From Podarcis muralis (taxonomy: Eukaryota): a stretch of 64,000 nucleotides of DNA. The position numbers and the translations under genes were made by a program. The notes under the pieces are model-generated. The model saw only the letters and a program-made list of their open reading frames with translations, had not been told where the DNA came from and made no database searches. The first letter of the stretch is position 1; each line of letters starts with the position of its first letter. Below, one piece after another: positions 1 to 64,000 of the stretch. The DNA lies in assembly GCF_964188315.1 (NCBI RefSeq), contig NC_135668.1, positions 30,008,001 to 30,072,000 on the forward strand. Direction: 5' to 3'.

Positions 1-724
1 GACGTGCCCCAGGAAGCTTCCACGCACTACCCTTCCCGTGCATGCAAAAAGTGCCCTTAAAAAATTAATAATAATTACATGTTATTCACACAATTTCCCT
101 CCTGTTGCAAGGATGGTGTCTTCTCCAAGCTCCATTTGGTCTGTGGGGAAATGGGACACTAACCTGCCCCAGCCTACCCAGCTCCAAACCTGCTGCCTTC
201 CAGATATTTTGGACTACAACCCCCATCAGTCTCAGCCAGTATAGCTCTGCTTCTATCAGCCCCATCATCATACAGCCATGTTTGCTGGGACTTAAGGGAG
301 CTGTAGTCCCAAAGAGCTGAAGGGCACCAGGTTGGCAGGGCCTGCCTGACTTTATATAACTCATTCATTGCTGCATGTGGAATATGGCTGTGTTAGATGT
401 CATCATCTGGCTTACCTAAGATATATCCAAGGATGTTGAAAATTGTAAGGAGAAAACCCTGGCTCTCTCCCCACATCATTCATAATGTTATAAATCTCTT
501 ATCATACTTCCCCTGGGAACTTTTTCAAAGCTGAGAAGCCCAGGCCGCCTTAGCCTACTGGAAGAAACATCTTCCAGTCCTCTAACTTTCTATTGCCCCT
601 TTCTTCACCTTTCCACAAACTGTGAGCATTTTAGAAACATGACTGTGCTACCAATGTACAGGCCATCAACACGTGGTCCTTGCTGCTTTATTCCCAGCCC
701 CTCGGATCCAAAACTCCCAGGTAC

Positions 725-2445
725 CTTCTCCTTGATGCCGGCCCAGATGATCCGGGTCATCTCGTCACCATCCATCTCCACCACAGGGTTGGCAACTTTG
801 ATCCTTTTGTCAGCATCTGTGGAGAAATGTCAGAATGCTGAAGAGACACCAGAGACAACCTCCAGCACCCAAACAATTGTGTGATGTGGGCTGTGCCAGG
901 GTGCAGATGCTAGAACCACTGGAAGAAAAATCCCAGGGCCTTGGCGTGTGTCTCTATCCCAGCACACCACTCTCAAAACAAATCCTTGTTGGGGTCTAGA
1001 GACTGATAAACTGGAAGCTGCCTGCGCTTCTCCTGCAAGCCTTTCCCCCTTCGTGTATGTAAACAGCAACTGACGACGGTGCTTCTTAAGAATCTGAAGT
1101 ATTTCCCCAGCTCTACTGAGAATAGGCACAACACAGAGTGGAGCTAAAGCAGTCAGGCCAAGGTGCCTGCTGTGTCTACCCTGTGATTGACCCTGGCAGG
1201 AGAGAAAGTGAATTAACTGCTGCCCAGTGGCTCTCTAACTAATCCCAGCTGAGCCCAAAGCCCTGCTGACTTTCACAAGCCATAATCCAAGCACATTCGC
1301 CTGGGGTGAGGCTCCTCCGCTGGGGATCTGCCCGCAGCCCCTTTTCCACAGACTGGACCTGCAACTCCACGGCTCCAGCCAGCCGGTCAAGGGACAAGGT
1401 CACCCTCAGAGGACAGCAGGCACACCCTCCCTCTGCGGCTTCCTCCCTGCCCCTCCGAGAGTGAGCTGGCAAGGCTCTCCAACAGGTCCTGGAGCCAGCT
1501 GCTAGCTGTTCAAAGCAGGAATGGCAGGGCAGGGGGCAGCCAAATCCTCTGTTCGAGATCCACACACAGAGGAAGGAAAAGGAGTCTTGGTCAAGCTGGA
1601 AAGAGGCCTCCACAGGGGCTTACTTAGCCTTAGGGTGTCCATGTGGGGCTCCAGGAGGGGGGGGGGGTCTTCCATGGCGACACAGAAGCAAAGCAACTGC
1701 AGGCCTACATTCCCAGGCCTGGCACAGCCTCAATGAGTCAAGCACCTATATGCAGGCAGGGTCTTAATGCCCCCTCCAGGCCAGCTGTGTGCTGTGCCAG
1801 TTTCTGCTCCATGCAACAGGAACCCGCCAAGCTGGCAAGCCTTCTGCCCGCCAACCCCCCCACTCCGGGCCACTTTCGAGACGGGGCAAAAGAGGGGCTG
1901 GCATGTGGGCCTCGCGTCCCCCAGCTGCAGGTCTCCCAGGAGAGACAATCTGCTCTCCTCCTCCAAGTCTCCCGGTGCCCCGAGGCCGCCCCGGAGTTGA
2001 GCGGGAGCGGCTCCACCCGAGGCGGCTCTAAATATAGTCCCTGGGGAGGCCCAGCATGGCAGGCGGGGCCGAGCGAGCCCAGGCGCAGAGGAAGGCAGCC
2101 GGCGGGGCCCGGCGGGGCATCGCAAGGTCACCGGCGGACAGGGGGGCCGGGGCGCTCCAGGACCCCGCCACACAAGGGCACGGCCATGGCGCCGGGCATC
2201 TTGGAGGGGGCAAACGCCTGGCCGGCTTCTGCGGGGCTAGAGAGGTGGCTCCCGGAGGGGACAGCGCCGGGACCCTCTGCTCTAATCCCCCTCCCTCTTT
2301 CCTCCGCTCCCCCCCCCCCCCGCCACTCACAGTGCCGGTGCGGCGGGCGCTGCGAGACGCTCAGCACCGGGAGCAGCGCGGCAGGAGAGCGGCCCAAAGC
2401 GGCCGAGGCGACGGCCGGAGCAACAGCGCGGAGGTAGTGGGCCAT
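725..2445 (-). CDS. IDH2: Isocitrate dehydrogenase [NADP], mitochondrial; exons 1-2, gene continues left of the window
   Basis: Exon 1 2445-2331 (115 nt, [38 protein letters not shown], transit-peptide-like, donor GTGAGT). Exon 2 816-725 (92 nt, [31 protein letters not shown], acceptor ACAG, donor GTACCT). [14 protein letters not shown] is the eukaryotic NADP-IDH signature; phases fit. Confidence 0.97.
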
Positions 2446-3350
2446 CGTGGCGGCGGACGGAGGAAGAGGAAATGGAGGACGTGCAGGCGGCAGTGGCGGC
2501 GGCGGCGGCAAAGAGGAGAAGCCGAGCAGCCGAGGCGCGCCAGGCGGAGCAGATGGAGCGGCCGCCCGCCTGCCCTGCCCCCTAAGTCACCGCGCTTTGG
2601 TAACCTCCCCGTCGGGGCGGGGCGCCGAGGTCCGAAGCGGACCACCCGGGAAATGGACACGCAGCGGCAGCAGCCATTGTTCTTTTACTGCCCCTTTGGC
2701 TCCCGTGAGTGCCACGCTCTTGCCCTCCCTTGGGCGACAGCATCTCCACTGCCTTTGTTGCCCGCCCCCGCCCCCCCGCGTTACAAATGTGTCCTTCGCG
2801 GGGGCACTGGGCGGTGGGGTGCCCTAGACGCCCAGCACGGAGGGCTACCCAGCTCACTCCCCACTGCTTCGCCTTGTGCTTGGGTAACAGTAGCTGCAAC
2901 CGCCAGACAGGCGGGCGGGCGGGAGCGCCAAGGCCAGGCCTGGCTGCTGATAAAAGACATCCATCGAGACGAGAGACGAAGGCCAGCTTCCCAGGATGCG
3001 CTCCTGTGCTGGACGTGGCCTGCCTGGGCCGCCGTCGGGGCTGAAGGGCATTGGTAGAGCCGGAGGGCATTGCGCCATTTGTTTGCACACTGACGGCAGC
3101 CGCCGGTCGCCACTAATCCAGGAGCTCGCAGCAAGTAGCCCCGGGGAAGAGGGGCCGGAGCGGAGCAGACCAGGGTCCAGGCTGGGCTGGAAGGGCAACC
3201 TTGGCACCCCTGCCTTGCAGGGTGGTGCCCAAGAGAGAAGCCCCATGGGGACTTCCTACGAGGGCCCCTGCTTCCATTTCGCCTGGAGGTGCAAGAAGCC
3301 CTCTTGATAACCCAGCCAAAGGGAGGGGGGAGCCCCTTTGGGAAGGCAGG
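1900..3350. promoter_or_regulatory. CpG island / promoter of IDH2
   Basis: Very GC- and CpG-rich tract spanning IDH2 exon 1 and its upstream region; boundaries approximate. Confidence 0.8.
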
Positions 3351-6300
3351 CGCTGGGCCTGGAGGGTTAGTACCCGCGGACATGGTGGGGGTCGGAGCTG
3401 GCACTGAGCACAGTGCAATCCAAGCAGCCCTTGCTTTGCTCTTGGCTTGAACCACCCAGGGTCAGCACTGGCTGAGCTGTTAAGGTCAAAACACAAGAAC
3501 AGTCTGGCTGCTGGATCAGTCCAAAGAGGGGCCACCCAGAAACCCCAAAAAGAAGGCCATGATCCCCAGCAGCTAGCATTTAGAGGCATCCTGCCTCTGG
3601 CAGTGGAGGTAGCGCAAAGCAATCTCTTCCTTCAATTTCTTTAATCCTTGTATCTGTGGTCAGCCTCAGTTGGAACACATCGCTGTTAAACATCTGTTAG
3701 TCTGCCCCTTATATAGAGACCCAAAAGATCGTTTTCTGAAACCTTTGTTCACAGAAGCAAGCAGGTGCATCCCGGCAGAAACGGTCTAGTTTCCTTTGGG
3801 TGACAATACAGTAATAGCTTTGTAACACACAGCGTGGCCCTCTATTCACCAGCTGCAAATAACTTATCAGGAAAAGGGAGTTCAATAGAACACTATAAAG
3901 TTGTGGTGAGGTTTAATTTTAAATCAAACTGGATTTGAGTTTGTGGGTGTATCTGGCAACCTCTGTCTTACATCACTGATGTTGCCTCATATTATGGATG
4001 TATGATCTCTATTGTTTTATTGGGACTGTGGCTGCAGGTTTCTAGCCTTTGGCTAGAACAATAAACTTTGATTGACTGACACAGCCTGGACCTCGCATGC
4101 TCTCAGGGCAGAAACACAAGAAAGGAGTCACACAAACACACTCACCAGCAACACCACCAATCAGGAAGCAGCCTGCTAAGACCACCCCAGCTTGAGATTG
4201 GGGAGAGAGGAGGAGTTGCCCCTCTGCCCTCTTGGCTGCAAGGCCTCAGCCAGCAGAGCAGTTGAGCAATTTAGACTTTGGACTTAATTCAGTTTAATTC
4301 TGCCCATCACCCCCTTTAGAGTTGTGTGCTGACTGTGTATGGGGTGGCATTGTCCTGCCCATTCTGCCAAGTGGGGGCTTCTGCCCCAAAGCTCTGCCTC
4401 AAGGGCACCATATAGCTGACCCCTACACCTCCACCCATCAAAGTGCCAACCAAACGGGAGCTGGGGAGTCCAGCAGCATGTAGAGGGCCAAAGGCTTGCC
4501 CCACTCCAGTCCTGGTGGAGATGCCACTAAGTTTGATGGGCCAATGTTCTTGACTAGATCAGAGGCAGCATGCATGGACTGCAACTCCCATCAGCCCCAG
4601 GCATAATGAGGCAACAGTGAAGGATGATGGAAGTTGTAGGCAAAGGTCTGCTTTGGAGGTTCCCCTTACCCAGCCTTGCCTACCCAGTGGCTGGCCAGTT
4701 GGACATCCCCCTGGGGAAGAGAGGAGAGGGGGGCAGGAAGTCTAGGGGGCACCAGGGCAGAGCCAGGGTTCCCTGTGTGTGTGAGAGAGGGAATCTCCAG
4801 GGCTGTAGGGGTCACTCAGTCTGGGCTGCACTGCCTCATGCTGAGTGTGAGCACTTGTGACAACAGAATATAACTGCTTCTTTCCTACATGCTCAAAATT
4901 CCTTGACCTTTTCATGCATGAACAGACCAGCCGTCTGTTCTTCGGCTGCTTTCAGTTCTCTGTAATGGATTCCCATCCTTTAGACTACCTATCTGTGAAA
5001 TGGGTAGATGTCTTCTAGAATGACTGTGCATAAGACTGCACTGGACCTGCAGCTTGACATGCTATTTGCCACAGGGCTCACCAGCTGCTTGAGACACCTG
5101 CACTGGGCTCACTCATAGTTGCTACTCATGAGACAATTGGCATCTGAACTGTGTTGTGCTGCTTGGCCATTGGAGATTAGAAAGCACATGTTTTTTGGCG
5201 AACTTCATCCTTGAAGCACCAGCCTCTGCTTCTTGCCTCCTGGGCATGGCTTGTTTGCCCTGAGCCACTGGGCTCCTCCCCTGGCAGCATGCTGGGCTCC
5301 AGGCAAGAGCTGGCCGCTCTGGCCATGACTGGCTTCATCTTGGAGGAGGCCTCCTTGGTGCTGGACAGGCTTAGGCAATGGATCCAGGAGGGGAGAGGGC
5401 TCGTGTGCTCGAATTCTGCTTTCAGGTTTCCCACAGCAGTGGCTGGCTGCTGTGGGTAGAGGATGCAGGACTACATGAGCCCATTTGGCCTGATCTGGCA
5501 GTTTCTTCTTATGTTCCTAGTATTATTTGATTGACTGAGCCAAGGAGCCAGACCCAGAGGCACTCCAAGAGGCCAGCCTGTTTACCTCCCCTACTTAGGA
5601 AGAGGCTTGGTACTGCTCTCCTTCTTACTTGGGCCTCCTTGACTCTGCTTCCCACGGGGCAGGAAAGGGTGCCAGTTTGGCACCCTGGTTGGTTGCAGGC
5701 AGGGTTGGGCACCCTTCCATGCAAACTCTGCATTTTGCCCAGGATCCCTTTCAACAGCAGCTGTGATCTTCTGGAATTGCCAGCCTCGCCAACTTTCAGA
5801 CAAAATCTTTTAATTGAGCACAGACTTGATGACTTAACAGACATTAAAGCACAAAGTTTCCTCATAATTACGGCGTGTAAAATCTTCTCATGGGTTGCAA
5901 AAGTTGTCTTGTTGGATTTAGGCACCGCCTAGACTGTGGTCCTTTGCAGACCGCAATGTGCTTTTCAGGCAGGCCTGGAGAGACAATACGTGTCTCTCAG
6001 CTCCAAGATTAGGCATATTGCATGTTTAGGAGAGGGTGAAAATGGAGTGGCTCTGGCTGCAAAAACGGCACCCCACCCCACCCCCTGTGCCTATACACAA
6101 TGTGTGGCAATGCACAAGTGGCTCTTCTGACATCTCTCACAGAATTAGAGTGAGAAAACGGAAATAGAATCTACACACATATAAAAAACCCACTGTGAAA
6201 ATGCTTTTCTAAAGACCGTTTTGAAAAATACATTGAATTTGCCATTGCTCACTGTCACTATCTAGTGTCACACAACACACTTAAAACGTTTTATTTGCAG

Positions 6301-6877
6301 CTGTGCAGCTGGAGTCCTAGCTCTTGGCAAGACCCCTGAACCTATTGGAACAGGCTGCATATACACACCCTGCTTCTGGACAAACCGAAAACTCACAAGT
6401 GTCTAAATCTGAGGCCCAATTTGAGCTTGAGGACCCTGGCCAAATGGCCATCCTGCCTGCCCCCCCCCCATCGCCCTAATTGGCCCTGATTGTAAAAAGA
6501 TGCAGCCACTCACCAGTAGCAATGATGGCTAGATTCTGGCATTTCTTCTTACCTTCTACTTACCTGTGGTGCAAATATCTTCCGCACTGCATGTACCCAG
6601 AGCCTGAGGTTGCATCTGCAGCATGGACAGATTTGCAGGGTCTGTAGGTCCATGTGTGTTTATGGTACAGAAGCAAAAACACTAGCTTAGATCCAATGAA
6701 GCCGTGTTTGTCTCTTGGACAAACTGGAGGCAAGATTGCAACTTTTTTCATGTGCAGATATTTATAAAGATTCTCTCAAAAAAAAAACCCCACCTATGCT
6801 GCTTGCTAAGGTTCATGCCCATATGGCAATGCTTTCAAAACCAGGATGGTTTAAACAGAAATGTGTCAACTGGATTA

Positions 6878-6995
6878 CAGAGGTTGGATGGCCTCCTGTC
6901 AGGGATTCTTTAGCTGTGATTCCTGCATTGCAAGGGGTTAGACTAGATGGCCCTTGGGGATCCCTTCCAACCCTACAATTCTATGAGTCTATGAT
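6878..6995 (+). mobile_element. CR1 LINE 3' end fragment
   Basis: Ends with GACTAGATGGCCCTTGGGGATCCCTTCCAACCCTACAATTCTATGAGTCTATGAT, the typical CR1 3' terminus with (ATTCTATG)n-like tail. Similar pieces at about 19100-19260, 22780-22930, 33130-33203 and 37265-37400. Confidence 0.75.
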
Positions 6996-8468
6996 CTGGG
7001 CTTGGAAAGTTCGGTTTTGGTCCCATTATATAAATGAACCAATTTATTTGGGATTGGGATTGGTGACTAAAAGTTGCTAGTCTGCATTAGAGTCCTCTTG
7101 TGGTTCTTATTGTGTCTTATTGGTGCATGGTGATTTTATTTAATTTAATTGGCATCTGTGTGTTCCAGACTGGAAGAGAGGTGGGAAGGAAAAGTCACAA
7201 ACAAGCAGAAATAATCTCAGAAGCTTTAAGGGGGGGGGGTATTGACCAGTGAGAACAAACAGGCACCCAAATGCAGAATAGCCAATGGTCAGGGGAGATG
7301 GGAATTGTTGTCCAATAACATCTGGAGAGCCCCCACAGGATACCCCTTCCTACCTAAAGGGCTCCCCAGACAGAAAGGAACACCTGAAAAAAGGAGAAAC
7401 TAAATACTTAGTGGGACGGAATGGGACATAGCATCAGTTGGAGAGCAGAGCAGGAAAGAACAGCCCAGGAAACAAGCAAACAAAGCCAACCCATGACTTC
7501 TCTTGAACTTATAACACATGATAAGCTTCTAAGCTTGACCACTCAGACAGCAGTTAAATGAGGTCCAGGCAACTCTTAAACAAACTGCAAACATAGGAGA
7601 TAGCGCAGCTGAGCTGCAGAACAAAGTACACGATGCGTTGTAAAAATATAAATGAAGAGTATCTCAAACAAGAAGACCTTGAAAAAGATGGCCACCTAAA
7701 GCTTCATTTTCTGACTTTGCTAAAGCAGTAGGGGGTTCAGGCACAGAAATCTCCCTTGGAAGTTGACTTGGCCAGCTCCTGGAACTGGAAGAAATGGGCA
7801 AGGCCTCCATGCACTGAAGGTAAGTCCTGAGCAGGCTTGGAAGCTGGTGCCTCTGAGCCCTGACATGTCTGCGGCCTCCACAATAAAGCATACACGATCT
7901 TTCTCCTCTCATGGAGAAGCAAAGATCCCAGTGGAGGGGACTTGCAAGATTTTTGCACAATAAAACAAAGGAGACAATATTAGCTGAAGCCAGAAAAAAG
8001 ATGCTCACTCAAAGAATTGATTCTACAAACTCCTTTCCTGAAAAATATTTTTATACCACCCTTCATGAATAATACTATGGTGGTTCAAAACAATGCAATT
8101 ATATTAAAACTGGTACATTAAAATATATACAGTAATAAAATACATCACAGGCCAGTCAGATGTCACCCAAAAATGCCTTCTGGGTTGACTTCAGCAAGCA
8201 GGAAAAGCCCATCAACGCTGGTGCCTTATTTCAAAGGAGAGGCCATTCCAGAAGCTGGGTGCCACAACAGAAAAGTCCCTTATTTGGGTTGTTGCAGGAA
8301 GGATCTCAGCACATACGCAAGAGAAGCTCATCCAAGGATCCTTGAATTGGGCTGGTACATACAGGAGAAGGCCTTCCTTCAGGTTCTCTCACTTCATTTA
8401 TACATCAAGAAAAAGAAAGATAAGCACAATATTTAAGGAAACAGGGTTTTTTTATCACCATCATCCAC

Positions 8469-8610
8469 TTTGCATACAGAAGGTCCTAGGCCCAATTTCT
8501 GGTGGCATTTCCAGGTAAGGATGGGAGATAACCCTGCCTGAAACCCTGGAGAGTTTCTGCCAGTCCGTGTAGACAGTGCTAAGCTAGATGGAACAATAGT
8601 CTGGCTCCGG
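8469..8610 (+). mobile_element. Squam3-like tRNA-derived SINE (partial)
   Basis: Contains CCTGCCTGAAACCCTGGAGAG...GTGTAGACA...CTAGATGGA, shared with copies at 38088-38285 and about 63575-63760. Confidence 0.65.
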
Positions 8611-8837
8611 GAAGGACACTTGCTGTGTCTCTGTTACTTTTTCTCTCTCCGTTTTGTCTTTTGCTTCACAACCGGCCTGGAGAACCTGGAATCTCCCTCC
8701 CTCCCTCCCTCCTGCCCTTTCTCCTAGTGAAGGGGTTGCTCTCTTGTGGTTTGGAGGTGTTCTCTTCCCTGCAAGAACCAATACAGCTCAGGACACATTT
8801 TGCTCTTTAACCTTAGTTTTCTTTGGCTGGTTTTCTT

Positions 8838-9292
8838 TTATTTTTTTAAAAAAGATATTTATTAGAATTTTACAACATGAAAAAAGAAAAATACAAAATA
8901 AAAATAGTTAAAAAAAAAAACCATTCCATCTTTTGATCACTTATCTTTCATTTGCTTGTTTCCCGGACCTCCTCACACCTCCCTTTTTGTATTCCCGTTC
9001 AATTTGTTAGTTCAGCAAATCCTTTCCCTCTTTGTTTATCCTAGTCTTTAATCTTAAAATATTGTAACATTAAGTTTTTGTCTGTTAATAGTCCATTTTT
9101 TCATACTCCTTATAGCGTTATAGCTAAAAACCACATAACTTTTTATCCAACATCATTCTAACATTCATTAATTTTACAATATTTCTGTAGGTAATCTTTA
9201 AATTTCTTCCAATCTTCTTCCACCGACTCTTCTCCCTGGTCTCAGATTCTGCCAGTCATTTCTGCCAATTCCATGTAGTCCATCATCTTTGC
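8838..9292 (-). mobile_element. 5'-truncated L1 LINE (ORF2 C-terminus plus 3' UTR)
   Basis: Minus strand reads KMMDYMELAEMTGRI*DQGEESVEEDWKKFKDYLQKYCKINEC*, then an A-rich 3' UTR/tail. Flanked by direct repeat CTGGTTTTCTT at 8827-8837 and 9293-9303 (TSD). Confidence 0.8.
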
Positions 9293-9422
9293 CTGGTTTT
9301 CTTGGCATAATTCTTGGTGGGTTTGAGCTGGAAGCCAAAGACAGTAAATGTTGCTTTCCTTTCTTCTGCTGCTGGCATTTCGCCAAGGAAGATCACTGGA
9401 ACAGACACCTGTCCTTGTAGGG

Positions 9423-10290
9423 CATGGGTTGGCAAACTAAGTTCCACGGGCCAGTTCAGGCCCAATTGCCTTTTAGATCCGGTCTGCGGACGGTCCAGGA
9501 ATCCAGACAGTCAGCGTAGTGCGAGAGCGCGCATGATGGTTTTTGTGACTCAGCCAGGCTTGGGGGTCAAAAGTGAGGCTAGTGGCTGCTCAAGACAAGC
9601 CCCTTCTTCGTCCTCATGCATGCGCAGCAATCATATCTTCCAGGGTTGGGGGTGGGGAAGAGGGAAAAGGAGCCACAGTTTGGATTTCCACCATGGAGCT
9701 GCCGGCAACTGACCTCAAGAAGGGCAGTTGCGGCGGCAGGGGCTTGGAGGCGCCTCGGGAGCGATGCCCGCTGGTGTCTGTGGCGGCGGTGCTCCCCACC
9801 AAAGGAAGCGGGGAGCACCTGGGAGGCTGCACTCCAAAGCAGTTCTGCGCTCTGCTGGGGAGGCCGCTCGTTAGCTACACGGTGTGAGCCATGGAAAGGT
9901 AAATAGCCCGTCGTCGCCTCGTCTTCCCTCACGCAGGGAAAAGAACATTTTTGCTTGAGCGGCACTGGCCTGACTTAGCGTGGCCAACGGCTTTTCCCTG
10001 CACACACGCTCTCCAGGGCTGACAGAAATGGCGCACTTACCTCAGCCTCCCACCCTGCCTTGTGAGAGAAATAATAACTGTCAACGATTAAAACGCAAAT
10101 GAAGCAGCGTGGGTGTATGTGGGAACACCCCCCCCCCAAAAAAATCACATTTGGGCAACGTTGGGGTTGGTCCCAATAAGGGTTTTTGCCAGAAATGTGG
10201 GCCATAATCATGGCAACATAGAGTCCGGCCCCCTACAAGGTCTGAGGGACAGTGGACTGGCCCCCTGCTGAAAATGTTTGTTGACCCCTG
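9423..10290 (+). mobile_element. Non-autonomous hAT element carrying a captured CRPPA 5' gene fragment (Pack-TIR-like)
   Basis: Imperfect TIRs CATGGGTTGGCAAAC (9423) and reverse complement CAGGGGTCAACAAAC (10290). Perfect 8-bp TSD TTGTAGGG at 9415-9422 and 10291-10298. The first ~80 nt and last ~70 nt align to the empty MITE at 39179-39428; the interior is unrelated to it. Confidence 0.9.
9693..9898 (+). pseudogene. CRPPA: Non-processed copy of CRPPA (ISPD, D-ribitol-5-phosphate cytidylyltransferase) exon 1 with premature stop
   Basis: From CCACCATGG: [68 protein letters not shown], matching CRPPA [41 protein letters not shown] (human sequence recalled from memory). TGA at 9885-9887. Phase-2 donor AG|GTAAAT at 9899. 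No other CRPPA exon in the window. Confidence 0.9.
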
Positions 10291-10299
10291 TTGTAGGGG

Positions 10300-11400
10300 C
10301 TTCCCTGGATGAACAAAGGCGCCCCTCCAGGAACCAACCGCCTTATAGGGCTCCATGCGCATCCCGCCATTGCCCACGAGAGGGCGCTGCTCTCTCGCTC
10401 CGTGGCGGCGCCACTTGCTTTCACCTTCGGAAATCCCTTCGATTAATTCCGCATCCTGGAAAATCCTCCCTGCAGGAGCGCCCCCTGGAGGGCATTGATC
10501 GGGTTGCATAAAGAAATGGAAGGGAGCGGTCTCTGCCCGCAAGCGGCTTACAATCATCCTAATAGGCAGCAGGGAATGCTATGGGCGGGGGAGGGGAAGG
10601 ATTTGAACTCGACCCAACCTGGGAGTGGGGAGGAAGCAAAAATCGGGGGCGGGGCTCCTGCTGCTGTCCTCAATGCAGCCCTGGGGGGTTGCCGCTGCTC
10701 CGAGCGGTGGTCAGAAGGGAATCCCACTCCCCCCTGCCAAGAATCAGCCCCACACCTCTCCCTCTTCCACTTCCCCTGACAGAGATTAACGCGCGCCTTG
10801 TCCGTTTCCTCTACTGATTTGGCCAGGAACCGAAAACGGGGGGCGCAGGGGGGGTCTCTCTTGCTGTTTGAAAGGGACCTTCTTTTGCAGCATCTTCGGC
10901 TGACCGGGGTGAGGGTCGTGCTTACCTGCCATAGGGATAGGAGGCGATTCTATCCAGGGGGGCTGGGTGACATTTCGGGGTCCCGCCCCCTCCCCAGCCT
11001 CCGAGCAGCCCGCCACACCCCCGCCTCTGCATTGTGTGGACCCCTCCCCGTATTCAAACCCCCCCCCCCATCTCCTCCCTTTCTTGATGTCACCAGTTGG
11101 TCTGGAAGCACCGCCCCGATCCCTCCCCCCACCCCGACGGCGCCCCGCGATTCCGGCACAGACAGGGAGGGACGCACCACAAAGAAAGGCGACGGCGGGC
11201 CACGGCAGGAGAGGCTGGGGCCGGGGAGAAGGGGTCGCGTCTGTGCAGGAGGTGAGAGAGAGAGAGGCGGGCGGGCGGGCCGGGGGTGTCTCTGCCTTCA
11301 AAGGCTGGCTCTGTGACGGGACTCAGCCCCGAGACCTGTTAGCAGCCAAGACAGACAGTGCCTCTGCCCATGTGCCGAGAGTCTTTTTTCCCGGCAGAGG
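10300..11400 (+). promoter_or_regulatory. GC/CpG-rich element, candidate upstream alternative promoter of SEMA4B
   Basis: CpG-rich. GC box GGGGCGGGGC at 10646-10655, CTCF-like motifs at 10374-10387 (+) and 10478-10491 (-), possible donor GAG|GTGAGA at 11252. Confidence 0.5.
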
Positions 11401-12707
11401 CAGGACAGGCGGAGGGAAGCCCCTCTTCCCTGGCACAATAGCACACCAGGAATTTTGCCCTCCCCCCCCCAAGAGAAACCCCCTGCAGTTATCATCGAAA
11501 TTTAGCGTGGGAGGGGCAGAGGCATTTTATATAGCTAAAGGGCTTCCGAGATTTGGGGTGTGTGTATGGCCGTCTGAATAGCTCTTTTCAACATTGGAGG
11601 GGCGCAGGTGATGGCCCCTCTGGCGCCCCCCCCCCAAGTTTAGCCTTAGGCTGGTGATGTGACAACCAACAGAGCTTGTAACGGAGCTGGGACTGACCCC
11701 TCCTGAACTCTGGGGTTCAGCCGTGGACCTTGGCAAGCGAAACAACCTGATGCCCACGTGCCCCACCCATCTCAGCATGACGCTGGACCAGACCCCCGGT
11801 CACCCCACAGCCAGCCCTCAAGGGCCACCCTGAGGCAAGGAGAGGAAGGCATCACAAGCGGGGTTCGAATGCCCCCCATATCGCCTGCATTTGCAAAACC
11901 CTTCATCTGCTGTTCCCCCACACCAGGCTGTGCTGCCAATCTGGGCACCCATTAACAAATGTTTGTATCTGTCTTGGATAGAGCATGCTTGCCAACTCAG
12001 ATTTTGCCACAGAAGCTGTGAACAAAAGTGCATTTCGGAAGGACTGTCTGCCACAGGGGGGCAGCGCAGAGAGAAAGAGAAAGGGAGAGTGGGAAAGAAA
12101 GAGAGAGACTGTCCCCACCAGAACCCTAGGAGAGCACCTGCTTTATAGGCACATATTTTTTAATTCCTTTTATATTCAATCTTGTTCTCCAGTGAGTTCA
12201 GGGTAGTGTATATGGTTCACGCCTCCTCAATTAATTCTCTCAAACTTGAGGCCCCATCTGTTGTTGGACTACAACTCCCATCATTCCTAGCTAGAGCACC
12301 TGTGGTCAGGGATGATTGAAGTTGTAGTCCAACAACAGATTAGTGTGTCAGACTAGGACCCGGGAAACCAGGGTTCAAATCTCCATGAAGTTCATTGGGC
12401 CAGGTACTGTCTCTCAACACATAGTTGTTGTGGATCGGGGATCCACATGCACACCACCTTGAGCTCCTTGGAGGAAAAGCTGGGATAGAAATGCAATAAA
12501 CAAATGCCAATCATCCCCAAAACCTCTTTCCTGCTGCACCAGCTGCCCATGTTGCAGAGAACTTTGCACTTGTGGACAGTGGACCGTGACATCTTGAGAG
12601 CTTTAGACTGGGGAAGGCTGAGATAGACCACATCTTTCAACTATTCCAACTTGGTTGGGAATTTTCATATCTAAAACCTTATTTCCTTCTCTCCCCCCCC
12701 CCCCCAG

Positions 12708-12814
12708 GTCCATTCTGAAAGCCTCAGCTGACCTCAGCATCGCTGGCCTCCCGGCCAGGTGAAACTGGTTCCTTGCATCTTTGTACCCATGCCAGCTGCT
12801 CAGAGCTGAAGGAG
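12708..12814 (+). other. Candidate non-coding (5' UTR) exon
   Basis: Long pyrimidine tract TTATTTCCTTCTCTCCCCCCCCCCCCCAG| before 12708 and donor GAG|GTGAGT after 12814; 107 nt; no long reading frame. Confidence 0.5.
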
Positions 12815-13409
12815 GTGAGTGTGAGGACCCTCAGCCTGTCAGCTTGTGTGCTTCCTTTATGAGATGAAGCCTCGACAAATGGGCAAAGACGTCAAAGCAG
12901 CTGCCAGCCGAGAGGGTATTTGGCATCTTCTGGGAAAGGCTGGGCAATCAATGAGGGAACCTGCCTGCAAAAAAGGTCTCTCCCCCCCCCAATGAATTTG
13001 GGGCCTTCCTTGGCCAAGTGCCATTCTGTGAACCCCAGCCTACAATAGTGGGACCCACCAGGGTTATTGGGGAGGGCTTCCCCTGGTGTCATGTGGTGGG
13101 AGGCAGCTCACAGCCACATATCTTTCTTTCTGACAATATCCCGAGCTATTTAAGGGTAGTGTGTGTGTGTTGGGAGGGGGGAAGGGAGAAGGGATTGGGA
13201 GTCACCATGTTTTTAGGGTGGCAGACATTTCCTTCCTTCTCTCCAACCTCCCCACCAAAATGTTTGAGAACAACTCAGCTTCCACCAGGGCATCAACGGA
13301 AATAAAGGAAGTAGCCTGGAACAGCCAGGTCAGAGTATTTTCCCCTTGGCTTTATTGGAAAGCTAGAAGCAGGGAGGAGTGTCTATGGTGGTGATGATTT
13401 ATTAATTTA

Positions 13410-13730
13410 TATACCGCGTAGATGCCAAAATGGTTTCTAAGCAGTTTACAAAACCAATATGCAGAGTACACAGCGGCATCAAAACACCCTTAATTTGAAT
13501 TTACAATGAAACAAACAATTTAGAAAGCATGACAATGAAAGACAGTTTGAAAAAAGCAGTGAAAACAATAAAACCACAAGTTCAAGTTCAGGGAAAGGCT
13601 TACCAAACAGGTGTGTAACCAGGTGGTGGCAGAATGCCAACAGTAATGGGGTGTCTCGAATTTCATCAGGGAAGGCATTCCACAACACTGGTGCCACCAG
13701 CAAAAAAATTAAATAAAACCCAACCTCTCT
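13410..13730 (-). mobile_element. L2-clade LINE 3' fragment
   Basis: Minus ORF VAPVLWNAFPDEIRDTPLLLAFCHHLVTHLF resembles the L2 RT C-terminal motif (AP.LWN.LP..IR....L..F...LKT.LF). Related fragments at about 16915-17400 (+), 24130-24545 (-), 27235-27390 (-), 43208-43385 (-), 43890-44020 (+) and 51830-52200 (-). Confidence 0.7.
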
Positions 13731-16700
13731 GTTACCACAAGCCGATAATCATGAGATTGTGGGCCCTGCTGTGGTGCTGACGGCCTGGCATTTGCCCATG
13801 GGAGCTGCCTTACAGAATTGCTGTTTTGTTTTATGTGGCTGAATCTCTCCCTCCACCTGCCTTTGTTTCTGCCACCCTTGGTGCCCTCCAGGAACCAGCA
13901 GCAGCCATGACTGTACAGCCCTCTGTGGGAATGCTGTGACCTTAAGGGGGCAGATTCCAGCAACAGTTGCAGTTGCAAAGAGGAACAGCCTCCCTGGAAG
14001 CCTGTTTGCACTGTTTGGAGTTATCAGTGGCCCTTGCTGGGTCTCTCTGCCCTGGGAGGAGGGCACAGGGCATCTTGATTGAGTCAGCGTGGCTTAGGAC
14101 ATGGCTCCTCTGAGCTGCTCCCCACATGTATGCTGACAGTACTGGGCAAGGAAGAGGCAACCCAAGAAGGCACGCACTCATGTGTGTCCTAGCCAGCCTG
14201 GTTGGCAGTGACTGGGGAGAGTTCTTTCTCCCAGGGAGGAGAGGGGGCATCTGAAGGTCTGCACTGGGTCATCCGACTGGACCAGTGGCTGGATCTTACT
14301 TCAGCATTGGCAGAAGGACAGCACCCGGCACTGCAGTGGGTCACACCCACCCCATACACATTGAAGGTGCACGGTTTTCCCCAAAGAATCCTGTAGTTTA
14401 CTCCTCAGAGAGCTACAATTCTCAGCACCCTTAAACTGTAGGATTCTTTGGGGAAAGTCATGCACTTTAAATGTGGGAGAGTCCCTTAGGGCAGGCAGTG
14501 GTGGAGGCGGTGCTGCAGGTCATATGGCACATGGTGGTCTGTCTCCCAATACTTTGCAGGGGCTCAGTCTCCTCCACCCCCAACACAGCACCTGGATCCT
14601 ATATAGGCAACAGGGCATGGGCTTGCCCTTCCCTTGTCTGAAGGCTGAAAGGGCCAGCGCTGAGCTCCTACCCAGCCTCTACAGGCTGGTCTCCCAGCTG
14701 CCTGCCCCTGCCTGCAACCAGATCTGGGCCCTGCCCTGAGCTAGGAGATCAAATGACACCATTGATTGTGTGCTTGATCAGCTGGCTTCCAAAAAGATCC
14801 CTTCCTCCCAAATCCCAGGGCACGACAATAGACCTGGGCCAAGCAAAGCTGGCTGGCTGCATTTTTCTCAGGCCCAGAGGTCTCCTGTGGGTGGGCAGCC
14901 AGCCAGCTAGCTAGCCAACTGGGCAGCCACCTGGAATCTCAGCCTCCAGGCTTCCCTTCCTAATGTCCAGAAGTGGAGGAGAGTCCAAGAGAAGGCTCAG
15001 CAGGGGACTAACTGCCTTTTCGATAGGGAAGGAGTGCATGCGCACTTTGACATTGGCCCTCCTGGCCACCTTGTTCCCAACAGGAGGCTCTCCAAGGTGC
15101 TAGTCCACAACAAGCAAGGAGCCCCAGCACGGGGGTGTGGCTGTGAGGTCTGTAGATGGAAGAAAGGAACCCAAATCCACAAGGGCACCTCCTTACTCCA
15201 GGCATGGGCTGCCAGTCCCCCCCCCCCATTTATCCATTGCCTCTGCCCAGTTGAATTGATGCATTTGTTTCAGTGGTGGTGTTGTGTAACGATAACGGTA
15301 TTAGAAACCCACCTGCCGTTGGAGATACCTGAGCACCTCTGCAGGCAAATTGCAGGATTGCAAAGGGAAGGGCAGAAGCGCTGGGCTGTTTGGTTTCAAG
15401 CCCTCTAGCCCCCTCCTCTCTCCCAGCCACTGGCTGCCCTTGGAGAGCTTTGCTCCGTCCTTTCATCTCTCGGCCCAGGAAAGGGGAGGCCTGGGGTGAA
15501 GCTGGCCTCTCTCCCAAGTTGCTTTTGTCCTGGCTGCCAGGGCTTTGCCTCCCTCTTTTTGCAATGGGTGCTGCTGCTGCCTCTGCCGCCACCGTTTGCT
15601 TGGGACCAATCCAGAGCCACCTCTTGGCCACCCTCCCTCTGGGAAGATGAAAACAGCCACTGCCTTTCCTCCTCCCCCACTTCCTCCCCCGCCTCTCTCT
15701 CTCCCCCACTTCGCTCCGCTGGGCCCCTGATCCTCCCCGTGCTGATGCCAATGCTCATTGACCCACCACCTCGACCCTTGCTAGTTCCCGGGGCCATTCT
15801 CTCATGCTCCTCCGTTGCCATGGCAAACCAAGTGGCAGGCATTCATCACGGGTTGCCGTGGTTACTGCTGGACGGATGCAGCGAGGAGGTCCTCGAAGGG
15901 GCTCCTGAGCAGAGTCCCACCTGGACCCTCTTCATCCTCCTCTCCCTCCTGACAGCTGTGTTTGGGAGGAAAGAAGCCTGCTCAACCGTCCCAGTACCCC
16001 AAAGAAGGGGAATCAGGGAGAATCCTTTTTGTTTAGGGCCAAGCCTGTGCATTGAAACCCTCCCCCATCTCCTTGAGTGCTTGCTCCTCTTGCTGCACAG
16101 TTTGTTTTCCTAAAGTGAGGGGAGAGGTGATGGTTCTGTGTACTCCCTTTTTTTTGCAAAGACAGGGTGCGGATGGGCCCCTGCCAGGACTCCCAGAGTC
16201 ATAATTTCCCTGGAAGAGTTGAGAGAGCAAATATCTGCACTGAGTTCAAGGCAAGAGTGGGAGATCTTCCTTTCTGAAAGTCACGTGGCGGTTCCTGCCA
16301 TGATGCTCAGGAACTGCTCCTCCATTATATGTGAACTGGAAGGCCACAGGAGCCATGTTCTCTGCCAAGAGCATGTCTCCCTCTCTGCTTCTCCCTTTAA
16401 GATGCAGAGGCAGAGTGTTGGGCATGAGCAAATGATTCCTTCGCCACCATCCTTGACAGAGCTGCCACTACCCACTGGAAGGGGTGGGGGACTTAAATGC
16501 AGGCAATGCCAAAAGGTTTCTCCTTCACACAGAACCACCCCACAAGAGTGCCGTGGTTGCTGGATGTGGAAGGGAAGCAGAAAGAGAGGGGGATAGAGTT
16601 CTGTGCGTAGGTGACTTGGGGATTCTCATTCCCCGAAGTACAGCCTCTATTTGTTCAGAGTGATGGTATCCCACCCTTTGCTTCAGCTCTAAAACCTCTC

Positions 16701-19700
16701 AGGGCAACTGACTTGTGAAATGAAAGCTAATGGAGTATTATTATTTTTTGCTGTGGTTGGGGATGCACACATCTCAGGCCCTGATGGGTCAGCATCTGGA
16801 GCCTTGCAGGGTCTGCCATGACCAGTTGGCTTTGCATTTTGCCGATGAAATTGCTCATACCTGTTCCAAAGTGCTCTGGGTGGGACTGTCTTTGAACCTG
16901 TAATGGTTATAGAAAGTGGCTGCCGAGGTTATATCGCACCTATACTGCACTGGTTAAAGTGACTGCCTGTTCATTCCTGTGCCCAGTTCAAGGTGCTGGT
17001 TTCGGTCTTCAGGGTCTTAAACCATTTAGGACCAGGTTACCTGTAGGGCTGTTTGCCCACCTGAACGTTGAGATCAGTGCCTGAAGTCCTGAGGTCTGGC
17101 CTGCCAGCAGGAGAGGTTAGATTGGTGGGCAGCAGGGACAGGGGCTTTTGAGTGGAGATCCCACATCTCTGGAAGCCTCTCTCCAGGGAGAGATGTACAT
17201 CTTGGACACTGATAGCCTTTAAGGAAACTCTGAAGGTGTTTCTGTTCCAGCCTGTGTTTGATTATTTCATATGCTGTGCTTGAATTTCTTTTAAAATTAG
17301 TGGTTCTATTGAAATTGCTGCTGTCTTTATGAGCTTAAAACAGCATGTGAACAACTTTTAGAAGGTGGTGAGTTATAAATATTTGAATAAATAAAAACTC
17401 AAAATACAGCACAACAATACAACACATAGCGTTTTTAGGCATTACTGCCCTGAAGAGGAAGCACACGCATAATGGAACAGCACTGCCAAATCATTGCCCA
17501 GCTCCTTCTAGCTTCTCCATCGGTTGACTGCTATTCCTGAAGCAAGGAGCTTCCTGTGCTCATGGAGGCTCCCCACAAATGCTCCTCCAGTGCAGGAGGC
17601 TTCCTGCATCAGAAGGAAGGGACTAAATAGCGCCTGAAGAGGACTTCAGTTAAAACCAGCTCCAAAATATGTTGGGTGAGCAATAAGGGCATCTTTGCCT
17701 GGCACCCAAAGGACATCAACACCAGACTTGGTTGCAGATGCTGAGGTGGGCACTGCGCTGGGTCCTCTCTCTCCACAATTCCCACCCACCGGACTTCAGA
17801 GGGCTTCTACTGGAGGGCTCAGGTGTCAATCATAAAGTCCAGGTGGGCTTATCTGTGAGGAGGAGGAAAGATCCACAGCTGTGCCTGCCTGTAAAGCTGC
17901 TATTACATAAAAGCCCCCAGGGTGGCTTCCAACAGCATAATTGAAAACAGACACACGTAGCAATAAATATAAAACCAGCAGTAATAAAAAAGAAAGCAGC
18001 AAAACAAAACAAAAACCCATAGCCAGTTTACAGCTTAAAGCTGTAAGGAAATGCAGAAGTCCTTCGCCTGGCACTGAGATGACATCAGGCCTTTAATGGT
18101 GACGGGCAGCACTTTGAATTGTGCCCAGAAATGGATGGGCAGCAGCCTGGTGGCCAGGGGTCCTCTCTAGAGCTAGTCCCAGCCCAGCAGCTGCATTCTG
18201 TCCTGACATTTCTGGGGAACCTTCCAAGGCAGGCAAGCAGGCCCATGTGCACCGCAGATTGCAGCTGTGGTTTAAGCTAGGAAGCTTCAGCTCTCTAATT
18301 ATTCTTGATGGAGGGGTTGAGTTCTAGTCTGAAGAACATCAGCAGAGCCTGCCTGCAGCTGCTGCAGGGTCACACCACAGGCTCACCTAGTTCTCTGTCT
18401 TGTTCCAAACCAATGCGGAACTCGTAAGCAAGCAGGCCCTGAGCTCTCCTTTGCACTGGGCAGCACATGCCGCTTGGAAGCAGGGCAGAGCTGCACACTG
18501 GCATCTTAAAGCTTATGTGATGCAGGATTAGGCTTCCCAGGTCACCTTCTGAAAGGCAGAGGGCTCGGCCTAAAAGTGCACCCAGGGCAGAGGCAGAAGA
18601 ACCTTCAGAAACCATCTAGTCAATAGTGTATTATAGAAGAAGAAAAAACTGGCACAGAATTAAAGCATTAAGAATTAAAAATAAACATGTCCAAACAAGC
18701 TGACCAGGAAACTCAGCTCAGTACAGGGGTTGCCATTTGCAAGTCAAGGCCCATAGAACTTTCTATTGTTTGTTACAGCTTTTGTACAGCCATAGACAAG
18801 GAATTAATCCATTTATTCTTAGGTGAAACAACTTATATACAAAAAAATTTCTAAAATATTAAACCAGACAATTCAGCAACAGACAGAAGACAGGAAACGC
18901 ATTCAGCTAATATTATAGTCACCATTTTAATTTATTGTCTGTTGTTTGTTTAACATATATAGAAATATAGGATGCTCAATCAAGTGGTCCCCCACCTCCG
19001 CCCCGCCCCAAACCATGGGTCTTGGCATCAGGATCAGCATGGGAGAGTTCCTCAATAAATAGTTACTGTGGAAATTGGAGGGGCAAGAAAGACTAGTGGG
19101 CATCAATGGAGCTGAATGTTGGGAGACTGAAGACAGATAAGAAAAAGCACTTCTTTGTGCAGTGCTTAGTCAAACTACGGAAATTGCTCCCACAGGAGGC
19201 AGTAACCCAGACTGCGGTAAAAGAGGGTTTACTATTTTGGAAGAGGGGAGACTTCAGCACTGGGGAGCGGGCAGGCTGGCGAGGCCCCCTAAGTAGGCTT
19301 CAGCCTATACATAAATCCGGCACTGCCACTGGGACATGATAATCTTGACGGCTCCACCCTCCAAGGCAGATGCAGTCTGTGTTAAGAGATTCAGCTCATT
19401 CAGGATAAGATTTTACATAAACAAAATCAAGGAAAGGGGTGTGATCCCGGCTCGCTCGGGAGTGTTGTAATGATGGTGTTGATATTTCACGTGTTACTTC
19501 CACCCTGCTGGTGCAGAGAGAGACGTTCAGTGGTCCCTGACCCAGGCAGCTGTTAGGGTGGACTCTCAGCCATTCACTGCTGGTGCACCAGAGGGGGTTG
19601 CAACCCAGGAGGAGAAGGAGGTCAGACTGGGCAGAGCCAGGTGCCCAGGGCAGGCTCAGAGCAGCGGGCCAGTTGCCAGGGGAACAGGCAGGAGCCTGTT

Positions 19701-20149
19701 GCAGGCCTGCCTCTCTGAGGCTGCCCTGCTGGTTGGCCCCACAGCCTGTGTGTCTCTCCCTCTCTGTTTGCCAGCCCTGCCTGGGCGCTCTGCCAGGGCG
19801 GGGTGGGCACGGTGCCCAGGAGAGCAGGGAGATTAGCCCAGAGTTCAACAATGCCCACAGGGCAGAGGAGCTGCCAGGGAGGTCTGGCCCAGTGCGGGGG
19901 GCAGGGGGCATGCGGACACTCCCACCCCTTGCTTCTCATCCAGTGGGGTGTTCTTGAGATGCCCCCATTCAACCTAGCTCCTGGGAGAAGCAGGCATGGA
20001 GCCCAAGGAAGAGTTGGGAGGAGAGGGGGTGGGGTGGGGCTGCCTTTGTCATAGTGCCCCGGGGGGAGGGAGGTTGCTTTTGGCCCAAGAGACTCTTTTG
20101 TTTTGGGCTGCAGTTTTGGGGTTGGCGGGGGGTATCACCCATGGGTGCT

Positions 20150-21060
20150 AAAGCTGTCGCGTGCTTTGGTTCGACGGCACCGCCAGGCGAAGCCCCAACG
20201 AGAGTAGCTGCCTAGCTCGGGATTGGGGCGTCAGATTTGGAGGGCGGGAGAGAGGAGGAGGAGGAGTAACCGCATGGGGGTGGTGCGGTTCTGGGAGAGA
20301 TTAGCAAAGGGACGTTCAGGGCTGCTTTCAACGGCCGGGGGAAGATGTTGGGGCGGGGCCGGCCCTCGGAGCTTCACCCACATCTCCTCCTCCTCCCTCT
20401 CCCTCTCCCTCTCCCTCTCTCTCAGGTCCGGACCTGTCTCTTCCCGAGGGAGGGGGCGGAGGCGCGGCCACTCCCGCCCCGACGGGGGAGGAGGAACCAG
20501 AAAGAGCAGCAGTCCGAGCAGCTCCGAAGTTTTGCAACTTGATCTGCCTGCCTGCCTGGTCGAGCGAGCAAAGCCTCCGACGCTCCGCAGCCCGCCGCCG
20601 CTGCTGCTGCCCAGGCCCCGCTCCCCTCGGACCCACTGCGCCATGGGGCTCCGGGAGTCGGCGCTGCTGCTGTTGGGAGCGCTCCTGGCCGCCGCTGCCG
20701 AAGAGGAGCCGGTGCCGCGCCTGAGTCTGCGCCTCGGTAAGCCTGAGAGGTCGGGGGCGGCCCAGCCACAGCGGAGGCCCCGTCGAGGGATGCTCCTGGC
20801 CGGGGAAGCGGCGGGGGACCGGACCGACGCTGCTCTCTCGGCCTGCCCCTTCGGGGTCTGATTGGTGGGAGGCGCTGATATTTCACGCTGCTGGTGGGGA
20901 GAAGGAGATCTCCGCGGGCTGATGGGGTGTTTTAGTATCTTGCGGGGGCTCGAGGGCGCGGAGCCCAGGGTCTTTTCCTTTTGCTCTTTGTAAAGCACCT
21001 CGAATACTGACACTCACACCCCGAATACCGTGAGCGGCCCCGTGAAGAGGTTTTCCCTTT
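20150..21060. promoter_or_regulatory. CpG island at the SEMA4B first coding exon
   Basis: CpG-dense tract around ATG 20643. Includes a (CTCCCT)n tract ending in an AG acceptor at 20424-20425. Confidence 0.8.
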
Positions 21061-24000
21061 GGGCTTCTTCCTTGATGTGGCGAGGACTGCCATGGCACTT
21101 TTGGTCTCCCCATTGGAGTCGGAAGCCTTGAAAAGGGGTGCCAAGACCATTCAGCCTCCCATCATCCCTGACCACTGGTCCTGTGAGCTAGGGATCATGG
21201 GAGTTGTAGGCTAAAAACATCTGGGGACCCAAGGTTGAGAACCCAACCTCTTGCCTTAGGAAAGGGTTCCTTGACTGGAGAGCAGTGCCGCTCCATGAAA
21301 TCAGCAGCTGGGCCTGACCTGGCCCATGGCCGGACTTGGTGGCCAGCATCCATATGATAACTACACATGTCTTGCACCCTGGTGGGTGGGTGGCACCAAA
21401 AGCACCCTGGCCAGGGCTTTGTTACCCTTGTTTTCCAGCGCACCCAGTACCAACCCCCTTTGATCCAGTGGGGGGCTTTGGCCAGAGGCTCCTGAGTATG
21501 TCCCTGGGGAAGCTGTGGCTTTGGACAACTGTGTAGATGGGGTCTTTTGGAGCTGAAGGGGAGTCCAGCTGACCCTGCAGCAGTCCTGGGCTGAGCCTGA
21601 GAAGGGGGCTCCCTGTCCCCTGGGCACTGCCATTCATTGCCAGAGCAAGAGTAGCTGCCAGCCTCTCACATTTCAGGGGGTCCTACAGTGACTACCCTAC
21701 CATCTCTTGCTCCATAGGGCCTGGGCAGTGCAGGAGGTCCTTCCTCCCCTGGGAGGTCACTGCAACCACTTTTGTGGTCAGTCAAGGCCTCTGCTGCTTC
21801 CCCACATCCACAGCAGTCCCCTGCAGTCCCCACTCTCCCTGGGCTGTGTTTTTGTTGCTCCCCAGACCAGCAGGGGGCAGGAGGAAGAGAAGGAGGGACC
21901 TGAGCACACTCCCTCTCTCAGGTTTGTCTGAAGGTGGCAGGACCTGCCCCAACAAGCTTTTCTGGCAACTGCATTTCGCTTCAGTGGAGCTGATGAAATA
22001 GAGGCTGGGTAGCTACTGGGGACCTCCAGAGATCCGGGGAAGGATTGGGGCCTTCTCCTGTGCATGTGCCAGCCAGGTGCCAGCTGCAGTGGGTGACCCG
22101 AATGGTCCCAACAGACTCACCTGAAATACTATCTTTTGTGAAAACCATTAATTATCGTATGGGGAGATGGTTTATGGAGGGGATTAGTAGCAAAGAACTG
22201 CTTAGCAAAATTGGGTATAAGACAAAACACCCATCTAGTGGGCAGACTTTGGGGTGGCTGCTATTTCCTCCGGCCTTGGTTGGGTGTGTGCGTGCAAGAG
22301 GCAACAAAGTGCTGTCTCAGCTTGCAGGTTGCTTCTTCCAACACAGGGCCAGGTGTGCAGGTTGAGTGGGTTTGAGGAAGAGGCACCTGTCCCTCCAACA
22401 GCTGCCACATCAAGTGACAACTTGCCCATAGGAAGCGCTCATCACAGGGCACAGCCCTATGTGACCTCAAAAACAATCCTTCTGATAAGGGTGCTTCACA
22501 GGACTTTGTTTAGGAATAAAGCCACTGGGAAATGAGATGGGTTCACCTGGGTACCTCTACCTGGAAATGCCTCTTGCTGATCAGGTAGGGGTCAGAGTTC
22601 AGAAGACTCTGCTCCCTCTTGCTGTTACTCCCCTCACAGAAGCCAGTTGGCCACCCCAACAGTAAGAAAGGCCTGTCATGTCCTGGAGGACCCAAGCTGA
22701 AAGCATCTGCAGTCAGTTCAGACAAGCTGTTGCATCTCCTTCCCTCCCTTCCCACAGCTTGCAAGGGAGAGAGGGGGCAGTTTTTTCTAGCGAAGCTACA
22801 CAGTTTGAGGTTCAGAGCAGGTGCATAGTTAAACTGTGGAACTCGTTCCCACAGAAGGCAGTGATAGGCACCACCTTTTTCAGTTTTTAATGGAGGTGGC
22901 TTGTCAATGGCTACTAGCCATGATGGCTGTGCTCTGCCACCACAGTTGGAGACAGCAATGCTTCTGAATGCCAGTTGCTGGAAACTGCGGGGGGGGGGGG
23001 GTGCACTTGTGCTCAAATTCTGCTGGTTCCCAAATCCCACAGGCACCTGGTTGGTCACTGTGAGAAGAGGTTACTGGACTAGATGGGCCATTGGCCTGAT
23101 TTTACATTCTTATGGAAGCTTTAAGAGATGATTAGAGAAATTCATGGAGGAGGATACCAAATTCATGGTGCCAGTGGCTATCAGCCACAATGGCTACGCT
23201 TTCCCTCCGCTGTTGGCAACAGAATGTTGCTAAATGCTAGTTTGGGGAGAGTTGCTGCCGTTGCGCTCAGGTCCCATTGGGGCGTCTGGTTGGCCACTGG
23301 GGGAACTGGGTGCTGAGTTAGATGGACCCCCTTTGGCCTGATCCAGCAGCCATATTCTTCTTAGGGCCTTGTACTCGGTGTCCATGGAGATGTTGAACCC
23401 CACAGCACCATGTCCTGAATTCCTCTTGCTTGATCATAGGTGTGCGTCCCCAAAAGACTGTGCATCACAGCTGGTCCTTTTCATGGACACTGTTGTCTTT
23501 TGGTTGTGCCTTTGGACTCTCTTTTGCTGGTGTAGGAACTTGGCAGCCCAGTACTTCCCCTCATATTCACTCATTTCCTAGAGAGCCGCTGCAGCAACAG
23601 AGTTGTCTGTGTAATACTTTGGAGTCCAGACCAGGAAATTCCTGGATTGGATAGACTGGTGGGAGTGGCCCTCTGCCAGCCTCTGCCCCTTCTGGGTCAC
23701 AAGCGAGGGCAAAAGATTGCCCAACCCTGTGACGAGGTACGGAGTCACAGATGTGTGCTCTGCTGGTGCCCACGGATCACCATCCTGCGGAAGCTGGCTC
23801 ATCCAGACTGGCAGGTAGGTGCCTGTTCCCCAGCGAGAGGCAAGCCTCCTGTTCCCTGCTCAGCTGTTTCCCTCTTGCCTTTCCCATAGTTGGACCATCC
23901 GTCCTCTGCTGGTGAATGTGAGCTGGGGCTTTTCTAAGGGATACTCAGAACTGCGCAAGTGCTACATGATTGTAGTTTGCAACACACACCTCTGCATTTT

Positions 24001-27000
24001 CTCTGTGAGTGTGTGCACACACACTGTTGCTTGGAGTCCTATTGCAATGGCATTTGGAGGACAACACAAGAGTAGCAGAGAATCCTCAGAACTGGGAAAT
24101 CTGGCAGCACTAATGCAGAGATGTTTTTATATTCAGGCTTATTTAGTTCATTAAATTTATATAGTACTTGATTGTAGAAAACCTCAAAGTGGTTTACAGA
24201 AAGAATGAAACAGCAAGGTCATTAACAAAGCAATTAAAACATTCAAAAAATTAGAAAGCAGCAATGAACTAACAAACACATCAGCATTCTAACATGTCTG
24301 GGTAGGCTTGTCTGAAAAAAAAATGTTTTCAGCAGGCGCTGAAAGGCATCTGCCTAATGTCAACAGACAAGGAGTTCCAAAGTTGTAGGTGCTGCCACCC
24401 TAAAAGATCAAATTACTATAAATGTGGAACAGATATTATGTGCCGCCTGTAACAGTGCCATTTTGTCAGATCAAAATGGTCAAGAGGTCACATATGGAGT
24501 AAGGCAACCTCGCAGGTAGACTGGTTCCAAGTTATTAAGGGCTTTATTTGTATAGTAATACAGTGGTACCTCGGGTTACATACGCTTTAGGTTACAGACA
24601 CTTCAGGTTACAGACTCCGCTAACCCATAAATATTACCTCAGGTTAAGAACTTTGCTTCAGGATGAGAACAGAAATCGTGCGGCGGCAGCAGGAGGTCTT
24701 ATTAGCTAAAGTGGTGCTTCAGGTTAAGAACAGTTTCAGGTTAAGAATGGACCTCCAGAATGAATTAAGTACTTAACCCTCCATACAGGTACCACTGTAG
24801 TAACACCTTGAACCTGGCCTGGTAGCAAATTGACAAACAATGCAGGTCTCTGAGCACATCTGTTAATATGCTGGCCCAGTCTCACTGTCAGTATTATGCT
24901 GCAGTATTCAGCTTCACACAAGAGATCTCATGAACTCAAACAAAACCATATTTGGAATAAGAGATTTTTTAAAAAGTGGATGGATGCACAAATATCAGTA
25001 CAACTGAGCTCAGCTCTCCCTCTTCCCAGTACACTGACTATATTGGAACCAGGAAGTCAGCTCTTAGAGAAATAGTAATCTTTGGTATCACAGATTCCAT
25101 TCATCACTCAGAGACGAAAGTGTTAGTAACCTCCCAGGCACGTGGTCAGATTTGTTAGCTAGTTTCTTCCTGCTTCTGGGAGGCCACAGGGCTGGAAAAG
25201 TTGGGGCAACTGAGACAGGATGGAGGAAAGCTCTTCTCTCTTGAGAGACACAATTGCCTTCTAGGGCAGTTGCAGGAGCTCCCAGTGTTTACAGAGGTGG
25301 CCTGTGTGAGCTGCTCTCTTGATTGGAGGACTTTGCTGTCGCTCTGTGTTGGAGTGGGGAGGGTCGGGCATGGTTCACTCTTGTTATATGTCAGGAGACA
25401 GAGATCATGTGTGAAGAGGGTGACTTCAAGAGCTTAGAACATCCTTCCCTGGGGCCTCCTTGAAGTCAGGATGTGGCTAGCTTCTCATTGCTGTGACAAA
25501 TCTAGGCAGCAGATTTCTGTAAGTTGAACAGTGTTGTTCCTGAATGTTTGTCGTCTTGTAGTATTTGGAGGAATCTTGGGGCGCTTCCAGATGAGGGTGT
25601 CATGTTGCAAATGAGCCATTCAGATCCAGTTTCTTGGTACATTCTCTTCCATACACTGTTTGGGTATTTGTTGCTGCACATTCTGGTGGGCAGAGATTGA
25701 TGGAATATATTTGTGCTGTTCTGGACCTGCACACAGGTTTTTCTGTACCTGAGCACATGCAGGTTGTTTTTTTAAAAAATAATAATCACGAGAAGCACAC
25801 AAGCAAATGTCAGCAGCTGTTAATTATCACATTTCACAAAAGGCCAAATGGAGGGCTGTGCTTTTGTCAGGGAGCAATATCCATTTCCATTTGAGTTTTT
25901 AAAAAATAATACTGAGGTCTTGCACAAGAGTGATTTCAGGTGACAAGGAGAAGTGGAGTTGAGTGTCATCAGCAAATCAATAGCACCTCTCTGCAAATCC
26001 CCTGTTGATGGTATCAAGCAGCTTTGTAAAGATAATAAAAAGCTGGGGGTGGGGAATATTGTGGGACCCTCAAAGCACAAATGCAACTGAGTTAAGCGGA
26101 AAACTACCACGTTATCTTCTGAAACTGCCTCCGCAGATAGGAGCAGAACCTCCACGTCTCATGAGTCCCCTATTCCCAATTACAGGTTTGGTCCAGCAAT
26201 ACACTGTGGTCAGTGATATCAAAAGATATCAAGAGTTTTAGGAGGGTCAAGAGAGCCACAGAGGTCATTTATCAGGGCAACCAGGGTGTTTTCAGTACCA
26301 AAACTGAGCTTACACCCAGCTTGAAATGGATCTAGATCCTCGGTGTCCTTCCAAGATGCCTGCAGCTGAGTTTTTCCAAGTTCCTGCCCCAAGGGAGTAT
26401 CTGGACAGTAAATGGCCATATTTCTTGGGTCCAAAGTGGACTACCCACTCTCTGAAAGAGGTGTTGCTCATCTCTCAGACCATCTAGCTCAAGGATCAGC
26501 AAACGTTTTCAGCTGTGGGCCGGTCAGACCTTTGGGGGGGTGGACTATATTTTGGGGGGGAAATGAACGAATTCCTATGCCCCACAAATAACCCAGAGAT
26601 GCATTTTAAATAAAAGCACACATTCTACTCATGTAAAAACATGCTGATTCCCCAACATTTAGGCCGGATTTAGATGGCTCCGAGCCTTAGTTTGCCTACT
26701 CATGATCTAGCCAATGCCACTCATCCCCTGGCTAGCGGTCAATAGCCAAGACGGGTAAGGATCAAGGGTGTGGTCAGCCACACCTTTGCCAGATTCTTTA
26801 TTCATATCCTCAGGCTGCTTCAGTTGAAACTGATCCCATAAAGAGACTTGACATCTTCATAGGAGCTGCATCCAAGTTGGTCAGGTTCACAGTCAATACA
26901 AACCACTTTAAGACACAAATGTTTCACGTCGCTTTCCTCCAATAAGGTCCCTGCTAAGACTGCTCTGTTTTCAGTCTTCCCTAGAGACTGCAGTGACTGT

Positions 27001-30000
27001 GTTTGAGGAGGGGAAGAGAGATGGGTGGCCTGATCAGGCTCTAGGGTTCTAGAAGAGCCCAGACTGCTCACTAGATGCCCTCACTTTTTACAGCAGTAAA
27101 AAAATACAACTTCCGCATGATACTTGAATTTCAGAACTGCACAAGCATTTGGAGAGGGGAGTACACATCTCCCCTCTCCACAGAACATCACACTTTGTGT
27201 CCATCCCCTATTGGAAGGTAGGTTGGAGGGAGTTTCCTGGTCCTCCCTGAACAGGTTCTTCTTCCTCCTCCTCCTCCTCCTCCTCCTCCTCCTCTTCTTC
27301 TTCTTCTTCCCACCCCTCTGACTGGGTTGCCCCAGCCACTTTGGCTGGCTTCCAACATATATAAAAACATAATAAAACAATACACATTAAAATATGATGG
27401 ACTCTGCCTTTCTCTGCCCCATGGTGGTCCCCACAGACCACCTGAATGGGTAGTCTGAGACACTCCCTCTGTCTCCCTTGTTAAAATTTTTTCGCAATGC
27501 CTGCAGTGGCCCTCTGAGATGTTGGCTGTTTTCTGTGTAAACACAAGCTGGCTGTGTTATCAGTGGGTTTGGGAGGCGTTGATTTGTCCAGCTGCTGCTG
27601 TGGCCATTCAAGGGGCAGGAAGTCATGGGGCGGCCCAGCTCCAGCAGGCAAATTCTGGTAATTCTCCTTCACCTCTTCATGCCTGACCTTCCCGCTAGCT
27701 ACATTGTGCTTGGGCCTCTTAGCCGTTCTGTTGCACTGCCCCTCAAACTTGCTGTTATCCTGCTCTATGAACACTTGCAGAAAAGCCGGGATTTCAACAG
27801 TCAGCTGTTTTTCTCAGGGATGAGGAACATGTGCCCCCTTCCCAGAAATGGTTGCACTACAATTCCTATCATCCATGAGCCATGCTAGCTGCTGGGATTT
27901 GAAGTCCAGCACCTGGAGGGCTTCAGTTGTTCCCCATCCCTGCTGGACAAAATTGCATTGCTTACTTTAATAAATGTTTCTAAATGGTTGACACAAAAAC
28001 TATACAAATACCACAACTCAGAAAAATGTCCCAAAACTAGAGAAAACTAAAACGGAGTAATCTGCAAAACAGAGAACTTTGAGTCAGAGTTCAAGACAGC
28101 TTGAGTAAACATAAAGTTTTAAAAGAGTTGTTTAAAGGTCATTCCTGTCTCCTCACAAATTACCCAAGGGGAGGGCATTCCAGGGGTTGAGATGGCTTAA
28201 CAGACCTGCTTCCATGTTGTCACCATCAGCTGGTCATGAGATGACCAGGAAAGCATCCTGAGAGGATCACATAGATATGGGCTTTGGGGGTATTGGTAAA
28301 TTTCCTTCCCCATACTTTCAGGGTTGAGATTTTTAAATGCCCTAGATCAGGACTGGCTAATCTATGGGCCTTCCAGATGTTGGACTACAACTCCCATCCT
28401 CCCCGACCCTTGGCCACCCTGACTGCAGCTGATTGAGGACCACAGACACACTCCACACCTGCTCTAGGTCTTTGGCCTGGGTCTTTCTGACACCCCAAGC
28501 TGAAGTGGCCGCCTCATACTTTGCCCTGCCCATCTAGGCTAGCATCCTGTTTCCTGCAGTAGCCAAAGAGATGCCTTCATCCCACAAGCAGGACATGAAA
28601 GCAACAACTTCTCTCCTGGTGGAGGGCAGGGAGGGGGAGTTCTGCTCCCCAGCAACTGGTATTTAGGCACAGTTGCATATAGCCATTATGACGGATGACT
28701 ACTGACTAATGATAAGACTTCTCTTCCTCTGTGAATTTGTCCCTCTTTTCTATAGCACTGATTTGGGACTTTCAGAATACAGTGGTACCTCGGGTTACAT
28801 ACACATCAGGTTACATACGCTTCAGGTTACAGACTCCACTAACCCAGAAATAGTACCTCAGGTTAAGAACTTTGCTTCAGGATGAGAACAGAAATCGTGC
28901 TCCGGCAGCGCGGCAGCTGCGGGAGGCCCCATTAGCTAAAGTGGTGCTTCAGGTTAAGAACAGTTTCAGGTTAAGAACGGACCTCTGGAACGAGGTACCA
29001 CTGTATTCTGAATTGAGGTTTTATTTTAGGGATGGGGGAACCCTGCCCTGATTGAGCTCTTTAGGATGTTGATTTGACTTACATGTAGTAAACAAAACTT
29101 GTAATTTAATTTTACATTTGTAGATAGACGAACAGACACTTCAAATGTCTTTTCAATAGCCAAAAGTAGTTAAGCCGAAACATTTTATTGTGGTGGGGAG
29201 ATCAGTAAAGGGCATCGTGTGGTTTATATTCAAATGAAATGAGAGCAATTCTTGGAAACTGATTTTATGGGAATACTTACTTGGAAATGTCTCAAGAGAT
29301 GTCAGCTCAACAGCTTGAACTTCCCTTTTATGTTAAATTTGGATTTGAAGGGAATTTTAGCCTGCTTGAAGAACTGAGCGGAATAATATCCGCCCTTCCT
29401 ATGGAGAGTCGCCTGAAAAAGTTAGTTGCAACTTTGACTTTAAGCTGCGGCCTGCCACTGTGCTGCTGCACTCAGCCAATTCATTCTCTTGCTGGTTAAC
29501 TATATGAAGCAAGGCATTTCTAAAGGTAAACTTTCCATGGAGAAATGCAGCAGTGGGGAAATCTCTGCCCCACTTTATTCAGGTTTGGTGCCATGGAGGA
29601 GGGCATTGGCAGGGAAGCCTAACTTTGAATTGCTGGTGGAAATTGTCAGAATTGGGACCTCTCCACCCTTCCCAGAATGCTGCTGTCTGTCACCCAAAAG
29701 GAGTTCATGGTCTCTAGAAAGCAATGCAGCAGAGAACTCTAGCTAGCCCCTCTGTGATTTCATAGCCCTTTTACTGTGTTCATCTTCTCCTCCCCTCAGC
29801 CCAGCTAAACTTGTTCTCCTGGGATAGAAGGGGCTTTGCTGAATCCCACCCACTCATCCAGCCTGCCAAAAAGGGTTGTGCTGCCCTCAGCAAAACCCAG
29901 CCGGCTCTGTTTGTGCTCACAGATCTCTTGCCAGGTGCAGCTTGTTGGCCCAGTCTTTGAATCTTAGGGAGAATCCCATAGGAGAAGCAACTGCTGAGCT

Positions 30001-33000
30001 GGAGGGAGATTCTGTCTAGCGCTTTGCTTTGCTTGGATGGGTCCCTTTGCTGATGCAGCTCTCTGTGCTTTCTGTAAGCCTGCTTCAAGCTTAGTCAACG
30101 CTTCAGGGCACAGTGGCAAGAGGCAAAGTGTGTGTGAGAGAGAGGGGGGAGAGAGAGAGGTAGAGAAGCCTGGCCTGTGACTTGCACCTCAGTTCATGGC
30201 TTCCACAGTTGCATAACCTTTGCCAAGCTGGATCCTTTGGAATACAACTCCCATCTTCTGGACATGGGGGCTGAGGCTGCTAGGAGCTGTAGTCCTAAAC
30301 ATCTGGAAGGCTATGGGTTGGTGATGGCTGCCAGAGAGAGAGAGGGGGGGGGGAGACATGACACCTTGCCTGTGAGAATCAGCTGACAAACTAGGCATTC
30401 TTTGTGCCTCATTGGGTACGAAAGGAGGAGCCCCTGGGAATGCTGACACCTAGTTGTGGGCCAGGGCCTCTCTGTGCTGCGCAGAAGAGGCTGAGCCAGC
30501 TGTTCCTTCTCAGCCCAGCCTGACCTTCCTGCTGACGGAGCTCCAGGACTTCCTGCAAAGTTTGCCTTAGGGGTGCCCAAACTTTTTTCAAAGAGGGCCA
30601 GATTTGATGAAGTGAACACCAAAGCGGTTGACCTTTATTTAGGATTGAAGTTGTTGAGGTTTTTTTTTAGGATTTTACCCTTTTACCCCAGGAAATACCG
30701 TAAACTGCCACAGGGGCCGGATTGAACCGACCAGCGGGCCACATTAGGCCCCCGAAATGGACTTGGACATGCCTGCTTTAGGTCCAGGCAGGTGGCAGCT
30801 TCCTGCTTCTTGGGGAAAAGGAAGAACTGCTTGAATGACAGAGGGTGATGTGACTGGAAAAGGGGAAGAGGAGCTGGGCGCAGCCTGGTTGGTGTCTTCT
30901 CCCGCCCCCCTTGGTGGGATGCTCTACCCAGGAAGGCCCACCTGACTCCGTCATGCTCAGTTTATAGTCCCTAAATTTAGATGCTTTTGTCTCCATGTTC
31001 TGGCTCATAACATTGGACTGTTTTGAAATTTGATTTCTATTATAATTTGTATTTATGAGTTTCAGTTGTATACATTTCAACAATAGCTTAACAGTAGTTC
31101 TAACATTTCAAACCTTGACTTACTTCCTCCTCTTTCTGCGATTCCTTAAATTTATTTTCATCTTTTATTCATTTACTTTGATATACATTTTTTGAAACTG
31201 CCAGTTATTACAATAATCCTGCCAATGTCTTTATCTGTTTACAGTTTGCTTGTAAATATACAACAAACAATTTCCATTCCCTTATGAAAAGTTTATTATC
31301 TTGATTTTTACTATTTTGAAATTAGATTTCTGACCTTTTCATACTTATTGATGGATGGGCACTTTTTGGTATTTGTGTATTTGGCTTGAGTGTTTCTTAC
31401 ACTATTCGTATTTTATGAATGGCATGTTGCTCTGAGGCATTTTTTTGTGAAAAGTGATGAATAACTCGATTAATAGATTAATGTTGTAGCTTCCTGGGGT
31501 TGGACAGAGCCAGCAGGATCTGCCCCCTGCTCAAATGGCTGCCCGGCCTCTGCCTCAGAGAGAGATCCTCACCATCCCTCCAGGTCTCCATTGACAAGCC
31601 ACACTTTTAATTCCAGAGTTTCTCCAAATGTGTTCCTGCTTCTTCTGCCCATGAGATCTATAAAGGCCCAGTGGTATCCCGACAGGCAGAGTGCCCTGTT
31701 ACTCTGGCCAGCTGCTTCTTAGCGCGGCCAGTTATCCAGGGACAGTCCCTCTTCCAGTCGTCTTCACCTTTTGTCACACATTCAAGGGGTGACTCAGCCG
31801 CAAGAGAGCAGGTCACCTGAGGGGATATTGGGAACTCCTTTGGCCTCCTTCTCTTTCCTCTCATTTGCCTATGATGAGTAATTAGTGGTGGAGACAAGGC
31901 AAGACAGACTCTTGCTGTCCCTTTGCCCCTTTTGTATCACACCTATGCCACCTGTGGGGCTCAAGGCCATTAGTCATCCTTGGGGGATGGGCACCTACCA
32001 AAGCTCTCAGCTGGGAAGTCTTTGGGAAGAGGCATCAGTGTCTGCATGTCCTCCCAGGTGTTCTTTTGATCCCTCACTGTACCTGTGAGATGCTCACCCA
32101 CACAGCCTCACCAGTGAGACCAATTATCGTTGAATCTTTCTCACACTCACCTGTGTGGGAATGTTTTCCTTGCTCAGTTCATAGGAACACCAGTGCTCAA
32201 AGTGTCACCTTTCAGGTTCTCAACCAGATTCAAGCATTTTCTCCTGGCTAGGGCTGGCTGGCAGGTTTTAGATGAGGCTTGTGTTGTGGGAGAGCCAGGT
32301 GGAATGGGAAGAGTGTCACAAGGTGGATTGATGGAGGTGTGCAGGCACTCAGGTGATTGATGCATGGGGTGTTCTTGTAGCACTGCCTGTTTCAGTAGGC
32401 AGCTTCCAAACTTGAATGCAGTGGGGGGGGGGATAAGCAGTGTAATCTGAAGGTGGCTGTGTTCTCTATTTGAAGAGCATCAGAGAGTCAAGTTTAAAGA
32501 CAGAGAAGCTTTGGGGTAGGGCATGCCACCTGGGCAGCAGACTGAGGGTGCTCACATGGCCACAGACTTCCCTGTTATGCTGAGATGTAGTTTTATTTAA
32601 ATGGCAGCAATTGTTTCTAAATTTGCATCTGTACATTTAAACTAGCGTATGCACATTTTATGCAGATCTGTGTCCTCTTTCTTTCTTTGGGGTGATGCAT
32701 TTACTTTCCTGGCTGTTTTGGTGACCCATAAGTGGGTTATCCTTTAATTCAGTGGTTTCCAAAGTGAGCAGTACCACTCCCTGGGGGGCATTGAGATTAC
32801 CTAGGGGGACACCAAGAGGCAACGGGATGACAGGGGACCCCTGTCTATCAGACTTTGGAAAGCTGGTATCACTGGATCAAGTTCATCAATTTTGTTGACT
32901 TAATTAAACCAGGAGTTTAATTAGAATTTGAATAAGTGTGCAATGTTGCTGTTCTGAAAGTCACTGTGTTATTACCTTCCTGAGTGGATCATGCAAACAG

Positions 33001-36000
33001 CTTTTCTTAATACTGCTTTTTATAGGGTAAGGTAGGGGGCACTGGGGATAAGTTTGTGGAACCAAGGGGGCGGCAGCCTGAAAAGGTTTGGAAATCACTG
33101 CTCTAGTTTATTAAAGAGGAATTTGCATTCCTGCATTGTGGAGGGTTGAACTAGATGACTCTTGGGGTCCCTTCCAACTCTACAGTTCCACGATTCTATG
33201 AATTTCCAAACTCCCAGAGCCCCTCAGCTATCAAAGGAGCAGCAGAAGGGCACCGGAGGCTCCTCCTTTCTCAGCCACGGTCCACAGAGCTGCAGGGAGA
33301 TGGCTGTTGCCCATGGCTGGCTGGGAACAAACTGTGTGGCTCTTTGAGCCACGTGTGGGCTGAAGTTGGGAAGCTGCTCCGGGTTCCCTTGGCAGGGCCG
33401 GAGCACCAGCCGCCCTCACCTACGCCAGGCCTGTGTTGCCACCCATGAAGGAGAGCAGGGCTGGGAGAACTTTTCAGCCTTTTAGTGAAGCAGGAGCAGG
33501 AACGGGCTGGAACTTGTCCAGTGGCAAACAATCAGGCACAGGCTTGCTTGAAACACACAGAACAGGCTGTGCTGCAGAGCTGGAGTCGTGCAACAGGGAA
33601 GGTCACCCAAGGTCACCTGGGTTGGGCTTCGCAATCCAGCACCGAGGCTGTTTCCCAGACTCTGCAGGCAAGCTCCCAGGGAGAGTCCCTGTGATGGGTG
33701 CCACACCCAGGTGCTCTGCCCTCCCCTCCCTTCTGCTGAAGCTACGCAGACCCCGCCAGCCTCCCCAGCCAGTCCTCTAGGCGTCCAGAGCATGGTAACT
33801 CTGGCTCACGCTCCAAAATGAGAGGTCCTGGGGCTGAAAGCTGTGCCCTTGAGGCCTCAGCTGTGTGCCAGTTCAAATGGAGTTGGATGCCAGTGCCCCA
33901 CAAAGAGTTGGGCCAAGAATGGCAATGGGTGACTCACAGGTGTGTGTGTGTGTCCCCCACTCAATAGGGTCCTATCCTGCACTGCAGCTGAATCATCCAG
34001 CAGTTTCAGGTACCCTCAGGCAGAGGTGAGTCATTTCCTGTTAGCAAGAGCCCTGACTGGAAGCCATCTGCAGGAGGGTCTTTCCCCCAGAGTCAGGTAC
34101 CACCTCTTTGCTCCGAAGCGGAAGGGGAAAGGAGCACAGACAGAGTCATCCCAGGTGTGGAGGTGGAGGGGAATTTTGAGCAGCAGCCAGCTCTGCCTTG
34201 GGGCATCATTCATCCTCTGCCCCTCACCCCCCCCAAATAAAACTCCATCATACATGCAAGAGGGAACCAGTAAGCCAGTTGTGGAGATTTTGGCATGTGC
34301 CACACCACAGCCTCTGGGAATGTTGCCTTGCCCAAGGCTGTTGTGGAGACGACGACACCACGAGCGCCACCAAGAACCATAGAATGGTAGAGCATCATCT
34401 AGTTCAATCCTCTGCAGTGAAGGAATATGCAGCTGTCCCATATGGGGATCAAACCTGCAACCTTGCCATTACTCTATTAGCACAGAGGTGGACATGAGAG
34501 AAAAGTAACTGCAAAACCTGCAGTGGGTAGAAAAGACTGGGAGCAAATAACTCCTTTTGATGATCTGAAAAGGCTGGACTCCTGTCTTCTGCCTTACTGC
34601 TCGGGTGGATTATTGAAACTCATTCACCTTTTCTGTATTTGTGTGTGGCCAATTCCCTGAGCAAAATGCTGCTCTTGGGCATTCTGCAATACTGAATGTT
34701 GTTTGCAACACTCAAATGCCTTTTTGGAGTGTTCTGACCTGTTATGTCTACCTTGAGCTTTGTTGAATGAACTTTATTACGGTCACAGACCAGGATAGCC
34801 TTGAGCTTTGTTTTGGCAAATGAAGTTGCAGTAGAGACATGCTTGATAAGTTGTTGAAATGTGGCAGCGCTTTTGTTCTCTGCTTGGTGAGGGGGCAGAA
34901 CTACTTGGGACACTGGGGTTCAACCTGCCACTCAAAGGCCATCTCTCTCTTCTTATCCCCTTCCCCCCAGGCTCCCCCCTTCGGCCCTTGACCCGCTTTG
35001 AAGAGCCTGGAATCACCAACTACACCACGATGATGCTGAGCCCAGATGGGGGCACCTTGTATGCAGGTGCCCGTGAGAGGCTCCTTGCTCTCAATACCAC
35101 CTCCTTCTCTCCTGGGCCACAGCACCAAAAAGTAAGTGAAGGGTGCCCACAGGGCACTTTAGAGCCCCCCAGTTCAGATGTGCAGTGGAAATATACAGGA
35201 AGGACATCACTGGCTGACGGACTAGCTGGTTGTTTCCATTGTACCTCTCAGTCTGATGGGACCAGCAAGTCCCTACTCATCCTGGAAGCAGTTTGGGCCG
35301 CAGTCAAGGAGCCAGTCCTCAACACTTGCAGCAGAGGCTGCCTCTCCTTCCCCCTCTGAGGGTTCCTAGCCTGGGAGGGTTCCAAACCATTGCCACACAC
35401 AACTTCACTCTTTGGGTTCAGGCACAGAAACTGGCAACCTGAGGATCTTGGAGCCTGTGGTCTTTCTAAAAGCAAGCTGCTTCAGCCTTGGATTGAGGAG
35501 GACAGTTTGGAAATGCTGGTCAGCACCCCCATGGCCTTCCAGGTGCCAAAGGTGCTGCTGCTGCTGCTTCCCTTAGCCCTGCCCCATGGAGGTTACTCTA
35601 GATGCCAGGGTCCTGCTCTTGGCATAATATTTGGGCCACTTTAGGAGAATGCTGGGGTTTTCCATTTAATGCATCTGCAGCCCTGGCACTGGACATCACT
35701 GGGCTGGCCCCCCTTGCAGTGGGTGAGCTGTCTTTTGGGGCAGGAGACTGCCACAGATGAGGTTCACTGAGAGGCCCCAGAAAGTACCAGTGGAGAAATC
35801 AAGGGTCCATTGGGAATGGGGCAAGAGGGGCACTGCTGGGGCTCACAGCCTGCCAAGGATGGCTCTGAAATGCCATTCTAGAAACCGCCCTAGAGGGAGG
35901 CAAAGGGAGTGCCTGGACTGAGCCCCCTGGTCACCGCCTCTCTTCCTGTCTTGCAGTTGCTGTGGGGGGCTGAGGAGGAGAAGAAGCGTCAGTGTGTCTT

Positions 36001-39000
36001 CAAGGGCAAAGACCCCCAGGTGAGTGCCAGGGATGTGACTCCCCCCTCCCTACCAGAAGTGGGTCTGCCTTTCCTGTGCCAGGGGGGCTCCTTCTGCCCC
36101 TTGGATTGAGCTGTGACCCGCTCAAGGCATCCCCTCCATTGCTGGGGGGCATTCTGAGTTCGCCAGAGCTCAAAGCTTTCCTCTTCTGTCCCTTGCAGAG
36201 AGACTGTCACAATTACATCAAGATCTTGCTGCAGCTGAACAGTACCCACCTGTACACCTGTGGGACCAGCGCCTTCAGCCCTACTTGCACCTACATTGTG
36301 AGTAAGCTTGTGGGGGGAGGCACACCCTGCTGCCAGTATGGGACCCCTCGCCTTGGAGAATCAGAACTATCAGGTTGGGCCAACCAGCTCAGCTTTCACC
36401 AGCCTGGTGCTCTCTAGGTATTTCAAACTACAACTCCCAGCAGCCCAGCCAGTGCGGCAGTTCCCCCATCAACCCCTGTGTCACATGCAAGCTGGGGCTG
36501 ATGAGGGTGGTAGTCAAAGCACGTGGAGGGCACCAGGTTGGCAGAGACTGAGCTATCTCAAGAGACTCTCCCATACACCCTTCAGCAGGATCAAGGAAAT
36601 GCCTTTTGCAGATGTTTGTCCTGCCAGGAGTTTCTACCACCTCCCTGGGCAACCTGACCCAGTCCTGTATGGACCTTCTCGCACTGGATCAAGCCTCATT
36701 CATGAAGAAGCCTCCAGCTGCCAGTTGTGGGTAGACCCTGTTTTCTGGGAAGGAGCCAGTGCTGTTTACTGCTGTAGTGTTGAAAACACAGCTCTGTGCT
36801 CTCACAGGCCAAGACCCTGGCAGGATTTGCACCTGGAGGCTGTGCAAGGGTCTTCTTGAAGGCCCTAGAGTTAGAGTCTACATGGTCAGGGAGCCCCAGC
36901 CCCTACTATTTGGGGTTAGTGGGAAGGATTAGGCTAGGTCTTGTCTCCTGGCGTATTTGAGCCCCCACACCTTTTTAAAAAACAGAAATCAAACGTTTTT
37001 GCCTCAACACCACCCCCAAATACATACTTCCTGGCATCTTCCTGACTGCACCATCCTCCCCTTTAGAACATTCCAGAATTCAGCCTGAAGCGAGAGGCCT
37101 CCGGGAAGCTGTTGCTGGAGGACGGGAAAGGGCGCTGCCCCTTTGATCCTGCATACAGGTCCACGGCCATCATGGTTGGTAAGGAGATCCTGGGTTATAG
37201 CCAGTGGCTGCCTCCCTTCATTCCATGGAACCAAGGAGGGAAGGGCCTGGGCCACCCCCAGGACTGGAAGAGTCATAGAATCATAGACGGGGGGACGGGG
37301 ACCCAAAGGGTCAACTAGTCCAGTCCCCTGCAATGCAGCAGGGAGAGGGGATCCAGCCAAGTTTTTCTAAAGCATTGAAGAAGAGGAGACTGTCCGTGGG
37401 TGTCTGGTAAAGGGCTCTGAGGGTCTCCCTGATGGGGATGCTTTCTGGCAGATGGAGAACTGTATGCGGGGACTGTGAGCAACTTCCAAGGCAACGAGCC
37501 AACCATCCTGCGGAGTCACGGCAGTCGCCCGGCCATCAAGACCGAGAACTCGCTCAACTGGCTGCAAGGTGTGTGGGGTAGCATAAGAACATGAGAAGAG
37601 CCTTCTAGATCAGGCCCATCTAGTCAATCATCCAACCAGAGGCCCCAAAGGGAATCCCTGCAAGCAGAATCCGAGCAGAATAGCCCTCTCCCCTCCTGCG
37701 GTTTCCAGCAGCTGGTATTCAGAAGCATGGCTGGCTCTGACTGTGGATGCAGAGCCGAGCCTTGTGGCTAGTAGGCACCCATAGTCCTCTCCTTCGTCGA
37801 GATGGGTGAGCAGGGAAGCTCTGCTGCTCAGTGAGATGACTGGGGAGCATGTTTATTGCCTCAAATGGCTTGGACATCAGGACCTTCACTGGCCCTTCCC
37901 ATGGTCTTGGGGGCAGGAGTGAATTCGCAAGAGCCTTCTTCAAGCCAAGGTGTTCTTCTACCGGCTAGACCCTCTGCAGCTCTGGTTTGGACTCGCCATT
38001 GGGATGGGGGGCTCCAAGCCTCTTCCTTGGATCCAGATCCATGGGATGAGGGAGCAACTGCAGAAAGGCCTGCCTCTGCCATCAGGAGGGCTGCAGCTCA
38101 GCAGCAGAGCATCTGCCGTGCATGCGGAAAGTCCCAGGATCAGTCCCCAATGGCATCTCCAGGGAGGGGGTCGGAGCGACTCCTGCCTGAAACCCTGGAG
38201 AGCTGCTGCCCGCCAGTGTAGGTAATGCTGAGCAAGATGGACCAATGGTCTGTCTCTGTATAAGGCAGCTTCCTATGTTCCTATGTGCCACAGATCCCTT
38301 CTTTGTGGGCTCAGCCTACCTGCGAGAGAGCCACCCGCCCAGCAGCCCCCAGGGGGACGATGACAAGATCTACTTCTTCTTCAGCGAAAGTGGCAAGGAG
38401 TTTGACTTCTTTGAAGACACTGTTGTGTCACGCATCGCCCGCGTGTGCAAGGTGAGGAGGGCTTCGTCTGTTTGGGGACTGGGATGTTTTCCCCCCCTTT
38501 CCCTTTTTGCTCTTTGCAAAAGTTTGGAGAAGGTGGAAACCTGCCTTTCTGCTGAGCCAGGGCCAGCCCAAGACATTTTGCTGCCTGAGCCAGAGCAGTA
38601 AATGGTCCTCCTCGCCCGCTTAATTCAAGGTTCATTGTGCCCAAGGCTGGCCGAGTTATTTTGGCGCCTGAGGCAGGAGATTCTACAAGCGCGTCTCCCT
38701 GGGAGAAGAATGGTCATAAACTAATAAACTAGCAATATGCTGCTGCCCTTGCTGCCTTCTCTGGGCCTGCAGCGTCCCCTGGTGCCCATCTCTTGCTCTC
38801 TCATGCCTTCTCTCGGCAACAGCAAGAACAGCAAGGGGCAGCTGGGAGGAGCTCCCAGCTGGGTTCAGCGTGGAAGGAGAGCTTAAAAAAATTAAAAAGC
38901 CACCTTTCTGTCCCAGGTGGAGAACTCTATTTTTATGTGCAACAGGTTTCGACCAGTTCCTCTCAAAGTTTTATTGAAGCATTTCTTATTTATTGGATTT

Positions 39001-41863
39001 AAATCCCACCTCTTCTCCCTGGAGCTCAAGGTGGCTTAAATGCTTCTCCTCCTCTTCATTTAATCCCCACAACCACCCTGTAAGGTAGGCTAGGCTGAGA
39101 GATTGTGATGGGCCCAAGGTTACCCAGTAACCTTGGCCAAGTGGGGATTTTGAACCCTAGTCTCCTGACTCTCTAACCCAGGAGTCAGCAAACTTTTTCA
39201 GCAGGAGGCCAGTCCACTGTCCCTCAGACCTTGTGGGAGGGCCGGACTATATATTTTTTAAAAAGTGAACGAATTCCTGTGCTCCACAAATAACCCAGAG
39301 ATGCATTTTAAATAAAAGCACACATTCTACTCATGTAAAAACATGTTGATTCCCAGAGTGTCTGCAGGCTGGATTTAGAAGACACTTGGGCCAGATCCGG
39401 CCCCCGGGCCTTAGTTTGCTTACCCATGCTCTAACCACTACACCATCCTTTACTGCAAGTGTAATCCCAGACTGTCTTACAAATAAAAGTGAACCCAGTT
39501 ACACCCTCAAAGGACTCAAAACAAGGCAGGTGTTTCCAAATAGGCTGCCAGGGAAAATTCTTCTGGGCATCCTGGGCCTCTGCTCTGTAACGTAATACAA
39601 CTTGGGACCAAGCTAGATGTGAGCATCTGGGATGCAGGATCTTGCCTCCTCCCATTGGGTGGGTGGATGGGGAGGGAAGTACAATTTGCATCTAGCTACA
39701 TCTCTTTTGACCCCAAGTCTAACCGTCTTCCACCAAACCTGTCTCAAGTCCAAAATTAAAAGCCCATTAGATGTCCTTCCTGCCACACTGTGGCTTTTCT
39801 AGGCCCGGCTCTTGCAACTTGGCATGACAGCACCACCCCTCACCCCTCCCTCCCTCCCTTTCTCTCCCTGCCAGGGCGACGTTGGGGGTGAGCGGGTTCT
39901 CCAGAGGCGGTGGACGACCTTCCTGAAGGCCCAGCTGCTGTGCTCACACCCCGAGGACGGCTTCCCCTTCAACGTGCTGCAGGACATGTTTGTGCTCACC
40001 CCAGGCGAGAGCTTGGCAGAGACCGTCTTCTACGGGGTCTTCACCTCTCAGTGGTGAGCAGTGAGAGGAGGCTGCCTTTGTGGGCTGCCAGGTTCTCTTG
40101 GCAGAGGGCACTTGGTGCATGCCCCATTACTTCTGCATGCCTGTGGGTCCTTGACTGCCCCAGTTATATATTTATTGTCAATTTTTATTCATTTTTCAAA
40201 TGTATAACACATCAACGCCAAATTAAAACCAATACATTCCCCCCCCCAAAAAAAAACTGGCTTTGCACTCTCTCAGATATTTCCATTTCTTACCCTTTTA
40301 CATGCTGTTTATTTTACAGATTTATCTCTAATTAACACCTATTTTTCTTTAGCAAATTCCTCATCTCTCAGCTGTGCCTTTACCAGCTCCTGCATATAGA
40401 TCAAACAAAATTATATCAAATGAGAAATGAGGTTATAGTAGTTTAAATCTTTCATTCGTCTTTCTCAACTGTCCCATCCTTGACCCTCCTTCTCCTTCCT
40501 CCTCTTTCCCAGGGATAGGAAGGGCGCTGGGGGTGCTGCAGTCTGTGCCTTCTCCATGGCAGATGTGGAGGAAGCCTTCAGTGGGCTGTACAAGGAAGTC
40601 AACCGGGAGACCCAACAGTGGTACACGGACACCCACCCTGTGCCGGAGCCCCGGCCTGGAGCGGTATGTCCGTCACCCAGCAACCAGCTCCATGGGCTTG
40701 GGGGCGGGAAGGCCTTGGGACTGATGCTGGTGGGTCTGCCTGCCCTCCACCTTGAAGGCTACTAGGCTGCCTTCGGCTTTTGCCTGAGATCCTGCAGAGG
40801 GTAGGGGCTGCCAGAGTCCAGTGCTGGGCAACTTAAGCTGCTGCCATGCACCCCTTCGCTTCAAGATGGCTCTTTCCTTTTAATCCCCCTGCCCACAGTG
40901 CATTAACAGCCAGGCCCGGCGGATGAAGATCACCTCCTCACTCCAGTTGCCTGACCGGGTGCTCAACTACCTCAAGGACCACTTCCTGATGAGCAGCCCC
41001 ATTCGGAGCCAGCCACTCTTCCTCCTGCAGGGTCATGCCCGCTACCAGCAGATCAGCGTCCAGCGTGTCCAAGGCCTGCACCGGGCCCACGATGTCTTGT
41101 TCTTGGGCACAGGTGGGTGGTGGCAGCGGCGGCTGGGAGGAGGGAGGCAGGGGGAGGCCCTCAGGCAGTGGCTGGAAGGATGGACCCTCCAAGGTGCTAG
41201 CTGCCTCTTACCTGCACTTCCTGGATATAATACCGTATTTTTTGCTCTATAAGACTCACTTTTTCCCTCCTAAAAAGTAAGAGGAAATGTGTGTGCGTCT
41301 TATGAAGCAAATGAAGGTTGCACAGCTATCCTAGAAGCCAGAACAGCAAGAGGGATCGCTGCTTTTGCTGTGCAGTGATCCCTCTTATTGTTCTGGCTTC
41401 TGAGATTCAGAATATTTTTTTTCTTGTTTTCCTCCTCCAAAAACTAGGTGCGTCTTATGGTCTGGTGCATCTTATAGAGTGAAAAATACGTATATCCTTA
41501 TTATATATATATGGGACGCGGGTGGCGCTGTGGGTAAAACCTCAGCGCCTAGGACTTGCCGATCGCATGGTCGGCGGTTCGAATCCCCGCGGCGGGGTGT
41601 GCTCCCGTTGCTCGGTCCCAGCGCCTGCCAACCTAGCAGTTCGAAAGCACCCCCGGGTGCAAGTAGATAAATAGGGACCGCTTACTAGCGGGAAGGTAAA
41701 CGGCGTTTCCGTGTGTGGCTCTGGCTCGCCAGAGTAGCTTCGTCATGCTGGCCACGTGACCCGGAAGTGTCTGCAGACAGCGCTGGCTCCCGGCCTAGAG
41801 AGAGATGAGCGCACAACCCTAGAGTCTGTCAAGACTGGCCCGTACGGGCAGGGGTACCTTTAC

Positions 41864-41912
<49 letters not shown>

Positions 41913-44900
41913 CTTTCGTAGATTTTCACGGGTACAGGAATGCAGGTTTTGGTGTCCTCGGGTGTCTTCCCGTGTAAAAGTTGGGGTGTCTAGGCGACGT
42001 TTCGACGAGGTCTCACTCGTCATCTTCAGGCTGGTGCTTTCGGCTTCTTGTTACTGGAACAGAGCAGGATCTCAGTGTTTGAGTTCCTATAAATACTGTT
42101 GAGGAGGTGTGGTGTATAGCCTCCAATGTTCTGGGCAGAGAGGAAGTTCCCAGGCTAGTGTGCCTTTTCTTCTTTTGTTCCTTAATTGCTTGAGGGATAT
42201 CTTGAGTGATTTCTTGAGTGATATCCTGAGTACCACTTAGGTGGGTCATTAGGTGTGGATTAGTTGCTAAAGCCTTTGTGTCTTGACCTCTTGAACTTTG
42301 TGAAGAGTTTTTCTGAGAAGATGGCTGTACTGCACTTAGTTGTGCTCTGGCTTGGAACATCACCACAAGAGAATAATCATGGAAGCCATCGAGATAGAGA
42401 AACACCCTCACAACATGAACAAGCGTGACGACACATCCCGCTTGCCAGACATCTGGAAATTAGCCCTCCCCACAAAAACTGACACCAGATCCAGAGGCAC
42501 ACAGAACGCCATCACCAATCAACCACACCAGACCCAAACCCAGACCCTCTCCACAGATAAATTACAGATACCATCCAGTAGCCAAACCATGGTGGCACCT
42601 CCGGATGCTGCACCCCCCTGCAATCCCTACACAGATCTGGCTGGCACAGGCCACAAAACCACAGCTCGCCCCTATACACGAAGCCAAGCCAGAGCACAAC
42701 TAAGTGCAGTACTGCCATCTTCTCAGAAAAACTCTTCACAAAGTTCAAGAGGTCAAGACACAAAGGCTTTAGCAACTAATCCACACCTAATGACCCACCT
42801 AAGTGGTACTCAGGATATCACTCAAGAAATCACTCAAGATATCCCTCAAGCAATTAAGGAACAAAAGAAGAAAAGGCACACTAGCCTGGGAACTTCCTCT
42901 CTGCCCAGAACATTGGAGGCTATACACCACACCTCCTCAACAGTATTTATAGGAACTCAAACACTGAGATCCTGCTCTGTTCCAGTAACAAGAAGCCGAA
43001 AGCACCAGCCTGAAGATGACGAGTGAGACCTCGTCGAAACGTCGCCTAGACACCCCAACTTTTACACGGGAAGACANNNNNNNNNNNNNNNNNNNNNNNN
43101 NNNNNNNNNNNNNNNNNNNNNNNNNNNNNNNNNNNNNNNNNNNNNNNNNNNNNNNNNNNNNNNNNNNNNNNNNNNNNNNNNNNNNNNNNNNNNNNNNNNN
43201 NNNNNNNCAGCCACTCGGAGTGGCTTGCAGCACATAAAAATTGTAAAACACCAAACATTAACATTTCCCGATACAAGGCTGCCTTCAGATGTCTTCTAGA
43301 AGTCAGATAGTTGTTTATTTCCTTGGCATCTGATGGGAGGGTGTTCCGCAGGGCGGGCGCCACTACCGAGAAAGTCCTCTGCCTTCCATGGCTACCAGCC
43401 ATGATGGGTATGTGCTGCTTCCACGGTCAGAGGCAGCAATGCTTCTGCATGCCAGTGGCTGGAAACCGTAGGAGGGGAGAGGGCTCTTGTGCTCAGGTCC
43501 TGCTTCTGGGTTTCCCACAATGGGCATCTGGTTTGCTCTGTGAACACAGCAGGCCGGACTGGATGGGCCATTGGCTTGATCCTGCAGGTCTCTCCTTATG
43601 TTCCTCCTCTCAACCAGCTTAGATTTTCTCTTGGAAACTTGCTCCAAGCGTCCTTAGAGAGGAGGCATCCTGAGTACTCTTTGGAGGCGCCCCGGGCTGC
43701 CCCCTTTCTTGACATTCAGTTCTATCCTGCCTATCATGGAACCCAAGGGAGCAGGCACCTGGCTTTCAGGGGGTCCCCCACCCGCCCTGACCAGGCTTGG
43801 GCCTGCTTATCTTCAGCAAGGTGGTGGTAGTGACCTCCTTCGCCTTCTCCATTGCCTGCGCTGCTGTGGCTGCCCTGTGGCAGGTGGGAGAGACCTGTTT
43901 AGGGAAGTTTTTAATGTTTGATGTTTTATTATTGTATTTTTAATATTTTGTTGGAAGCTGCCCAGAGTGGCTGGGGAAACCCAGCCAGATGGGTGGGGAA
44001 TAAATTATCATCATCATCATTTATTACACTCATTCTACAGCTGGCTTCTTTGTTCTTGCTGCTGCCTTCAAAATTTTCCCTGTTTCAATTTGTTTCAATT
44101 TCCCTGTTTCAATTTGTTATGATACTTTAAGACGCCTAGTGAGGGGTCTGGATCAGGCCCAAAAAGGTGGGGGAGGAATTAGAGACTATGCTGAATTTAA
44201 AAGTGGGAGAGGTCAGTGGGAGAGTGTCACAGAGTGAGGCACATCTTGTCTTAAATGCTGTTGACAGGATAGCCCAGGGTTTCCCAAACTTGGGTCTCCA
44301 GCTGCTTTTTGGACTACAACCCCCATCATCCCTAGCTAACAGGACCAGCGGTCAGAGGTGATGGGAATTGTAATCCAAAAGCAGCTGGAGACCCAAGTTT
44401 GGGAAACCTTGATCTAGCCCAACCTAAGACCAGCCTGGCCACTAAGGGGAGTCTGTGCCATTTCCACTTACTCAGAATAGCAGGCAGGAAACATGCCCAA
44501 CAGCAGGAGAGAGAGACCAGGCTTTCAGGTGTCTGGGAAAGCTGTTGGCTGCTCTTGGTGTGGACCTCCAGACTTCAAACATGCAGGTTTTGGTTCTCTG
44601 TGGCTGGTCCTGGACAGGTGGGGAGGGAGGTAATGGAGCTCTTCTATGTGGGACTGGCCAGCAGGTGGGAGACAGCTGTTTGCCCTGGCCCTCATCACTG
44701 GGTTCCCCTTTCTGCTTTGCAGATGACGGCTGGCTGCACAAGGCCGTGGTGATGGAGCAGCAGGTCCAGATCATTGAAGAGATCCAGCTCTTCCCTGCTG
44801 GGCAGCCTGTCCTCAAGCTGCTTCTGGACCCCGCCCAGGTAAGACACAGGGGCATCCTGGGAAACTCCTGCCAGCATCCTCATCAGAAGAGGGAAGCCAT

Positions 44901-46656
44901 CTCCACAAGAGAAGGAAGTGGCCAGTCTAGGGATTGTGTGCCTTCCAGGAGGACTCAGCCCTGAGCTTCAAAGCGAGGGTTCCCTCCTCAGTGGCTGCTG
45001 TAGATCCAACCTTGCCTTGATCTGCATGGGCACCTGGGGTCTCTGGAGGGAAAGGTGTGCCATATCTTGCCTCCACTCCTTCCCAGAAACGTTGTTCGGT
45101 GCTAGCCTGGACTCAGGCAGATACTTCTGAACCAACAGGGACCCCCTTAGCTAGGCACAGAGGGCAGGACAAGGGCTGGTTTTGAGAGCTTCTGTTCCCT
45201 GGTGGCCAGCTGCTCTGCCCACAGGGGTCAGGTGCTGCATGACTGGCTTGTGGCCGCTGGAGACCCTCTGACAGGTGACCTACAGGGGGCACGGTGGGTG
45301 TGCTCTGTGGAACGAGCCTGACTTAGCTCCTCCTGTCCTCCCCGCAGGGCCTCCTTTACGCTGCCTCCTACACTGCGCTCGTCCAAGTGCCGCTCTCCAA
45401 CTGCAGCATGTACCGGACCTGTGCCGAATGCATCCTGTCTCGGGACCCCTTCTGCATCTGGAGCGGAGGGGCCTGCATTCCGCTTCTCCCAGACCGCTCA
45501 TGGCCCCATGCAGGGTGAGTGCTTCTTCCACCAGGCTTAAGTGGGGATGGCCATCTCCTTCCTCCCCCTCCCCCTCAACCCATGAGTGGCCTCTGCCCCC
45601 TCCCTCCTTGCCTCTCCCTTCACCATTGCTGCCTCCATCTCTCACCAGGCCCAGCGGGCTTCAGGACATCGAAGGGGCTGATGCCACTCAGCTTTGCCAG
45701 ACGGGCAATGGGCAGCCCAGCCACTCAGCCACAGGTAAAGACCAAAGCTGGGGTGGGGGCTTTGAGAACTCTGGGAACAAAAGAGGGTCTCCTGGGCTCG
45801 GCTGCCTGGCAGCCTCCCTGTGGCACCCAGGGCCTGACTGGTGGGTGTCCCTTCTCTCCCGTCTGCAGAAGAGCCCCCGTGCCAGGCAGTGGTGATCTTG
45901 GGCTCCAGCGCTGTGCAGACGCTCCCTTGCCCGCAGCTCTCCAACCTGGCTTCTCGGCACTGGCTGCACAATGGGGTTGCCATCAACACCTCGGCTGTCC
46001 TGGTGCTTCCCAAAGGGGAGCTGGTGCTGATGGGCAGCCCGGCCCAGGCGGGACGCTATGACTGCTGGTCGCAGGAGGGTGGCTTCCGGCAGCTGATGGC
46101 CAGTTACTGCGTGCGGGTCGAGCCCACGCTGGGAGCCCGGATCGTGCCCCTCCAGAACCCCCTGGAGACCATCAGCACCTCCAGGAGCGTCTCAGCGGCA
46201 GCCGCAGGGAGTAGCATGTCAGCTCTGCTGGAGGGCAAGACCTACTGGACAGAGTTCTTGGTGATGTGCGTGGCCTTTGCCGTCACCGTGACGCTCCTGA
46301 CCCTCTTTGTGCTGCACCGGCACCGCAACGCCGTGAAGACCTTCCTCAAGCAGGGCAAGTGCACCAGCGCCCATCCCAAGAAACCCTGCAAGATGGGGCT
46401 TCCCGCAGAGAACTTGCCCCTCAACGGGGCCCATACGCCCAGTGCCATCCTAGACCACAAGGGCTACCAGGCCCTCCACGACAGCCACGCGGCCAACACG
46501 CCTCTGCATGCCGCTCCGGCGGCGCAGCCCAGCGTGGCCTTCTTGGAGTCCGACCGACGCCCACTCAGCGTCCACGAAAGCGTCGTGGAGGTGTTGACTC
46601 CCACCCAGCGGCCGCGTGTGCGCCTCGGCTCCGAGATCCGGGACTCGGTCGTATGA
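20643..46656 (+). CDS. SEMA4B: Semaphorin-4B (834 aa, 14 coding exons)
   Basis: Exons 20643-20736, 34971-35131, 35957-36019, 36199-36297, 37067-37178, 37452-37568, 38294-38451, 39875-40053, 40513-40663, 40899-41112, 44723-44838, 45348-45514, 45649-45734, 45869-46656. Total 2505 nt, all GT-AG, frame continuous. Signal peptide, Sema domain ([24 protein letters not shown]), PSI, Ig, TM helix and C-terminal PDZ motif EIRDSVV. Confidence 0.97.
24561..24797. mobile_element. Tc1/mariner-type MITE
   Basis: TIR CAGTGGTACCT...AGGTACCACTG with TA on both sides (24559-24560, 24798-24799); second copy at 28780-29003. Confidence 0.85.
26490..26704 (-). mobile_element. hAT MITE (empty member of the family that carries the CRPPA cargo)
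   Basis: Ends CAAGGATCAGCAAAC...GTTTGCCTACTCATG; TSD ATCTAGCT / ATCTAGCC (7 of 8 match). Confidence 0.85.
27249..27310. repeat. (CTT)n/(CCT)n microsatellite, tail of an L2 fragment
   Basis: TTCTTCTTCCTCCTCC...CTTCTTCTTC directly abutting an L2 3' end on the minus strand. Confidence 0.8.
28780..29003. mobile_element. Tc1/mariner-type MITE
   Basis: Same TIR (CAGTGGTACCTCG...CGAGGTACCACTG) and internal sequence as 24561-24797; TA TSD. Confidence 0.85.
30990..31440 (-). mobile_element. Decayed L1 3' fragment
   Basis: AT-rich; minus strand reads ...[32 protein letters not shown], an L1 ORF2 C-terminus-like sequence. Confidence 0.6.
32750..33100. mobile_element. hAT (Charlie-like) non-autonomous element
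   Basis: TIR CAGTGGTTTCCAAA / TTTGGAAATCACTG; 8-bp flanks CTTTAATT and CTCTAGTT (6 of 8 match). Confidence 0.7.
38088..38285 (+). mobile_element. Squam3-like SINE
   Basis: tRNA-like head (GCAGCTCAGCAGCAGAGCATCTG), body CCTGCCTGAAACCCTGGAGAGCTGCTGCC, tail TTCCTATGTTCCTATG ending 8 nt before SEMA4B exon 7. Confidence 0.75.
39179..39428 (-). mobile_element. hAT MITE, 250 bp (empty member of the CRPPA-carrying family)
   Basis: Ends CAGGAGTCAGCAAAC...GTTTGCTTACCCATG; perfect 8-bp TSD CTCTAACC at 39171-39178 and 39429-39436. Confidence 0.9.
41233..41490. mobile_element. TA-TSD TIR MITE (Tc1/mariner superfamily)
   Basis: Left end TA-CCGTATTTTTTGCTCTATAAGAC and right end CATCTTATAGAGTGAAAAATACG-TA are near-inverted repeats. 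Confidence 0.7.
41513..41868 (+). mobile_element. Sauria SINE, full length
   Basis: Starts GGGACGCGGGTGGCGCTGTGGG, B-box GGTTCGAATCC, 3' end GGGGTACCTTTACCTTTA; sits in a TA-rich tract. Confidence 0.9.
41868..41909. repeat. (TA)n microsatellite
   Basis: About 20 TA units between the Sauria SINE and the Penelope-like element. Confidence 0.9.
41909..43076 (+). mobile_element. Penelope-like retroelement 3' part with inverted terminal copy
   Basis: 42356-43026 encodes [37 protein letters not shown] (GIY-YIG endonuclease C-terminus typical of PLEs) and runs on to HQPEDDE*. 41963-42355 is the reverse complement of 42684-43076. The right end runs into the N gap. Confidence 0.88.
43005..43050 (+). 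ncRNA. Minimal hammerhead-ribozyme-like motif in the PLE (mirror copy at 41989-42034, minus strand)
   Basis: CTGAAGA-T-GACGAG-tgagac-CTCGTC-GAAAC-GTC: core boxes, 6-bp stem II, palindromic ACGT stem III. One extra U after the core and only 2 WC pairs in stem I. Confidence 0.55.
43077..43207. other. Assembly gap (131 N)
   Basis: Run of n. Confidence 1.
44275..44411. mobile_element. Palindromic MITE (hAT-like)
   Basis: CAGGGTTTCCCAAACTTGGGTCTCCAGCTG...CAGCTGGAGACCCAAGTTTGGGAAACCTTG, with internal GGACTACAACCCCCATCA / GATGGGAATTGTAATCC inverted core. Decayed relatives at about 200-345, 12255-12340, 21150-21240, 30225-30310, 36420-36545, 54640-54745 and 58520-58590. Confidence 0.8.
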
Positions 46657-48116
46657 GCCACATTGTTGCATCCACAGACCCTGCTGTGCTGAGCCTTCCG
46701 AGGAACCAGGAGCTCCTGGTGCCCCTGCCCAAACCAGAACTGCCCTACAGACTGTGAACGGACAGAAGAGGCCCTGCGGTGTTGGGCACTTGGGCCGCGT
46801 CCTCTCGCCCTGCGCTGGGGCACCTGTGTGTCTCTGCGCTGCCCTGGACTCCTTGCAGACAACGACCGGAACCTGCAGAGACCAGAGCGGGCACTCCTAA
46901 GCATTGAGGAGCAGGGGTGGCCTGCTCTCTGGCTGCTGCAAGGATGCTCAGCTGGGCAGAAGGGGAGACACTTTGGCCCGGGCTGTCGTCCTAGGTCAGA
47001 GGAGCCAGACCCAAGCCCCACTGGGCTGGGGCAGGACAAAAGACTGCAAGGAGGCTGCAGAAGGAGGCCCTGTCCTTGGCCTGCCCAGTTCCTGCACTTC
47101 CTTCCAAAGAGAGCACCCTCTGGGCCAAGGAGTGGCACCAGCGAGCTCTCTCAATGGGTGGGTGTGTTGTGTTGTGTGCATGGGGTGGAGTCTGGCTTCT
47201 CGTGAACTCTGTGGGGTTAGGGGGAGAACCTGTTGAATGTTTAGGGTGTTTGCTTGGTATGTGGCAGTGTGAGAGTGGGGCTCAGGTGCCATGTTGCGAG
47301 GGGGGAGCGACACATGCCCACCAAACACAGATACCAGCCTGCCCTTCTGACTCTTGCGCACTCTAGGTTTGGCTGTCACCCACTGTGAATTCTGCTGGGC
47401 TCCATCACAGAGCTGCCTCCTGCCCGGGCCAGGTATGTGGAAGGGCAGGCCCTGGCTTGGCCACTCGCAACAGCAGCCCCAGTGCACCCCCACGCTTCCC
47501 ACAAGTGCACTTGCACAAGCCTTGTGTGTTGATTGTGTTTATTTTTACATAAAAGTTGATGTCTCCTTTGACAATGGCTTGAGCCTGACCTCTCTCGACG
47601 CTGCCCAGCCTTCTCACAGCAGCCAAGGCTCCCTGATCCCTGCCTCTCGATCCTCCCTGGCAGCTCTGGGGGCAGGGTGTGTGCTTTGGAGCCTCCAGGT
47701 CCCACCAACATCTCTGTGTGCCCCTTGAGCGCTGGGAGCTGTGGCATATACCTATGGGCAAAGCCTCAGCCTCTACCATCAGGGGAATCTGGGTAGAATG
47801 TCTGCTGCTGCTGCCCCTGTGGGCCACGCAGCAATCCTCCCCACCCCCACCCCCTGTCTCTTTCTGGCTGCATGACAAGAAGTGGTTCTGAATGGGGCAA
47901 GGATCAAAGGGTAGAAGGAAACAAGAGGCGGAAGGAGCAGCGGCCCTGTTGGAGGAGGCAGTAGAGGAGCTTGCTCCAGCAGCCTTTCCCACTCTTGTCA
48001 TGAGGGGCCGATGCAGTCACTTCTCCTTCCACTCTGCCAACCTGGGCTTCGTCCTCTCTCCGCTGCAGGGGTAAACAAAAGCAGGCCAGGGGACTTATAG
48101 GTGCCAGGTCCTGAGT

Positions 48117-48122
48117 TTTATT
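48117..48122 (-). terminator. Candidate polyadenylation signal of CIB1
   Basis: First AATAAA I found on the minus strand downstream of the CIB1 stop (about 830 nt). Confidence 0.45.
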
Positions 48123-48946
48123 AGTAGCAGTGTAGAAACAAGATCACAACAGGTTTTGTAAAAAGAGGGTGGAGATTTAAGGCTTTCAGAAACAGCCACC
48201 AGCCTCGGGATTGCAATTGCGCCCCCAACCCCCCAACCCCGCCAGCTCAAATAACTGGCCAGAAAATTCAGATCCAACACACCAACCCAACCTGCCAATA
48301 TCACAAGTGGGCCAGCAGTGGGGACTGTACTTGTCTTTGCACCAACGGCTCTCCCGACAGCTGATCTCCAAGTGGGGAAGGTGAGAAGCTGGAAAGAGTT
48401 TGCAAAGGAGTGGGCAATCGTTAGGAGCTGCTGTCCGTTTCCCAGGGTGCAAAAGCCAGTCCAGGGCCCACAAAGAGACAGGCAGAGTTGGAGGCAGTCC
48501 CTGCTGCGGCAAAGGCACGGAGTCGGTGGGAATGTCAGTGTAGGTACAGCAGCGCCAGGGAATAATGATCGTCGTCGCCCAGGATAGAAACCTCCTTGGA
48601 GTGTGACTTCCCTGCTGCAGGTGAGAAGAGTCCTGTGCTCAGCACTCAGCCGGGGTCTTCCCTGTCCCAGGCTGCAGTGAAGCAAGAAGTCAGAGTACAG
48701 ACCATGGCTCTCAGCATGCCTTGCTCCACATCCATCTCCTCAAGAACAGTAGTGTGGGGGATGAGGCTCAAAGACACCCCACCCTGTCAAGAGCCTGGTT
48801 GCTGTCTGGACCTAGAGCTTGGGTGGGGTTGCAAGGCAGGATCTTCCCCTTGGCACAGCTGTTCTCGGGTGGCTAGAAAGAGGTGGTTTGTTCCCTCTGT
48901 AGAGAGATGGAGGCATCTTCCAGCGGGAGGGAGAAGTAGGGAGGAA

Positions 48947-51900
48947 TCAGAGCACAATTTTGAAGGAACTGGGAGAGAAAAGGGAAGAGGAGGAATAATG
49001 AGTTTGATTTTGCAAACTTGGGACCGCAGGAGCTCGTAGGCAGAATACTCCCAGGGCAGGCTCCTGAAGCATTCACACATGCACACACCCCTGGCTGTGA
49101 GCTAGCTGGTCAATCAGGGAGCAAGCCCAACCCCAAGTGAAGCAAGGGAAGGGCAGAAGGTACCTGGTGAAGTCTGGGGAGCGGGAAATTATGTGCTGGA
49201 ACTCGGAAAGATTGATGGTCCCGTCTTTGTCGATATCGGACTCCTCCAAGATCTGGTGGAAACAAAGGAGCCTCGTGGGGCAAGAGCAGCAGCACTTCCC
49301 AGATTGGGCCGACCTTCCTCTTCACCCCACCCAGGGAGAGAGGTGAGAACTCGAACCCAGCTCCCCAGCAGCAGTAGCCCCACCTTGGCTGGTACTCACG
49401 TTCTGGATGAGCTGGTCCATCTCCATGGCACTCAGCCTGCTGTCCTCGCCTTCCCCCGTCAGGCAATTCACCAGGTTCTCCAAATCCTTCTTGTCAAGAG
49501 TTCCATCATCATCAAAATCTGGGGGTGCGGGAGGAGAACGGACCATTAGTTGGCACTCGCTGAGCTTGCCAAACTTGCCTGCTCCCAGGGGTCCTTTTAT
49601 TTGGGAGGGGAGGCCTGCTTTGCTTCTAAGAAAGAAGCAGGCCACGTTCAGCAAATCTCTGAGGGGTATTCTAGATTTCTCCACTGCTCTGCTTTTGAGA
49701 AGGAACAAATGGATACTGTAAGGGACTGGGGGGGGGAGCAGCCCTGCCATGTAGGGCAGTCCAGGGGAACCTGTGGCCCTCAATATGTTTCTGGGTCATG
49801 ACCCACTGGCCATGCTGGGATTCCAACCAAGTCTGAAAGAATATGGATTCTCATATATCCCTGGTGTGGGGTCAGAGGCAGAGACCACCTTCCTGCCTCC
49901 ATGGCAATGGCCACCTAGGCATCCCCAGGCAGGAGCCTAAGAACAACCTGCTGCATCAGGCCAATGGCCCATCTTGTCCAGCATCCTGTTCTCACAGTGG
50001 CCAACCCGGTGCCCCAAACGGAAGCTCACAAGCAGGACCCAAGCACAAGAGCCCTCTCCCCTCCCCTCTTGTGGCTTCCAGATACTGGCATTCAGAAGCA
50101 TTACTCTGCCTGACCGTGGAAACATAATATACCATAATAGCCTTAGTAGTGCTCCTTGGGGACTCAAAGGCCAGCCCAGGCTACTTCAAATTGAATTTGA
50201 AAATTGAATTGAAATTGAAATACTTTATTGTCACTTGTACAACTTGTATACAGTGAGATTACACAAGCACCCCCCACTCAGCTCTCTTAGTCTTAATTCC
50301 CCTCGTTTACTGACACACACACCAAACCCGAAGGTCAGTTGCCCTGTTGTTATCTTTTCATTCAGTAGCCTAACAGCCCACAGATAGAAGCTGTTTTTTA
50401 CCCTGATGGTGCGACTAATCATGCTTCTATATCTTCTGCCTGAAGGCAGGAGATCAAGAAAGTGCCGGCCAGGGTGTGAATCATCCCTGAGAATTTTCCT
50501 CATTCTCCTGAGGCAACGTTCCTCCACAATGTCATCCAGTGGATTCACAGGACAGCCCATAATATCTTGTGCTGTATTCACCACCCTCTGTAGGTACTTC
50601 CTATCAGATGATGTCAAACCAGCATACCACACCGTGATGCAGTATGAAAGGACACTTTCTATTGTTGACCGGTAGAAGGAGATAATCAGATGTTGATTGA
50701 CATTGTTCTTCTGCAAGACTCTGAGGAGATGGAGTCTCCGTTGGGCTTTCTTAACCACTTGGGTTGTATTTATTTCCCAAGTAAGGTCTTCACTGAGATA
50801 AACTCCTAGGAATTTAAAGGAAGAGACTCTCTCCACACAGCCCTCCCCGATGTACAGTGGGGCTAGTTCTCCTCTCTTCTTCTGAAAGTCCAACACCATC
50901 TCCTTTGTCTTGCTGATATTAAGGTGCAAGTTGTTCTCTAGGCACCATGTAGATATTTTTTGGACCTCCCCTCTATACACTGATTTGTCTCCACCTGTTA
51001 TTAAACCCATTATGGTGGTGTCATCTGCAAACTTAATAATTGCAGTAGACAGGTCCGAAGGGTTTCCCGTTGCTCATCAAGTCCAGCAGTGCCCAGGCAA
51101 GGGAGATAAAAGCCACTTCCCAACTGACCCCTTCCTAATATGGGGTAAGCAAGGAGATATGCCACCTCCAGATGTAGAGAGGGTCCTTCACCCATGCCTG
51201 TTGGTAGCCATCAATCCTCAATTTTTTCTGATCCTTTGACTAAGCTGCTGGGAAGCCAGCGCCATCCTGTCTTGAGGCTATGAATCCCATAAGCTCCTTT
51301 TGCACACTGTGTGCCAATCCGTATCCCTGTGGAGCTCTTGCATTTCAGCTCTTTCAAAGAGAGTGCAGCTGCACTCTTGGCTCACAGAAAGTCTCCCAAC
51401 AAAGTGCTTCTGCTTTCTCTCTTGCAGACTAAGCCCCAACCAGGCTGGAACTTACCAAAGATGCGGAAGGCGTAATGCGATTTGATCTCTGGCGTTGCAG
51501 AGTCGCTAAAGACGCTCAGCATGTCCAGAAAGTCCTCAAAGGACAGGCCGCCTTCCCTATCATCCGTGGTAGAGAAGACGTGGCAAATGCGGTGGCGGAA
51601 GGGGTTTGCCTGGAAGCACAAAGAGGGGAGGGGGGACTGTAAGGAGCTTCTTCCAGTGTGTTAACCAAAGCCAGTGCAGGTGGAAAGGAACAGAAGGCTA
51701 AACCCATACCAGCAAACTGGCCCTACAGATCGACCCATGGGAGGGATGGAGAAATGTGTTGGACCCTCCAAGTGATGCTGGATGCCCCCTGCCCCCAGTG
51801 ATCATCTCCAGCCTACACAACCAATTATCAGAGATTAGATTTATTTGCAATACTTATATCCCCACTTTCATTATAAATGATTTCAGGACAGGTCCCAACA

Positions 51901-53638
51901 GTAAAAACTACATAAATCCAGTCAAAAATTCGGACAAAAATCTGCAGCTTACAGTATAGTACAAAGATCACTCCCCTCGTGCTCCCTCTTCACTATACAG
52001 GCCTAAATTCAAAAGACCTAGAGGAAGGCACCAGCTTACTGGAGGATGTGATTGTTCCACAACCAGGGTGCCACCACCGAGTAAGCCCTATCCTGAGTCC
52101 CAGCACCCAGGACCTTGTTTGGTGATGGTATCCCCAAGATGGCCATCCTGGCAGATCTCAAATCACAGGCTGGACAATACAGGGAGGGAGAAGACTGCCT
52201 TCAGAGGTGGGCTCTGGGCCCTTTAGGGCTCTACATATCAAAAACAAAACAATGAGTTGGGCTCACTAGCAAATAGATGGGATGTGCAGCCCAGCCACAG
52301 CTCTTGGATGCACCCAGCTGCAGTCTTCTGTACGGGTCACAGAACAATAAACATGTATCCTGTACAGACCTTGCCCAGGGCCTCTCCTGAGAGGCAAATA
52401 ATGTTCCCTTCCTCTCCCAGCATACCCGCAGTTCAGGCAGCATCAATATCTTGCTCTTGGGGATCCTTGTGGTGAAAGCCTGATCCCGGTCCTCCTTGGG
52501 CAGCAGTTCACTGAATCGCTTGTGGGCCCTGGAAGAGAAGACAGCGGGCAATGCCAGCCAAGTTCCTTCCTCCCTGGACGGATGCCCTGCCCAGCTGGCG
52601 CCAGCTTTCCATCAGCCCTGCAGCACCAGCTCCTCCTCTCTTTGGGGTGGGGGGGTGGGAGGGTGTTTTCCCTGTGCTGCACTATGCCTGGCAGTGCCCT
52701 CCCCATCCCACTTATCTACCCACACTCAGCTTGGGGAATTCCCACTGTCATCACCACATCCCTCCAGGTGAAGCTGCAGGTGCCTCTGAACCCTTGAGCA
52801 AAGTCCGCCTGTCAACCCAGGGCTGAGGCCAGGGTGAGGGGACTGGACCTTGGCATTCCCAGGGGAGAGGGAGGGCCACGGCAGCTCAGTGATGGGACAC
52901 CCAGTTCAACCCCTGCTGGTATCTCCAGCCCCTCCCTGTGCCAGTAGAAATGGCTTGGCTACCTTAAAATCATAGAACTGCAGAGTGGAGCAGGAAGGGA
53001 CACCAAGGGTCATCTACTCCAACCCCCTGCAATGCTCTTGGGAGTCAGGCAAGCTTGCTCAGCTTGCTCAGCAATGGCAGGGTCGTTGGGAAGCCTGTCT
53101 CCCCACTGCTCACACCCAGGCACCCTAGAAAGAGCCTCACGAAGGAGGGGGGGAATATACTCACAGCAGGATCTCTTGCTTGGTCAAGAAGGTCAGCTCC
53201 TAGGAAAGCGGCACGAGGCGGAAAGGAGGGAGAGAAGGTTAGTCTGCTGGAGATGAGGGAGGGGTCCCATCATGCCTCCTTCACCAGTCTGCCCCGTGCC
53301 CTGGGGCTGCCCTCCAGACGTGGCTCCAGACTCCTCCTCCTCCCAGAAGCCTGCACCATCTATGGGCAACAGGAATGAGCTGGAGTCCCGTCACATCTGA
53401 AGGGAAGCCCCCTGGAGGGGGGCAAGTTGACGCCCACACACAACTACTGCCCCTCAGCTCCTCTCCCACCCCGCCAAGCGAGAAAGGTTTAGAGAGCCCA
53501 GCGAAGACGTCCATACGCCCCCCCCCCTCCTCGGACGAAGGCAGCCCAGCGAGCTGCACAGCGAAGGGACGAGGCGGGAGTGCGTACCTGGTATTCCCCC
53601 AGGAGGTCTCGGGGTAGGCGGCTGCCGGAGGCCCCCAT
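48947..53638 (-). CDS. CIB1: Calcium and integrin-binding protein 1 (190 aa, 7 exons)
   Basis: Exons 53638-53588, 53199-53165, 52528-52426, 51609-51456, 49518-49400, 49252-49164, 48968-48947 (573 nt, GT-AG). Starts [17 protein letters not shown] (Gly2 myristoylation site); EF-hands [12 protein letters not shown] and [12 protein letters not shown]; ends SSFKIVL*. Confidence 0.97.
50186..51043 (-). mobile_element. 5'-truncated Rex1/Babar-clade LINE
   Basis: Minus strand [15 protein letters not shown]...[13 protein letters not shown]...FKFLGVYL...LPSGRRYRS...AVRLLN (RT C-terminal half, ORF 50231-51010), followed by AATAAA and a (TTCAA)n-like tail. Lies in CIB1 intron 4. Confidence 0.85.
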
Positions 53639-54430
53639 GGCGACGACGGTACAACTTGAAGCAAACTCCGGGAACTTCCTTGTCTCCTCCTCCTCCTCCC
53701 CACTCCCCTCGACGGGACGTCACTGTCGCCAGGCAACCACTCCGTAGCCCCGCCCATTCCGAAAGGAGGCAGGCGGAGCCCGGCATGGCCCGTTGCGGGG
53801 GGTGGGGTGTCCCGGGATTCGTCGCTGCTGGGAGACTCCGAGGCATCCCCTCCTCCGCTCGCCGGCCGGCAGTTAGAACAGGATGAATGGAGGCCCCCTC
53901 TCCCACCGTTCCCTGCACCAGATAAGCTCCGGCGGTCGGAGCCGTCGAGGGAGAATCAGCAGCGATGGCATCCCGCGCTGTGGCCAAGCCGGTGATGGGC
54001 TTCCTTCCCCAGATTAGTCGACGCTGCTGCCAGTCCCGCCCGACGACCGCGACTAAGGAAGCGCCGCCCGGGACGCGGCCACGTAGCCCACCGGCAGTCC
54101 GACGTGAGCAGCACAGCGGCGGCAGGTGAGGAAGAAGAGAGAGGGATCCGGCCGGACTTCGTCTACGGGGCCCAGGAGAGGTAGGAGGCTAGGAGCGGGC
54201 CGGGCTGTGTTGCTTGTGGAGCAGCGGGGAGGCTGCAGTGTGTGCGCTGGGCGGCGTCCTCTCCTGGCAATGCTGCTGCGGATCCCCCAGACGGCAGCCC
54301 TCTGGACGCAAGCCGGAGCACGCCGGGCTTTTTCGCCAACAGAGGCTGGGGCTGGCGAGCCCCCCGTGCGTTAAGGAGCCCGAGGGGGACGCCATGGTCG
54401 AGGAGTGGAGGGCACCCACTGGCGCTGCCC
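53480..54430. promoter_or_regulatory. Bidirectional CpG-island promoter of CIB1 and GDPGP1
   Basis: CpG island with CIB1 exon 1 (-) and a plus-strand exon ending at donor CAG|GTGAGG (54126). X-box-like GTCGCCAGGCAAC at 53725-53737 and CRE-like GACGTCAC at about 53715-53722. Confidence 0.8.
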
Positions 54431-54955
54431 GGACTCACAGCATGAGGAGCTCCCCCCATTTCTTTTGCTTTCAGGAAACGTACAGCCCAGCAGGGCCACA
54501 GAGCAGCAATGGGATGGGGAGTTTCATTCTTCACACTGACCCAGTAAGCATAACTGTCAACTTTTCCTTTTTCTTGCGAGGAATCCTATTTGGAATAAGG
54601 GAATTTCCCTTAAAAAAGGGAAAACGTTGATAGCTATACCCAGTAAGTCTGGCTTTGCCATCCTGGTGCCTCCATTTGTTTTTGACTACAACTCCCATCA
54701 GCCCCCAAACATCTGGAGGGTACCAGGTTGGCGTTGGCAAAGGAAGAGCTGGTGGTGCCAGCCTCAGACTGCTCTTCCACATATGTTTGGCCTCCCAGTC
54801 CAGAGCTGAGTTACCCAGCCGAACTGCAGGCACTGAAAGCAACCAAGAACAGCTCTCTGGGGCTTCATTGTGGCTCTCTCTAATGTTGGCTCTTCTGTCT
54901 TTCTTAGTTCTATTTCAGAGCAGCAGAGGAGCCTCTGGTTGCCTCCACCCTAACC

Positions 54956-56119
54956 ATGGAGCTTGGCCCCACCAGCCATGAACCTCCGAGACCCCAGTCT
55001 CAGAAGGGCTCCGATCTCTCCCCTGCAGAGGTTTTTGCCTATGACGAGAGGGACTTTGTGCTGAGTGGAGTAGAGTGGCAGGAAAACAGAGGGAATCGTG
55101 GACCCCCTGGCCACACCATGTCCCGCTTTGACAGAGTTCTTCAGTCAGGCTGGAAGGACAGACAGAACCGGGGACTCTTCCGCTACTACTTGGAGGAGCT
55201 GCAGACTCGGATCCTGCCAGGGATGGTAGGATTTGTGGCCCAGCTGAACATCCAAAGGGGGTCAGAGAGAAGGAGACCCCAGGAGATCCAAAGCATCCAG
55301 CAGAGATTTGACCCCCAGCAGTTCAACTTCAGCAAGATCCGGCCTGAGGAGATTCTCTTTGGCATGTCCAGGGGCCAGACTTCCTCGAGGCCCTGCTTGG
55401 CAGGTGCTCAGATTCCGCCTGGCTCTGCCTTTGTCCTTGTAGTGATCAATATCAGCCCTTTAGAGTTTGGGCACATCCTTCTCATCCCTGATCCCACACT
55501 CTCATTGCCACAGATCCTCACCCCACAGGTCGTCTGCTTTGGCCTGGATGCTGTCCTCCTCAGTGGCCACCCTGGCTTCCGTGTGGGTTTCAACAGCCTT
55601 GGGGCCTTTGCCTCGGTCAACCACTTGCACCTGCATGGCTTTTACCTGAACTGGGAGCTGCTGGTTGAATCAGCCCCCTGTGAGCCTCTCCTGCCCGAAG
55701 CAAACTTCTATCTGCTGCAGGAGGTCCCAGTTCCCTGCTTCGTCTTCTATAGTGAAGGGCAGCAGTTAGAGAAGCTGGCAGAGCGTGTTTGCCAGGTCAC
55801 CAACTATCTGGTAAAGAAGGAGATCGCTCACAACCTCTTCATAACCAGGGGTGCTAAACCAGAGGGGCCCGTCCACTCAGGAGCCCGACCTGGAATCCGG
55901 ATCATAGTCTGGGCCAGGAAATCCTGTTTTGGTACCAAAGAAGAGTCTGCGTTCAATGTGGCTCTCTGCGAGCTGGCAGGGCACCTGCCCATCAAAACTG
56001 CCCATGATTTTGAGAGTCTCACAGAAGCACTGGCCATTCGCACCCTTCAGAAATGTCTCCTCCCAGACTCTCTGTTTTCCCAGCTCCAGTGTGAGCTGGT
56101 GGCCCTCCTCAAAGAGTGA
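54956..56119 (+). CDS. GDPGP1: GDP-D-glucose phosphorylase 1 (387 aa, single-exon core CDS)
   Basis: Intact ORF with GLFRY, FVAQLN...RR, NISPLEFGHILLIP and HIT-like GFNSLGAFASVNHLHLH motifs; acceptor TTTCAG| at 54918; syntenic with CIB1. Confidence 0.96.
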   Translation: MELGPTSHEPPRPQSQKGSDLSPAEVFAYDERDFVLSGVEWQENRGNRGPPGHTMSRFDRVLQSGWKDRQNRGLFRYYLEELQTRILPGMVGFVAQLNIQRGSERRRPQEIQSIQQRFDPQQFNFSKIRPEEILFGMSRGQTSSRPCLAGAQIPPGSAFVLVVINISPLEFGHILLIPDPTLSLPQILTPQVVCFGLDAVLLSGHPGFRVGFNSLGAFASVNHLHLHGFYLNWELLVESAPCEPLLPEANFYLLQEVPVPCFVFYSEGQQLEKLAERVCQVTNYLVKKEIAHNLFITRGAKPEGPVHSGARPGIRIIVWARKSCFGTKEESAFNVALCELAGHLPIKTAHDFESLTEALAIRTLQKCLLPDSLFSQLQCELVALLKE

Positions 56120-56240
56120 TGTCACAGGGATGGTTGTGCTTCTGGAAATTCTGCTAATGTGTGCCTGTTCAGTAAGGAGGGGAGAGAGACCTCGTTTACC
56201 CACAAATGCCATGGTAGGAGGACATGCAAAATTGCTGGTC

Positions 56241-56246
56241 AATAAA
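56241..56246 (+). terminator. Candidate polyadenylation signal of GDPGP1
   Basis: AATAAA about 120 nt after the stop codon. Confidence 0.6.
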
Positions 56247-56928
56247 GCATAAATTCAACTGAATTCCCGCCTTTGTTCTTTTGACTCACAAGCTGTAACA
56301 CAATATTTGCTTTCCTTAAAGCGCTTACACGGAATCAGACCATTTAGCTCAGTATTGTCCACCCCAGGAGTTGCCAACATAGCCAATTAAGGGAATCATA
56401 GTCCACATCTAGGTGGGCACCATGCTCGTTACCCCGATCTACAATGTCAGGTGTGAGCTCTCTTAAGGCATCAGGTAGGAATCTTTCCCAGCCCCACTGG
56501 GAGATGCTGCCTGGACTTGGACTACTGCTCTGCACTGTTTGAGTGCTAAACTGAATATGTGTGATCCCTAAGCATTCCCAGTTAGAGCCCCTGTCAGTGT
56601 AGACAATACTGAGCCAGATGGACCAAGGATCTAGTTTGGCACATCCTTAATTTGACAACTTCATATATAAACAAACTGTTGCAAAAAAGTAGGGTTGTAG
56701 ACAATGCCATGCTACTGAAAGCCAGCGTGGGATAAGCATGAGCCTTGGGCACTGGTTGTAGAGATCTTGTCTTTAGAAAAATGCCCTAGTATTGCCTGAG
56801 CCACCCCTGAATAACAAGTCCTGCAGCTGTTGATGGTATTTATTTGCTCAGTACACCTTCAATTAAGAACATAAGAACCTACTGAATCAGGCCAATGGCC
56901 CATCTAATCTAACATCCTAGCTGAACAT

Positions 56929-57063
56929 TCACACTCCGAAGAAGTGTGCACGCACACGAAAGCTCATACCAAGAACTAACTTAGTTGGTCTTTAAGGTGC
57001 TACTGGAAGGAATTTTTTTGTTTTGACTATGGCAGACCAACACGGCTACCTATCTGTAACTGA
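56929..57063 (+). mobile_element. 135-bp Penelope-like terminal-repeat fragment with hammerhead-like motif
   Basis: Flanked by exact 15-bp direct repeat ATCCTAGCTGAACAT (56914-56928, 57064-57078). Contains CCGAAGA-A-GTGTGC-ac-GCACAC-GAAAG-CTC at 56936-56965. Confidence 0.65.
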
Positions 57064-57439
57064 ATCCTAGCTGAACATCTGTCTGTGAGAAGCTGGCAAG
57101 TAGGATTTAATCACAAGAACAGCACAATCCTTTCTTGTTGCTTTCAGAAACTGGTAGTCAGAAGCATTGCTTCCTCTGACTGTGAAGGCAGGGAAAAGCC
57201 ATCGTGGCTAGTAGCCATTAATGGTCCTTTCCGTGAAGAAGAGTTTTGGATAACTCTAAAACTTGCACACTTTGGCATGATAGAGGTGATTTCGGCTTCC
57301 TTCAGGGCCACCTTTTTATTTTACATCTATCTATTTAATGACGCTTTTTTTAAAACAAGGTCAAGTAATGTCCAGATAAACACAAGGAAAGAAGAGAGGA
57401 GAGAGGCTGCCCATTGGCTTTCTAATGCTGTCACAGGCA

Positions 57440-58210
57440 GCGAGGACTCTAAACCGGGATCTCCGAGACCGGATATCCGCTTCCATATTCTCTCTCTCTC
57501 TCCCCCCCCCCACCGCCATGTCAGGGAAGAGACGTCCAATAGGAATGAGCAAATCCGAGAAGCGCGGCTTGATGGTCCATGTACGGTAAATCGAATCACA
57601 ACGCGGGCCAACGGCGAGCGAGATCCTGCCTCACGTCACAAAGAGCAGGTCGCCAGGCGATGACGAAATGCGGAAGCGGAGTGGGAAGGAAGCGGCGCTC
57701 AGTCCTTCGAACCGCCCTTTATGGTTGTGGCGCTTCGGCCCCGCCCCTTCGTCCGCGTCCGCCCGAGGGGGCGGGGCCCGCTGTCGGCATGGTGACAGCG
57801 TCAGGGCCCGAGGCAGCCCGAGGCCCAGGCGCCGCCGCCGCCGCCTCGGGGGAAGCCGCGGGGCCGGTAAGGAGCCGCCAGGAGGAATGAGTGGCGGTGG
57901 GGCAAAAGAGCCCGCAGCCCTGGGGTCTCCCCGGCCCGGGAAGCCTCGAAGGTGCCCCGCCGACCCCTCTCCCGCCCCCGGTGACTTCTCTTGTCCCTGC
58001 GGAAGGGGGCCGTCGAGGACCTTCCTCCTCGCAGGGTGAACCTGAGGCCGCTTTAGTGCTGTCCTACACGCCGAGTCAGTGTGTGGATGTGAACCGGTCA
58101 GACCCCAAAGCAACCCCGGCCAGCCTGGCGCCTCGGAGCCCAGAACCGCAGCCAGTACCACTAGAGGTCCTCGCAGGCCCAAACACCTGGAGGGCGGCGC
58201 CAGGCTGGCT
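57440..58210 (+). promoter_or_regulatory. CpG island, probable TTLL13 promoter / first exon
   Basis: CpG-rich with GC boxes, TCACGTCA at 57631-57638, and donor CCG|GTAAGG at 57867; about 1.6 kb upstream of the TTLL13 coding start. Confidence 0.65.
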
Positions 58211-59496
58211 AAGGCTGCCAAAGATGGGGTCGCTGGTACCCTGCAGGTGTAGCTGGGCACAGCTCCCACTCAACCACCCCTCCTGGCTCTTGGCTTACCT
58301 GCCGCCTGCTGGCATTTGTCGAGCAACATCTAGAGGGCTACAGAAGGTCCCCTGCCCCTCCTCTCCCCACGATCCGCTTCCCCAGAGCTTCTCTCTGTGG
58401 CACACCACCCTTCCCTGTTTGCAGACATGCAGGTCACTTGCGTATGGGTTCCTCTCCTGGAGGCTGTCTTCCCCTATCTGGTGCCCTACAGACTGTGTTA
58501 TGACTTCCATAATCCCTGACCATTGACCATACTGGTTGGGGCTGATGGGAGTTGTCATCCAATACATTTTGGAGGGTGGCCAGTTGCGGAAGACTGCCTT
58601 AATGCCTTCCTTCTCTCCCCCCTCCCCCCAGGCCTTTGCAAGGAGAGCAAGCTGTGCTGAAATTGGAAGCGCAGAGTTGGCTACAGAAATATTTTAATTC
58701 TTTGGTTGTATTCTTTTGGTTTAGTTACTATCATTTACTTTTAAGATGAATATTGTAAACAACCCTGTGATCCTGACAGCTTAGAAATATAGTAAATAAA
58801 CAATGAATAATATACTAGTACAGTAGTGCTCAATCCATGCTTAATATTGCTAAGGCCAGCACAAGTTTGTGCCACTCCCTGCCACACTTTGCTGTAGGGT
58901 CTGGCTATCCAACCTCTCCAAGCTGCCCTCTCCCTGTCCCCTTCTTGTTCAATGTCTCTGGATGTCCCAGTCTTCAGGCAGGGCACCTCCTTTGTCTTTG
59001 GCTGCTAAACTGCATAATCCAAGCCCCTCCAGTAATTTGTGGGATATGTGCTCTGCTGGTAAACTGAATCAACTGCAAGTAAAATGTGGATTTAGAAATG
59101 CTTCAGTTTTAGAATCTGGAGAGTTACTGCCAGTCAGAGCAGGTATTAATATGAAAGTGGACCTGCCATTCTGATTCATTATGAGGCATTTTGGCTGGAA
59201 GTTTTAGAGGAAGGGAGGATGTCCTAGGTGGCTGAAGAGGCTTGGAAGAAACCCACAAAGATGGTGCTACCATTTTAAAATTTACCTATACCCCACATTC
59301 AGGAACATCCCTGGGCAGCTTACAAATAATTAACATTCCAGTAAAACAAAAGCATTAAAATACCACAATACAAAGGAGCATTATAAAGAAGACAAGTTTG
59401 CTTTGGATTATCAGTAGCTAGTAAGAAATGTCAGAGTGGCAGGATCTGCTGACAACCCTTTCTTCCCTGTGCTCTTTTGCAAGAGTGCCTGAGAGA

Positions 59497-62400
59497 ATGA
59501 AGATCAATACAGACGAAAGCAGTGAGTCTGAGAATGAAACTGATGAAGACGAAGATGAGGATGATGAAGGGGGCCTTTCAGATGAGTCTGCCAATGAATG
59601 CCTTAAGAGGCTGGATGCAGAAAACAAGGACAAGCAGCGAACCCAGGGCCAAGGGCACAAAGGCACTAAGCCACCAGGGCAGAAGAGTGACCAGCCGGGT
59701 GTCTCCCTGATCGATTTGGAGGAGCAACTGGCAGAAGAATGTGAGCTGGAAGAGGCAAGGAGGAGGAAGAAGAAGAAACACAGGTGGGTCACTTCTGGGT
59801 TTCCCCCTTGGACCCCCTTGTGAATCTCTTCGGGGCAAGCTATGCAGTTTCCATTCGCACTTAGGAGTGCAGACACCGCCCCTGTTGGAACCCCTGTTCT
59901 CTACTTTGGCCCCCCAAGTCATTGTGTTCTGTGCCCCAAGGCCACAGGGGTCAAGGTCTGGTGGGTTGGCCCCATGTTTCCATAGGCATTTCCCCTCCCA
60001 GCAGCCGCTGCTTGTCAGCTCAAAGGTTTGCTCTCCCCAGCCGCTGAGCCACTGTTCCATCTCAATTCCAGGCTGCTGTCCATCAACCTCGCCAGCTGCA
60101 AATATGAGAGTGGTAAGTTAGGGTTGCTTCTTGGTGGCTTCCTCCTGTACCCTGAGAGCATCATCACATGGGCCCTGGTTATTGCTTGGTCTCCTGGATT
60201 GGCTTTATGCCACTCACAGGGGAAGGAGCCAACAGCAGTCAGGGTGACTCCAGGCAGCTTCTGAATTGGTTGGGAATGGGAACCTGTGAGGCACCTTCAT
60301 TAGGATAGAAGTTCCCAGGGTCACTTTTGTTTTGGAGGGTTGCTTCCCCCCCCCCCACCTCTCACCAGAGGGGTGACTCCTTCTGCTCAGATGGTTGCTG
60401 CACTCCCGCTGCCCCCGGCAAGATCCAGAGGGGTTCCAGTGCCTCTTGGATCCATGTGGCCCTCTTTCTTTTGCTGCAGTTAGGCGTGCTGCTCGACGCT
60501 GTGGTTTGAAAGAAGTGGGGGAGGACGAAGAGTGGACCGTTTGCTGGACTGACTGCTCAGTTTCCCTGGAGCGTGTCATGGAAATGAAGAGGTTTCAGGT
60601 AGCTGGAGCAGAGCCAGAGGGGAGGGAGCTGTGGCTGGCAGGCAGGTTGGAGTCAGGAAGGGAGATAGCTAGTCTCTGACATGTCACAGCACTTTTGATC
60701 TCTTATGCTGCCTCAGGCAGTTCTGGGACTTGAGTGGCTTGTGCTCCTCTGCTGGGGGAAGCCCCTGGTGTCAATCAACACATTTGTCCATGGGCATAGC
60801 CAGGATGTTCGTCAGTGGGAGCAGAACTTCAGTTGGCTATTGGTTTTTATTGATTTGGGGGGGGGGGCTGCCCATGCATCTGTCTGATTAAGCCTTGGCT
60901 CTTCCATGGCTTTGCCACTACCAGGAGGGCATTCCTGTGTGCACTCCACTGCCTTGCTCTGATCCAAATTATCACAAGGAGAGGGTGGTGGGCAAGGTCT
61001 GGCTGCAACCCCTCCTAGACAGACTCTGCTTAGCCACAAATTAGACTACCAATGGCAAAGCATTGTTAGATGGGCTCTCTTTACTTGGAACCTTTGCTTG
61101 GTGCAGAATACAGCAGCTAGATTGTCGACACTTATGTTGTGAACTGCCCTGAAATTTTCAGATGGAAGGAGGCATATAGATTTAATAAATACATAAAAAT
61201 AAACCAACCACTTGCAAAATACCCTGCCATCTGCATCTGCTGCACTGGTTCCTGTTTATTTCTTAGTTCAATTCAAGGTGTTGGTTTTTATGATTGGTTG
61301 TACTCAGTTTTAATATGGAAGCTTTCTAGGGAATCCTACAAGAAAATTCCCCAGGCAGTTTCTACATTAAAATGGATATTGGAAGGTGGCATAAAAAATA
61401 CCCTAAATAAACAGCAACACTCCTTTCCAGAGATGCTGGTGATTCTCTTTCCCTGTCCCTGCTCTATTTTCAGAAAATCAACCACTTCCCAGGCATGGCA
61501 GAGATCTGCCGCAAGGACCTGCTTGCCCGCAACCTCAACCGCATGCTTAAGCTCTTTCCCAAGGAGTACAGCATCTTCCCACGCACCTGGTGCCTGCCAG
61601 CTGAGTGAGTGAAGGGACTGATCCAAGTGGTGATGCTGGGGGAAGGGCAAGCAGTGGGCCACTGTTGGGGACACACACACATACCCTCATTCAGATGAAC
61701 AATTCCTGCCACTGGCTTGAGAGAGGGCACCCTTTGTGGAATCTTCCATATGCCAGCTTCTGTGTTGTCCCTTTATAGCTATGGGGACTTCCAAGCCTAT
61801 GGGCGCATGAGAAAGAACAGGACTTACATCTGCAAGCCAGATAGCGGCTGCCAAGGACGGGGCATCTTCATCACACGCAATCCCAAGGAGATCAAGCACG
61901 GCGAGCACATGATCTGCCAGCAGTACATTGCCAAGGTGGGCCTGGTGGACACCAAGAGAGAATGGCCTCCCTTTGCCTAAATGCACAGCTCCTGCCCTCT
62001 TAGCCTGGCTGGCCTCACCTGGGGATATTTGGTGCAAGACTCCTGAGCTTACTGGCTGTCTGCCCCTGACCACCAATCACAGACCCACCCCTCTCTCTGC
62101 AGCCCTTCCTCATTGATGGCTTCAAGTTTGACATGCGCATCTATGTCCTGGTCACCTCCTGCGACCCACTGAAGATCTTTGTCTATGAGGAGGGGCTGGC
62201 CCGCTTTGCCACCATGAGGTACATCGAGCCCAGCAGCAGCAACCTGGTAAAGAAGGGATGTTTCCCAGGAACTGGCATTTGCTTTGTAGAATAATAAGCT
62301 GTTGTGGTACCTGATGTGATTTCTGGGAGCTCTCCAAGAGGGGGTGGATGGATGTAGTGTCCCTGTGGCACTTTGCAAGTGAAAGATCAACCCAGATCCA

Positions 62401-63391
62401 TTCAATGGAGTCTTGCTTGAGAGATGCTGTCAGGAAAATGAACTGCCTTCCTTGAATCCCATGACAGGCAGCACTGAGGCATGGGGGCAAGAGGGTTCTG
62501 GCGCTGCTCAGGCAGGACTGATGAATGCTGTTGGTCCAGGGAACCTAGGCAGGAGGGGAACGGGCCTCCAGGTGTGGACAGTAAACCCTCCCACTGTCTC
62601 TCTTGCAGGAAGACATATGTATGCACCTGACCAACTACGCCATCAACAAGCATAACGAGAACTTTGTGCGTGATGACAATACAGGCAGCAAGAGGTATTT
62701 TCCTTGCCAAGCCCCCTGCAGGAGCAGAGCTGGGCTTTCTGCTTGGGGGAAGCTGCCTTCTGCTAAAGTGACTGCTTAGATGGGCAGAGGCAGCTGGAAG
62801 CAATGCAAGTTGGAAGGACAGTGCAGGGTGGGGGACAATGCACGGGTTCAGGTTTCCGCTTAGCCAAAAACTTATCCAAGGTCACTCAGGCCATCAGTAT
62901 TATGGAGGAGGGGAAGAGAGGACACATTTTATATGGAGAAGATCCCATGTTCAATCTCTGGTAGCATCTCCAACTAAAAAACATGGCTGAAGGTGGGAAG
63001 GGTCTTAATGCTTGTTTGGAAATATGCCCTGCTGAAAGGGGATTGTCCTGGTTGTCCTGCTGAGCCCCTTTCTTTGTGGATGTGGGGATCAGGGTTTGGG
63101 GTTTGGCCATCCTCAGGAGCAGAGTCTGGCCTTGACATCCCTGCAGCCCATTTTCATCCCCATAGGAAGCTGTCCACGCTGAACAGCTGGATGCGGGAGC
63201 ACAGCTATGACACAGCCGAGCTGTGGCGGGACATTGAGGACATCATCATCAAGACCCTCATTGCTGCCCACCCAGTGCTGAAGCACAATTACCGCACCTG
63301 CTTCCCCAACCACATATCGGGCTGCGCTTGCTTCGAGATCCTGGGTTTCGACATCCTCCTGGACAGGAAGCTCAAGCCTTGGCTCCTGGAG
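59497..63391 (+). CDS. TTLL13: Tubulin polyglutamylase TTLL13 (TTLL6 paralogue); first 8 coding exons, continues right of the window
   Basis: Exons 59497-59783, 60072-60112, 60480-60598, 61474-61604, 61779-61935, 62103-62246, 62609-62694, 63166-63391; GT-AG, no stops. TTL motifs [81 protein letters not shown]13 rather than TTLL6 is assigned by synteny; the start codon is less certain. Confidence 0.9.
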
Positions 63392-64000
63392 GTACGTGGG
63401 GTGCTGTTGTCCTTCTGAAGCAGAATTCCCAATGGGAGCATGCACTGCTTCTTTGCAGCAAGACCCTTCCATCTCTGCAATTCTATGATTTTGAACACTC
63501 TTTTGTTCTTGATCCCAACGAAGTCTGGGAAGAATCTCAGCCTCTTCCTTGATAGTCCCTTTTCCCTGATTCAGCTAGTCTCCATCACTCAGTGGTAGAT
63601 GGTAGATGTAAGCAGGTCCCAGGTTCAGCCCAAGTAGGGTTGAGAGAGAGACTCCTGCCTGAAACTGCCTGGGAGAGCTGCTGCCAGTCAGTGTAGACAG
63701 TATCGAGTTAGATGGACCAAGGGTCTAACTCGGTATAAGGCAGCTTCCTTTGTTCCTATGTCTACTCTTTTGTATCTTGAAAGAAGCAGGAAAGATGTCT
63801 ACAAATACCTTGGAAGTCAGAGGTGAGGTGGGGTGGGTATCTTCAGACAATAGTAACACAAACAGGCACATGAGACTGAGTCGGGATGCTTCCAGATCTG
63901 ATTTAAAATTGTCAGTCCTGATTGGCTGCAAATATCAAACTTCTCCCCACACCCTCCAAGGTATGCCAGCCTGTCGTTCATTCCCAGTCCAACCACTTCA

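What the first reader, a model, noticed from the sequence alone, without database searches (positions are those of the whole stretch)
9415..10298. Gene-capturing hAT transposon (Pack-TIR-like) carrying the 5' end of CRPPA/ISPD
Seen: an 868-bp element bounded by hAT-type imperfect TIRs and a perfect 8-bp TSD (TTGTAGGG). Its ends match the 250-bp empty MITE at 39179-39428, but its ~700-bp interior holds a Kozak ATG, a reading frame clearly homologous to CRPPA exon 1, and a GT donor followed by presumed intron sequence. Known: 8-bp TSDs typify hAT transposases. CRPPA normally lies in a different synteny block (SOSTDC1/MEOX2/AGMO region in human). Capture of host gene fragments by TIR elements is common in plants (Pack-MULEs) but rarely reported in vertebrates. 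Inference: the retained donor indicates DNA-level capture rather than retroposition. The intact TSD and distant parent gene suggest the loaded element may itself have transposed, so there may be a multi-copy CRPPA-carrying family in lacertids.
Basis: partly seen in the sequence, partly recalled or inferred. Interest (0 to 1): 0.92.

Follow-up and report, generated by a model that had tools for sequence, protein, structure and literature searches.

The report
Jumping gene carrying CRPPA's first exon
A small cut-and-paste (hAT) transposon in this lizard swapped its middle for the leader, first exon and start of intron 1 of the host gene CRPPA, then spread to several tens of copies, which is rare in backboned animals; this copy is a decayed, probably functionless member.

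Summary
Window 9423-10290 is an 868-bp non-autonomous hAT element with a perfect 8-bp target-site duplication (TTGTAGGG). Its 81-nt and 72-nt arms match the two ends of an 'empty' MITE family with two more copies in the window.

Its 715-bp interior is colinear with the CRPPA locus of four lacertids (5' leader, exon 1, first ~300 bp of intron 1) at 87-88% identity. This is DNA-level capture, not retroposition. No other CRPPA exon lies in the window.

The copy is decayed: CGA>TGA stop at 9885, catalytic-loop changes, and 24 parental CpGs lost.

Summed contig depth over the whole interior in four individuals is about 30-110 times single copy, and it continues into the right arm. A second copy sits inside a vomeronasal-receptor-like gene model of Zootoca vivipara and shares two derived residues with this one. 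So the loaded element itself transposed: a multicopy Pack-hAT family.

A tree places the capture near or before the Podarcis/Lacerta/Zootoca split.

Capture of a promoter is not shown. RNA gives no evidence that the captured splice donor is used here.

Earlier notes of this scan (unchecked) report other Pack-hAT families on other DNA of this genome (RANBP9, SIX5, PPAT).

Verdict: a real new member of a known, rarely multicopy kind.

The parts
9415..9422 (.). left copy of the 8-bp target-site duplication TTGTAGGG
   Evidence: (D5)
9423..9503 (+). left arm: 81 nt of one end of the hAT MITE. The terminal inverted repeat CATGGGTTGGCAAAC is at 9423-9437. ATC at 9501-9503 is shared with the parent gene (junction microhomology).
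9504..9692 (+). captured CRPPA 5' leader/upstream sequence, about 190 bp before the ATG. It carries an 8-nt insertion at about 9518-9525 that is private to this copy.
   Evidence: Alignment to L001-L004. The parent's mRNA covers at least from the 9551-equivalent position (X18 record 12).
9693..9899 (+). captured CRPPA exon 1 coding part, now a pseudo-exon. ATG at 9693; premature TGA at 9885-9887, where the parent has CGA; P-loop AGGSGER changed to TKGSGEH. It ends at the parent's exact exon 1 boundary.
9900..10218 (+). captured 5' part of CRPPA intron 1, starting with the GTAAAT donor. This copy has a 31-nt insertion and a 13-nt deletion relative to the parents.
10219..10290 (+). right arm: 72 nt of the other end of the MITE. 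The terminal inverted repeat is at 10276-10290 (its reverse complement reads CAGGGGTCAACAAAC).
10291..10298 (.). right copy of the target-site duplication TTGTAGGG
39179..39428 (-). 'empty' 250-bp member of the same MITE family, in a SEMA4B intron. TSD CTCTAACC at 39171-39178 and 39429-39436.
26490..26704 (-). third, internally deleted member of the MITE family. TSD ATCTAGCT / ATCTAGCC (7/8).

Best explanation
This is one decayed copy of a multicopy 'Pack-hAT' family.

1. A roughly 250-bp non-autonomous hAT MITE (8-bp TSD, CAGGGGT-type termini, tens of thousands of copies) suffered a break in a lacertid ancestor. (Family and copy number shown; the break is inferred.)
2. Repair switched template to the 5' end of the host gene CRPPA. 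It copied about 715 bp: 5' leader, the whole coding part of exon 1 with its ATG, the splice donor and about 300 bp of intron 1. It then switched back at short microhomologies (ATC on the left, A on the right). The MITE core was replaced, but both transposase-recognised ends were kept. (Inferred from structure.)
3. A hAT transposase supplied in trans mobilised the loaded element to several tens of sites. (Supported by depth and a second copy.)
4. This copy landed between IDH2 and SEMA4B, next to a CpG-rich stretch, and made the TTGTAGGG duplication. (Shown.)
5. It has since decayed by CpG loss, a CGA>TGA stop and indels. It most likely has no function. (Decay shown; lack of function inferred.)

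The cargo still offers an ATG, a cryptic acceptor and a real donor. Family members can therefore be exonised, as one is in a Zootoca gene model.
For: Structure:
- TSD, TIRs and arms.
- Each arm carries only one outer terminus. Together they make up the two ends of one MITE whose middle is missing.

Parentage:
- The interior is colinear with four lacertid CRPPA loci, including 296-319 bp of intron 1.
- Identity without gaps is 84.7% upstream, 91.8% in exon 1 and 87.2% in the intron.
- Lacertid-specific N-terminal residues are shared with CRPPA.
- Only exon 1 of CRPPA is present in the window.

Decay:
- 24 of 78 substitutions are parental CpGs lost in this copy.
- CpG count is 32, against 54 in the parent.

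Amplification:
- Summed contig depth over 9511-10217 is 30-116 times the single-copy flank in four individuals. Mean is about 56 times in X1.
- 20-36 distinct contigs carry variant letters at single positions.
- Identity of the laid contigs to this copy (99+ / 95-99 / 90-95 / under 90%): 63/129/252/135.
- Depth stays at about 49 times inside the right arm (10232-10243).
- Loose ends after 10233 read as arm sequence.
- Family-wide derived states at 9801 and 9836 differ from all four parents.
- XP_034992723.1 of Zootoca vivipara carries a copy inside a CaSR-like/V2R model. It shares V5A and R9K with this copy against all four parent genes.

Junctions: microhomology ATC on the left and A on the right.

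Precedent: template switching with microhomology is the published model for Pack-TIRs (PMC8277862).
Against: - No second copy was seen from TIR to TIR with its own TSD. Logan contigs break inside the high-copy arms.
- The left arm/interior junction of other copies could not be read, because alignments clip at about 9536 at this copy's private 8-nt insertion.
- The tool warns that summed contig depth is not a copy number.
- The autonomous partner was not sought.
- The capture mechanism is inferred from structure only, and microhomologies of 1-3 nt are weak evidence.
Confidence: 0.85

Rival explanations
1. In-place gap filling. An ordinary MITE inserted here first. A later break inside it was repaired with CRPPA as template, so this cargo-bearing copy never moved. 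This is the transposition-independent model that explains most single-copy animal Pack-TIRs.
For: The TSD is compatible with either order of events. This is the majority route in PMC8277862. Junction microhomology fits as well.
Against: The same cargo is present at about 30-110 times single-copy depth and runs into the same right arm in other copies. A copy with shared derived residues lies in an unrelated Zootoca gene. The parent gene is not nearby: no other CRPPA exon in 64 kb, and no overlap with L002. In-place filling shows a strong bias to sources within 5 kb.
Confidence: 0.06
2. Composite (macro-)transposon. Two separate MITEs flanking the 5' end of CRPPA were mobilised together with the DNA between them.
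For: L. agilis has a MITE of this family in CRPPA intron 1 (L003:7970-8281). Earlier notes of the scan mention composite hAT units elsewhere in this genome (unchecked).
Against: Each arm is only a half element (81 and 72 nt) with a single outer terminus, and the two halves are complementary parts of one MITE. None of the four parent loci has MITE sequence abutting the captured segment. The L. agilis MITE lies 4.3 kb away and only in that species. That is the density expected by chance: this window alone holds 3 copies in 64 kb.
Confidence: 0.04
3. The copy has been co-opted. Its captured leader, ATG (9693 or 9891) and splice donor serve as an alternative first exon or promoter for SEMA4B downstream. 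This is the reading of scan note s1-188964.
For: The copy is on the same strand as SEMA4B and directly upstream of a CpG-rich stretch. Its donor GTAAAT is intact and an ATG lies 9 nt before it. RNA contigs near-identical to this copy exist in two studies. The analogous HelibatN3 cargo works as an exon trap (PMC4778049).
Against: The TGA at 9885 stops any frame that starts at the CRPPA ATG. The longest RNA contig (496 nt, 98% identical) runs through the donor unspliced, and its 5' end is not in the window. Low-depth RNA contigs cross the arm/cargo junction, so they did not start at the cargo. A sample of about 1.9 billion letters of raw RNA reads gave only reads with the parent gene's letters. 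The sequence shows neutral decay.
Confidence: 0.05
4. Assembly artefact or chance resemblance.
For: None found.
Against: Contigs from four individuals of three or four studies reproduce both flank junctions. Identity to CRPPA is 88% over about 700 nt in four species, and the peptide hits human ISPD at E=2.6e-8.
Confidence: 0.01

Closest known systems
Pack-TIRs of animals, especially Pack-hAT such as Pack-hAT-N8_XT of Xenopus tropicalis (Tan et al. 2021, Nat Commun 12:4280; PMC8277862)
   Same: A TIR (hAT) non-autonomous element whose interior is replaced by host sequence with an identifiable, distant parent. It has a TSD, short microhomology at the breakpoints, cargo from a gene's 5' end, and more than one copy.
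   Different: That survey of 100 animal genomes found only 4 multicopy cases. The frog example has three copies and a 291-bp 5'UTR cargo. Here depth suggests several tens of copies. The cargo is about 715 bp and includes a complete coding first exon with its splice donor and intron. The host is a lacertid lizard, and 'lizard' and 'Anolis' do not occur in that paper's text.
HelibatN3 Helitrons of vesper bats carrying the NUBPL promoter, first six codons and splice donor (PMC4778049; PMC4224331)
   Same: A DNA transposon family built around the captured 5' end of a host gene (leader, start codon, splice donor) and amplified. Such cargo can create chimeric or exonised transcripts.
   Different: HelibatN3 is a Helitron (rolling circle, no TSD or TIR, capture by read-through), not a hAT. 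Its copy number is in the thousands. Its promoter and donor activity were shown experimentally. Here neither promoter activity nor donor use is shown.
Pack-MULEs and Pack-CACTA of plants
   Same: DNA-level capture of gene fragments, introns included, between TIRs, followed by amplification.
   Different: Different superfamilies (9-11-bp or 3-bp TSDs), in plants, often with cargo from several genes.
Other Pack-hAT families noted by this scan in the same genome (RANBP9, SIX5, PPAT cargos; notes s1-152505, s1-193659, s1-175883 and others)
   Same: Same genome, same kind of hAT MITE shell, and cargo again a gene's 5' end. Multicopy according to those notes.
   Different: Different parent genes. 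Those notes call their families young, whereas the CRPPA family looks old. They are AI notes that I did not check.

Membership tests
hAT superfamily, non-autonomous (MITE-like) element | 8-bp target-site duplication | tested here: met
   TTGTAGGG 8/8 here. The two empty family members in the window have CTCTAACC 8/8 and ATCTAGCT/ATCTAGCC 7/8.
hAT superfamily, non-autonomous (MITE-like) element | short terminal inverted repeats of the CAG(G/T)GGT... type | tested here: met
   CATGGGTTGGCAAAC against CAGGGGTCAACAAAC, 11/15, imperfect. That this type is typical of Charlie-like hAT elements is from my own knowledge.
hAT superfamily, non-autonomous (MITE-like) element | an autonomous partner with the same termini that encodes a hAT transposase | not tested
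   No lizard genome search was available. The window has no such element near the copy.
Pack-TIR (Tan et al. 2021) | both ends belong to one TIR transposon family | tested here: met
   The arms match the two ends of the MITEs at 39179-39428, 26490-26704 and L003:7970-8281.
Pack-TIR (Tan et al. 2021) | the interior is non-transposon host sequence with an identifiable parental copy elsewhere | tested here: met
   Colinear with the CRPPA 5' end in L001-L004. The parent is not in the window.
Pack-TIR, multicopy class (the loaded element transposed) | several copies with the same cargo junctions at different sites, each with its own TSD | tested here: inconclusive
   Depth is 30-116 times single copy and continues into the right arm. 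A second site exists in Zootoca. No second full copy with its TSD could be read.
Processed retrocopy of CRPPA | introns absent, poly(A) tail, variable TSD | tested here: not met
   About 300 bp of intron 1 follows the intact donor, there is no poly(A), and only exon 1 is present.
Functional CRPPA/IspD cytidylyltransferase paralogue | full IspD domain, intact frame, conserved P-loop (PAGGxGER) | tested here: not met
   Only the first 35 of 221 profile positions are present, at 19 bits against a cut-off of 27. The frame has a stop at codon 65. The loop reads TKGSGEH.
Mobile promoter/exon-trap cassette (HelibatN3-like) | the cargo starts transcription and its donor splices to downstream exons | tested here: inconclusive
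   An RNA contig reads through the donor. RNA contigs cross the arm/cargo junction. Raw RNA reads laid here carry the parent's letters only. One Zootoca gene model uses a copy as an internal exon. There are no 5'-end data.

The most novel reading that the evidence does not exclude
The CRPPA element may be one instance of a lineage-wide process. In this reading, lacertid hAT MITEs repeatedly copy the start-proximal, CpG-island 5' ends of host genes (leader, first exon, donor) and amplify them to tens or hundreds of copies. This would scatter ready-made first exons and cassette exons through the genome, at a scale not described for cut-and-paste transposons of any vertebrate. The bias to 5' ends would point to template switching coupled to transcription or replication at CpG islands.
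Probability: 0.25. Interest if true: 0.8.

Novelty: new member of a known kind. Interest (0 to 1): 0.6.

Why it matters
Gene-fragment capture by cut-and-paste transposons is a major source of exon shuffling in plants. In animals it has looked marginal. The one systematic survey found 370 cases in 100 genomes, and nearly all were single copies that never moved.

Here a hAT element carries a complete first coding exon with its splice donor. The parent locus is identified in four species, and the data indicate several tens of copies spread over at least two lacertid genera. This shows that loaded hAT elements can amplify in an amniote.

Together with the other cargos noted in this genome, it makes lacertids a natural system for two questions: how such captures arise, and whether the mobile 5' modules rewire genes.

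For genome annotation it is a warning. CRPPA-like exons in lacertid gene models, such as the Zootoca CaSR-like protein, are transposon cargo.

Tried and rejected
- First translation, PDB and Pfam calls were one base out of frame and gave only chance hits. Repeated in frame.
- Word-indexed protein search with the 64-aa peptide: nothing in the 35-112 aa length range.
- Searches with CRPPA N-terminal regions found only one chimeric gene model, in Zootoca. Its DNA is not on record, so that copy's arms and TSD could not be read.
- The P. muralis isoform X2 was not on record either.
- Look-up of the window's GDPGP1 ORF, to name the record and chromosome, failed.
- The two foreign ends of RNA contigs from run X25 are not in the window. 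They do not show splicing within this locus.
- Literature searches for a prior description of this family or of lacertid hAT capture found nothing specific.
- Search of the scan's notes by sequence was blank.
- Rejected: retrocopy, because the intron is present.
- Rejected: two independent MITE halves, because the arms are complementary halves of one element.
- Rejected: real CRPPA exons 2+ lying here.
- Rejected: the L. agilis intron-1 MITE as the source of the capture. It is species-specific, 4.3 kb away, and at chance density.
- I first read the locus start (3001) as the CRPPA transcription start. It is only the start of the annotated coding range, so no statement about the start site rests on it.

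Full report
WHAT IS THERE

The sequence shows TTGTAGGG at 9415-9422 and again at 10291-10298. Between them lie 868 bp (9423-10290). Its termini, CATGGGTTGGCAAAC and the reverse complement CAGGGGTCAACAAAC, agree at 11 of 15 positions.

BLAST of the element against the window and alignments locate the arms:
- 9423-9503 is 75% identical to one end of the 250-bp repeat at 39179-39428.
- 10219-10290 is about 90% identical to that repeat's other end.

The 250-bp repeat has its own perfect 8-bp duplication, CTCTAACC. A third, internally deleted copy at 26490-26704 has ATCTAGCT/ATCTAGCC. A fourth copy lies in CRPPA intron 1 of Lacerta agilis (L003:7970-8281).

Eight-base duplications and CAGGGGT-type termini are the marks of hAT elements (the TIR type is from my own knowledge). 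Each arm of the element carries a single outer terminus. The two arms are complementary halves of one MITE whose core of about 95-160 bp is missing.

THE CARGO

In frame from the ATG at 9693, the sequence reads 64 codons, a TGA at 9885, four more codons (AMER), then GTAAAT.

The peptide matches human ISPD/CRPPA (PDB 4cvh) at E=2.6e-8, and bacterial and plant IspD enzymes more weakly. Pfam IspD scores 19 bits, below its cut-off, as expected for 35 of 221 positions.

An exhaustive profile search returned CRPPA proteins of many vertebrates. A word-indexed search returned the lacertid orthologues. The N-terminus, which is poorly conserved between squamate families, is nearly the same as in lacertid CRPPA (84-88% identity). 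The source was therefore a lacertid CRPPA.

I fetched the genomic CRPPA loci of Podarcis raffonei (L001), P. muralis (L002), Lacerta agilis (L003) and Zootoca vivipara (L004).

Window 9526-10218, and with weaker similarity from 9502, aligns in a single block to the start of each locus. The block contains:
- about 190 bp before the ATG;
- the 207-bp coding part of exon 1, ending at exactly the parent's exon boundary;
- the GT donor;
- 296-319 bp of intron 1.

Identity without gaps to P. raffonei is 84.7% upstream, 91.8% in the exon and 87.2% in the intron.

This is a contiguous genomic fragment, so the capture was at DNA level and not through a spliced RNA. tblastn with two lacertid CRPPA proteins finds only exon 1 in the 64-kb window. 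Apart from dispersed repeats, nothing else in the window matches the CRPPA loci.

STATE OF THIS COPY

- The stop at 9885 is CGA>TGA at a CpG.
- Other CpG transitions give R25C, P27L and R42H.
- The nucleotide-binding loop PAGGSGER reads PTKGSGEH.
- 24 of 78 substitutions against P. raffonei are parental CpGs lost here, against 5 in the opposite direction. The CpG count is 32 against 54.
- Private indels: an 8-nt insertion near 9518-9525, a 31-nt insertion and a 13-nt deletion in the intron part.

This is neutral decay of a non-functional fragment.

IS THE ASSEMBLY RIGHT?

Logan contigs of four individuals from three or four studies bridge left flank, arm and cargo (9256/9260-9564) with 0-2 differences. 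Other contigs bridge the right arm and the right flank. No listed contig shows the empty site, although many rows were not shown. The insertion is real and present in all four individuals.

IS THE CARGO MULTICOPY?

Depth in the unique right flank is 112, 6.3, 15 and 9.7 in runs X1, X2, X7 and X9. Summed depth over 9511-10217 is 4,200-9,600, 376-734, 461-790 and 589-1,081. That is 30-116 times the flank.

On the shorter stretch 9478-10243, the X1 bins average about 56 times single copy. In total 579 contigs were laid. Their identity to this copy (99+ / 95-99 / 90-95 / under 90%) splits 63/129/252/135. At single positions 20-36 different contigs carry the alternative letter.

The tool warns that summed contig depth is not a copy number. 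I take it as 'several tens'.

Two points show that the extra copies are loaded transposons and not something else:

1. Depth stays at about 49 times inside the right arm (10232-10243). The equally short piece of the left arm shows only about 2 times, although that arm has about 340 times depth genome-wide. The right-arm depth comes from contigs anchored in the cargo. Loose ends after 10233 read as diverged arm sequence.

2. Most family depth carries A at 9801 and 9836, where all four parent genes have G. This points to descent from one master copy rather than repeated capture.

The left junction of other copies could not be read. Alignments clip at about 9536, where this copy has its private insertion. 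The clipped ends read as CRPPA-like leader.

A SECOND SITE IN ANOTHER GENUS

The best hit of the exhaustive search, XP_034992723.1, is an 'extracellular calcium-sensing receptor-like' protein of Zootoca vivipara. Residues 433-517 of it are the translated cargo: 21 codons of leader, the ATG, and exon 1 up to ...RAMER. They sit between the ligand-binding and seven-helix parts. The precomputed Pfam list has ANF_receptor and 7tm_3 only.

That copy keeps CGA (Arg) where this one has the stop. It shares Ala5 and Lys9 with the window copy against Val5 and Arg9 in all four parent genes. The two copies, at unrelated loci in two genera, therefore belong to one lineage of the family.

Its DNA was not retrievable.

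AGE

In a maximum-likelihood tree of the alignable 660 columns, the window copy sits on a long branch (0.10). It joins the internal node between (P. raffonei, P. muralis) and (L. agilis, Zootoca). It has 45 private substitutions and no state shared with a single genus beyond noise.

The cargo also keeps intron sequence that P. muralis (last about 40 bp) and Zootoca (last about 120 bp) have since lost from their own CRPPA.

Capture therefore happened near or before the split of these genera. The branch length is inflated by CpG decay, so I give no date.

HOW IT AROSE (INFERRED)

At the left junction, ATC (9501-9503) is common to the MITE (…GGGAATC|A…) and to the parent (…TATC|CAGGCAG…). At the right junction, a single A (10218) is common to both.

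Core replaced, ends kept, short microhomology: this is the signature of template switching during repair or replication. It is the model proposed for animal Pack-TIRs, in which multicopy cases need a subsequent transposition (PMC8277862).

The parent loci show no MITE abutting the captured segment. This argues against a two-MITE composite.

WHAT IT DOES NOW

No promoter is demonstrated. At least 142-157 nt of the roughly 190 bp before the ATG is transcribed leader in the parent gene. The evidence is an RNA contig of the true CRPPA from the 9551-equivalent position and gene models that start their coding range at the 9536-equivalent position.

RNA runs of two studies hold about a third of the cargo's words. 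Laid out, they give the following:
- A 351-nt contig carries the parent's letters. This is the real CRPPA mRNA.
- Low-depth contigs, 98-99% identical to this copy, include one that crosses the arm/cargo junction. That transcription did not start in the cargo, or the contig is DNA carry-over.
- A 496-nt contig, 98% identical, runs through the donor unspliced. Its 30-nt 5' end is absent from the window.
- A short contig is joined to a sequence that I recognise from memory as ribosomal protein S3 coding sequence (not tested). It is probably a chimera.
- About 1.9 billion letters of raw RNA reads gave four reads, all with the parent's letters.

There is thus no evidence that this copy's donor is used, or that it feeds SEMA4B as scan note s1-188964 proposes. 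The TGA would in any case end a frame begun at the CRPPA ATG.

The cargo does contain a good acceptor (…ttccag|G at 9642/9643), an open frame from 9549 to 9884, and the donor. This explains how a copy can be annotated as an internal exon in Zootoca.

CONTEXT

- IDH2 lies on the minus strand (exons at 608-829 and about 2300-2586, CpG island at 2000-3000).
- SEMA4B lies on the plus strand, with Sema-domain exons from about 35 kb.
- GDPGP1-like and TTLL-like genes follow.

The gene names rest on my recognition of the translated exons, not on a database search. The element sits about 7 kb from the IDH2 island and directly before a CpG-rich stretch at 10.3-11.5 kb.

COMPARISON AND NOVELTY

The element meets the defining features of a Pack-TIR of the hAT superfamily.

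In the only systematic animal survey, 208 of 370 Pack-TIRs were hAT, 13% carried exonic sequence, and only four were multicopy. The worked example has three copies.

The closest functional analogue is HelibatN3, a bat Helitron family built on the NUBPL promoter, six codons and a donor. It has proven exon-trap activity.

I found no description of this family or of lacertid hAT capture in the held literature.

Earlier notes of this scan report further Pack-hAT families with RANBP9, SIX5 and PPAT cargos on other pieces of the same genome, which they call Podarcis muralis. I did not check them. If they hold, the CRPPA family is one case of a wider lacertid phenomenon. That lowers its singularity but raises the interest of the whole.

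VERDICT

It is a new member of a known but rarely amplified kind, and this copy is a dead one. Interest 0.6.

Noticed in passing
window 8804-9308: Very high-copy dispersed repeat just left of the insertion. Summed depth reaches about 2 million against a single-copy depth of 112, and many contigs have loose ends at 8940, 9145, 9285 and 9289. Probably a SINE; not classified.
   Followed up: no
L003:7970-8281 (Lacerta agilis CRPPA intron 1): An empty MITE of the same hAT family lies 4.3 kb downstream of the segment that was captured. It has an internal duplication of about 60 bp and is absent from the Podarcis and Zootoca loci. I judged it a chance neighbour at the family's density.
   Followed up: partly
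L002:~3628-3670 and L004:~3394-3530: The parent gene's intron 1 has been rearranged in P. muralis (last about 40 bp of the captured segment replaced) and in Zootoca (last about 120 bp replaced). The transposon cargo preserves ancestral intron sequence that these species have lost. L. agilis has a (GCC)n expansion just after the donor.
   Followed up: partly
protein P0001 (XP_034992723.1, Zootoca vivipara), residues 433-517: A gene model of a CaSR-like/vomeronasal type-2 receptor uses a copy of the CRPPA cargo as an internal coding exon, where the cysteine-rich domain would be expected. No NCD3G domain appears in its Pfam list. Likely an annotation artefact or a disrupted gene.
   Followed up: partly
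RNA run X25, contigs laid at window 9512-9977 and 9948-9996: Two RNA contigs near-identical to this copy carry foreign ends that are not in the window: CGACAGCAGGAGACTACCTCTTCCAAAATG before 9512, just after an AG, and a sequence resembling ribosomal protein S3 mRNA after 9996. They are either a 98%-identical sister copy exonised elsewhere or library chimeras.
   Followed up: partly
window 9891-9899: After the premature TGA, an ATG in good context (gccATGg) lies three codons before the intact donor. This is the basis of scan note s1-188964. No spliced RNA was seen.
   Followed up: partly
window 10300-11500 and 20000-21000: Two CpG-rich stretches (observed/expected 0.5-0.8) lie between the element and the first Sema-domain exons of SEMA4B at about 35 kb. 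They are presumably the SEMA4B promoter or first exons. The element abuts the first one.
   Followed up: no
window 54956-56116 and 61400-62300: A 387-codon single-exon ORF resembles GDPGP1, and exons with TTLL (tubulin tyrosine ligase-like) motifs follow. With IDH2 at the left end, this gives the gene order IDH2 / SEMA4B / … / GDPGP1 / TTLL. An N gap lies at 43077-43207.
   Followed up: no
window 10345-10502: Run X9 differs from the window at six or more positions within 160 bp of the unique right flank. This is locally high population or lineage divergence.
   Followed up: no
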